From contig NC_057711.1 of the NCBI RefSeq assembly GCF_004010195.1, forward strand, positions 38,620,751-38,683,901: a DNA stretch of 63,151 bases. The letters run 5' to 3'. Under the pieces are notes generated by a model that had not been told where the DNA came from, did no database searches, and saw only the letters and a program-made list of their open reading frames with translations. Of this stretch, positions 1 to 63,151 are shown piece by piece (position 1 is the stretch's first letter; each line of letters begins with the position of its first letter). The translations under genes and the position numbers were made by a program. The DNA is from Chiloscyllium plagiosum. Its lineage: Eukaryota.

Positions 1-199
1 AACATTTGGGCAATAAATTCCAGAGAAGTGAGTTGGGATTTTAATACCTCAAGCGTACAAATAGCAGCACAAAAGGGAAAAGGTAAACGCAGCATGGGAA
101 ACAGACAGATACACGGCAAAGAGAACATTGCAACCTACTTCTACCTGCGCAGAAGACAGGTGGGAGATTCTTGGTTTCTACCAACATTGTTCCGCCTGT

Positions 200-800
200 A
201 ATCAGAGTGAAGGGAATACCTACTGCTTATGCAAAACGCTGAATTTACAGAAGCAGCGGATCTGGATGGGGTCCCCAGACTTGCAGCGCAGAGCCCGGCT
301 ACTTCTTGGACCATGGTCCCGAGGCCAGGACAAAAATCAAAAACCTTTAAGGGGCACAGAATGTTAGTGCAGCCGCCAGGACACTGCATTATCAAGTTGA
401 AATGACCTGTCCACACATACCTGCCAAACAAGTCAGAATTTTCACCGCAAAACCCCGGACTCTCACTTCCCTCCGTCCGGTTTAAAAAACTCCAACTGCA
501 CTCCGGGGGCCTTCCTGCCACCGGCGCAGGCTGTTAGCTATCTTCAGAAGTGCCTGTAGTCCTTCCATGTTAGAGCGACGAGATATTGAATCTTTGTTTT
601 CCGCTCAGATCAGTCGCAAACCGGACCGGGTTCAGTCTGTTAGTATATAATTTCTTGAATCACTTCAGATGATGGTGGAAAGGACAGGCCATGACGCGCA
701 TACAGATGGTCAGGACCAAGGGAAGGACCCCAGGAGTCCGACCACACGCGCCTGGAACATGGCGAGGGAGCCGAACATCCTGTTGACAGGTCGAGTAACT
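200..800. promoter_or_regulatory. CpG-enriched promoter region of AK6, probably bidirectional
   Basis: Locally high GC and CpG content next to AK6 exon 1; minus-strand donor-like sites (CAG|GTATGT at 421/420; AA|GTGAGA near 466). Confidence 0.55.
759..789 (+). CDS. AK6: AK6 (adenylate kinase 6 / hCINAP / Fap7) coding exon 1: MAREPNILLTG
   Basis: ATG at 759 gives PNILLTG, the N-terminus of AK6; GT donor at 790 (phase 1) joins exon 2 to build the P-loop. Confidence 0.9.
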
Positions 801-1009
801 CAAACCCCGACCAGAAAGTTACTTTTTGTTCATACCTGGATCAATATTTTTCTTTGCCGTTTCTGTTGTCTTTCGCCATGGCATCAAAACAAAACAAAAA
901 GGGAAATTGGGGATAGTATTAGATCCAAGGAAGATGCGGAGAAGTTGGCCCAAAACCGCAGACCTGAGTGGGAGCAGTTTAGATTTCAGCAAAGGACAAC
1001 AAAAGGATC

Positions 1010-2960
1010 GATTAAGAGGGGGAGAATTTCAAAGTTAGCCAGTAACACTAAGATGAGTGGTAGAGCAAAATGTGCAGAGGACGTTGGAAATCTGTAGAGT
1101 AAGTACAAAGTCTGGAAATGTGTTGCTGGAAAAGCGCAGCAGGTCAGGCAGCATCCAGGGAACAGGAGAATCGACGTTTCGGGCATAAGCCCATCTTCCT
1201 GAAGAAGGGCTTATGCCTGAAACGTCGATTCTCCTGTTCCCTGGATGCTGCCTGACCTGCTGCGCTTTTCCAGTAACACATTTCCAGCTCTGATCTCCAG
1301 CATCTGCAGACCTCACTTTCTCCTCTAAGTACAAAGTCTGCAGAGTGAGTGGGCAAAGGTCTGGCAGATGGATCCAATGTTGGTAAACGTGAGGTCATCC
1401 ATTTTGGTAGGAATAACCGCAAAATAGATTATTATTTATACAGTGAAAAATTGCAGCATGTTGCTGTGCAGAGCGACCTGGGTGTTCTTGTGTATGAATC
1501 TTAAAAAGGTGGTTTTTAGATGCAGTGATTGATTTAAGAAGGCAAGTAGAATATTGTCTTCCCTTGCTCGAGGGATGAAGTTTAAAGACAGGGAGGTTAT
1601 GCAGCAGCTATGTAGGGTGCTGGTGAGGCCACACCTGAAGTACTGTGTACAGTTTTGGTCTCCCTCCATGAGAAAGAATGTACTGGCACTGGAGGGAGTG
1701 CAGAGGAGGTTCACTAGATTGATTCTGGAGTTGAGAGGGTTGGTTTATGAAGAGAGATTGGGTAGAGACTATACTAAGTAGAATTTAGAAAAACTGAGGA
1801 GGGGAGAGGAAGGAAGGACTTATACAAGAATATATAAATTCAGAAGGGAATATATAAGATAGAGGCAGGGAGGTTGTTTCCACTGGCAGGTGAAACTAGA
1901 ATTGGGGGCAAAGCTCAAAATAAGGGGGAGCAGATTTAGGACTGAGTTGAGGAAGAACTTCTACACTCAAAGCGTTGTGAATCTGTGGATTTTCCTTTCC
2001 AGTGAAGAAGTTGAGACTACCTCATTGAATGTTTTAAGGCAAAGATAGATTTTTGAATAGTAAAGGAATTAAGGATTATGGTGAGTGGGTGGATAAGTGG
2101 AACTAAGTCCACAAAAAAGATTAGTCATGATCTTATTGAATGGCGGAGCAAGCTCAATGGGCCTACTCCTATTCTTATTTCTTACGTTCTTATGAATAAA
2201 GTACAAGAATAAACTTGCGGGGAATATACAAACTGATTCTAAAAGCTTTTATGGCGATGTAAAGTGAAAAAGCTTGGTGGAAACAATTACATTCAGAAAC
2301 AGGGGAAGTTAGAATGGAGAACAAAGAAACGACAGACCAACTAAATCCATATTTTGGTTCTGTGTTGCAAAGGAGGACTCAATAACATCCCACAAATGGT
2401 GGGGAACACAGGACCAAATGAGAGAGAGGAATCCAAGAAAATCACTGTTCGTGGGGAAATGGTGTTCGGGAAATTGATGGGACTAAAGGCGGTTAAATCC
2501 CCAGGGCCCGAAAATCTACATCCCAGAGAACCCTAAGAAAGTGGCCCAAGAAATACTGGATGCATTGATGATCAACTTTCAAGATTTCAAAATATAAAAT
2601 TTTGAAAGGACCAGACAGGGTAAACACAAAGAATGTTCCCGTTTACCAGGGAGTCCAGAACCAGAGGTCGCAGTTTAGGATACAACATGGGCCATTTTGG
2701 ACCGAGATGAGGGGAAAGTTCTTCACCCAGAGAGTGATGAGCCTCTGGAGATCTCTGCCACAGAAAGTGGTTGAGACGAAAACATTGAATTGTTTCAAAA
2801 AAGAGTTCTGTGTGGTTTTAAGATCTAAAGCGATAAGAAGGTATGGAGAGAAAACAGGAATTGGACAGTGAGTTCGATGATCAGCCTGATCATATTTAAT
2901 GGTGGAGGATGCTGGAAGTTCTGAATGGCCTAATCCTACTCTTAGTTTCACTGTTTCTAT
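1010..2960 (+). mobile_element. Cluster of decayed CR1 LINE ORF2 and 3' fragments
   Basis: LVRPHLKYCVQFWSP, VQRRFTRLI, KSPGP, FFTQRV motifs with stops and frameshifts. Confidence 0.85.
1115..1325 (+). mobile_element. Penelope-like hairpin insertion (inverted pLTR plus 3' tail) inside a CR1 fragment
   Basis: About 80-bp inverted arms (1112-1192 / 1207-1287); 15-bp TSD taagtacaaagtctg at 1100-1114 and 1326-1340; hammerhead core at 1199-1226. Confidence 0.85.
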
Positions 2961-3939
2961 GTAGTTCAGTTCATTCCCACAATGCATTCAACTGGAATAA
3001 GTGCTTTCTAAAATGAAGACTGTTGAAATGAGATTTTGATCTAAAATATCAGTTATTCCTAATGAACCATATATAGTATTTTTCTAAAATGTTTGCAGTT
3101 TTTTAGCACCTTTTAATATAATAAAAATTCCCATTTGCAATCCACTGCATTCCAGGAGATTATCACTCAAAAATTGATACTGAGATCAAGAAGATGGCCT
3201 AAATGCAAGTGATCAAAAATCTGGCCAAGGAGATCAATTTTAAGGGGCATCTTAGAAGACATGCATAGAGGTTTGTGGCCTGGACTTTGGAGGAATGCAA
3301 TGTCTTAGGGTTGGGAGAGTTTACTGAGATAGTGTGAATTAAATTCATCAGGATCAGAACATAATCAGGATTGTAAATGGGGAGGTATTGGGAATTCATT
3401 CATTCATTGAACACGGTGATTTATTTATGTACAACACATGACTGCATGAATGCATCATGTTTACTGCAGAGAAACAGACCATTGAGTTCAACTATTTCCA
3501 TGCTCATATTTGTGTTCTGATTACCTTCACTCCACATCTAACTTCAACAGTTTCACGTTCTGTTCCCTGAGATTAGAACAAATTTTTTTTTGCTGGTCTG
3601 TGAAATGTGGAATTATTTTCACCAAAAAGCTGTGGACAGTGGGCTATTGAATTTGTACAAGGCAGAGTTAGATAAATGTTCAATAGACGAGAAAGTCAAA
3701 AATTGGGGGAGGGTCTGACAAAAAACTGGATTGAGACCACAACCAGGTCAACCATGATCTTATTGAATTGTGCAGTAAACTTGTAGGGGTGAAAGGCCTG
3801 CTTTTGTTCTGAGGTCCTGCGTTTGTAAATCTTGCTCAGCCTGCTACAGTAATCAGGAGACGGTAATATTGGTGTGGAGTTTGTAGGAGGGTTGGATGAT
3901 TATGATTTTAGTGTTAATAGGAAATTATCATCAGAAATA

Positions 3940-4700
3940 TGGACTGTGTAGAGCAAACGCCTCAAATCCATCGAGAGTCGTTACCAGTGGTGCCTGCGCA
4001 AAATCCTGCAAATTGACTGGCAAGAGAGACATACAAACAAGAATGCTCTCACCCAGGCCAATATCCCCAGTATTGTGGCACTGGGTAGGCACAACCAGCT
4101 GCAGGCCACTTTGTCCGTACGCATGACACAAGACTCCCTAAACGAGTGTTGAGAGTGTAGTGCTGGAAAAGCATAGCAGGTCAAGCAGCATCCGAGGTGC
4201 AGGAGAATCAACAATTCTGACATAAGCCCTTCATCAGGAATGAAGGTTGTGGGTTGATGCTGAGAGATAAATGGGAGGGGGGTGGGGGTTGGGGAAAGGT
4301 AGCTGAGAAAGCGATAGGTGGATCAAGGTGAAGGAGAAGATGATAGATTGGGGGGGAAATGATGGACAGGTCCGGAGGGTGGTGCCAAGTTGGGCGCTTG
4401 GGACTGGGATAATGTGGGGTGAGGGGAAATAAGGAAGCTGTTGAAAGTGGCCCACTCCAAGCTTCCGAATGGTAAGTGATCACTAGGATGTCAGAAGGAA
4501 TGTTACAAAGACATTCTGAAAACCTCCATAAGCAAATGCATTGCTTGCCCAGAATGTGCAAACTGGAGAAGGCAGCAACTACTTGAAGAATCATTGAGTG
4601 GAGCATGTGGAGGCCATGCACCAGCAGTGGAAAGAATGCAGAGAAGCAGAGTGTCCTATCCATTTGTCTCCTCAAACACCACCTGCCCCACTTGTGGCAG
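3940..4700 (+). mobile_element. RTE-clade LINE 3' fragment (split by the Penelope-like piece)
   Basis: QWCLRKILQIDWQERHTN, an RTE-type C-terminal motif, at about 3984-4040. Confidence 0.6.
4140..4445 (-). mobile_element. Penelope-like pLTR fragment (degenerate hammerhead) interrupting an RTE LINE
   Basis: Same ctggaaaagca..caggtca.gcagcatcc motif as the 1115 and 44240 elements; cccttcatcaggaatg. Confidence 0.7.
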
Positions 4701-6004
4701 TGTCTGCAGCTCCCAGTTTGGACAATTCCTACCTCCCCTCAAAGTGGAATCAAGTCATCCTCAGCCCTGAGGCACGAGCAAAGAAGCAAAAAGTAACTGA
4801 AGAGAATTGTGATTTCTCTATGATGGTCTCACAATCCAATCTTTGAACATAGGAAGTAGAACATGGAAGAGTGGAGAGTTCAGTCTGAGTGCTATCAGCA
4901 TGTATGTGAAAGTTGACTCAATTTTGTTGTCATGACAAGCAGCATATATAAATAAGAGAGAATGGCTTCATTGGGGTCAATTGTATTAGTGTGGAAAGAA
5001 GTCATTGCTGGCAGCCCTGTGGCTCCATTCTGAGGATAAAAGTGCAACCAGACTTGACCAGTTTTTTTTAATGGAGGAAAAGTGTTAAAGAATTGTTTGG
5101 TTAACTGCATCAGTAGCTGCAGACAGGTGAAGGATGATGAGAAAATACAGTGACATGGTAAAATTAGATACTTGGTGTTTTGCCCTGAGTAGATTCGATG
5201 GACGAAGGACCTTTTTCTGTGCTATTGACATCGCTTACTCTCTGGTCACATTGACGTAAGGCAAATTCTTAGCTTGATAAAGGTGATGGCATGGGAAAGA
5301 TGTTATGGATCAATATGGGAATAGATTTTGGAGGTGAAAACACCTTTAAGGACTTTGGACAGGAACATGAAGTTGAAGAAGGGGAGCAGGATTTGAGGAA
5401 AGATGAGCATAATTAACAATGACAACTCGTGTAGTGATTGAGGGAATTCAGATGGCCACCAGTTTATTGGAATGGCATCAAGGGAGTAGGACGTGTGTTT
5501 GATGGACAAAAACAACAGGCTATAAGTTGTCAAAGGCACAGAAGTTTTAGGTTAAAGTAGCAGCTGCAGCTGAGCAGTTGGACAAAGTAATTCATAAGCT
5601 GCTCACTTAAGGGAAAGAAGTTTAAGGAGAGAATGGTAGAGAAAGTCTGTTTATTAACTTTGTTCTCTAAGGTAATCCTGAGAGAGTGAGCTGGCTTTGC
5701 AGGTAAGTTTGAAGTCTGGTGATCCATTATTGAATAATTAATTCAATTTGCACACGAGCTGCCAAAGTCTGCACCCATAAGGACAAAGAACAGGGGTGAG
5801 AGAGAATAAGGACAGAAAACAAGAATATCAAAGGTGGAGTTGGTGGAATATAAATTTCGAGAAGTCTGAGTATCTGTCTTCAATAGTTTTATTTATTGTA
5901 GCCTAACATTTTACCGAGCAGATTAAGGCATCACCTATCAGAAGTCATATTTCTTAAGGGTTAACCTGGATTGTATATAGTGAAACTTCACCCTGTTGTT
6001 TTAA

Positions 6005-6190
<186 letters not shown>

Positions 6191-6769
6191 TAAAATGAGT
6201 TATCATGTAATCCACCCAGTTTACATCTCAGCTTAATGTAACTACTAGAATTGTCTGCTGTCAGATCTTGTACAAATCCATTTGTTGCTGAAAAAGTTGT
6301 TATTTTTGAGAGCTGGAATTGACAATAGCGCTCAATAGTATTTACTGGCAGTCTTGATTAGCATGACTGTCTTTTAATTTCTTGACTAATTTTCCATGCA
6401 TTTAAGGTACGATGGAATATTCTTTATCATTATACGATTGAAGTTTTTGAATCCAAACACTGAGTTAACCCAATACTGAATCTTTGAGAGTTTCACAAGA
6501 GATTTTTATCATTCACATGAATTTTTCTTGCCTTAGTAACATCAAAAGGAATGTATTTATTCATTTTCAAAACAAGTAGGAGTTGGTAAAGGTCTTATGC
6601 TTGCATAGAGATGTTTTAAAATCTGCAATTCCAGGATGTGAAATGTAAATGAAAGCATAGGGCAATTTTAAAAAAAAATTGTGTTGGATAATAGAGAACT
6701 CAGTTGACCCTGTTTTCATAACGATTCTTACACCGCCGCATCAGTTTACCTGATTAATGCAACTGCCTA

Positions 6770-7053
6770 GTGACATTATCATTGAACTATTAATCCAGAT
6801 GTTCTGTGACCCAGATTCAAATCCCGCTATGCCAGAGGCTGGAATTTGAATTCAGTAAGAATCTAATGGTGATCATGAATTCATTGTTGATTGTCAAGAA
6901 AACCCATCTGGTTCACTAATGTCCTGGTCTGGCTGATCTGTGACTGCAGAGCCACAGCAATGTGGTTGACTCCTAAGTGTCCTCCTGACAATTAGGCACG
7001 GACAATAAATGTTGGTCGAGCCAGCGATGCCCGCATCTCATGAATGAATAAAA
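6770..7053 (+). mobile_element. tRNA-derived SINE of a second family (SacSINE1/DeuSINE-like); related decayed copies near 33345-33680, 42480-43135 and 27560-27640
   Basis: B-box-like agattcaaatccc, aaacccatctggttcactaatgtcc core, caataaatg...atgaatgaataaaa tail; family name from recall. Confidence 0.55.
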
Positions 7054-7201
7054 ACATTTTCTTTTGTTAAGACTTGTACAAGTCCATAGTGTTCAAGTAA
7101 ATTGATAGACATTTTACATTCAGCAAAACAATGGAAAGTAATAAGTTGAAACTTTATTGCTGGAACAGCACAGCAGGTCAGGCAGCATCCAGGGAACAGG
7201 A

Positions 7202-7239
7202 GATTCGACGTTTCGGGCACAGGCCCTTCTTCAGGAATC
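7202..7239 (-). ncRNA. Minimal type I hammerhead motif, identical to the 23482 copy, in AK6 intron 2 (antisense)
   Basis: Reverse complement of 7143-7240 equals 23481-23578 by eye. Confidence 0.85.
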
Positions 7240-7406
7240 ATTGCTCAGTCCTGCTATTATTACAGGGTTTCATGTATATAATATAATATATAATGTATCA
7301 GTTATACATTTTGCTTGCATTATATTTGCAAAGTGTGTGTTGATGTAATTTATTTATCCCTAGCTTTCTCTCAGGATTTATTGTGCTGATTGGAAAGATG
7401 ATGTAA

Positions 7407-7505
<99 letters not shown>

Positions 7506-8279
7506 TGATATAAAACCATACTATAACGCAAAATGATTTTGAATATAGTAATTTTCCCATGTCCATTCTTTTGTTTAAATATTTATTAAATATACACTTG
7601 CTGCTAATTTTATAGTATCTTATTGAAGTTTTAGATTCTGATTAAATTGATCAGACTTGTCGAGTCAAGACAGTTAGACAAACTTCCAATTATCTTTTTC
7701 TTCTTTGGGTATACTTTGAGTGGGCTGAAATGGACTTTGTGATGTCTAAATAAACATTTTCCAGCTCTTCTCAGCTCAATATTTAAATACTTAATGACTA
7801 TCTCATGGTTTATAACTATCTAGGAGTCAAATAAAGTTCAATTTGGAGTTTAGATTATTTTCCATCATTCATTTACACTTGGAATACTGTGTTCAGTTCC
7901 AGATACCACACTTTGTGATTAGCACTGGTCTCAGATTTAGTAGAACTATATCAGAATTCCAAGTAGGAGTTTTACATAAATTAGGAATTTACACAAAGTA
8001 CGGATGGATTCCTTGGAAGGTTATGATGTAACTTGATTAAAGCTTTAAAGATATTGCAGGGAACTTATACAGTAGTTACTACTTCTGCTGATCGGAAAAT
8101 CTAAGAGAGTCTAAAAATGAGAGCTGTTCCGTTGCAGGCGCAAAGTCTGGAAATGCCTTGATATACGAAAGGTGGTAAATTTTCTCCCTTCTCTGTAAAC
8201 GTTAGTTGAAACTGAGTCAATTTCTAATTTTATTTCTGAGATTGATGCCTTTTAATCAAAGGGGTTATTAACAAAATAC

Positions 8280-9500
8280 AAAAGAACTTAATAGAGTTCT
8301 TTGAGGAAGTGACCAAGTTGATAGATGAAGTAAGGGCTGTTGATGTCATATACATGGACTTTAGTAAGGCGTTTGATAAGGTTCCCCATGGTAAACTAAT
8401 GGAGAAAGTGAAGTCACATGGTGTGCAGGGTGTTCTAGCAAGGTGGATAAAGAACTGGTTGAGCAACAGGAGACAGAGAGTAGTAGTTGAAGGGAGTTTC
8501 TAAAAATGGAGAAAGGTTACCAGTGGTATTCCACAGGGATCAGTGCTGGGGCCACTGTTGTTCGTGATATTCATAAGTGATCTGGAAGAGGCACTATTGT
8601 ATGATCAGCAGGTTTGCAGATGACACTAAGATTGTTGGAGTAGTAGAAAGGGACTGTCAAAGAATACAGGAGAATATAGATAGACTGGAGAGTTGGGTGG
8701 AGAAGTGGCAGATGGAGTTCAATCCAGGCAAATGTGAGGTGATGCATTTTGGGAAGTCTAATTCTAGAGCGAATTATACTGTGAACGGAAGAGACTTGGA
8801 AGAAGTTGATGAGCCTGGAGATCTGTGAGTTCAGGTCCATTGTATCCTGAAGGTTGCTGCACAGGTGGACAGAGTGGTCAAGAAAGCATATGGTATGCTT
8901 GCCTTCATCGGACAGGGTATTGAGTATAAGGGCTGGCAGGTCATGTTAAAATTGTACAAGACATTGGTTTGGCTGCATTTAGAATACTGTTCTGGTCGCC
9001 ACATTACTAAAAGGATGTAGATGCTTTGGAGAGGGTGCAGAGAAGGTTTATGAGGATGTTGCCTGGTATGGAAGGTGCTAGCTATGAAGACAGGTTTGTT
9101 TTGATTAGAAAAAAAGAGATTGAGGGGGTACCTGATTGAGGTCTACAAAATCATGAGGGGTACAGACAGGGTAGATAGAGATAAGCTCCTTCCCAGGGTG
9201 AAGGATTCAATAACAAGACATTCAAGGTGAGAGGTAAATAGTTTAAAGGTATACATGCAGCAAGTACTTTACACAGAGGGTGGTAGGTGCCTGGAACCCA
9301 TTGCCAGCAGAGGTAGTAGAGGCAGGCATGGTAGATTCATTTAAGGTGCATCTGTACACTTGCATGAGTAGTTGGAGAGCAGAGGGGTACAGATGCTTAA
9401 GAGTTGGGCGACAGGTTTAGACAGTGAATTTGGATAGGCTCAGGCCTGGAAGACCGAAGGGCCTGTTCCTGGGTAGTAAATTTTCTTTGTTCTTTGTAAT
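8280..9500 (+). mobile_element. 5'-truncated CR1 LINE
   Basis: DVIYMDFSKAFDKVPH, FADDTK, WQMEFN; CR1-type 3' UTR. Confidence 0.9.
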
Positions 9501-9807
9501 GTCTTAGATTAATAGAAATCTATGGGACAAAGTTTGGATTATGAAGTCAGGTCACAGATCAGCCAGGATCTTATTGAATTTTGACATAGTCATAGAGATG
9601 TACAGCACAGAAACAGACCCTTCAGTCCAACTTGTCCACGGCGACCAGATATCCTAACCCAATCTCGTCCTACTTGCCAGCGCACGGCCCATATTCCCAC
9701 CAAACCCTTCCTTTTCATTTACCCATCCAGAATGCCTTTTAAATGTTGTAATTAAACTAGCCTCCACCACTTCCTCTGGCAGCTCATTCCATACACGTAC
9801 CACCCTC

Positions 9808-9981
9808 AGTCCAAAGATGTATAGGTCAGGTGAATTGGCCATGCTAAATTGCCCATAGTTAGGTGCGTTAGTCAGGAGTAAGTATAGGGTATGGGTCTGG
9901 GTGGGATACTGTTCAGAGGGTCGGTGTGGACTTGCTGGGCCAAAGGGCCTGTTTCCATACTGTAGGGAATCTAATCTAATC
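9808..9981 (+). mobile_element. 5'-truncated HE1-like SINE inserted in CR1
   Basis: 3' half of the SINE with aatctaatctaat tail. Confidence 0.8.
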
Positions 9982-10709
9982 TCTGTGTGAAAATGTTGCC
10001 CGTTAGGTCTCTTTTTATATCTTTCCCCTTTCATCCTGAACCTATGCCCTCTAGTTCTGGACTCCCCAACCCCAGGGAAAATACTTTGTCTGTTTATCCT
10101 ATTCATGTCCCTCATGATTTCATAAACCTCTATAAGGTCACCCCTCAGCCTCTGACGCTCCAGGGAAAACAGCCCTCGCCTATTCAATCTTTCCCTATAG
10201 CTCAAATCCTCCAACCCTGGCAACATCCTTGTAAATCTTTTCTGAACTCTTTCAAGTTTCACAACATCTTTCCAATAGGAAGGAGACCAGAATTGCATGC
10301 AATATTCCAACAGTGCCTTAACCAATGTCCTGTACAACTGCAACATGACCTCCCAACTCCTGTACTCTGACCAATAAAAGAAAGCATACCTTCTTCACTA
10401 TCCTATCCACCTGCCACTCCACTTTCAAGGAGCTATGAACCTGCACTCCAAGGTCTGTTTGTTCAGCAACATTCCCTAGGACCTTAACATTAAGTGTAAA
10501 AGTCCTGCTAAGATTTGCTTTCCCAAAATGCAGCACCTCGCATTTATCTGAATTAAACTCCATCTGCCACTTCTCAGTCCATTGGCCCATCTGGTCAAGA
10601 TCCTGTTGTAATCTGAGGTAACCTTTTTCGCTGTCCACTACACCTCTAATTTTGGTGTCATCTGCAAACTTACTAACTGTACCTCATATGCTCACATCCA
10701 AATCTTTTA

Positions 10710-11464
10710 CAGGGAAACCTCCATTATCTGAATGAGATGGGTGGGCACTATTTCGTTCGGATAATCGATTAAGTGCTTTTCCTCTGGAGCTCGTAATTTT
10801 TAAAGTCTGCTCCCCATTCAGGAGACTAGCAGCAGCACACCGCGTGTGAACCACTGCCCCCGCCTACCCCCAAACCACTTCCAACACCGCTCGCGCTCCA
10901 ACCTGGTCCAACACCACCTCCCACTCCCCAACCCCGTCCAACACCTCANNNNNNNNNNNNNNNNNNNNNNNNNNNNNCCCCGTCCAACACCTTTCCCCCG
11001 GCCGCACCCAACTGCGTCCAACACCGCCCCGCGCCCCCCAACCCCATCCAACACCCCCACCCCGTGCCCCAAACCCATCCAACAGTGGACTGGTCACTAA
11101 CAACAAGGCTGCTGCTGCCTTTGTGGGGTAAGTCTCCAAATAGCGCGCACACAGCCACAGACACAACTTTTTACAGCAACTTTTTGACAGGTTCCAAGTT
11201 TGCCCAGTATAGGACAATGTTGGAGAAATTATCTGGGGAAGGGGTTTTAGGGTACACCCCTCTGTAGAATTCCAGGGAAAGTGTGGGGAGAGAGAGGGCT
11301 GGAGGTCATTGATTTGGAGACGGTGCCTGTTTATTCACTAAACAAAAGACATGATCAGTGTTGGAAACATGTCTTTAATGTAATGTTTCTATCGGGACCT
11401 CAAGATCTCCTTTGGATAATCCGATTTTTGGATAATTGGTATTCAGATAATCGAGGTTCCTTTT
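10710..11464. mobile_element. Non-autonomous Tc1/mariner-superfamily (pogo/Tigger-like) DNA element
   Basis: TA-flanked imperfect TIRs cagggaaacctccattatc / gataatcgaggttcctttt; C-rich interior; homologous to 23936-24952. Confidence 0.75.
10949..10977. other. Assembly gap (29 N)
   Basis: Run of N inside the C-rich interior of the MITE. Confidence 1.
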
Positions 11465-12578
11465 TATATACATTATGAAAAGTAGTGGACCCAGCACTGA
11501 TTCTTGTGGCACTCCACTGGTCACAGGCCTCCAGTCTGAAAAACAAACCTCCACCACCACCCTCTCTCTTCTACCTTTGAGCCAGTTCCATATCCAAATG
11601 GTGAGTTCTCCCAGTATTCCATTAGATCTAACCTTGCTCACCAGTCTCCCATAGGAAACCTTGTTGAACACCTTACTTGAAGTTCATATAGATCACATCT
11701 AGCGCTCTGCCCTCATCAATCCTCTTTGTTACATCTTCAAAAATCTCTATCAAGTTTGTGAGACATGATTGGAACAGACTCCAGGGGCTAAAAATAGCCT
11801 ATAATTTTCTTTCTTGCCCTCCTCTACCAAATATATATTTTAAGATATTTCAGCTCATGATTTCAACTTTTAAAATTTTAATTTTCACAAGAATAATGAG
11901 GTCTCTAACATATTCTTGGCTTTCACTGTATGTGATTGAATGACTAGATTTTTTTAGATCATGCTCCAGCAAATCAAATGAATTACTGATCTTAAAAAAA
12001 AAACTCTGCATTATCTATTAATGTAAAGGACCCCAGGTCTGTAATTTATTTTGTTCTGTCTTTTAATCTTTGTTTGTGGTCCCTCTTGTCAGCTATGGCT
12101 CCACCAGCTTCAGCAGCACTTTAATGCATCTTCCAAGAGCCATTGTGTGCCATGTCTGTGCTAGATTGGCAGGGTTTATCAGTCTGGAGTGAAGCTGTTT
12201 AGTGCCTTTGCTCAATATCCAAACAGCACAAATCACTGGATGGTGGTTATGATCAGAATTATGCCTGGTTCAACCCCATCCACTAAACATGAAGACATTA
12301 ACATTAATTTTAACACCACATTGCTGCTCTGAACTCAGTGCAGATGTGAAATGAGACTGTGCGCATCGCTAAGTGAAATATTTATCCACTCATTCATTCA
12401 TTGAAGTTTTTTTTGGGAGATCCACTACAAGCTGAGCTTCACTCAATCACAAATGTTTTACCACACAGTAACAAATTTACTGTTCAATTTTGAGCCAAAA
12501 TCTGTATATCTATATTTTCACATACGTGTACGCACCTGTGTGTTTGATAGCTATTATAGTACATTCATATAAATTTAA

Positions 12579-12782
<204 letters not shown>

Positions 12783-13119
12783 TAAAATTCAGTTTACTCA
12801 AAATATTCTTGATGCACATTTGCACTGTTTACGTAAAAGTCATTTCCTCTCCAGCCACACTCACAAAACAATCATCCTAGGGACTCAGTATTTTTCTTCA
12901 GGTCAGGGAACAGATAATTGTATATAATCGTAAATAATATTGTTTCCTAGACACTGGCCATCTTTCTGTATCTTGTTCAAATGGCTATTAATTTTTGAGC
13001 TTTTGTTTTTTGAGGATATATGAACTCAGTGGTAAATTCACTTGAGCCCAGGCTTGTTTTTAAACACAGTTTTCATACAAGCATGTTTGGAAGACAATAT
13101 GGTTACCAGTCAGAAGGTG

Positions 13120-13215
13120 CTAGTGCTTCCAAATAAACCTGTTGGACTATAACCTGGTGTTGTGTGATTTTTAACTTTGTCCACCCCAGTCCAACACCAG
13201 CTCCTCCACGTCATG
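13120..13215 (+). mobile_element. 3' tail of another Penelope-like family
   Basis: gcttccaaataaacctgttggactataacctggtg...ccagtccaacacc with a short internal inverted repeat; family recalled, not verified. Confidence 0.45.
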
Positions 13216-13219
13216 ATTG

Positions 13220-14230
13220 CCCTTCTCAACCTGTCAGCTTCCTTTGAGATAGTTGACTAAGTCAACCTCCACCAATGGGTCTTAATTGTTATTAGGCTGT
13301 GTGGAAGTGTGCTTTCTTGACTCCCTTTCTTATCTATTTAATTGTAAGTGCTTGAAGTGGTTTCTCATCCTGCTGCTTCATTATTCCCAGTCCCCAGAAT
13401 ATACCATTGGTTCATCTCCTATTTCTTATTCCTACACTGACAATGCCTAGTTCTTCCTCAGTGCCATGTCTGTAGATTCTTCCATTGTCTCTAAAATGTC
13501 TGACTGCTTGATATCTAATTCTGGATTAACAGAAATTTCCTCCAGATAAAATATTGAGAATAATGAAGCCATTGGCTTCAGTCCTTTCCCCAAACTGTTT
13601 TCGAGCCAATTACTCCCAACCCTCTCCCTAGCAGCCTTACTGCCACATTTGACCCTGAGAAAAACTTGTGACCACATCCATCACCAAGACGGTATTTTCA
13701 CCTCTGTACCTTTGCCAGATTTAGGTCCTATCTCAAGTTATTTGCTGAAACCCTCAGAGATACTTATGTTACACCTAGACCTGCCTATTCCAATGCTTTA
13801 TTGGTTGGTTTCTAGTGTTCTACTCTTTTTAAACTTCAGATTTCCCAAAAATCTGATGCTGGTGCCTTAATTTGTGCTAAAGTGATTGATATTCTATCAC
13901 TTTGAGCTCACTGATGTTCATTGGCTTTCTTCAAGCAACTTCTTAATTTTGGAATTTCCATCTGTATTTTCAAATTTTTCATTTCTTTGTCCCACTATTT
14001 ATCTGCATCTTCATTTGGCATTGTCGTAGGAGAAAGCTGTGCGCCACCATTTTTGGATTTTGCATTTTAATCATTGTGCTATTGGCAGCCATGCATTCAT
14101 CTATCAAGGTCATAAACAGTGGCCTCACCTCCTGAAACCCCTCTTCCTACCTTGAACATGTTCCTTAAAACCGAGCTCTTTGACCAAACTTTAGCTTATC
14201 TATTCTAATATCTCCTAATATGACTGTCAA
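13220..14230 (+). mobile_element. Old L2-like LINE fragment
   Basis: Degenerate RT and 3' similarity shared with pieces near 3190-3400, 33900-34100 and 37250-37860. Confidence 0.45.
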
Positions 14231-14478
14231 ATTTTGTTTGATGATGCTTCTTTGATGTGGTTTGGGATGTTTTATGATGTTAAATGTGCAGTGTAAATGA
14301 AGATGTCTTGGCACTACTTTTTTTATCCTTTTCAATGCCAGATGTTTTGCTGTCCATTGTAGTATTTCTGCTGCTTTGTCTGAAGTTAGGAAATACAGCA
14401 CAGACTTTAGATCAAATCAGAGATAGTAATCTGGAAAGATTGGAGACAGTTGCTTAACTTCTGTACTGTAAGAAATGA

Positions 14479-14694
<216 letters not shown>

Positions 14695-15486
14695 ATGTTA
14701 GCAATTGTAAATGTCCTTGTACTAAAACAAAGGACTTGTGTATAAATGGCAAATATAATCTGACATAGCTGATTTCATTGAACTGTCTTTACAGTGGTAT
14801 TTTCAGCAGCAGATAAAACAAAGGACTTTTAGGCTATATAAAGATTTAATTAATTGTCAAATATTTACATTTAAAATTCAGTGGTGTTCATTGTAAATAT
14901 TTTGCTTCTGAATGAATGTGTGAAGACGAAGAAAGACTGCATTTTTTCATTTATAAATTGTCTATTCCAAACAAACCACTTATGTAAATAAGACTTTAAA
15001 AAATGATCAATTTAGAAAATATTGTACATTGAGAAGAGAGACAAGTTTCAGAAGCTTTTCATCAGGACATGTGCAAGAATGTCAAATTTACACCAACTGT
15101 GTTCCCAGTGCTTTCTCCATGGCAGTGTCTCTGCCAATCAATCAGAATCTTTGTCTCCTGTAGTGTAAGTTATTGGTTGTCCAAGTTTGGCAAACTTGTG
15201 TTTGTGCTGATGAATAAGTTCTAGATATGTTCAAAATACACTATCCCATGTCCCCCTTTGAAAGGCAAATTTAATTTAAGACAGGTGAGGTATTAAACTT
15301 GAACAGGAAAGCTTGGATACAATTACTGCACCAAGGTGACTGGATATTTGTTCACAGTAGGTGTGACCATTCACTCACATTTAATATGTTTCACTTTACT
15401 TGGTGTTAGATTTTAAATTAAAATCAAAAGAGTACTTCATGCATAAAGTACTCATCCTGTTTTCTCTATTCTAATTTATTAATCTC

Positions 15487-15492
15487 AATAAA
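15487..15492 (+). terminator. Likely AK6 polyadenylation signal (AATAAA)
   Basis: AATAAA about 0.8 kb after the stop codon, followed by GT/T-rich downstream sequence. Confidence 0.6.
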
Positions 15493-17605
15493 AGGTGTTG
15501 GTTGTATTTCCGTAATAATGTTTGTTACTGCTTTATTTACTGCTTTACTGTTTTTCCATTAACTGGAAGGAATGTTCTGATTAATTCAATATGTTTATCT
15601 TGATCTATTTTTCCAATATGTAACTTGTCATGCAAGACACAAAAAATCATGTCTATCTAGTAGAAATGTAAACTTTTCAATTTAAAAGTTTGGAATAGTG
15701 ATATCAAACTGACTTTGATATTTCTAGAATAAAATATTCAATAGAAAAATTACAACAGGCATGATATTCTAAAAATTTCCATTGCCACCACATTTTTTTT
15801 GTATTCGGTGTGATCCAGGAGCAAGAGTTGCAGGAGCCTCCGCCCCAGTCCTTGTCCAGCAGGTTAAAGAGTTTTGCTCCCTGTACGGGCAGGAATGGGA
15901 ACTGCAGGGAGGATGAGCTGATTGCCCACAGCACTGTGGTGAGGGAACTATTCAAGTTGGGGGAGAGAAGAGAAATGTCATTGTAATTGGGGAAAGAGGC
16001 ATAGACACTGTTCTCTGCCATCAGGATCAGGAGTCTCAAAGGTTGTGTTGCCTGTCTGGTGCTCAGGTTCAGGATATCTCGTTTGGGCTGCAGAGGAACT
16101 TGGAGGGGGGAGGGTAAAGATCCAGTGGTTGTAGTCCTCATAGGTACCAAAGACATAGATAAAACTAGCACAGAGGTTCTGCTAAGGGAGTATGAACACA
16201 GCCAGGAGCTAAATTAAGGAACAAACAAAAAGGTATTAATCTTTGGATTACTACTTGAGCCACGAGCTAATTGGCACAGTCATTTAGATTAAGCAGGTAG
16301 ATGCGTGGCTCAAAGATTGATGTGGGAGAAATGGGTTTGAATTCATGGAACGTTGGCACCAGTGCTGGGGAAGAAGGGACCTGTTCTGATAGGATGGTCT
16401 TCATCTGAACTGTGCTGGGACCAGAGTCCTACCGAATCACATTACTAGGGCTGTAGACAGGACTTTAAACTAAATAACTGAGGGAGAGGGTTCAGTTATA
16501 GGGGAAGTTAGAAAACCTGAATTAGAGAAGGATGTAAGAGTGCAGAACTCAGGGAAAGTTACTAAAATCTCCAGCACAGACACAAATAGGAGAAGAGTGT
16601 TTGGAAAGGGTTAACAATCAAACTTCAAGCACACTGGATAAATGAATGATAATGAGAAGAGGGACAGTTAATATAGGACAAAAGGTGTTATATCTGAAAT
16701 GATGCAGTATAAGAAGAAGGTAAATTAGATTGTGGCGCAGATCGAAATTGGCAGGTATGACATAGTGGGCATCACAGAGACGTGGCTGCAAGGGGATCAG
16801 GTTTGGGGCTGAATATTCAAGGATTTACATCCTATTGAAAAGATAAGTGAAATTAAATCAATAGTGAGACACACAGTAGGGTGAGATGATGTAGAATCTG
16901 TGTGTGTAGAATTGAGGAACCGCATAGGTAAAAAACCATAGTTGGAGTTATGTGCAGGCCTCCAAACAGTGGTCAGCAGCTGGTGTGAAATATACTCATA
17001 GATATAGGAAAGATGTGTAGGAAAGGCCAAGTTACAGTGATCATGGGGGATTTCAATATGCAGGTGGACTGGGAAAATCAGGTTGGTAGTAGATTTCAAG
17101 AAAAGAAATTTGTGAAATGTCCACAAGATGGCTTTTTGGAGCAGTTTGTGGTGGAGCCCAGCAGGGAACAGTCAATACTGGATTTAGTGTTGTGCAGTGA
17201 GGCAGACTTGATAAGGAAGCTTAAGATCAAGGAACTCTGAGGTCATAGAGATGTACAACATGGAAACAGACCCTTTGGTCGAAACTATCCATGCTGACCA
17301 GATATCCCAACCCAATCTAGTCCCACCTCCCAGCACCCGGCCCATATTCCTTCAAACCCTTCCTATTCATATACCCATCCAAATGCCTCTTAAATGTTGC
17401 AATTGTACCAGCCTCCACCACTTCCTCTGGCAGCTCATTCCACACACACCACCCTCTGTGTGAAAAAGTTGCACTGTATATCTCTTTTATATCTTCCTCC
17501 TCTCACCCTAAACCTATGCCCTCTAGTTCTGGACTCGGTGACCCCAGAGAAAAGACTTTGCATATTTACCCTATCCATGCCCCTCATAATTTTGTAAACC
17601 TCTAT

Positions 17606-18806
17606 AATGCCAAAGTAAATCACTGAGTAGACCTCAGCGAGAATATTGTATCCAGTTTTAACTACCATCTCATAGAGTGGCAAAACCTTGAAGTGAATAG
17701 GTAAAGGGACGGCTGGAAAATGGGAAGCCTTCAGAAATGAGATATCGAGAATCCAGAGAAAGGTTTTTCCTGTTAGGGTGAAAAGAAAGACTGGTAGGTA
17801 TAGGGAATATTGGATGACTAAAGAAATTGAGGATTTGGTTAAGAAAAAGAAGGACGCAAATGTAAGGTATAGACAGGATAGATCGAGTGAATCCTTAGAG
17901 TATAAAGGAAGTAGGAGTGTACTGAAGAGGGAAATCAGGAGGGCAAAAGGGGGCATGAGATAGCTTTGGCAAATAGAACTAAGGAGAATCTAATGGGTTT
18001 TTACAAATACTTTAAGAACAAAAGGGTAACCAGGGAGAGAATAGGGCTCGTCAAAGATCAGCAAGGGGGCCTTTGGGTAGAGGCGCAGAAAATGAGGGAG
18101 ATACTAAATGAGTATTTACTGTGGAAAAGGATATAGAAGATATAGGCTGTAGGGAAATCGATGGTGACATCTTGCAAGATGTCACCAATTACAGAGGAGG
18201 TAGTGCTGGATGCCTTGAAACGTGTAAAGTTGGATAAATCCCGAGGATCAGGTGTCCCCTCAAACTCTGTGGAAAGCTAGAGAAGTGATTGCTGGGTCTC
18301 TTGCTGAGATATTTGTATCATCGATAGTCACAAGTGAGGTGCTGGAAGACTGGAGGTTGGCTAACGTGGTGCCACATTTAAGAAGCTGAACAGGCTGGGA
18401 CTGTTTTCCCAGGAGCGTCGAAGGCTGAGGGGTGGTCTTATAGAGGTTTACAAAATTATGAGGGGCATGGATAGGGTAAATAGGCAAAGTCTTTTCCCTG
18501 GGGTCGGGGAGTCCAGAATTAGAGGGCATAGGTTTAGGGTGAGAGGGGAAAAATATAAAAGAGACCTTAGTGGCAACCTTTTCACTCAGAGGGTAGTACA
18601 AGTATGGAATGAGCTGCTAGAGGAAGTGGTGGAGGCTGGTGCAATTGCAATATTTAAGAGGCATTTGGATGGGTATATGAATAGGAAGGGTCTGGAGGGA
18701 TATGGGCCGGTTGCTGGCAGGTGAGACTAAATTGGGTTGGGATATCTGGTCGGCATGGACGGGTTGGACTGAAGGGTCTGTTTCCATGCAGTACATCTCT
18801 ATGACT
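17606..18806 (+). mobile_element. Internally deleted CR1 of the same family inserted in opposite orientation
   Basis: GRYREYWMTKEIE... linker joined at about 18380 directly to the 3' end and UTR. Confidence 0.75.
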
Positions 18807-20768
18807 CTAAGGTCAACCCTCAGCCTCCAATGCTCCAGGGAAAACATCCCCAGCCTGTTCAGCCTCTCCCTATAACTCAAATCCTCCAACCTTGGCAACA
18901 TCTTTGTAAATATTTTCTGAACCCTTTCAAGTTTAACAACATCTTTCCGATAGGAAGGAGACTAGAATTGCATGCAATATTCTAACGGCGGCCTAACCAA
19001 TGTCCTGTACAGCCGCAACATGACCTCCCAACTCCTGTACTCAAACTCTGACCAATAAAGGAAAGCATACCAAACGCCTTCTTCACTATCCTATCTACCT
19101 GCAACTCCACTTTCAAGGAGCTATGAACCTGCACTCCGTTGAAATCTGAGGTAACCCTCTTTGCTGTCCACTACACCTCCAATTTTGGTGTCACCTGCAA
19201 ACTTACTAACTGTACCTCTTATGCTCGTATCCAAATCATTTATGTAAATGACAAAAAGTAGAGGACCCAGCACTGATCCATGTTGCACTCCACTGGTCAC
19301 AGGCCTCCAGTCTGAAAAACAACCCTCTACCACCACCCTCTCTCTTCTACCTTTGAGCCAGCTCTGTTTCTAAATGGCTAGTTCTCCCTGTATTCCGTGA
19401 GATCTAACCTTGCTAATCAGTCTCCCATGGGGAACTTTGTCGAACACCTTACTGAAGTCCATATAGATCACATCTACCGCTCTGCCCTCATCAATCCTCT
19501 TTGCTACTTCTTCAAAAAACTCAATCAACTTTGTGAGACATGATTTCCCACATACAAAGCCATGTGGACTATCCCTAATCAGTCCTTGCCTTTCCAAATA
19601 CATGTACATCCTGTCCCTCAGGATTCTCTCCAACAACTTCCCCACCACCGACGTCAGGCTCACTGGTCTATAGTTCCCTGGCTTGTCCTTACCACCTTTC
19701 TTAAACAGTGGCACCACGTTAGCCAACCTCCAGTCTTCCGGCACCTCACCTGTGACTATCGATGATACAAATATCTCAGCAAGAGGCCTGGCAATCAGTT
19801 CTCTAGCTTCCCACAGAGTTCTCGGGTACACACATTCAGGTCCTGGGGATTTGTCCACTTTTATGTGTTTCAAGACATCCAGCACTTCCTCCTCTGTAAT
19901 ATGGACATTTTGCAAGATGTCACCATCTATTTCCCTACAGTCTATATCTTCCATATCCTTTTCCACAGTAAATACTGATGCAAAATACTCATTTAGTATC
20001 TCCCCCATTTTCTGCGGCTCCACACAAAGGTCATCTTGCTGATCTTTGAGGGGCCCTATTCTCTCCAAAGTTACCCTTTTGTCCTTAATGTATTTGTAAA
20101 AACTTTTTGGATTTTCCTTAATTCTATTTGTCAAAGCTATCTCATGACCTCTTTTTGCCCTCTGATTTCCCTCTTAGGTATATTCCTACTGCCTTTATAC
20201 TCTTCTAAGGATTCACTCGATCTATCCTGTCTATACCTGACATATGCTTCCTTCTTTTTCTTAACCAAACCCTCAACTTCTTTAGTCATCCAGCATTCCC
20301 TATACCTACCAGCCTTTCCTTTCACCCTGACAGGAATATACTTTCTCTGGATTCTCGTTATCTCATTTCTGAAGGCTTCCCATTTTCCAGCCATCCCTTT
20401 ACCTGCGAAAATCTGCCCTCAATCAGCTTTCGAAAGTTCTTGCCTAATACTGTCAAAATTGACCTTTCTCCAATTTAGAACTTCAACTTTTAGATCTGGT
20501 CTGTTCTTTTCCATCACTATTTTAAATCTAATAGAATTATGGTCGCTGGCCCCAAAGTGCTCCCCCACTGACACCTCAGTCACCTGTCCTGCCTTATTTC
20601 CCAAGAGTAGGTCAAGTTTTGCACTTTCTCTAGTAGGTACACCACATACAGAAAATTGTCTTGTACACACTTAACAAATTCTTCTCCATCTCAACCCTTA
20701 ACAATATGGCAGTCCCAATCTATGTTTGGAAAGTTAAAATCCCCTACCATGACCACCCTATTATTCTT

Positions 20769-23013
20769 TTTTTTATATCGATATTTTTATTAGAAATTTA
20801 ACAGTTTACAAGTTTACAAAAATAAACAAAACTCTCAAGTACAAACATTGATATACAATTAAATCTTAAATATATAACCAAAATTTAACAAAAGAAAAAT
20901 ACCGAAAAAAAAACAAAACTCAACTAACTACTAATCTAACCTACAACTAACCAGGGTGTATATTTCAGTCTCTTACATTATTCAAATAAGAGAAAGAGAG
21001 AAAAAAAACAGCGGATAGCATAGAAATTGGGTAGTGAGATACATGCTCGGAATGTGTTAACATCAAATGTAACAAAACCCGTATTCGTGCGGGATTCCTC
21101 TCCCATGGGGCCCCAGACCAGCCAGGTTCGCAATCTCAATTAAATAAAAGCCCGTGCTAGGATAGCCAAAATATCGGTATTCGTATAATTCAAGAAGGGC
21201 TGCCATATTTTATAAAATAATTCGGTCTTTCGGTGCACCATATTTGTAAGGAATCAAGGGGAATACATTCCATAATTAATCTGTGCCAATTTAAAAGTCC
21301 AGCGGGGCCCTCTGCCACCCAGTTTACCAAAATATTTTTCCTTGCACAGAAAGAGAGAATAGAAAATAATCTCTTCCCATGCATGTCCAGGGAGGATAAG
21401 TTCGAAAAGCCCAAAAGGAGAGATATGGGATCCACTTTAATTTCCGTTCCTATAATTTCTGTCAGGGCACTTGCTACTTTAGTCCAGTATCTACGGATCT
21501 TATGACAGGTCCATAGACAATGTACAAGAGTGCCCACCTCTATTTTACATTTGGGACACATTGGGGATGCCCCTGCCTTAAATTTTGCCAATCGATCCAG
21601 TGCTATTTGGGCCCTATGAAGTATCTGCAGCTGGATAGCCTGAGTTCTGTTACAGAAGGTGATTCTTCTGGCGTTTTCCCAAATGTCATTCCACGTTTCT
21701 ATAGAGATTTCTAGCCCCAATTCCTGATCCCATGTTTTAAGCAGATTGTCCATATCTCCCAATACTTCATCATGTAGTAAATGATAAATAGTACTGATGG
21801 AGGATACCCCCTTTGGTCGTAGTACTCTACATTCTCTATCTGATTTATAAAGACTATCTAATAACGTAGTCTTCTTCTGTAAAAAAGCTCGAATTTGGAA
21901 GTATCGATAGAGGTCTCCATTAGGTAATCCGAATTTCTGACGCAGCTGTTCAAAAGACATCAGGACCCCTTCTTTAAATAGGTCCCCTAGACATGAGATA
22001 CTCCTGGATCTCCAGAGTTTAAAAGTGGCATCTGTACCCCGGTTGAAATCCCCATGCTCCCACTATCAGAGCATAGGGGGATGTTTTATGTGAGTTGCCC
22101 TCATTTTGCCGCATTATATTCCAAGCTTTAATTGTATTTAGTATTATAGGGTCTTTACAGTGATCCGCAATGATTTTCCTCTTGTCTGAAAATAAAAGGT
22201 TAATAAGTGGGCATTTTACTTGAGAAGCTTCGATGTCCAGCCAGATTGATTGTGGATCAAACAGGACCCAATCAGCTATGTAACTTAATAAGGAACTTAA
22301 CTGACATTTCCTAAAATCTGGGAAGTCCAATCCTCCCCTTGCCTGTGGAAGCTGTAGCTTCTTCAGCTTAATGAGGGGCCGTCTATGATTGCAGATAAAG
22401 GAACCCAACCACCCATATAATTTACGTAGTGCCAGCCTCGGCAGCATCACCGGAAGCATTCTCATAGGGTATAGGAGAAGGGCAGGACGTTCATTTTAAT
22501 TAGTGCTATTCTACCCAGCCAGGAAATTGGAAGGTCTCCTCATCGCTGGAGGTCATGCCTTATCCTTTCCAGTAAATGCACAAAGTTAGCCTTGTATAAC
22601 TGACCAAATACTGGGGTAATAAAAATACCTAAATATAAGAAGCCCTCCAGGGACCAACGAAAGGGAAAATGGGATCCGTCCACTAAGTGGGGTATCATAG
22701 CAAGGCCATCCATTGGCATAGCCTCCGAATTTGAGAAATTAATTTTATAGCCTGAGAATGCGCTAAATGTATTAATAACTTGGATTAAGCGAGGTACGGA
22801 CATCAGAGGATTACTGAGGAATAGAAGAATATCATCTGAATACAGGGTAATTTTATGTTTACCTGTACCGATCCTCGGGGCCGTTATATTAGGATCAGCT
22901 CATATAGCTTCTGCTCGTGGTTCAATTATTAGCGTAAATAACAATGGCGAGAGAGGACATCCCTGACGGCAGCCCCTACCCACACTGAAGCTATCCGAAC
23001 CTAATCCATTGGT
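20769..23013 (-). mobile_element. 5'-truncated L1-clade LINE
   Basis: [22 protein letters not shown] knuckle CPKC...HCLWTC, AATAAA plus A-rich tail; 14-bp TSD accctattattctt at 20755-20768 and 23014-23027. Confidence 0.9.
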
Positions 23014-23469
23014 ACCCTATTATTCTTACAGATAACTGAGATTTCCTTGCAAGTTTGTTTCTCAATTTCCCTCTGACTATTTGGGGATCTATAATACAAT
23101 CCCAATAAGGTGATGATTCCTTTCTTATTTCTCAGTTCCACCCAAATAACTTCCCCGGATGTATTTCCAGGAATATCCTCCCTCAGCACAGCTGTAATGC
23201 TATCTCTTATCAAAAATGCCACTCCCCTCCTCTCTTGCCTCGCTTTCTATCTTTCCTGTAGCATTTGTATCCTGGAACATTAAGCTGCCAGTTCTGCCCA
23301 TCCCTGAGCCATGTTTCTGTAATTGCTATGATATCCCAGTCCCATGTTCCTAACCATGGCCTGAATTCATCTGCCTTCCCTGTTAGGCCCCTTGCATTGA
23401 AATAAATGCAGTTTAATTTATTAGTTCTATCTTGTCCATGCCTGCCCTGACTGTTTGACTCACTTCTGT

Positions 23470-23610
23470 GAAGAGTGTTCTGATTCCTGAAGAAGGGCCT
23501 GTGCCCGAAACGTCGAATCTCCTGTTCCCTGGATGCTGCCTGACCTGCTGTGCTGTTCCAGCAATAAAGTTTCAACTTTGATCTCCAGCATCTGCAGACC
23601 TCACTTTCTC
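23470..23610 (+). mobile_element. Solo Penelope-like pLTR insertion
   Basis: 11-bp TSD ctcacttctgt at 23459-23469 and 23611-23621; contains hammerhead and AATAAA. Confidence 0.85.
23482..23519 (+). ncRNA. Minimal type I hammerhead ribozyme motif in a Penelope-like pLTR
   Basis: GAUUC-CUGAAGA-A-GGGC(cugu)GCCC-GAAA-CGUC-GAAUC: perfect 5-bp stem I, 4-bp stem II, full catalytic core, GUC triplet ending at 23514. Confidence 0.85.
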
Positions 23611-23935
23611 CTCACTTCTGTTCTCATCTGTACCAGTCTCAGATTGAATTTACTCTGCAATTTGAGAGGGAGAAGATAGAATCAGAGATAATGGTATTAC
23701 AGCTGAATAAAGGCAACTGCAGATGCGTGAGGGAGGAGCTGGGTAGAATTGACTGGGAGCAGAGCTTAGCAGGAAAGACATTGGAACAGCAATGGCCAGA
23801 GTTTCTGGAAGTAATTCAGGAGATACAGCAGAGATTCACCCTGAGGTAAAATTAAGCATGTTGCAGGGAGGATGGGGCAACCATGGCAAACTAGCGAAGT
23901 CAGGAAGAGCATAAAAGCAAAGGAGAAAGTATATA

Positions 23936-24952
23936 CAGAGGAATCTCGATTATCCGAATAAGATGGGCGGGCACCATTTCGTTTGGATAATTGATTATTC
24001 AGTTAATTGATTCAATGCCTCTCCTCTGGGGCTTGGAGTTTTCTGAAGTTTCCTTTTTCCTCGTTCTGCCTGTCTTCCTCCCACTCTTTGTCTCAGGGTT
24101 TGCTTCTGAACCCCACCCCCCACCCCCTATCAGTAAAATGGGATTGACACAGGGAGCACTTGCTAAGACCGCTCCCCATTCAGGAGACGCGGTAGCAGCA
24201 CACTGTACACGAGACCCTGTTCGACCCTCCCAGCCCCACCTGACCCTGCTCCCACCTCACTCACGTCCAACCCCACTCCCTGTCCGAGACCCCCCCAACC
24301 CTGTCCAACCCCGCTCAACCCCACTTCCTGACCCCTCCCAACCCCGCTCCCTGTCCGAACCCCATCTGACCCCCTCAACCCCTCTCCCTATCTGACCCCA
24401 CTTACATTCCGACCCCGATGACCCCGCCGCCGCCATCCGATCTGTCTGCTGCGCCCCCTGTGTCCCACCACACGTTCTGCCTTACCCTCCGGGGCAACCG
24501 GACTGGACACCACCAGTAAGACTGCTGCTGCCTTTGGGGGTGAGTCTCCAAATAGCACACGCACGCGCACACAACTTTTTACTGCAACTTTTTGTCAACT
24601 TCCACCTTTGCCCTGTACAGGATAATGTTAGAGAGATTATTGGGGGAAGGGGGTTTAGGGTACACGCCTGTGTAGAACTCTAGGGAAAGTGTGGGGAGAC
24701 AGAGAGAGAAAGACAGTGGTCAGTCATTTGGAGATGGTGCCTGGACTTCCATCAATGTTCAGGACTGTTCTTGGCAGCATTTCAGTAAGCTAAGTTTGTT
24801 TTTAATCATTGTAAACAAAAGGTGTGATTGGTGTTGGAAACAGCTCCTTGATGTAATGTTTCTATCAGGAATCGAGATCTCCTTCGGATAATCCGATATT
24901 CAGATAACTCGATATTCGGATAATTTATATTCGAATAATCAAGGTTCCTCTA
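23936..24952. mobile_element. Second copy of the pogo/Tigger-like MITE
   Basis: TA|cagaggaatctcgattat ... ataatcaaggttcctcta|TA; subterminal ttcggataat repeats. Confidence 0.8.
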
Positions 24953-26589
24953 TAATATAGCGAAGGACAGTGGGAAACCAGAGGATTGGGAAGCTTACAA
25001 AGACCAACAAAGGGCAACAAAATATGAAATCAGGAGGGAGAAGATTAAATATGAGGGTAAGCTAGCCAGTAATATAAAGGAAGACTGTAAGAGTTTCTTT
25101 AGATATATAAAGAGTGAAAGAGAAACAAAAGTGGACATTTGGGCGACTGGAAAATGACACTGGAGAGATAGTAGCGGGGAACAAGAAAATGGTTGAGGAA
25201 CTGAATGATTACTTCACGTCAGTCTTCATGGTGGAAGACATGAGTGATATCCCAAAAATTCAAGAGACTATGATGGCCAGCACCAATGAGAAGCTGCTAG
25301 AAAAACTGAATGGCTTGATGCTGGATGAATCACCTGGACCAGATGGACTAAGGGAGAGTTCTAAGGGAGAAAGCTAAAAAGACAGTGGAGGCATTAGTGG
25401 TGATTTTCGGGAATTACTAGAGTCAGGGAAGGTCCCAGAGGACTGGAAAATCGCTAACGTGACAGCTGCGATAAAAAGGGAGTAAGGCAAAAGACAGAAA
25501 ATTACAGACCGATTGGACTAACCTCGGTGTGGTAAACAACCTGGAATCCACTGTGAAGGATGGGATTTCTGAATACTTGGAAGTGTATGGTAAAATAGGG
25601 CAAATTCAACATGGTTTCATCAAGAGGAGGTCATGCCTGACAAACCTGCTAGAATTCTTTGAAGAAGTAATGAGCAGGTTAGACCAAGGAGAGCTAATGG
25701 ATGTTATCTACCTGGACTTCAAGAAGGCCTTTGACAAGGTGCCAGACAGGAGACTACTGAGTAAGATAAGGGCCCATGGCATCAAAGGTAAGGTGCTAGC
25801 ATGGATAGAAGCCTGGCATGCTGGCAGAAAGCAGAGAATGGGGATAAAAGGGTCTCTCTCGGGAGGACACTCTCTCAGTAGTGTTCTGCAAGGCTCAGTG
25901 TTGGAACCCAACTTTTCACTTTATACATTAACGATCTAGATGAAGGAACTGAGTGTATTCTGGCTAAGTTTGCAGATGATATAAAGATAGGTAGAGGGTC
26001 AAGTAGCACTGAGGAGATGGGGAGGCTGCAGCAAGATTTGGACAGGTTAGGAGAGTGGGCGAAGAAGTGGCAGATGGAGTACAACATGGGAAAGTTTGAG
26101 GTCATGCACTCTGGTAGGAAGAATAGAGACATGGACTATTTTCTAAATTGGGGAGAAAATTCAGAAGTCTGAAGTGCAAAGAAACTTAGGAGTTCTATTC
26201 CAGGATTCTGTTGAGGTAAACTTACAGGTTGAGTCAGTAATTAGGAAGGCAAATGCAATGTTGGCATTTGTTTTGAGAGGACTTGAATATAAAAGCAGGG
26301 ATGTACTTCTGAGGCTCGATAAGGCTTTCATCTGACCACATTTGGAATATTGTGCCCAGTTTTGGGCCCCATATCTCAGGAAGGATGTTTTGGCCCGAAA
26401 GCATGTTCAGAGGTCATTCACAAGAATGGTCCCAGGAATGAAAAGCTTAATGTAAGAGACTCTGGGTCTATACTCAATGGAGTTTAGAAGGATGGGGGGG
26501 GGGGGGGGGGGGGGAGGGTGTGTGTGAATCTAATTGAAACTTACAGAATACTGAATGGCCTGGGCAGAGTGGATTGTAAAGTACAATAT

Positions 26590-26929
26590 AGAAATCCTAC
26601 AGTGTGGAAACAGGCCCTTTGGCCGAACAAGTTCACACTGACCCTCTGAAGGGTATCCCACCCAGACCCATTCCCTTACCCGAGTATCCTACACTTACTC
26701 CATAACTAATGCACCTAACCTACACATTCCTGAATGCTATGGGCAATTTAGCATGGCCAATTCACCTAACCTGCACATCTTTGGATTGTGGGAGGCAACC
26801 AGGGCACCCAGAGGAAACCCACGCAATCACAGGGAGAATGTGCAAACTCCACACAGCTAGTCACCCAAGGCTGGAATCAAACCCGTATCCCTGCTTTGAG
26901 GCGGTAGTGCTAACCACTGGGCCGCCCCA
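26590..26929 (-). mobile_element. HE1-like SINE inserted in CR1
   Basis: Reverse-complement homology to 59405-59727. Confidence 0.85.
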
Positions 26930-27374
26930 AAATGGGAAGATGTTTTCATTTGTAGGAGAGACTAGGATCCAAGGACACAGCCTTAGAGTAAGCTTCTTGA
27001 TTATCAAAGGGATCAAGGGTTATGAGGATAAAGCGGGAGAATGAGGTTGAGAAACTTATCCGCCATGATTGAATAGTGGACCCAGTTGAGATGCTCGGTG
27101 AACCGTTCTCTAAGCTTATGTTTGGTCTGCCCGATGTAGAGAATGGTGGAGCAGATTCAATGGGCAGAATGGCCTAATTTCTGCTCCTATGTCTTGTTGT
27201 CTAATGGTCTTATGATCTTCTTCAGGTATTAGGTTGACAGGTGAGCTGCTTCAATAAGCTGAGCTGCAAAGGAAAATAAGAAAAAGTATACGGCAGCTTT
27301 CCTTTCTCCCAACTGACAAGAATTTGTTACTTTCCTCGTTCATTTATGACTATCAGACTAGAGGATTGATGAAA

Positions 27375-27485
27375 TTAGAGTGGTGCTGGGAAAGCACAAC
27401 AGGTCAGGCAGCATCTGAGGAGCAGGAAAATCGACGTTTCGGGCAGCAGCCCTTCTCCAGCATCTGCAGTCGTCACTTTCACCTG
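27375..27485. mobile_element. Truncated Penelope-like pLTR (inverted arm fused to tail)
   Basis: Shares caggtcaggcagcatc...tcgacgtttcgggc and ctccagcatctgcag with the 1115 element. Confidence 0.7.
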
Positions 27486-28059
27486 GAGGATTACTGAGAC
27501 CATCAATTTATTAGCACTCCACACCTCAATGAATACAGAAATGCTATGATTATGTTGCTGCATGTGGTAATCCCAAGGCCTAGACTAAGAATTTTGAATT
27601 CAATTCCCACCAATGCAGAATGTGAAATCAGAAAATCCTTTCACCAGTCAATTTCAGCTGTTGGATTAAGGATCTAGAAGTGGTTAGCAGAGCTGCCTGC
27701 CAAGTGTGATTGGGATTTTAGGCGAGGATGAATTCGAGTTGAGTTGTGCCCAACTAGGCTCTTAGTTAAAAAAAAAAGTGTCATTTTGGAAACTCCAACT
27801 GGACATCACACTCATTGCTCAAGGTAGTCATGCAGCTTTATATAAATGGTCAAATGGAAGAACTTAAAAATCATTGGAGTTCACTTCCAGTTTGTTATAG
27901 GAAAACCTGACTCCGTGTTGCTTATTGGAGAAGAGGGAGTTTTTGTAATGTGTTGTGTATGAATTTCAGACTGGGCAATGATTGTGGACTTGAGGACTTT
28001 AGCTGCAGGAGTTTGTTCAGACTCTTTCCTGCTATCTGGGACTTACCTGGGAGTACGTC

Positions 28060-28150
28060 CCACGGAGGGGCGGGCCCGGATGGATCACGTGAGCTCCGCC
28101 ATTTGTGTTTTGGGAGAAGAGGCGGAAACGGTTATCTCAGGTCGGTGCAG
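28060..28150 (+). promoter_or_regulatory. CCDC125: Probable CCDC125 core promoter and non-coding exon 1
   Basis: GC box GGGGCGGG 28067-28074, palindromic E-box TCACGTGA 28085-28092, YY1-like CCGCCATTT 28096-28104, GCGGAA ETS-like site, strong donor CAG|GTGAGC at 28150/28151. Confidence 0.65.
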
Positions 28151-29862
28151 GTGAGCAGGGACTGATTGGGAATGAGAGGAGTTGGGTGAGGGGAAGCATT
28201 TTCTTTTTATGTCAGGCGGTCTTTATTGTTGGATGCTCCGGCCGGGTGGAGCAATGTTTGTGTGTGTGCACTAGTGCCTGCCGGCTTCTACAGACTTTCT
28301 TTTGGCCCAACAAGGCCCTTGTTGTTGCTACTTGCATAGTTGAAGTGCTCATTTTTTGAAGTCATCTATTGGTTTTTTTCTACATCTGTCATCGAGACAG
28401 ACTGGTCGATAATGTAAAGTAACCAAATTGTTTGGAGTGAGACTTGTGATCGACCAGTAAATTGCACAGCCTTTTATAGATAGGGAGTTGAGAGTAATGA
28501 GTTGGCGTAAGGGGAGTTGAGACCCGGGGCAGATTAGTCAAGTTCTTACTGGGCGATGTAGGCTTAGGAGCGATGACTGACTTACTCCTCCTATTTTTAT
28601 GTTCTCCTGAATTTGTTTTGTGCAGTTATTACGTCAGACGCTAAAGACCAAATGCTTCATTTTGTATTCTCAAATATATAAAACAGGATGTTATTTTGTA
28701 CTTTGTCTGGGCCAATGGGAGGAATGTTAACTACTTCACAGTTAACTATTCACGGGGAAATTTGCTTGGTAATTCTATCCCTGAAATAAGGTTACAAATT
28801 AGCTTCAGTGCATCTGTTCAAGGACGAGGATTACCTAAAATGTCCTCCATGTACTTAAATAGAAAACTAGGTGAACTTCTATGTAAGATAACAACAATGT
28901 AACTTATCCTTATTGTCTGTTTATTTAGAAAGATATTTCTAAATTTGCAATGTAAAAGAACTACAGAAGAATCTCATTTGGAATTAGAAGTTGTCAGATT
29001 TTTGCTGTTCTACCCCCTCCACCATTTCCATGAGAAAAGAATGGGCACTAGTATTAATGTTTGCAACTTTGTTTCTAATTTCATACTTGGAAAGACTGCT
29101 TAATTCCAACCTTGTGATATCACTCATCTCCATTCAAGCTTTAGCTGCTGGCGAAAGCTTTATTCAGTCACCGTGATTCCGATTCTTTTCTAACTGGTCT
29201 CTCCAAAATTTTAGCAAATTTGGCTAACCCTTGTTTACATGATCAAACATTTATGCTTAAAAATAACAAGTACTTTGTGATTGTTTATCTGATAATAAAG
29301 GCATTATGAAACTTCAACTTATTACAGTTCTTATTTGACTTTTACACCGAGAAACTAGTATGTAGTCTCTAATGAGAAGATAGCCTTGGTGTTAAAGGAA
29401 AATAGTGTGTTCGGGCAGAATTATATATTTGATTTATTGATCTAGTTAATGCTGATTGCTTACAATTCCCATATGCTTCCTATTTAAAACACAACTTGTG
29501 CTCAAATCGTCATGTAACCTGTCCAGGTCTGGAACTCTGACAAAACTTTGTATTCCTTCAAATTTCCTAATTATACATTCATGACTTAGCAGCCATGCGT
29601 TCATCTACCTTGATCTTAACCTCTGAATTCACCCCATTCCTCCAAACCTCTCTTTCTTCCCTGCTGCTCAATCTATCTGAGTGTTATGGACCAGGCCAGA
29701 CCCCCTCAAAATATTTCAAGAAAGTAGCCTTGACCCTAATTTTTCTAGTTATTTTAAACAGATGTAAACTGGATTTTCAAGGAGTGATGCAGCTGGCCCA
29801 ACCACTCAGTTTGAAACAAACAATTTATTTATACGCTAACAAAAGAGAACAGTATATAGAAT

Positions 29863-30192
29863 TCAAAGTTTGTGCGAAGATTTGTAGCTCGGGTGCTCGT
29901 TGCTGTGGTTCTGTTCGCCGAGCTGGAAGTTTTTGTTGCAAACGTTTCGTCCCCTGGCTAGGCGACATCATCAGTGCTTGGGAGCCTCCTGCGAAGCGCT
30001 TCTTTGATGTTTCCTCCAGTGTTTAGAGTGGTCTGTCCCTGCCGCTTCCGGTTGTCAGTTTCAGCTGTCCACTGTAGTGGCTGGTATATTGGGTCCAGGT
30101 CGATGTGTTTGTTGATGGAGTTTGTAGATGCGCCTAGCCAGGGGACGAAACGTTTGCAACAAAAACTTCCAACTCGGCGAACAGAACCACAG
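29863..30192 (-). mobile_element. Penelope-like insertion with inverted pLTR, inside a solo LTR
   Basis: 13-bp TSD cagtatatagaat at 29850-29862 and 30193-30205; about 63-bp inverted arms. Confidence 0.8.
29938..29977 (-). ncRNA. Minimal hammerhead motif, second family
   Basis: Minus strand reads GCA-CUGAUGA-U-GUCGCC(uagcca)GGGGAC-GAAA-CGUU-UGC. Confidence 0.7.
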
Positions 30193-31250
30193 CAGTATAT
30201 AGAATAACGTAACAGCTGAAAAATCTAATTGTCTCTATCATAACTTGATGCTATACCAAATGCTTGCAACATCCCCTAAACTACTCTCCCTTTCCACAAA
30301 CTTTGGCAAAAAGGTAAATTCAAAAACAGGTTCTTAAAGGAGAGAGAGGATTAGCATGGAGCTGTGTCTTTGGGTCCAGCAGTTTCTGTGGATTCCCAGC
30401 TAAAACTTGACTAGCAGCTGCAAAACAGCCTGACTTAAAAAACCAAACTCTGAGAATGAGCCACTTCCCTTTCATTGTATAAGTGTTTTATAAAAAAACA
30501 CTTACTTGAGGCAGTATCTGTTAGCTATAATTAAATTGGCCTTAAAACCCATGTAAACCAGACACATTGGAACCTATGCATTTACGCCCCTTTTGTGGGG
30601 GGGGGGGGGGGAAAAGGGAAAAACAAGACAGAATAACCTTGTCAAAGGAGCAGCATTGTCACATTGAGCACTTGCCTTTTTGTACTAAAGCTATTGTTTT
30701 TAAACTTGTTTTTGATTTTGTGTTTATACAGCATACTTAGGTTTTTTTCATTGTGTTAAAGGTACTAACTAAATGGAAGCTGCTCTGCTTGTTCTTTGAA
30801 ATTTGAATGTACAATAGTGCAATACTTAAAACCTTGATGCTATGCACTTGGGTCAGGTCTAACATTGCTCCGAAAATGCAGTGGCTAAATGTTTTCAAAT
30901 GCAGAGGTTGTACTCTTGATCCTACAGTTATTTAGCCTTTTGGTTTTCAGTGTTCTGCTACTTGGTTCATAAACTGTAAAAACAATAATTATGGTGCCTT
31001 TTGGCCACTCAAGGCTCATGCTTCTTCATCAAATCACTAATGATTTCCCATTTCAAAATCTACTTTGGGCATAAATTTATGATAGTTAATGGCTAAGAAA
31101 GATAGAAAATTTTGTCCCCTTTCCTAGTAATGTGAAGACTTTTCTGTGTAGATTTCTTTCCACCAGAAACCGCTCCAGTTACCAGAAAAGTCACTCATAT
31201 ACTTATTCATAAAAATATGTAGCCCAGTTTATCAATTCTATTATTACCAT

Positions 31251-31560
31251 AGCAAGTTTTGAGAAGATTTGTAGCTCAGGTTGAGGTTCTGGATGTAGGT
31301 TTGCTCGCTGAGCTGGAAGGTTCATTTTCAGATGGTTCGTCACCATACTAGGTAACATCTTCAGTGAGCCTCTGAATGAAGCACTGGTGGTTTAGCCTGC
31401 TTTCTATTTATGTTAATTATACCCAAGGAAACTCAAACATATAAACAGAAAGCAGGCTACGCCACCAGTGCTTCATCCGGAGGCTTACTGAAGATGTTAC
31501 ATAGTATGGTGATGAAACATCTGAAAATGAATCTTCCAGCTCAGCGAGCAAACCTACATC
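31251..31560 (-). mobile_element. Penelope-like hairpin insertion
   Basis: 13-bp TSD ctattattaccat at 31238-31250 and 31561-31573; about 120-bp inverted arms, each with a degenerate hammerhead core; tail similar to the 29863 element. Confidence 0.85.
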
Positions 31561-34500
31561 CTATTATTACCATTTCAGCAGAAACTTAAGCTAGCTTTTC
31601 TTTGTATTCCCAGTTTACATGATACCTTTTAATATGTTTGAAGTCACTTCACAGATGATAAAAAGTAAAGTTTGACAGTGAGTCCCCATATGACAATATT
31701 AGATGAGAGAGCCCAAAGCTTTGTCAGAGGTTGATTTTAAGGAATAACTTAGAGGAGGAAAGAAAGCTGGAGACATTTAGGAATTGAATTCGAGTTTGGG
31801 GCCTAGGCAGCTAAAACTGTGACATGTCTAATGGAGTATTTAGAGTCAGGGATGTTTGAGACTTACCTCAAAGTTGTGGGGAGGAGGAGATTGTGTGTAG
31901 ACAACAAATGTTAGCGCCGAAGGATTTTCAAAGAAGGATGTGAGTTTTCAGATGGTGACATCGTTAGCTGGGTCTACACTCAGCCAACAAACAGGATTAA
32001 TGGATGAATGGGATTTTGCCTTGGTAGTACTGTTTTGTGTGACTTTGAGTTAATTAAATACCTTCGATCTCCATTGGAATACCAAAACTCATTTTATTGC
32101 TTTTGTTGGGAAGATTTTGGCAAGACTTCATTTTTATGTTTCTGTTATGCTGTTACTATTTGAAGGTTGCTGTTCTGTTTGTTTTTGCTAGTTGCTTGAA
32201 ATACTAGTTACCTTCTGTTCAGAAAAGAATACATGCAAATGAATTCTGCTGGTGCATTGCATCATATGCAAAAGTAGGTTTGTTATGCAAGGCCTTGAGG
32301 ACCCTAGAGCAATTTTGTGATGATGCTACAACACCCCTCATTTGACATGAACCCTACAGTATGCACAAGAGTTGAGCAGGAAGAGAAGCAAAGAGAATGA
32401 GGCAGAAACCTTAAGTTGAGCCTTGTGAATGACAGAAGCATGTGGAGTAGACTGATTGGTGTTAGGTGGTAAAGTTTAGTCTTTCAATAATGTAAGTGTA
32501 AGACTTGAGCCTAGTATATCTCTGAATACCAACTAATACAGTATTTAGTCTTGGTATGTAATAAACATTTACAAAGAAGTTTGTGCATGATGGTTGTTCT
32601 TGACCTTTGCCTTCTCTCAAACTTGTGGATATGGATAAAACCACACAACAGTTGAGCTTAACATGTTGTGTACTATTATTGATGACATGTAGATACAGAA
32701 TGTTTTATTTTCAAAGGGTTCAAACTTGCATATGAGCTGTGATGCTTAAACGTTTCAATTATTTTGAAAACGAAAGATCAGGGCAATACTCAAAGTTTTA
32801 GCGAAAGCTGGAATTTAGTTGTGTATCTAAGTAAATCAAAATTCTCATCTTTTGGTTGACAATTCCATTTAAGATACTTCAATTTATTTCATTACCTCAC
32901 TTATGCTATTGTCATATTTAGTATTTTAAACATTAGCTAATGACAAACATTATGTCAGAGTTCGAAAGGATTATTGAAGTAACATTTGTTGTGTAAAAAT
33001 GACGTAGATCATTAGCTGTCCCCTATTAAAAGGCAGAAGGGTATTTTTACGTAGAATGAGTCTTAAAAGCACTAATTTACATTTATAGGGTATTCTCAGT
33101 AGAGAAAAGTTCTTAAATTATTGCACAAATGTACAAAATAGGTGGCTTAGAAAAGTAATATTAACTAAAAACTTGGTTGAAGAGATGGACATTTGGATGG
33201 ACATGAAAGGAGGAGGAGATATAGAGGCAGTTAGCTTTATAGTATGAACATTGCAGCAGGGGTCTGGGAAGGATAAATTAATCAGATCCAAAAAATGAGA
33301 TAGCTGGCTTCTAGGCCTGAAGTAGCTGGAGACATGGTAGCAGTAATCATACTGTTGAAACCACAATCCAAAGGTCTGTACTGATGATATGATGATGACC
33401 TCAAATCCCATCATGGCAGCTGGGGATTTAAATTCAGTTGATGAAATAATTCTGAAATATAAAGCTTAGTAATGGTGATGGGATGGGTGGGGAGAGAGGA
33501 GAAGGAAGAGTTGTACATTTCTGTCTGGTACACGAAAGCCCTGCAGAGATTAGAATATGTTGTTCCTTCTGTGTGTAATTCTTTGGCTAGGCTGTTTCAA
33601 AGGATGCCTACCAGTGTTTGAGGGATGGACAATAAATGGTGTTGTCAGCGCAACAGACATGTCTTGAATAAATTTTAAAGTTGGAGATTAATGAGGTGTA
33701 AAGCTGTGAAAAGTGTTTGACCACAAGGATATAAATTCTGAACATGAATGTTGGTGATCAGAGTTATTTGTGGAAGTGAACAAGAAACAGATACCCACAG
33801 AAATTGAATAGATATGCACAGAAGACAAACAAAAAAAATCAAAATCAATCAATTTACTGAAAAATATGTGCAGTATAAAAGCATGAAATTATGAGCAGCT
33901 AATGTAAATTAGTGAGCTCAGGGGTATGAGTGTGATTTGTGAAGACTAGAATACAGGCAGCAGAGTTTTGGATGAGCTGAATTTTAAGGAGGTTGAGTAG
34001 GAGAGCTGTGAAACTGTCAAACCTAAAGAAACCAAGACACACACAATTGAGGTACAAATGAACATGAAGCAGGCACAGAGGTGGGCAGTGTTTAAAGAGG
34101 GGCAATGGAATTTCATTATAGTGAAAATGAGAGTTGGAAGCACAATTAATTTCAATCATTGTTTAATTTGAAGCTTTTTCATTTTGTCATGTTTGTTTGT
34201 ATCTTAGTTAACTGCTATTTTGGAGTTACTGATACAGACATAAGTTGAAATTTAATTCATAATAGTCATATTAATTCAAGTGTTGCAATATTCTGTTTAA
34301 AAATTCATTGAATAGTCCAATCTACACCACCTTGATAGGAAGGTGTGTGATAAAATTGTTAGCATTTACATGTAACTCGCATTGAGCTGATAACTGTGCA
34401 AAAACAGGTGGCAGGTCAGAAGATTGGACAGAATGTCAAAAACAGTTCAATGGCTAACATATTACTGATAGGGGAATTATTTAAACATTAACTCTGGTTC

Positions 34501-34731
34501 TCCGCTGAGTTTGAGCGCTTTCTGTTTTTATTTCCATTCTCCCAGCATCTGCAAGTACTTTGCTCTTACTATAAGAGTTAGTTTTTGTTGAATTCGTGAA
34601 GGCAGATTGTCAGCTTAACACAAGTGACATTTTTTGTAAATTGCATTATTTTATAACATATTCGTTTTCTCTATGTGTCAGTTCTTGTTTTCCCTGCAGA
34701 TAGTTTGGCAGATAAAGGTGTGAAACATCAA

Positions 34732-35041
34732 ATGTCTGAAAGACACGAATCAAAGGTGAAAACAGAAGAGGAGGATGATATGTCCTGTGGAGACCTGGGT
34801 GATGGCCTTTGCAGGAAACCTGGCGGAATTTATGAACAGACACCAGGTGCGGTTGCTGAGACCATAACATCCAGACATGGATCAGATGTCGATGACTCTG
34901 TTTTTAGTACAAGTGTAACTGAAGATGAGAAGAATGCAATTACATCTTCCCACTGGACCAAATACAGTAATCTACACAATTCATTTCATAAACTAACAAC
35001 TTCTGATGGGACAAGTACAAGCAGGCGGTCGAGCAGCAATG
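34732..35041 (+). CDS. CCDC125: CCDC125 first coding exon (exon starts at 34700): MSERHESKVKTEEEDDMSCGDLGDGLCRKPGGIYE...RRSSSN
   Basis: ttttccctgcag acceptor at 34699; EEDDMxxGDLGxGLxRKPGGIYE motif recalled from the CCDC125 N-terminus; GT at 35042. Confidence 0.92.
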
Positions 35042-36240
35042 GTAATCATTAACAATTGTGCATTACTCTAAAGATCAGGTTTGATAAAGCTGTGAAAATT
35101 TTATTTTTGAATGACATCTTATTACTTTAGATATAGCGGTCATAATGTGTCTAAACCTCAAATTTTTATCTTGGTTGAAAACTCTGGCTGGTAGTTATTT
35201 GTGCCCTTTAAGTGAAAAAGTGCAACTTCCTGAACATCTATAACATGCAATTTATTTGAAAGTTTCAAGTAAAAATCTCGCGTCATAAGGGATGGATTAT
35301 GAAGTACAAAAGGATGAAAAAACAATTATACACGTGTGTACAATCTCTGCACTGATTTTGAAAAAAATAAGTTACAAGTGATCCATGAGAAACACAGTTC
35401 TCCAGAAAGGAAATCAATTTAAACTAACATATGTCAGAGTACAAATTGAAGTTTCTTTTCCTTAAAACGTTTCAAGGAAATTTTGATTATCCAATTGTTG
35501 ATACCATTGGGCGAAAATTTAGGAGTAAGATAGAATTCAAGAACTTTTTCAGGAAAAAGTAATGTTCAAGAGAGATTGAGGCAGAATTTTTTTTCATGTG
35601 TTTGAATCATTTGGCCTAATGGAGTGTGTTGAGATTGAAGGTTATGGTGAGAAGGTAAGTGGTTAAAACTGATCTTGTTAATGACTCTTGGAACTAATGT
35701 TTTTCTTAAAGCCCCCAAGTGTGACTTGTGTTCATCTCACCAATCTAAGGTTTTCTTGAGTATATGATATCACAACTCTATTAATGTTGAATTTTAAGAA
35801 ATGTAATTTTTATCTTCCCTTCTAGTAACTTGTTTATATTTTGATTTTGTTTATTCCAGTCTGAAAGATTAATAGAGAATATTCTTTTGAGACCGTCACT
35901 ATTTGTATTTTATTTTTCTCTTTTTTTTTCAAAATTTGGAACTTAATTTAGATTAAGAGTTGAGTTTTGAATAGCTACTTCTTTGAATAGAGAAGAGAAC
36001 AAAAGCAGATGTTATCTGTTGGGAACAGGTCTGGAAAACAATGCAAACTAATTACTGTACTATGGACACTGTAGACAGATTGGCATTGAATTGTTTGTGT
36101 TAGAGGTTGGTGGTTGTTTAGATGTTGAATTGGTCAGTCAAGGGAGGACCGGTGCCAGCCAGCCAACCACAAGGAATGTTGATTAATAAGAGGAACAAAG
36201 AGTCAGGAATAACTTTTTTTTGTAGGAGATAATGATTTCC

Positions 36241-36586
36241 TAGAATCTCTACAATGTGGAAACAGGCCATTTTGGCCCAACAAGTCCACACCGACCCTCT
36301 GAAGAGTAACCCACCCAGACCCATTCCCTGACCATATTAGCCGACATTTATCCCTGACTAATGCACCTGAACTACACATCCCTAAACACTACAAGCAATT
36401 TAGTTTGGCAATTCACCTCACCTGCACATCTTTGGATTGTGGGAAGAAACCGGAGTACCCGGAGGAAACCCACGCAGACACTGGGAGAATGTGCAAACTG
36501 CGCATGGTCGCCCAAGGCTAGAATCGAATCTTGGTCCCTGGTGCTGCGAGGCAACAGGGCTAACCACTGAGACACCATGCTGCCCT
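36241..36586 (-). mobile_element. HE1-like SINE
   Basis: Reverse-complement homology to 59405-59727. Confidence 0.85.
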
Positions 36587-38048
36587 CAATTTGGAAGCTT
36601 CTGGGCTGGCTACTCTATTTTGCGTTCTCTGATCTCTCTCCACTTATTGATTTATTTAATGTTATGAGAAAAGAATCCTAGGCTATAAGAAATCTGTAAA
36701 TATTTGAGTCTGCTGAAATTGCTTGCATTAATGTGACTTCAGAATTTCAGCGAGATGTACCGTTCTATATGCCTGTGAACAGCCCATTGTCCAAGGATTT
36801 CACGAAATTGTAGTTCTTTGATTTTCTTTATAATTTATACCTTAACCACACTCCCATATAGGCAGACTCAGTTATAATCAAAGAAGCATGGATTTAGATT
36901 TGTAGCTTTTAATTAGACTGCTGCCTTGTTCATTTGTGATCTGCTAAAATTACTTTCTTAATAATTAATTTTTGTTGAAGTTATCAACTTGGTGTCTAGG
37001 ATCTGTTGTTTGTGAAATCTGATTGGATGCCATTGGGCAGTTTTGAGGTCTTGAATGTTTTAATTTCACTGACTTCACAATCCACTAATACTGAGGCTGA
37101 TTTGGTTTCGCTTGCTATCCCGATATTGTAATACCATCTTTGCCATCCTTTTATCTTCGGAAATAGTTCAGAATGATATGACTTTAATGCATTATCAAAT
37201 AATGGGAAGCACCCACTAACATTACCAGCAATAAGATAAAATAGCTTGCATTCAAAATTGTACTGTATCCCAAGTGACTTCACAACAGCATTATAAAACA
37301 TAAGGAACCTAAGGAGCATCTTCTCAACCTATCTGCAGCCTTTGACATGGTTCAATATATTATTATACTCTGCTTCTGTTGTCTGTCTTTGTGGGACACC
37401 TCTTGTCTTGTTTGGGTCTTAAGTCTATAATCAGATATGGAAAATTACTTGCATAACTTCTGTTTCTGATCCTGCATTTTAAATTATTGTGTTTCAAAGG
37501 ATCAGTTGTGGCCTTCCTCCTCCTTCAGGAGGTAACATCCTTGATACTGAATGATGGGCAGGTTAAGAAAGGCCCCAGGGCTACTCCAGCTGGAACATGG
37601 GTTGAACTCTCCACTGTTGGCAACATTCTGAACAGCATGATGTCTAACCAGCTCCTAATTCTGATTTACATGGTGTCTTTGAGTAATATTGCCTAAAACA
37701 GCAGTGTTCTCGCATGAAAACTTGACAACACCTAGCTCTCCCCCTTCACTACTTTTAGTGATTCCTCTGGTGTTGCTGAATTGTCCCACAGGTTCTCTGA
37801 CATCCAATATTAAATAAACAGAATTTTTCTCCAATTAAGTGTTGGAAAGACATTATTTCCACAAAAATACAGCTTATGGAATAAATAATCAATTGCACTT
37901 GCATCAAGTTAGCAAAACCGATTTTTAATTAGCAGTTTTGAAAATACACAGTACACAGGTCAACTGAATCCATACTGTTCAAAATTATAAAGCAAATGAA
38001 AAGTTCAACTTTTATTTAAAATATGTTGCCTTGCATGTTTCCCTACAG

Positions 38049-38107
38049 GCTCACAAGTTGAAATCTCAAATGAAGAGTTAAAAGTCAAGCTTCAGGAAGT
38101 TGTGGAG
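38049..38107 (+). CDS. CCDC125: CCDC125 coding exon 2: (G)SQVEISNEELKVKLQEVVE
   Basis: ccctacag acceptor, gtgatt donor, phase 1/0, SNEEL motif. Confidence 0.9.
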
Positions 38108-38862
38108 GTGATTTTTTTTCAGTTGAGAATGGTTTGTCTTTTGAATAGATTATTGCTTTTTTTTAAAACCTGTTGTGGGGTTATGTAACAAACAAACTGT
38201 AAGTATGAAGGCAATTTTGTAAAATATACTGAAGAGGAGAGACTGAAAATTAGATTAAATACAAACATTGGACATTTTGGACCAGTGTGAAAAAAGTATA
38301 ACTTGCTGCTTTTTAAAAATTTAACTCAAGTTTAGCAAACTAAAAATAAGGCTGGAAAAATAAAACTTTGCATTTGGAACTTCATTAGTTTTCAAAGTTC
38401 ATGAAAATGTGTTCTAAAATTATTTGCATTGTAAAGTTGCTGTGAGGCCAAATTAGTGTTTTAATCCTCCTTGACTAGTTCATACTGTTGTTTTTTTTTA
38501 AGTGTTAAACATAGAGAAATCCATACTCATGCTTTAGAACTGGCAATTACAAAAACACTATCAGTGATGTGTGGCTTATGAACAGTTAGATTGGGGTGGG
38601 GGCTATTATGTAGCAGTAATGATTTTGTAATTCTGCTGGTGTACATTCAAATGCACATTTTGATGGAATGTTTATATTCTATTGTAGAATGAGTAGTGGT
38701 GCATGTAACTTTCCTTAGTGGCTCAATGTACACAGAATGATTAATATGGATCAAAGTATTATGCATCAACCCAGCATTGATAACTTGATTATAAGTGCAA
38801 TGTTTGATACTTTGTTCATAGAACTGTAATTTTGTCATTAATTTCAAATTTTTATTTTGTAG

Positions 38863-38949
38863 GAAGCAGAATTTCTACGTTGTGAGCTTGAGGTAACACA
38901 ACAGCAACTTGACGGGAAATATGAAGCATTAAAGATACTACAGAGTATG
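38863..38949 (+). CDS. CCDC125: CCDC125 coding exon 3: EAEFLRCELEVTQQQLDGKYEALKILQSM
   Basis: AG/GT boundaries; EALKILQSM motif. Confidence 0.95.
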
Positions 38950-39009
38950 GTGAGAAGCACGCTGATATTGCTATTCTCAAATAAATGCTGTAGTCACGTA
39001 CTTTTTATG

Positions 39010-41570
39010 GATTACTATAGATTGAGAGTCCTTGATATCAATAGCATGGAGACAGGCCCTTAGGCCCAAACTGGTCCACGCTGACCAAAACGTCTGTCCA
39101 CACTAACCCCATTTCCCTACACTTGGCCCCATATCCTCCTAATCCTTTGCAATCCATGTATTTGTCTAAATGCCTTTTAAATGTTGTTCATGTACCCACC
39201 TCAAACAATTCCGCTGGTAGCTCATTCCATATGTGTTTTAAAAAAAAGTTATCCCCCAGGTTCCCTTTTTTTATTCTTTCTGCTCTAACCTTAAACTGAT
39301 GCCCTCTAGTTCTTGATTCTCCGACCCTGGGGAAAAGAATAAGTGCATTCACCCTATGATCTTATGCACTTCTATGATAGCCCCCCTCAGTCTCCTACGC
39401 TCTAAAGAAAAAAAGTCTTAGCTTGTCCAACCTCTCCCTATAATTCAGACCATTGAGTCCAGGCAACATTCTTGTAAATTTCTTCTGCACCTTTGCTGTT
39501 TAATAACATCCTTCGTATAAGAGGTGACCAAAACTGAACACAATATTCCAAGTGTGGCCTCACAAATGTCCTCTATAACTGCAGCATAATTTCCCAACTT
39601 GTTTACTCTGTGCCCTGACTGACAAAAGCCAGTGTGCCAAAAGCCGCCTTCACTGCCCTGTCTACCAGTAACTCCACTTTCAGAGAACTGAACCTGAACT
39701 CCCAAGATTCCTCTATTCCTTTGCACTCCAGGCCCTATCATTCACTATGAAACTCCTGCCTTGATTTGACTTTGCAAATGCAAAACCTCACACTTATCTC
39801 TATTAAACTCCACTTTCCATTTCTTGGTCCACTTCGCCAACTGATCAAGGTCCTGTTACGATTTCTGATAACCTTCCTCACTGTTCACAATACTGCCTGT
39901 TTTAGTGTCCTCTGCATACTTAGTAATCATGTCTTGTACGTTCTCATCCAAGTCATTGACATAGATAACTAACAGTAATGGGCTCAGCACCGACCCCTGA
40001 GGCACATCACTAATCACAGGCCTCCAGTCCAACAAGCACCCTTCCACTATTACCTTCTGCTTCCAACCATCAAGCCAATTTTGTATCCAATTTACCAGTT
40101 TGCCCTGGATTCCATGCGATCTAACCTTCCAGAGCAGTCTGCCATTTGAAACCTTATCAAAGGCTTTACTGAAATCCATAGACTACATCTACTGCCCTGC
40201 CCTCGTCAACCTTCCTGGTCACTTCATCAAAGAACTCTTTTTTTTTTTAAAAAAGAAATTGAGGCATGATCTCCCACTCTCAAAGCCATGCCTGCTACTC
40301 CTAATCAAGCCATGTCTTTCCAAATACATATACATCTTATCTCTCAGAATCTTCTCAAGTACCTTACTCACTACAAATGTTAAGCTTACTGATCTGTAGT
40401 TCCCTTTTCTTTGAATAATGGCACAACATTTGCTACCCTCCAGTCTTCTGGGACCTCACCTGTGGCTGACGATGATGTAAAAATATCAGCCAGGACCCCT
40501 GCAATTTCTTTTCTAGCCTCTTGCAGTGTTCTTGGATGTTTCTGGTCAGGACCAGGAGATTTATCCACCTTCATACATTCTAATACATCCACCACCACCT
40601 CTACTGTGTTGTCGACTGTCCCCAGGATTTCACCACTAACTTCAAGTTCTCAAGTCTTCGTGTCTTTTTCCACGGTAAACGCAGAAGAAATATTCATTGA
40701 AAAACCTTGTCCATTTCCTTCTGTTCTACACATACATGTCCTCTTTGGCTTTTGAGGGGCCCTATTCTCTCTCTGTGTCACCTGTCCTGCCCTAGTTACC
40801 AAGAATAGGACAAGTTTAGCCCTTTTAAGAGTAGGACCCTCTATATACTGCTTGAGGAAACTTGCCTGAATGCATTTAACAAATTCCACCCCATCTAAGC
40901 CCTTAATGATCTGGCAGTTCCTGTCTATGTTAGGAAAATTATTATGCCAACCTTATTGGTCCTGCAAGTCTCCCCAGTCTCCCTACATATTTGTTCCTCT
41001 AATTCCCATTTACTGCTGGGGGGCCTGTAGTACAAACCCAATAACGTCACCATTCTATTCTTATTTCTTAGCTCTGTCCACAAAGCCTCACTGGATGATC
41101 CTTCAGTTAGTTTGATTCTGACAACTGGTTTCATACTCGCCTTCATCAAAAATGCAACTCCCCCTTCCCTTCTTCCACCACCTCTGTCCTGCCTAAAGCA
41201 CCTGCAGCCTGGCACATGAAGCTCCCAGTCCTGTCCCTCCCTTAGCCATGTTTCTGTAATGACTATAATATCCCAGTCCCACATACCTATCCACACTCTA
41301 AATTCATCGACCTTATCTGTCAGTCCTCTTGTCTCAAAAACAAATGCAATTTAATGCAACAGGCATTCCTTGCTCCATATTGTTTTCCGGCCTGTCTCTT
41401 CAACTTAGTATTTCTGATTACTGTATCTTCTTTTGAGCCTTGCACTCGCCTCCCTGCTGTTGAGGATCCCCCCCTGCTAATCTGGTTTATACCCTCCCTT
41501 GCAGCATGAGCAAACCTAGCCGCCAAAATATTAGTCCCCTTCCAGTTCAGGTGCAACCCATCTGTAAGCA
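39010..41570 (-). mobile_element. Decayed, internally deleted CR1 LINE (ORF1 end to 3' UTR) in a CCDC125 intron
   Basis: DGLHLN (ORF1 esterase), WDIIVITETWL, KSPGPD, DFSKAFDKV. Confidence 0.88.
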
Positions 41571-42699
41571 TGCAGTGGAAAGAAAAGCTTGACATGTCGG
41601 TGTAGTCCTACGAAACCCATAACTGATAATTTAGCATTCACATAAATTCTGCTTTCACTCAAGTGATTACTTTTGTTTACATTTTGGTGGAATTCTTTTT
41701 AAAGTATGTGTTTCAGTGCATGTCTGATTCCAAAATTTGTATGTGGAAAGAAAGCAGTGCCATTGAAGATATCTATAAATGAAGATGTGGGCATCGGTGG
41801 CCAGACCAGCACTTATTGTCCTTTTCCTTGCTGTCCTTGAGAAGGCGGTATTGAGCTGCCTCCTTGAACCACAGTAGTATGTGTGGTATAGGAACTTCCA
41901 CAGTTCTGTTGAAGTGCTGGAGTTCTAAGAAATAGTGATTGTTTTGAAGTCGAATATTGAAACTTCACAGTGACTATCTTGAGCTCCTAACTGCTTTTCG
42001 TGGACAGTTGGGAGCTCCTGAATATGCATATATATTGATCAAGCAACAGTGGCAGTATATATCCAAATTGGCTTGGTGTCACTTGCAATGGTTATTTTGA
42101 TGTGGTGTTCCCATGACGTTTCTTCCCTCCATCTCACTGGTAGAGAAATTAGTAGTGTTGAAGCCACGTTTATGGAGCACCCCCCCCCCCCCTGTTAGTT
42201 GTACATACTGTGGCAATCACATTCAGATTGTGGAGAAAACTAATTTTCTCCAGTCTCTGTCTTGAAGGTTCTTGAACTACTTCAGTGTTAATGAGACGAC
42301 ACCCATCCAGGTGTGAAAATTAAATCACAAATTAAATGATGGCTATGAAATAGAAAGGCAGTCTTAATGAGGTGATAAAAATGCAGGAAAATAATTAAAG
42401 GATGTGAAAATAATGGAGCAAGTCATTTAAAATGCAAGCAAAAGCCAACAATAAATACATGTACAATCGCATTGTGGTCATCTCAGTGGAGTAGTAGTCC
42501 AGGTACCTGGATGAATGATTTTGTAGACCAGTTCTACTATCAGTAATGGTGACCACAGAACTACTGGATATCCGAATAAGTTGATCTGGTAACTAATGTC
42601 ATTTAAGGAGTGTCACCTTTTACTTAGGCTGGTTATATACATTATTGCAGACCCACAGAAGCATGACTGCACCTTAACTGCCCATTTAAACATTCTAGC

Positions 42700-43000
42700 A
42701 ATCCACTCCCCTCTCCTTTGGGCTCTATCTCTACCGATTGTCTATTCTTTATTTACCCTCCACCCCCACAACCTATCTTCTGCATAAAAACTGACATTTT
42801 CCTAGCTGCTGCTCCTTGGATGCTGTCTGAACTGCTGTGCTCTTCCAGCACCACTAATCCAAAATCTGGTTTCCAGCATCTGCAGTCATTGTTTTTACCT
42901 ATTTTCCTAGCTACCATGAGTTCTGAGGAAGGGTCACCGGATCCAAAATGATTTTTTTTTCTTGGATGCTGCTGAGCTTTTCCAGCAATTTCTGTTCTTG
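42700..43000 (+). mobile_element. Rearranged Penelope-like pLTR fragments inside a SINE
   Basis: ggatgctg..tga.ctgctgtgc...ccagcatctgcag; degenerate core ctgaggaagggtcaccggatcc at 42923. Confidence 0.6.
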
Positions 43001-43439
43001 TAGCAATTGACTCAATTGTACTAAGCCACATTTGGTGACCCAACAAAGTGGCTTCCCATTACTTTGAAAGCAATTAAGGATAGTCAATAAATGCAGGCAT
43101 TTCTAGTTTTGCCACATCAAGACAATGAAACAAAAAAAAATCTATATTTAAGGCTTTGCCCTGAGCATGTGTATTGCTCAGCTCTGTGAGTCAACTGTTC
43201 AGAAAACGAATTTTGAACTTCCAAAATTGTGTACAAGAGCCATAGCTGGCTGAATGAATCAAACTACTTAAAAACCTAACAAAATGAAGAAACAATTTAT
43301 TTTGCCTGTGCTTTTCTATTATTCATTTAACAGCAGTTTTGAAATGAGCATTTTTTTATGAAGTATAGCAAATGATGCTCTGGTGATGCACTGCATTTGT
43401 TTATATGTACTTACAATTTTACCATTCGCTGTTTATCAG

Positions 43440-43517
43440 GCTGTGTTTGATAAAGCTACTGCACATACAAAGACATTACTTCAAAAAACAGGCGAACGAA
43501 ACAAGATTTTAGAGAAG
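43440..43517 (+). CDS. CCDC125: CCDC125 coding exon 4: AVFDKATAHTKTLLQKTGERNKILEK
   Basis: AG/GT boundaries, phase 0/0; KATxHT...LQKT motif. Confidence 0.93.
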
Positions 43518-44239
43518 GTAAAAAAAAATTATTTTTCTCCAATTCCTCTTAATTGATTTTTTTCAAAACAGTTACATTTCAATTCAAATCTTTCTAGAAT
43601 GGTCTGAAGAAAAGTATCTAACTTGATCATTTTAGACAAAAAACTTTGACATATTGCAAATAAAACATAAGCTGTAATTCTCCTCATTTTCAAATACGAC
43701 CCAATTATGTTTGAAGTTATAACAGTTTGTCCATACATTTGTTAATATAACAGTGTTCAATATGTCATTCTCTGCAAATGTTTTCGTCTTGGTGTATGTA
43801 TTTCAACCTCTTTTTCCCTGTATCCTTCATGATCATGTTTATGTTGGTGACTTTTGACAGTACCAGGACAGACCAACTGTCATCTCTAGACTGTATTAGC
43901 TCAATTTTCTTTAAATTGGATAACTCAGAATCTTCCTTTCCTCTTTTTCTCAAGTGGGTTATTAAGGGCTTTTTCATTGTAGTTTGATTAAGGGAACAAC
44001 ATTAAAATGACCTGAACATGTTATCATTGCATTTACAAACTAGTACAAAAGTAGATTTTCAAAAAGCAAGTTAGGAAAGCTAGGACCAATTAGTGACCAA
44101 GGATTTCATCTGTGGACACAAAGGATGTGGCTAACCTATTCAATGAGTACATTGCATTTGACTTCACAAGAGGATGCTGCCATTGTCACAGAAATAATTA
44201 AGAGATAATGAGGACTAGATGCTGGAGAGATCAGTCAAT

Positions 44240-45195
44240 AAAGTGTCTGGCTGGAAAAAGCACATCAGGTTAGGCAGCATCTGAGGAGCAAGAGAATTGA
44301 CATTTCGGGCATAACCCTTCATCAGGAATGGGGAGGGGAGGGGTCTCAGAAATAAATAGGGGGGGTGGGGCTAGGGTAAAGGTAGGTGGAAGAAGGTAGG
44401 AGGTGATTGTGGTAGGTAGGTGGGAAGTGTGGAGTGAATAGGTGGGAAGGAAGATGGACAGATAGGTCAGGTCAAGTCAAAAGGGCAGAGCCAAGTAGCA
44501 GGGTTAGATCTGCGATGGAGGTGTGGAGGGGAAATTTGGAAACTGGTGAATTCAATGTTGAGGCCATGTGGTTGTAGGCTGAGTGGAAAATGAGGTGTTC
44601 CTCCTCCAGTCTGCAGGTGGCCTTGTTTCGGTGGTGGAGGAGGCAGAGAATGGACATGTCATTGGGGGAGTGAGAAGGGGATTGAAACGGATGGCCTCAG
44701 GAAGATAGGGTTGGTTGATGTGTACGAACCAGAGATGTTCCCCGCACCACTTGCAAGTTTGCACTCCGGCTATCCAATATAGAGGAGACCACATGGAAAG
44801 CAACAGATGTAGTAAATGGGATTTGAGGATATGCAAGTAAATCTCTACCGGATTTGGAATGAATGCTTTCTCTTCTGCTTCAGGAGCCTACAAATACACG
44901 ACCTCAGCATTGAATTCACCAGTTTGTAAATCTCTCCTCTACCCCAAATCCAACCCTCTGACTTGGCCCCGCCCTTTTGTCCTGACTTACCTGTCTATCT
45001 TCCTTCCCACCCAATCGCTCCACACTTCCCATCGATCTATCACAATCAGTTCCTACCTTTGCTCACCTATCACCATCCCACCTACGTTTCCCATAGCCCC
45101 ACCCCCCTCCAGTCCTGATAAGGGTTATGCTCAAAACGTTAACTCTTTTGCTTCTCAGATGCTGCTTGACCTGCTGTGCTTTGCCCAGCCCTACA
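44240..45195 (-). mobile_element. Penelope-like element 3' fragment with GIY-YIG endonuclease remnant and inverted pLTR
   Basis: Minus strand 44844-44773 reads RFTCISSNPIYYICCFPCGLLYIG; later RLEEEHLIF; hammerhead motif at 44294-44330 (-); degenerate inverted copy at about 45112-45190 (+). Confidence 0.8.
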
Positions 45196-46101
45196 CTTCA
45201 TCAAAACAGAAATAATTACAGGGTGTTAGAGAAATTAGATCTAAATGAAGAAAAGGTGCCACAAAGTATTGGTAATGATCAAAGCAGAAATCCATGTCAG
45301 ACACAATTGAGTTTGTTCAGGAAGTTGAAAGTTTATTGCCACAATTTTCCAAACTTCCTTGCTGTACTCATGTCTATCTCAAGAGGAAAGCAGTAGTAAC
45401 TGTAGAGAGTCAGCCTAATCATCGTGGTACTGAAACTGAGATAGTAACACAAAACAAGAGTAATTGGTATTTTGTAAAATTGCCTAAGAAATGAAAAGCA
45501 GCAGATTTAAAAAAACAAGTTGTGTTCTTTAATTTATTAGAATGGCTTCATGAGGATTGCAAGGTTGATCTGTATGTTGAACCTTTGGGATCAAAAAGAC
45601 AGTTACTCCATAGGTACAAAATTAGCTAAGGGACAAAAACCAGGGTGTAATATTGAAGGGTGGTTTTCAGATTGGAGGGAAATATGCAGTGGTCCCGCTT
45701 AGTGGCAGATGTTGTTACTGCTGCTTTTTATGATAAATATGACTCAGACTTGGTTAAACAGGGTGCAGTTTTAAAGTTTAGAGATGACAGGACTCCAATG
45801 CAGTATATTTTTGTACAGAGTAGTAACAGATTTTGAAGATGTATTTGTACAGTCTTTGAAGGTAACAGGACACATTGAAAGGTATACAGAATCTTTTAAG
45901 ACTGGCCAGGTTCATGACAAATAAACGCTCCCTTGAGGAATTAGAAGCTTCACTGGACAAGTAGTATAGCCATGACCAGCTGAAAAAGTTAAGCGTAATG
46001 GCTGTACAATAGCAGGACTGAATGGGTACTAAAAAGCATCCTATGGTGACCAACAAATTGACAGCGACAAAGGTAAAATAAAGTAGAGTACATGAGCAGG
46101 G

Positions 46102-46571
46102 TGTCATGGACAGACCAGACCCCCTCAAAACATTTTAAGAAGTTAGCCTAGACACTGACATTTTCTTATTTTAAAGGTACATGTGAAGTGCATGTTCCAG
46201 AAGTGATAAACTGTCAAACCACTTGATAAATAAAACACGATTTATTTAAACGCTATAGTTAAAATTAGTACCCATTACCAGTTCCAATACAGAATCATCT
46301 CATAAACACACCTCTTGGCAAAAAAAATTCAGACACCGATTCATACATGCTATTCAACGTTGAGATTTCAGAGAAAGTCACAGTTAGGAATCATTTACTG
46401 AAGCTCCAACTCTGGGACCCAAACAGCTTCACCTGATCTGGGAACTGTTTTTAAGCAAAACTTAAAGGCCTCTTAAACTATTGATTTAGGCTGACTCCCA
46501 TAGCCACTTCAGCACCTCTCTTCAACAAACCCAGGACAAAATAACCTTTTTAAAATGACAGCATTGTCACA
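46102..46571. mobile_element. Second solo-LTR-like copy
   Basis: Starts tgtcatggaca...ccagaccccctcaaaa, ends gcattgtcaca. Confidence 0.55.
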
Positions 46572-46699
46572 TAGCAAACATAAAAAACATGGAATCATTG
46601 TAAAAACTTTTAAAAAGAAATAAATTTAGTGCAAGTAAATGGGAATCCCTCTGAGTAAGAGACGACAATTAGAATGGGAATCATGAAATGGCAACAATA

Positions 46700-48640
46700 T
46701 TAAAAAAAAAATTAATTTGATGTTTGCAGTGGAAGTATAAAAGAATGTGTTGGATATTGAGAGAAACTAAAAAGAGGTAATGAGAATGAATATAATACTG
46801 GTGTAGAGAAAGTACTGGTGAAATTGAGAGTAAAAGCTGACAAATACGCTGGATTCATGCCATAGGATTTTTTTAAAAAGTGGCAACTTAGAGGATGTTT
46901 TAGATTTGATTCTCCAGCATTCCATAGATTCTAGAACCTTCTGTGTTGACAGAAAAGCAGCAAATGTCACCTTGCTGTTAAAGGGAGGAAGTAAAAACAA
47001 CAGGAAGTGATAAATCGATTAGACTTGCATCAGGAGCAGGGAAAATGTTTGAAGTAATTGTTAAGAAAGTGGTTACAGTGCACCTGTGAAATCAGTATAA
47101 TTAGACAGTCAATCTGGTTTTATAAAAGGAAAATGTTTAATCAATCTTTAGTTTTCTGAGGCTATAATTAGCATAGTAAATATGCAAGAAAATTTTATTG
47201 TTTCAGAAAGCATTAAGATCTTCGCACAAGGTTAGGTTTTGATGGGATATGTGTAAATTTATTGGTTTAAGGATTGATTAATGGGTTAAAAATGCAGTAT
47301 ATTTAAAAAACAGTAAATTTTGGATTGTCCAACTGCCCTGCAAGGATCAGTGGCTGAGCCATAAATATTTTGAGTTTTAAATGAGAGGATTAAGAGTCAG
47401 GTATAAATGTTGTTGCTAATACAAAAAAAATCACAGAAGCCTGTACACGGGCTAAAGGAACTAGACTGTGAGCAAATATTCACTTTGGTAGGAAGAATAG
47501 AAAAGCAGAGTGATTTTGTTATGAAGGTGTGGTTTGAGTAAATTTTGAGATGTAAAGACTCTCGTGCATGAATCATAAAATTTACATACAGATACAGCAA
47601 GCAATTTGGAAGGCAAATGATGTATTGGGCTTTTATTGCTAACAGGTTAGAGTATAGGAGAAAACAAGTCATGCTACAAATAGGGCTTTGGTGAGACTAG
47701 TCTGGGAGAATTATTTACAGATTTGGTGTTTTTATTTAAGAATGTAGCATCTTCCAAGATAAGTACAGAAGGTTCACTAGATTGATGGGATTTTTAATTG
47801 TTCTTTCATAGGATGTGGGTGCCACTGTCACTCATGTATAATGTCCTTTCAGGGCTCTTTAAAGGCAACACTGTAATTTTGGAGTCACAGTAGGTGAGAA
47901 CAAGTGACGATAGCAGATTTCCTTCTGGGAAATTGTGTCCCAGAGGCTGTAAATGCTCAATTGCATTTACATTTAACATTTGAGATAAATGAGACTTTTT
48001 TGACACTAAAGAAATCAACTGAGAGGTTGGGAAAGATTTTGGCTCTGATCTTCGATTAGTAAATTTGAGAGATTGAGGTGTATTCATGTTTTGTATTCTT
48101 ATTAGGATACGGAAAGAAATCAAAAGCAGGAAGTTATGCTGAACCTTTATGAAACACTGCTTTGGTCCCTGTTCGTGTATTTTGATCATGATGGGCAAAA
48201 TACTTTTAGGGTGTCAAGCCACAAAGGAAGATGCGGAAGACATTTATTGAATGGTTAAGGGGTAAAAACCTTCAATGGAGAGACCAAAGTAAATGGTTGC
48301 TTTCCTTGGAGCAGAGAACGTTAAGGGAAGATTTGATAGAGGTATTCAAAATCATTAGTGGTTATGATACTGAATATGTAAATATGGGAATGCTGATTCA
48401 GTATATGGATGCTTTTCATGGCAAATTGTTAATAAGTACAGGAAATAGATTTAAGATGATTGGCAAAAGAACCAGGTGGCTACATGAGGAAAGTAGTTTA
48501 TACAGAGTTGTCATGTTCTGGGAAATGCTGCCTGATGGAGTGATGGTAGCAGTTCAGTAGTAATATTCAAAAGGTGGTTGAACAAATTATTGATTGGGGG
48601 TGGGTCGATGGGGAACGATTTGCACATTGCAAAGTGTAGG
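46700..48640 (+). mobile_element. Old, highly degenerate CR1 fragments
   Basis: Residual motifs such as LREDLIEVFKII. Confidence 0.6.
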
Positions 48641-48902
48641 AGAGTATGTTTTGTGTTTAATTTGTAAACCAAAAACAGCTAATCAAAACCAGAATAATTT
48701 TTACTGTCCTTTGAGATTTTAAGTTTTTCTAATTTTTTTTCCCAGTATCTGTAGTCAGTACTTGAGTGCATTTAACCATAAAAGTAAAATGCGACAGTCA
48801 ATCTACTTGGATCATCCTGAAAACAATTTCAAAATGCCTTTAACAATCTACCTTTTGATGAGAGTAGAAAATGTATGTGACGTTTTGTTACCCTTTCTAC
48901 AG

Positions 48903-48988
48903 GAAGTGAATATATTACAGTGGGAAAATGATTGGAAATTGGATAAATTTAAGAATTTGGAACAGATCTGGATTGGAAGATATGATCG
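48903..48988 (+). CDS. CCDC125: CCDC125 coding exon 5: EVNILQWENDWKLDKFKNLEQIWIGRYD(R)
   Basis: AG/GT boundaries, phase 0/2; LQWE...FKNxE..W motif. Confidence 0.93.
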
Positions 48989-50819
48989 GTTAGTGGACTA
49001 ATTATGAATATAACATATTTTCAGTGCTTGTTCATTGTATTGTGCAATATTAGTGCAGATAGAGGCCATTCAGCTCCTTTGAGTCTGCATTGACCTTCTG
49101 AAGAGCATCCCATCCTATTCCTGATAACCCACATTTATCAATAGTTAACGGACCTAACCTGCATATCCCTGGACACTAGAGAATTTCGTATGGCCAGTCC
49201 ACCTAATCTGCACATTTTAGACAATGTAATAAAATCTTCCTTTTGAGGAACGTATTGAAGTTTTTTCGATTAAAATCAGCTGGTCTTGGTTTCCCATATG
49301 ATTGCTAATAATACTTAGTTCACTGGTGTATTCTGACTATGTGGTGTTTTTGGGAGGAATACATTGCCACATCAAAATGGTCCCAGTGAAAGCAATGAGT
49401 ATATATTGGGGGATAGGTTTAAGGCAACTTATTTGATGTTGAATTTTTGACTGCGATGGTCTTTCCATGCTTGCGTTGATTTAATCCCATGAACTTTCAT
49501 TCCTCCTAATATTTTAGTATGGCTTCTTCCCACTCATTTGAATCCTTATTTTTCTGGAAGTTCTTGTTGGTGCCCTATACAGTGAATTCCTTGTTTGGTG
49601 AAGAGTAATAAAGACAGTGTGGCTCAAACCCTTAGCTTGAGTTGACTCACCAGCTGGCTGAAGATTGCACAAGGTTGGACTCTTACGGTGCCTGCTGGAC
49701 TTAGAAAGCTGTTGCAACTTTCATTTATCTAATAGTCTTGCATATATTTACTTTCCCCACAAATAAAAGCAAGCATATATTTGTGCGTATTTTAAAATCA
49801 AACATGGTCCGTAAGTCAGGTGTGCAATGATCACTAAGTCCACAGTAATGGATTGTTTTTGTGTTGAGTTCCTTCGTTCATGGATTGTGTCTTGTGACCT
49901 AGTTGATTAGACCTTTTTCTCTTGTTCTGAATTACTTACTTTTTTAATTCTCACTATCCCAATCACTTGACTTGTAGCAATCTGTGGTATTTCCCGAGTT
50001 GAGCTGTGAGTCCTCTTTCTCTCTCCATTTCTGAGCATCTCTTTCCCTTCTTTGTGTCTTGCTATCCATTTATTTTCTGCTCAGTCAGAATTTGATCACT
50101 CATTCCGAGTGTAGCTTTGAGAATATCTTTGGGTTGTCAGCCCCTTTTCTTTTTATGTTAGTGAGAAATTCTGTTGTGTGCTTTTCAAGACTTGTGTATT
50201 TTTGGAGGTTTGAGGTTGGATCATTTGTGGTTTATTGGAGGTTTGGTTCCCTTTTCTTTTAGCTAGTGTTGCTATGTGGGTAATGGCTGGATTTCCATTC
50301 ATAGTGCAAATGTATATCTAGGTACTTCTTGCAATTTAGGAAGAACAAGATTGTTTCTGAGGTCATTGAGGCTAACGTGCTGTCTGCTAGAATTGGCAAT
50401 CTGGGAAGATTCAAGCATTCTGTACTGGACATGCCAATTTTGAATGGATGGAATGTCTGTCAGTGATCTTGCAGTTTCAGAGGACTTCCAAGGACATGTC
50501 TGAAAAAATGAAGAAATTATGTCATTGGAAACAAAGTTTCGACCTCGCAGCTCAAAACATTCCCACCTATTGTCTGGAAGTTGTGCATACACTCTAAGCA
50601 TCTGGATGTTACAAGTGTTGATGCAAGTGGATGAGTGTTGAATGGGTCCTGTAGTGGCATGTCTTTGTCTAAGGCAAAAAAAATGAAAATTATAAGACCT
50701 GCTACTTCTAATTTCATATCAGAAGGTTTTCATTACTTGTGCTTTGAACAGAGTCAAATCAAGTGAAATTGTCTCTATTTCTGTACTCTGTTCTGAGATC
50801 CTGGACAGATCTAAGAAGC

Positions 50820-51500
50820 CTATAAAATTCTAACAGGAACAGACAGGATAAACACAAAATGGATGTTCCCAATGATCAGGGAATCCAGATACAGGGGTCA
50901 TAGTGTAACAGTTTGGAGTAGGCCATTTAGGATGGAGATGAAAATTTATTTTCATCCAGAGAATGGTGAGCCTGTGGAACTTTCCATCACAGAAAGTAGT
51001 TGAGACCAATGTCAGTCCCGTCTTCCCAGGAAGCAATGAGATAAGCTATGGCATTCCCTCCATAGCCAAAATATCATCCTTCGATAAGGGCACCAAAACT
51101 GCGCACAATTCTCCAGGTGTAATCTCATCAAGGCCCTGTACAATGCTATCCCTGCAGCAAGAGATCCATGCTCCTGTACTCAAACTCTTGCTGTGAAGGC
51201 CGACATACAATTTGCCTTCATTACCGCTTGCTGATTCCTTATCTTCAGTGTTGAAGCTCCCTATTTCCAAATCTATTGCAATTCAGAAATCTGCCTTCCT
51301 GGTTTTGTGACCCAAGTGGATAACCTCACATTTATTTACATTATATTTCATCTGTCATGCATTTACCACTCGCTCAACTTGTTCAAATCATATTAAAGCA
51401 TCTCTGTATCGACATCACAGTTCATCCACCCACCCAGCTTTGTGTTGTCTGAAAATATGAAGATATTACATTTAGCTTCCTCATCTAAATCATTAATACT
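50820..51500. mobile_element. Two short CR1 fragments in opposite orientation
   Basis: 3'-end motif on + (50820-51010) and RT C-terminal fragment on - (51020-51500). Confidence 0.65.
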
Positions 51501-51640
51501 GTGAAATTATGTCAGTAGTTCAATTTTGAGTTATTTTCAAGTGTCAAATAATTATTTTTAAAGGCTCCATATTTGAACTTCGATTTTCCCAAGCATTTGC
51601 ATATGAATACTGCAGACTTCAGGTATCCTTTTCTTTACAG

Positions 51641-51723
51641 GATATGTATTGAAAATGCTGAACTTTCAAAAACTTTGGCGGCAAAAGATAGTGAGATTCG
51701 GAATCTTAAATCAGAAAATACAA
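51641..51723 (+). CDS. CCDC125: CCDC125 coding exon 6: ICIENAELSKTLAAKDSEIRNLKSENT
   Basis: ttctttacag acceptor, gtaagt donor, phase 2/1. Confidence 0.92.
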
Positions 51724-52577
51724 GTAAGTTTTTAGAGCATTACTGAAATGTGATGAGATGATACACCTCTTCATCCCATCATCAGTCTGAGGTAGATTCA
51801 AATATAAATCTCAGAAATAAAAGTCTGGTTTTGTAACTAATTGTTGATTTAATAGTTCTCAAATGTTTTGGTATTTCTTTTAGTTCCCTCCAATTTCTCC
51901 TGCCCACTTGTCCTAAGTCCTGACCATCACCAGTGCTGTGGTGAAATTATGCTGCGCTGGTTAACTTGATTACCTTGCACATTCTTCATGTGCACGTCTT
52001 GATGTTGAGCGGGGTATTGCAGCAAAATATGTTCCTGTCCCCAACAATATTCTCCATACAGTTAGTCTCCATCTGAATAATCTCTCAGCAGATTAAGAAT
52101 GCTGTACTTGTTTTAAATTTCCTCTTCTCATGTGATCCAATGTACTGTAGTTCAAGGTAACGACTCTTATGTACCCTGACTGCTGATAGGTTGCCTAAAT
52201 GCTAACTATTCCACACTGAACCAATAGCATTTTATCTCAATCGGATTTGGGAATTAGCAGAGCAATTTTTGACTTTTCGACTTTCATTGGAAAAAATTGG
52301 GTGATGGCAGCTTTATAATTTTAAAGAATGGCTTTCTGGTCAAATGGTTATTTGGACCAATGCCTTTAAAAATCATAACACAATATTTGTACTTGCATTG
52401 ATATGTTCAGTTCATAATAACTTAGATTAAAACTTGTCGAAAGGTCTATTCTCAGTGATTGGATATGCAATCCTTGAAGGTTGATCTGTGGCATTCTTTT
52501 TAGTGTTTGGAAATGTTTGCTGTGACACTTTAGATATTGACATTGTTATACATGGTCCATTATATTTGTTTTCTTAG

Positions 52578-52693
52578 TTTTGAACCAGCAGTGTTCAGAA
52601 TTACTTGCAATGCTTGATGCAAAGGATCAGCAGACCTTCCAAAGCACATTGCCAGTAAATAAGAAAGGCTTCACTGAAGTTACAACGTTGGAG
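52578..52693 (+). CDS. CCDC125: CCDC125 coding exon 7: (I)LNQQCSELLAMLDAKDQQTFQSTLPVNKKGFTEVTTLE
   Basis: AG/GT boundaries, phase 1/0; LAMLD motif. Confidence 0.93.
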
Positions 52694-53532
52694 GTAAAAA
52701 TCTAAGAAAACCCCTTTACTTGCAGTTTATAATCTGTTTCCATTCTGTGTTTACTTTGTAAGAGATTCTGGTTGATTAGTACATTGATGCCAAATTTAAA
52801 AAAGTACAAATATATTTCTTGATAATACTGGCTCTGTGGACAAACCTTTCAGATTCCCCTATGATGCATTCATTATTTTGGAAATGCTGTTTAGGAACAA
52901 GTGTACAAGGCAAAATTGTTCTCTTGAAACAGTAACCAATGGGAGTGCTAACTACAGCATTGAATCCAAAATCTCAGCCAATGTGGCAGCAAACTGAGGC
53001 TGATTTGGCTGAAAGCCGGAGAAAGGCAAAAAGCAAAGACTCAAATTTTCACTTCAGAAATTTCTCCTGTTATCCCCTATACTGCAGTAAAATAGTTTGT
53101 CCTTTCAGGCAGACAGAGTCTTAATTTACCACTTCATCTAAAAAATACGACAATACTTCATTCTCTCGTGGTAGCTGAGATTATGTCCAAACTCTGCAGT
53201 GAGGCATGCACCCACAAACTTGATTTGGGTGAGAGTGCTACCAATTAAGTCAAACTGATGGTCTAAGAATTATTTTTCCAGGTGTGTCTTTGCCTTTCAG
53301 TCAGTACTGATGAGGCTTTTTTTTGGGTTTTTGTACAAGTGTTGTGACAAGCTATCTGGGGGATAGTTCTGATACTGTAAACAAACTTCATGTTTGGGAA
53401 TCCCGCATTAGATCACTGAAATTTACATAGTGTTTAAAAATAAATACAGGAGTAATTTTTTGATAAACATTTAGTGTTTATATTTTAGCTGACTGGACAT
53501 TTCCATTGATCAAGATTTATATTGTTCTTCAG

Positions 53533-53640
53533 CTGGGAGTGCTTGGAGCGTGTCACTGTAATGGTACTGGAGGAGAGCCCTGTGCTTGTGCCAGGATGGC
53601 AGCTGCTACACGGAAACAGCTACTGCAACAGAAGCAAGAG
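53533..53640 (+). CDS. CCDC125: CCDC125 coding exon 8: [36 protein letters not shown]
   Basis: AG/GT boundaries; LGACxC...PCxCARMAA motif. Confidence 0.96.
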
Positions 53641-55118
53641 GTACCAACTTTTTTAACTTCATTACTAGGATTAAATTATTTAAAATGTGAATCGTGTATC
53701 AAGTAAAATTAATGCATTCTGCCACTGTTACTTCAGATTCATAATGCAGACACGACATTGCACACTGAATCTAAAAATATTCAGAATGCTTCACTTTATT
53801 ATAAAGTGCTTGTTAGAGTTGGGTCTTGGGTAAACAAATATTCACCTGAAAGTGATAGGTGAATTTCCTTGGTACTCTGTGCTGTTATACTTTTTAGAAG
53901 CTAAATTCATCCCTTAAACTTTAAGGACATAAACAAGGTTTCTGCGAAGTTATAGTGGCAGAACTGAAATTTCATCCTCTTAATATCTTCATTCCAGTCT
54001 TAATTTACCAATCTTAGATCAATAATAATCACTGTAATGAGTGCATAGAGCTAGAGCATCTTTATTTAGTTCTTGAAACAAGTGATTTTAATGGGTATGA
54101 AAGATTATCAGGAATGTGCAGAAGTTGAGGTTAAAAATCAGATTAGCTATGATCTCATTGAATGGTGAAATAGGCTCGAATCGTCAAGTCACCTACCATT
54201 CTGCTTTGTTCGTATATTTGTGTTTATACGTGGTCTTTCATTCAACTGAACTTAAATGTAGCAGATTAAACAGGACATGATTTGAAAAGAATTAATATTG
54301 CAGCGTCTTTTTTGCTTTTGAAAAGGAAACTAAAAGGTTCTGTGATACTAAGTTGGCACATGACCCAATGAACTGTACAAGAGTGATGATCATCTTTACA
54401 AATATTACATAAACCAGCATTGTGTATTGCACAGACACCAGGCTTAACTAGCTTGATAGGAAGTAGTAGTACTTTAAATGTGCCAAGTTTTGACAAATGT
54501 AATTATATTCATGCTGAATTCTTAGAAGTTGCTTTTGCCAAAAATATCTTCAGATATCTAATTGTTTGACTTGTATATATCCAAATGTTATTTAATTGTT
54601 TATAGCTACTGGCATGCATCCAACAGTCAAGCTTCTTTCTGCCCCTATGCAAATACAGGATAAAACTGAAACGTAGATTTGGACAGAACAAGAGTTTTAG
54701 TATTGTTGCTCCATATTTTCAGCATGTTGCTTTTCTAATAGCATTTGGATCACCGCTCACTAAACAGTTGGTGATCAATAAATCTGATCAACAGAATTGG
54801 ACTTGAATGTCCTGACATCAGAGTGGCTAGTATGTTTGAAATTGGCTGGCATAGTTTTACAACTGGAACACAGATGCCTGTAAATTAATGATGCATGAAC
54901 ACAGGCATAACATGACACTGAAGTTGATGGGTATGGAAGTTGGATGTGTGTTTTTATATCTAAACTTTTCTGTGTACCACAATGATTGGAAAGCTGCAAA
55001 CTGGATGGGATGTCTATACCTGACCTGTTCTTTGCATTGTTATGTGTTTTAACCTTTGTAATAGACACAAGAACTTATCAGTTCTATTTTTTTTCCATAT
55101 GTCATCTTGAATCATTAG

Positions 55119-55290
55119 TTTGATCTTCAGAGAAAGCGAGAGGAAGAGGCCTACATAGTGGCTGATGCATTTAGAATTGCTTTTGAACATCAATTAAAAA
55201 GAACAAATGATCAAACTCTTCGAATTAGTGAAGTGGAAAAACTGCATAGAAAAGCTTCTAAGAAAGGGCTTGTTTGGAATCAAATAAAAG
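55119..55290 (+). CDS. CCDC125: CCDC125 coding exon 9: FDLQRKREEEAYIVADAFRIAFEHQL...VWNQIK
   Basis: EEAYxxADAFRIAFExQL motif; gtaaag donor; an alternative in-frame acceptor exists at 55130. Confidence 0.93.
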
Positions 55291-55618
55291 GTAAAGTCTA
55301 GGGGATGTAAAATTGTGAATCTTTTAATTGATGTGTTGGTCTTACCATTGATATTGCAGTTAACATTCAAACAAAGGCTTTGTTCATGTTTTAAACTAAT
55401 GTTTGAGGACACTTTAAGGCGTTGCTACAGTTTAAGATTTACCAACTTCTATTTTTGATCTTCTGAGTACAATAGTACTTAAGTACTATATCTACAGAGC
55501 TAACATTGAACATTTCATGAGATCAATCTGTTCCCAACAGTATACTGATTTGACATTAATACCTGACTTTTTGTTTAATGTAAGTTGTTTTCTTTTTCTT
55601 GCTTATACAATATTCCAG

Positions 55619-55755
55619 ATCCTATTCAGGGAACAAAAGTGATTCATTCAACACTTGGCCAAAAGTTGAAGGGTCTGTTCAGTTCCTCAACAGACCATAA
55701 GAATTTGGAGGTCTTGGATGACACGCGGGAGGTGCTAAGGCTACTTATAGACTTG
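55619..55755 (+). CDS. CCDC125: CCDC125 coding exon 10: (D)PIQGTKVIHSTLGQKLKGLF...REVLRLLIDL
   Basis: AG/GT boundaries, phase 1/0; EVLxxLIDL motif. Confidence 0.92.
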
Positions 55756-55950
55756 GTCTGTGATGTTTTTAAATTCAATACTATCTAATTTTGTGGTGAG
55801 GGTGTGATTCTATAGAATATTTCAACAAACTTTGATATTTCATATTGGTGTTAGTGAAATGGCATATCTCGATCAATATTTGAAAAAATATCAGGACTTC
55901 CATACATGATTATTGATAAAATAAGCTAATATTGCTTGGCAAAAGAATTT

Positions 55951-56362
55951 TGAAGCATTTCATAATGCACTGATCAGGACAATTTGCAGGAAGTACCAAT
56001 GCAAAGTAAAATCAACAGTCGTATGATGAGAGGATTGATTGCCTCAACCAATAAGAGTCCATAAGCTAACCATTAGCATGTACGTTGCCTGTTTCACCTC
56101 AGCAAAATAGGAGACTGCCATTCTGAGTCGATGGTCAAGGCATTGCCCTGAGAAATCAGAGATAACCTGCTTGCTTTAAAACTTAAGCAAAGCTTGTAGG
56201 TAACTGTCACTCATCATCTCTCTGATATGTTCTCTGTGGCAGTGTCTCTATCAGTTGTGTTCTCATCAACCAGTCAGCATATGCTTAGAGTATGAATGTT
56301 TTCTTTTTACACTGGTATTTCTTAAAAATTGTCCTGATGAATACAAGGTGAAAAGCTTTGAC
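55951..56362. mobile_element. Short inverted-repeat element with outward-facing hammerhead-like termini (third family)
   Basis: Right end gtc-CTGATGA-atacaaggt-GAAA-agcttt-gac; degenerate inverted copy at the left end. Confidence 0.6.
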
Positions 56363-56689
56363 GAAATGTTTTGTTTCTTCAGCAATACTCAAGGTTTATA
56401 CTATCAGACAGCAATTAAAAATAAATGATGCAACTTACACAGGTGATGCAAGAGGAAACAAAGCAGTACCAAACATCATGTGCTGGGTTTTCTTTTGGTA
56501 TGCTCTTCCTCATGATGAAATAGGTATAAATATTTCACTTGAAGTGTTCATTTGTTCCTGTCAAAACTAGATGGATCATGTTAAAATGTTAGAAAATCCA
56601 TTCTCTCGTCATCTGTTTTTAATACAAAATACTAATTAGTATCTTTTTCCATATGGTTTTGCTATCATCCTGTCTTTTTGAGCAGAAGT

Positions 56690-56740
56690 CTTGGCTGCCA
56701 TGATTTTACCTTGGCTGCCATGATTTTACCTTGGCTGCCA
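56690..56740 (+). repeat. 20-bp tandem repeat x2.5 (cttggctgccatgattttac)
   Basis: Exact direct repeats. Confidence 0.9.
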
Positions 56741-57935
56741 AGATTTGTTATATTAATTCTCTTGATAGCATGAAGTTCATTGTTGTACTGAAAATTTACG
56801 AAGTTTAACAGATAAATCTTAAGTGTGTTCTATCGGAATGTGGCTAATGTAAAGTTTTTAAAAAGATCAAGAAGAATTTATTGATTTGTTGCTCAATGTC
56901 CAAAAATTCAGAACCGTAGTTCAGAAAGTCATGAAGAATGACTTAGTCATTTGTGGCTTAATAGGAGGCCATTCAGGCCTAGCCAGTTGCTTTGGCTCTT
57001 CATGAAGCAATAGACTCAGCTTTATTTTCTCACTCTGTCCTGTAGCCCTGCAAGTTTATTTCCTTCAAGTGCCCGTCCAGTTTTGAAGTTACTGATCCTC
57101 TCTGCTTCCACTAGCTTCACAGGCTGTATACTCTAGGTCACTATCATTTGGTGTGTTAAGTGTTCTTCCTCATTTGTATCTCTAGCCCAAAACTCTAAAT
57201 CTGTGCCCAGTATTCTTTTTAACATTTATGAATGGGAATCATTGTTTTTCTTGTCTACCTTTATAAAACAATTTCATAATCTTGTCAGTCTTTATCAAAA
57301 TGCTTATTACATACCTTGCAGCTAATATCCCCCATTTCTGGAAGAATTCTGGTGAATCTCCCTTGCACCTTTCAAGGTCTCTTGCATTCTTCCTAAAGTT
57401 TTCCATTGTCTGTTTAATATTGTAGAATACAAAGTAGAATAAGTCAAACTGGATAGGGTTTGAATCTTACCACACCTTGGGCACTTTGTCCAATTCTGAT
57501 AAGTGAGACACGTGGATCAGGCAGAGAATAGTGGATGATCCCAATATTTTAAAAGTTTTTTACATTTGGGAAAGGAGTAGAGTAACTTGGATTCTTGCAT
57601 TGAATTATCAACTATGCTCGGACTACTAGTACAGCATGAATTGACCACCAGACTCTGTGCTACGACAAATGCATGAAATGGATTCTTGGGTACTATAAGA
57701 GAACAGAAAACTCTGGTATTATTATTTAAGATTCATTTAGTGTCCGTCAGGATCATCCTGGATGTATCAATTCTGTCTAGGGTGAGATGAATGGCCTGTC
57801 TTATTTATAGTTGTCTTATGAAATGTATTGCCACAAATTATTCTAACTGACTTGAAGTGTTCATTGGATACTTGCTCAGTTATTATATTAACCATAACTA
57901 AGATTCTAAATGTGTTTATTTCTTTCCATTCTTAG

Positions 57936-58190
57936 TTAAATGATAAAGAGGAAGCTCTGGCACATCAGCGGAAGGTTAGCTATATGTTGGCCCGACGTGT
58001 TGAGGATCTAGAACGAAAGTCCTTGAGGAAGGATACTGCAGCAACTGAAATTTTTAAAGTTGATCATTGTCAAAAAAGATTGCATGACTTAAAAAATAAT
58101 TCTTTCCTATCAACTGATCGAAACCCAAGTGAACACAAGACGGTTTTGAGGACAAACTCTTCCCCTGCAGGTTACTTCATGGGCAATTGA
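57936..58190 (+). CDS. CCDC125: CCDC125 last coding exon: [21 protein letters not shown]...[14 protein letters not shown]
   Basis: [20 protein letters not shown] motif; spliced CDS totals 1491 nt = 496 aa. Confidence 0.96.
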
Positions 58191-58377
58191 AAATTCAGAA
58201 GAATTTATTAAAACAGAGCTTGTGGCAAGACGTTTGATGGAACAAACATTAGTGCTGAAGCCAAAAAAATTCCATGATGTTTGTTCATAAATGTAAGAAG
58301 ACATTTTTTCAGAATGGACATGATATCTATTTTTTAAATTAACTTGTAAAAAGACTTAATAATTGTTTAAGCCACTT

Positions 58378-58800
58378 CTAGAGTTATACAGCATGGAAAC
58401 ATAACCTTCATGCCAACCATATTCCCAAATTAAACAAATTCCACTTTTTGTTTGGCCCACATCCCTCTGAAACCTTTTCTGTTAGTGTACTTAACCAAAT
58501 GTCTTAAATGTTGTAACTGTACCTGCATCCGCCGCTGTCTCTGGCAGCTCATTCCATGTATGAACCACTGTTTTTTAAAAAATTGTTCTCCTTATATTCT
58601 TAACTTTCTCCTCTCACATTAAAAATATGCCCCATAGTTTTGAACTCCCCCCACCCTGTCATTCACCTTATCTATGCCTGTCATAATTTTTTAAACCTCT
58701 ATAAGGTCACCCCATAACCTCCTATGCTCCAGTGGAAAAAAACTTCAGCTTCTCCAACCTGTCCTTTTAACTCAAAACCTCCATTCCTGGCAACATCCTA
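58378..58800 (-). mobile_element. CR1 3' end fragment
   Basis: Homologous to 9590-10230 and 17242-17605. Confidence 0.8.
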
Positions 58801-58859
58801 ATTTGATTTTGTTCTTAGTAAAATATTGGTAATCTAATGTAAATATTAAAATGAGACAA

Positions 58860-59121
58860 GTCAAAGCTTTTCATCTTGCACTTATCAGGACTGGGACACA
58901 AGATAGTGACTTGGCAAAGGAACACTAAAGAGCATGGGAAGAGAATGTTGAATGATTGGCATGGTAATCCAGTAGGAACAGTTAATGACCCATTTCAGTT
59001 CTCAGACCAGCCAGCACTCTGGTAATTCTTCCACTTAAACTGTATAAATAGGCTTCCACTTTTTTCTTAGTTTTGTTTTTTGCATTCTAGCCCTGATGAG
59101 TGCAAGACAGGAAGCTTCAAC
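58860..59121. mobile_element. Second copy of the third-family inverted-repeat element, downstream of the CCDC125 stop
   Basis: Left end reverse complement gtcctgataagtgcaagatgaaaagctttgac; right end gccctgatgagtgcaagacaggaagcttcaac. Confidence 0.6.
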
Positions 59122-59404
59122 CAATCTATCTTTTTAGTTTCAGGCTGGCAAGCAATTATTTAGAGTCTAATTAGTTTGCACAGTTTAATTTGCCTTACAA
59201 AATTAGTGAGTGACTTACTAAATCTAATTATATTCATATATTGAATGTACAAATATTTATGAATGCAACTTGGCACTTAACATTATTTAAGAGTCTAGAA
59301 ATATTTATTTAATACATAACTTCAATGTGGAATATAAATCAAACGAAGCAAAGTGGCAGTGCTCCAGCCAGATTGACCCTTAAGAACTGTTTTAGTTCTG
59401 ATCA

Positions 59405-59727
59405 TGGGTGGCACGGTGGCACAGATGGGTGGCACAGTGGTTAGCACTGCTGCCTCACAGCACCAGGGACCCAGGTTCATTTCCTGCCTCAGGCGACTGA
59501 CTGTGGAGTTTGCACATTCTCCCCGTGTCTGCGTGGGTTTGCTCCGGTTTCCTCCCACAATCCAAAAATGTGCAGGTTAGGTGAATTGGCCATGCTAAAT
59601 TGCCTGTAGTGTTAGGTGAAGGGGTAAATGTAGGGGAATGAGTCTGGGTGGGTTGCACTTCGGCGGGGCGGTGTGGACTTGTTGGGCTGAAGGGCCTGTT
59701 TCCACACTGTAAGTAATCTAATCTAAT
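59405..59727 (+). mobile_element. Full-length tRNA-derived HE1-like (V-SINE) element
   Basis: A-box-like ggcacagtggttagc, B-box-like ggttcatttcc, V-domain gtggagtttgcacattctccccgtg, CR1-like 3' tail with (aatct)n. Confidence 0.85.
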
Positions 59728-61339
59728 TAAGACATGAAGGTGATAATGAAAATTGTCACGATGCTTTTGACCTTTTGAAGATCACAAAGTGTATCTGGAG
59801 CTTTGAAAGATGGTATTCAGAAAGAAGATTTCTGCAAAACTATACCATTATGAAAGACATTTGCAAAGTTATTTCAGATTAAATTGCAAGTGGACATCAA
59901 ATTTAGGATTGGTATTTTAAAAAACTTTCATCCCATGAAAGAAGTAATTTATGTTTTCATAGCACCTATCATGCTACATTCAAAAGTGGTTTGCAATGAA
60001 TTCTTTTTGCAGTGTGCTGAGTACTATTTAAGCAATGTAAGTAGTAAAATGTCCCTTCTAATAACAGCTTTTTCAGGACACAATGGCATGCTGTGAAAAT
60101 TGGCCAACTGATTGTGTTTCCCTTCCCAGCAAGCCAGTCAGGAAGCTTGCAGAATTTACTGTCAAATTGGATCAGGCTAGAAATATGCAAGCCATTTACC
60201 TTGATTGACTGACTATATTGAATAGATATTGTTGGGTCAATGTGGCAAGGTTTCAGATAGGCTGGACATTTGGTAGAACTGTTTTGAAAACCGCCTCGCT
60301 CCTAGAGTTGGCTCAATCAATATGGAAATTCAGTATCCAGTACTGCCTTTTATAACACATCTTATTGGGCTAGAAACACATAGCTGAATTATGTTAAATA
60401 TATCAGTTTGATTCAGCGATGTAAATACATAGGAGAAATCTGCATGTTGGTTCAATGATAGTAAGACATTATACTTGGGAATGCCCTGGAGAACTGTAAT
60501 TAAATTGGCCACTTGAATCAGAGGGCCTGATACTCCAGAGACTATGTCTGCACAAGAAGCAGGAACCTTGGAAACAAGAAACACAGGCTCCACTTCAGTT
60601 TGGTCAGCTGTAACTCAGGTAGTACAAATTTCTTTATCACTTTGTGCATTCAAAGCAAATTTTTTAAAAAGTGGGATAACATAGTAATTTAAGAACTGCA
60701 AGGTTACTCAGGAAATAGAGGGAAAGACTGGTTTTATAGAATTACGTGGATATAACTTGTGTATCAACAATAATAAACTACTTCTCATGGTAAACTGTAT
60801 CTCATTAGTCTAAAAAGCGTCCCAGTCAGTAAGCAAGTAAATTAAACACACACAAACGGTGCAGCAGTTAATATGCACACCAGCTTGTTGTCGCAAACAA
60901 ATAAACAACCAATCAGTCAATTTTTACTAGTATTGGGTTAAGGATATATGTTTTGAGGAGAATTCCCCTGTTCTGCTTCAATTAAGCCATGAGATCACCG
61001 TGTCCATTTTAAGCCTTTCTGACATTACCTTATTTGCCATAAAACCTCAACAGGGAATTTGATTTGAGAAAATGCAACAGATGTTTTAGAGTGGAACGAA
61101 GTTGGTATTGTCTAATTTTATCCAAATGCAATATGAAAAATTGCACTTGTATCAAAGGGATCACTAACGCAATTCACAAGAGAATAGTTTTGACTTTAAC
61201 AATTTGAATTTATATAGACAGTTTACTTAGTTGACATGCCAGATAAAAATAGAAAATGACAAAACTAATTTTATCCATTCATGAGAATCTCTCATTTTGG
61301 TTTTTAAATAGCATCCCCTTATTTTCTTACTCTGCTGTA

Positions 61340-62350
61340 GTTGTACAGCCTGGAAATAGACAAGTTGGAACAAAGGGTCTATATCGACCACGTTTCCCAA
61401 ACTAAACTGGTCCCATATCCCTGTAAACTTTTCCTATTCATGTGCCTGTCCACATATCTCAAGTATTGTAACTGTACCTGTATCTACCACTTCTTGTGTC
61501 AGTTCATTCCACATACCAATCATTATGTGTGAAAACGTTGCCCCTACAGTCTCTCAAGTCTTTCTCCTCTCACCTTAAAGATGTGTCATGTTGTTTTGAA
61601 ACCCCCAATCGTAAGGGAAACACCTTTGCTATTCACTTTATGTCCGTCATGACTTTACAAACCTCAGTAAGGTCACCCCTCAATCTCCTCCAATCCAGTC
61701 AAAAAGGTACCAGCATATTCTGCCTCTTCTTGTAACTCAAACCCTCCTGTCCTGGTACCATCCATGCAAATTTTCTCTGCACCTCCTCCAATTTGACATC
61801 CTTCCTATAGCAAGGCAACCAGAACTGTACACCATACTCCAACGTCTTGCTTAAGAAAGGAAGTGGGGATCATACATGAAATGATAAGCGAGTCAACCTG
61901 ATGTCTGTGGTGGGGAAGCTTTGAAGACGATACTGAGGGACAAGATCTATGTACATTTGGAAGAAAATAGACTAGTTAGTGACATGCACCGTGGTTTTGT
62001 ATGGGGAAGTTTGTCTCACCAACCTGATTGAATTTTTTTGAAGCGGTGTCAAAGGTAATTGATGAGGGAAGGGCTGTGGATGTAGTTTATATGGAATTTA
62101 ATAAGGCATTTGATACAGTCCTGGAACAAAAACAAAAATTGCATGGGATTCAGGATGGACTGGCTCAAATGGATACAAAACTGGCTTGGTTGTAGAAGTG
62201 GTAAGTGTTTTTCAGAATGGAGACTGGGAACTAGTTCCAAAGGGATTCGTCTTAGGTATTCTGTTGTCTGTAGTATATATCCATGAGCTGGAGGAAAATA
62301 CGGGTGGTTTGATTAGTAAGTTTGCAGATGACACAAAGATCGGTGGAGTT
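61340..62350. mobile_element. CR1 3' end (-, 61340-61845) abutting an RT fragment (+, 61850-62350)
   Basis: Homology to other CR1 copies in the window; FADDTK at about 62320. Confidence 0.75.
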
Positions 62351-62919
62351 ATCTGCTGCTAGTTCCTAAAAGAAATTCTCAATCCTCTAGTCTACCACTC
62401 ATAGTATGCCTTAGTGTTTGATTGGATGTTGTCCTTGACTGTCTTCGTTAACGATGGGTAGTTCATCCTTCTCATGAAGTCCTTTTCAACTGGAATGAAT
62501 TTTTACTGAGTCCTATGTTAAACTTGTTTAAATGACTGCCATTTCAGACCTTCTCCTTTGTCTATTTCTCCACAACTACTTTTCTTACACTGTAATTGCC
62601 AAGGCAGATTTATTTCACAATGGCTAAATCCAATAACAACAGATCAATCACCCCTTCATCAGTGGTGGAAAAACTTCTGATAGTACTGGTAAAATTATCC
62701 ATCAATTGACATAATATTAGTTATCATTTAGCAGTCACTGTGGATTTACCAAAGGTCATGTTTGACAAATTCACAGAATTGCAGAATTGTTATGGTACAA
62801 GATGGCACAAGAGGGCAGCATTTGGCTGATCACATCCAATTCTTTAAATGAACATCATGATTTTGAAGTTAGTGCTGTTTCCCAGTATCGCTGTGCATGG
62901 ATGACTATTTGAATAAAAA

Positions 62920-63151
62920 TAAATAGAACACAGAACATAGAAGAATACAGCGCAGTACAGGCCCTTTGGCCCTCGATGTTGCGCCGATCCAAGCCCACCT
63001 AACCTATACTAACCCACTATCCTCCATATACCTATCCAATGCCCGCTTAAATGCCCATAAAGAGGGAGAGTCCACCACTGCTGCTGGCAGGGCATTCCAT
63101 GAACTTACGACTCGCTGAGTGAAGAACCTACCCCTAACTTCAGTCCTATAT
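62920..63151 (-). mobile_element. CR1 3' UTR, running off the window end
   Basis: agaacatagaa tail, aggccctttggccc hairpin, ttcactcagcgagtcgt motif on minus. Confidence 0.7.

What the first reader, a model, noticed from the sequence alone, without database searches (positions are those of the whole stretch)
23470..23610. Young 141-bp mobile unit built around an intact minimal hammerhead ribozyme
Seen: an 11-bp TSD flanks a 141-bp insert consisting of a hammerhead (stem I GAUUC/GAAUC, core CUGAAGA, stem II GGGC/GCCC, GAAA-CGUC), an AATAAA and a short tail. Stem III is reduced to the palindrome ACGU. Known: Penelope-like elements carry minimal type I hammerheads in their pseudo-LTRs, proposed to cleave as dimers. 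Inference: this is a recently mobilised ribozyme-containing unit, either an extreme 5' truncation or a non-autonomous retrozyme-like family of sharks.
Basis: partly seen in the sequence, partly recalled or inferred. Interest (0 to 1): 0.72.

Follow-up and report, generated by a model that had tools for sequence, protein, structure and literature searches.

The report
Solo Penelope retrotransposon end with hammerhead
This 141-base insert is a fresh, lone copy of the hammerhead-bearing end of a very abundant protein-coding jumping gene (a Penelope-like element), not a separate mini-element; most sister copies begin at the same spot just before the uncut ribozyme, which likely marks where the element's RNA starts.

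Summary
Observation confirmed: exact 11-bp TSD (paralogous empty sites carry it once), complete minimal type I hammerhead, predicted cut after 23514. Corrections: the element proper is 23483-23610; the first 13 bases are junction filler that supplies the fifth helix I pair; AATAAA is not conserved; the 'tail' is the Penelope 30-40-bp tail, not poly(A). The unit is the pseudo-LTR plus tail of a young Penelope-like element (likely Neptune clade): 19,009 exact 26-mer hits; identical copies run into an ORF start or follow a GIY-YIG ORF end; RT is seen in a sister subfamily. In 100 unselected copies 58 begin within ten bases at the ribozyme's 5' edge and none at the cut; 3' ends fall at two sites; 24 of 24 head-to-head pairs join one tailed and one tail-less arm. 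Not a retrozyme: no fixed-period arrays, no ends at the cut, and the RNA is copied uncut. Best mechanism (inferred): internally primed reverse transcription running off the RNA's 5' end. No cap signature or RNA data support that step. The scan reached the same reading before on other DNA. Known kind; modest mechanistic interest.

The parts
23459..23469 (+). Left copy of the 11-bp target site duplication
   Evidence: present once in paralogous empty sites
23470..23482 (+). 13-bp junction filler, not part of the family. 23472-23480 is a 9-base inverted copy of the element's own sequence 11-19 bases upstream of the usual 5' edge; 23482 supplies the fifth helix I pair
   Evidence: 84 of 20,000 random 13-mers of the window match that region as well; at most 6 bases match the local flanks
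23483..23577 (+). Pseudo-LTR body of a young Penelope-like element, from the commonest 5' edge (q14) to the tail-less 3' site (q107-108)
23483..23518 (+). Minimal type I hammerhead: helix I 23483-86/23515-18, core 23487-93, bulged A 23494, helix II 23495-98/23503-06, GAAA 23507-10, palindromic ACGU 23510-13, predicted cut after C23514; cleavage untested
   Evidence: sequence, folds, pattern of subfamily changes, descriptor in PMC4209133
23563..23568 (+). AATAAA, specific to the young subfamily; not a conserved signal, no poly(A) follows
   Evidence: (4 of 104 older copies)
23578..23610 (+). Penelope 'tail' (about 33-36 bp) between the two 3' end sites; in long copies it is in frame with, and just upstream of, the first ATG of the ORF
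   Evidence: tail described in PMC8557442 and PMC11167929
23611..23621 (+). Right copy of the TSD; its first three bases equal the element's next three (q142-144), a 3-base microhomology
23140..23458 (-). Host repeat: decayed coding piece that looks like the AP-endonuclease start of a CR1-type LINE (label recalled, from the translated motif; no library scan)
   Evidence: very high depth of paralogous contigs
7143..7240 (-). Second copy in the window, 100% identical over 98 bases, tail-less, same 5' edge, no evident TSD
1106..1325 (.). Head-to-head pair (tail-less arm plus tailed arm) of the older sister subfamily, with a TSD

Best explanation
The insert is a solo pseudo-LTR plus tail of a young, very abundant Penelope-like retrotransposon (likely Neptune clade), likely made when the element's own enzyme cut the target, primed reverse transcription inside the element's RNA at the tail site, copied through the uncut hammerhead and ran off what is likely the 5' end of that RNA. 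Shown: identity with the pLTR of a protein-coding element; two fixed 3' sites (q107-108, q142-144); a sharp 5' edge (q12-20); an intact, uncut ribozyme motif in the copy; TSD; 1-5 bases of microhomology at 3' junctions. Inferred: staggered cut by the GIY-YIG endonuclease; priming of each target strand at one of the two RNA sites, so that two run-off cDNAs joined head to head give the fold-back pairs, while a single primed strand plus end joining with filler gives a solo copy like this one; the 5' edge as RNA start; jumps from that edge into the ORF giving pLTR-ORF piece-pLTR loci. The hammerhead is kept by selection in the source lineage but is a passenger in this copy, which is predicted to be a dead end.
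For: Identity: pLTR followed by the ORF start at 98-100%; Cys-rich linker, GIY-YIG (Pfam PF01541, E 1e-4, just above cut-off), 3' UTR and a 95% pLTR in L066; RT (PF00078, E 1e-6, just under cut-off), linker, endonuclease motif and an 88% pLTR in L166. Abundance: 19,009 exact hits, 0 for the control. Ends in the first 100 hits on contig C1: 58 at q11-20, 25 at q21-81, 17 further upstream; rate of ending 0.116 per base at q11-20 against 0.0045 downstream and 0.011 upstream; solos alone 22 of 42, 0.090 against 0.0038. 3' ends: 36 of 100 at q107-110, 50 at q142-148. 24 of 24 head-to-head pairs have one tailed and one tail-less arm (about 3e-8 if arms were independent); 18 of 24 have a 12-17-bp TSD; 22 of those 36 junctions overlap the element by 2 or more bases against about 16% expected. 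Anolis PLE protein in vitro cuts and extends both strands, starts RT at two internal sites bounding the tail, and uses uncleaved RNA (PMC11167929). The Drosophila Penelope promoter lies inside the transcribed pLTR (PMC2377424). The native bases at q12-17 resemble an initiator consensus (recalled, not tested).
Against: For the RNA-start step: no excess of a cap-derived G before q14 in non-palindromic junctions (6 of 19 against 28% expected, p = 0.46; the 8 of 8 G in fold-backs can be the mirror of the native C). No pile-up of read starts in the one raw RNA run with reads (789 laid, both strands, mostly from other copies). 17 of 100 copies extend upstream of the edge, and this copy's filler matches native upstream sequence, so a template reaching past q14 was at hand. 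A second hammerhead family in the genome has a looser edge: 12 of 30 run 90 or more bases upstream. In D. virilis the hammerhead lies at an intron end, not at the start site. For identity: no single unbroken pLTR-ORF-RT-EN-pLTR copy of the young subfamily was seen (runs of N follow a 36-bp coding repeat), and no tree was built.
Confidence: 0.72

Rival explanations
1. Same identity, but the fixed 5' edge is a stop, not a start: RT primed at the 3' pLTR stalls or is released just after crossing the hammerhead or a protein bound there, or a 5'-3' exonuclease trims the RNA up to the folded ribozyme.
For: Same end distribution; no cap-G excess; the filler of this copy derives from upstream native sequence; 17 of 100 copies pass the edge; ends of a second family also gather around its hammerhead but less sharply.
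Against: A structure would be expected to block RT on its 3' side (about q50), where ends are rare (5 of 100 at q42-48); native helix I is marginal (pair probability about 0.01 with the native upstream sequence); tailed copies need an RNA that reads from pLTR into the ORF start, which is the front of the transcript (inference).
Confidence: 0.3
2. A discrete non-autonomous retrozyme-like family whose RNA unit is cut out by the hammerhead (possibly circular) and mobilised in trans.
For: Small size, TSD, very high copy number, clustered ends, conserved ribozyme; some loci hold two or three pLTRs in tandem; a preprint derives animal retrozymes from PLE pLTRs and counts dispersed monomers among them (10.64898/2026.07.22.740005).
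Against: 0 of 100 5' ends at q45-46 and no 3' end at q45; distances between tandem pLTRs vary (about 224, 461, 478, 588, 608, 628, 664, 684 bases) and the spacers are pieces of the ORF; the filler of this copy is not shared by other copies beyond a few bases; no sequence private to a short family was found; the hammerhead is the minimal PLE type, not the canonical retrozyme type.
Confidence: 0.07
3. Ordinary random 5' truncation of target-primed reverse transcription from the element's 3' end, with no special boundary.
For: PLE insertions are known to be heavily 5'-truncated (PMC8557442); 42 of 100 ends lie outside q11-20.
Against: The rate of ending jumps about 25-fold in a 10-base window and falls again upstream, also in solo copies and at junctions inside pLTR-ORF piece-pLTR loci.
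Confidence: 0.08

Closest known systems
Endonuclease-positive Penelope-like elements, Neptune/Nematis type: pLTR, 30-40-bp tail, inverted 5' arm, solo pLTRs (PMC8557442, PMC3846280)
   Same: pLTR with hammerhead, tail on one arm only, head-to-head inverted arms, partial tandems, TSD of about 8-17 bp, single ORF with RT, Cys-rich linker and C-terminal GIY-YIG
   Different: Very short pLTR (about 95 + 35 bp); most copies start at one place rather than being variably truncated; the 3' sites lie upstream of the first in-frame ATG; 3' junctions show short microhomology with the target
Minimal hammerheads (min-HHR) of metazoan PLEs (Cervera and De la Pena 2014, PMC4209133)
   Same: Type I topology, 4-5-bp helix I, bulged base before helix II, G10.1-C11.1, no helix III, palindromic 15.2-16.2, mostly single dispersed motifs
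   Different: Helix II has only 4 bp; copies are almost identical, as reported only for D. virilis; activity is untested for this family
PAc, Poseidon element of Anolis carolinensis (Frangieh et al. 2024, PMC11167929)
   Same: Two fixed 3' ends bounding a tail; insertion does not need ribozyme cleavage; both target strands can be extended, which fits the paired arms
   Different: Other clade; PAc start sites lie inside the ORF and were reported as not homologous to the target, whereas here 1-5 matching bases are common; a fixed 5' edge is not described in the parts read
Metazoan non-LTR retrozymes (PMC7229834; bioRxiv 10.64898/2026.07.22.740005)
   Same: Short, non-coding, type I hammerhead, related to PLE pLTRs
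   Different: Retrozymes are head-to-tail arrays of 150-450-bp units with mostly canonical hammerheads, processed cut-to-cut into circles; this is a single minimal motif with ends away from the cut

Membership tests
EN+ Penelope-like element | Sequence is the terminal repeat of an ORF with RT and C-terminal GIY-YIG endonuclease | tested here: met
   GIY-YIG ORF end, 3' UTR and 95% pLTR in L066; RT, linker and endonuclease motif with an 88% pLTR in L166; ORF start after 98-100% pLTRs. RT of the young subfamily itself not seen.
EN+ Penelope-like element | Optional 30-40-bp tail at one end; inverted 5' arm; partial tandems | tested here: met
   Two 3' sites about 35 bp apart; 24 of 24 pairs tailed plus tail-less; tandems
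EN+ Penelope-like element | RT groups with PLE RTs in a phylogeny | not tested
   No tree built; no reference PLE proteins were fetched
Neptune clade | Cys-rich Zn-finger-like linker between RT and EN | tested here: met
   Three-cysteine motif before the GIY-YIG in L066, L166 and most of L152-L181. The feature is shared with Nematis, so Neptune is likely, not proven; the preprint found Neptune and Poseidon in vertebrates.
Minimal type I hammerhead of PLEs | Complete core, helix II with G10.1-C11.1, bulged base, palindromic 15.2-16.2, short helix I | tested here: met
   Sequence, folds
Minimal type I hammerhead of PLEs | Conservation or covariation of the core across lineages | tested here: met
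   Majority changes between subfamilies fall at N7, loop II and outer helix I only; core, helix II and palindrome keep their majority base in 122 young, 79 middle and 28 old copies. Other families in the held DNA share the layout with another helix II, one with an AGCU palindrome. No compensatory pair change within the family.
Minimal type I hammerhead of PLEs | Self-cleavage as a dimer or with protein help | not testable with these tools
   Cofolding allows pairing of the ACGU palindrome between two copies (ribozyme-like dimer -18.9, two monomers -20.0, best dimer -24.1 kcal/mol): possible, not favoured
Non-LTR retrozyme | Head-to-tail array of a fixed unit with a hammerhead in each unit | tested here: not met
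   Single unit here; tandem loci have variable ORF-derived spacers; no fixed-period array among 100 sampled hits
Non-LTR retrozyme | Unit defined by ribozyme cuts | tested here: not met
   0 of 100 5' ends at q45-46; one each at q44 and q47, three at q42
Non-LTR retrozyme | Circular or monomeric RNA in vivo | not testable with these tools
   Reads and contigs on hand cannot show it

The most novel reading that the evidence does not exclude
The tens of thousands of 95-130-bp stubs are the genomic record of a strong-stop-like first step of Penelope replication: a two-subunit enzyme primes both target strands at two fixed sites near the front of the element's RNA, using a few matching bases, and each cDNA runs off the RNA's 5' end at the foot of the hammerhead. 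Failure to jump to the 3' repeat leaves solo and fold-back stubs; a successful jump would regenerate the pseudo-LTR, for which no mechanism is established.
Probability: 0.4. Interest if true: 0.62.

Novelty: new member of a known kind. Interest (0 to 1): 0.3.

Why it matters
As an object it is ordinary: one of at least ten thousand near-identical stubs of a known class. [quoted passage not shown] A fixed 5' edge, strict tail/no-tail pairing and short priming homology make a run-off-and-jump model testable with one CAGE experiment and one in vitro reaction, and they argue that the ribozyme does not define the mobile unit. Four literature searches listed no paper on a fixed 5' edge at the transcript start, but the library lacks most subscription papers, including Arkhipova 2006 and Evgen'ev and Arkhipova 2005, which may describe it.

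Tried and rejected
Rfam scan: no hammerhead family matched; 10 weak hits, all far below gathering score, taken as chance. Whole-unit folding: not better than shuffles. First attempt to reach a full-length element (L031-L033): no RT; only the ORF start; Pfam does not recognise the ORF start. Genome-wide counts of 5' ends by gapped patterns could not be run, so end statistics rest on the first 100 of 19,009 hits, all from the first 18 Mb of contig C1. The top-scoring hits were not used for end statistics because they are selected to match this copy's junction. Run search: no RNA holder listed. X20 laid no reads; X19 reads cover both strands and mostly run on into unrelated sequence, i.e. read-through of dispersed copies; no start or end pile-ups: uninformative on start site or cleavage. 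Test for polymorphism of this insertion: the flanks are a high-copy repeat, so the joined forms cannot be assigned to this locus. Cap-G test: negative. Excess of ends near the cut: 5 of 100 at q42-48 looked high, but none is at q45-46 and three carry four bases 5' of the cut, so rejected. Recurrent targeting of this host site: the one candidate (L194) proved to be a different site. AATAAA as poly(A) signal: rejected. Lunse et al. on dimer cleavage is not held; only its title was seen in a reference list. No supplements were read; those of the preprint (closed) may list shark families.

Full report
Coordinates: q1-q141 = window 23470-23610.

1. Observation. The 11-bp repeat flanks it exactly. 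The flanks belong to a high-copy repeat that translates on the minus strand into what looks like the endonuclease start of a CR1-type LINE (label recalled). Paralogs give the empty site: contigs from 4 of 4 laid runs join 23458 to 23611, skipping 152 bases, and L064 reads through the site. So the TSD is real; polymorphism of this allele is not shown. The hammerhead has the full core, a bulged A, a 4-bp helix II, the ACGU palindrome in place of helix III, and C17 at 23514. Helices I and II have pair probabilities of 0.8 and 1.0 in the 141-mer; the unit as a whole folds no better than shuffles (z -0.65), and Rfam does not report it.

2. The family. A 26-base stretch (q82-107) has 19,009 exact matches in the genome and its control none; these count arms, and 48 of the first 100 sit in 24 pairs. 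The window holds a second copy identical over 98 bases at 7143-7240 and six older loci. No genomic copy shares q1-7 at high identity: the best hits start at q8-10. Long copies have a different, fixed sequence upstream of q14, so q1-13 is junction filler. Nine of its bases are an inverted copy of native sequence 11-19 bases upstream of q14 (84 of 20,000 random 13-mers do as well).

3. What the family is. In some copies q141 runs on into an open frame; a search with that frame gave 2,937 candidates, and of 30 loci examined many carry the pLTR directly in front of it at 96-100% identity. L066 holds this ORF start, a 36-bp coding repeat, a run of N, then a Cys-rich linker, a GIY-YIG domain (Pfam E 1e-4), a 3' UTR and a pLTR 95% identical to ours. 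L166 holds RT (Pfam E 1e-6), linker, endonuclease motif and a pLTR 88% identical. That is the layout of an endonuclease-positive Penelope-like element, and the linker points to Neptune or Nematis (passages of PMC8557442 and PMC3846280). I saw no unbroken full-length copy and built no tree.

4. Where copies begin and end. I took the first 100 exact hits on contig C1, chosen only by q82-107. 3' ends: 36 at q107-110, 50 at q142-148, the rest scattered or slightly overextended. The 35 bases between are the tail known for the class. There is no poly(A); AATAAA is in 4 of 104 older copies, which end at the same sites. 5' ends: 58 at q11-20 (peak q14-15), 10 at q21-28, 3 at q29-41, 5 at q42-48, 7 at q49-81, 17 upstream of q11. 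The rate of ending is 0.116 per base at q11-20, 0.0045 downstream, 0.011 upstream; for the 42 solo arms 0.090, 0.0038, 0.012. None ends at q45-46, where a ribozyme-cut RNA would start. All 24 head-to-head pairs combine a tailed and a tail-less arm; 18 have a 12-17-bp TSD, and 22 of their 36 junctions share 2 or more bases between target and element (about 16% expected). The window copy shares three. Loci with two or three pLTRs have ORF-derived spacers of many lengths, with the downstream pLTR again starting at q10-14.

5. The ribozyme. Across 122 young, 79 middle-aged and 28 old copies, majority changes in q14-51 fall on N7, loop II and the outer part of helix I; core, helix II and palindrome keep their bases apart from CpG decay. 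Other families in the genome repeat the layout with other stems and, in one, an AGCU palindrome. So the motif is under selection in source elements. In the native context helix I has four pairs and is marginal (probability about 0.01). Published minimal hammerheads do not cut as monomers and cut weakly as dimers (PMC4209133, results and discussion read); the Anolis one cuts only with its protein and is not needed for insertion (PMC11167929, main text read). This copy has no intact same-strand partner nearby in the window, so it is predicted to be inert.

6. Mechanism. Shown: the end distributions, pairing rule, TSDs, microhomology, uncut ribozyme. From the literature: two internal RT start sites and extension of both strands, and a promoter inside the transcribed pLTR (PMC2377424, passages). 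Inferred: the enzyme makes a staggered cut, primes at q142-144 and/or q107-108 near the front of an RNA that starts at about q12-15, and runs off. Two cDNAs give a fold-back, one gives a solo copy with filler, a jump gives longer forms. Against this: no cap-G excess (6 of 19, p = 0.46), no read-start pile-up in a library ill suited to the question, upstream sequence in this copy's filler and in 17 of 100 copies, and a looser edge in a second family. A stop at the ribozyme or at a bound protein remains a real rival (0.3).

7. Comparison and novelty. It is a member of the EN+ Penelope-like class by the tested features and works like one. It fails two defining features of non-LTR retrozymes (PMC7229834, passages; preprint 10.64898/2026.07.22.740005, parts 1-3 of 5 read). 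PMC6765202 was seen as passages. I formed the run-off reading in note 2 before looking at earlier findings; the scan had reached the same reading several times on this and other genomes, which is not independent support. Verdict: real, young, a new member of a known kind; interest 0.3, with a mechanistic lead at about 0.4 probability that would merit about 0.6.

Noticed in passing
L201-L230; L066:1020-1160; L033:7710-7830: A second young hammerhead family with another helix II and an AGCU palindrome; 30 copies identical over 86 bases, many fold-backs; about half end within 10-45 bases upstream of the cut, 12 of 30 run 90 or more bases upstream. Its link to a PLE ORF was not checked.
   Followed up: partly
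window 31487 (+); L114, L180: A third minimal-hammerhead family with a longer helix II (3 decayed copies in the held DNA).
   Followed up: no
L038, L045, L052, L062: The ORF carries a long 36-bp tandem repeat coding for a 12-residue Pro/Thr-rich unit after its N-terminal domain; most assemblies of long copies break there.
   Followed up: partly
L034, L036, L037, L040, L042, L046, L057, L061, L063: pLTR-ORF piece-pLTR loci in which the second pLTR starts at q10-14 after a variable length of ORF, often with 1-3 shared bases at the junction; others jump from the ORF start to the 3' UTR or endonuclease end (L040, L041, L056, L060).
   Followed up: partly
window 4148-4241, 27384-27480, 42806-42885, 44202-44329, 45113-45180: Five older, decayed copies of the same pLTR family (74-83% identity).
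   Followed up: partly
window 23512-23517 in subfamily comparison: The young subfamily differs from older ones at q48, turning a U-U mismatch in helix I into a U-A pair, and gained the AATAAA, which also puts a stop codon in the ORF frame upstream of the first ATG.
   Followed up: partly
window 23640-23860 (+) against 23140-23458 (-): The host repeat seems to change orientation near the insertion site (LINE-like pieces on opposite strands); not analysed.
   Followed up: no
window 17242-20736, 8285-11770, 39045-41355, 58454-62119: Many mutually similar LINE-like fragments, some inverted.
   Followed up: no
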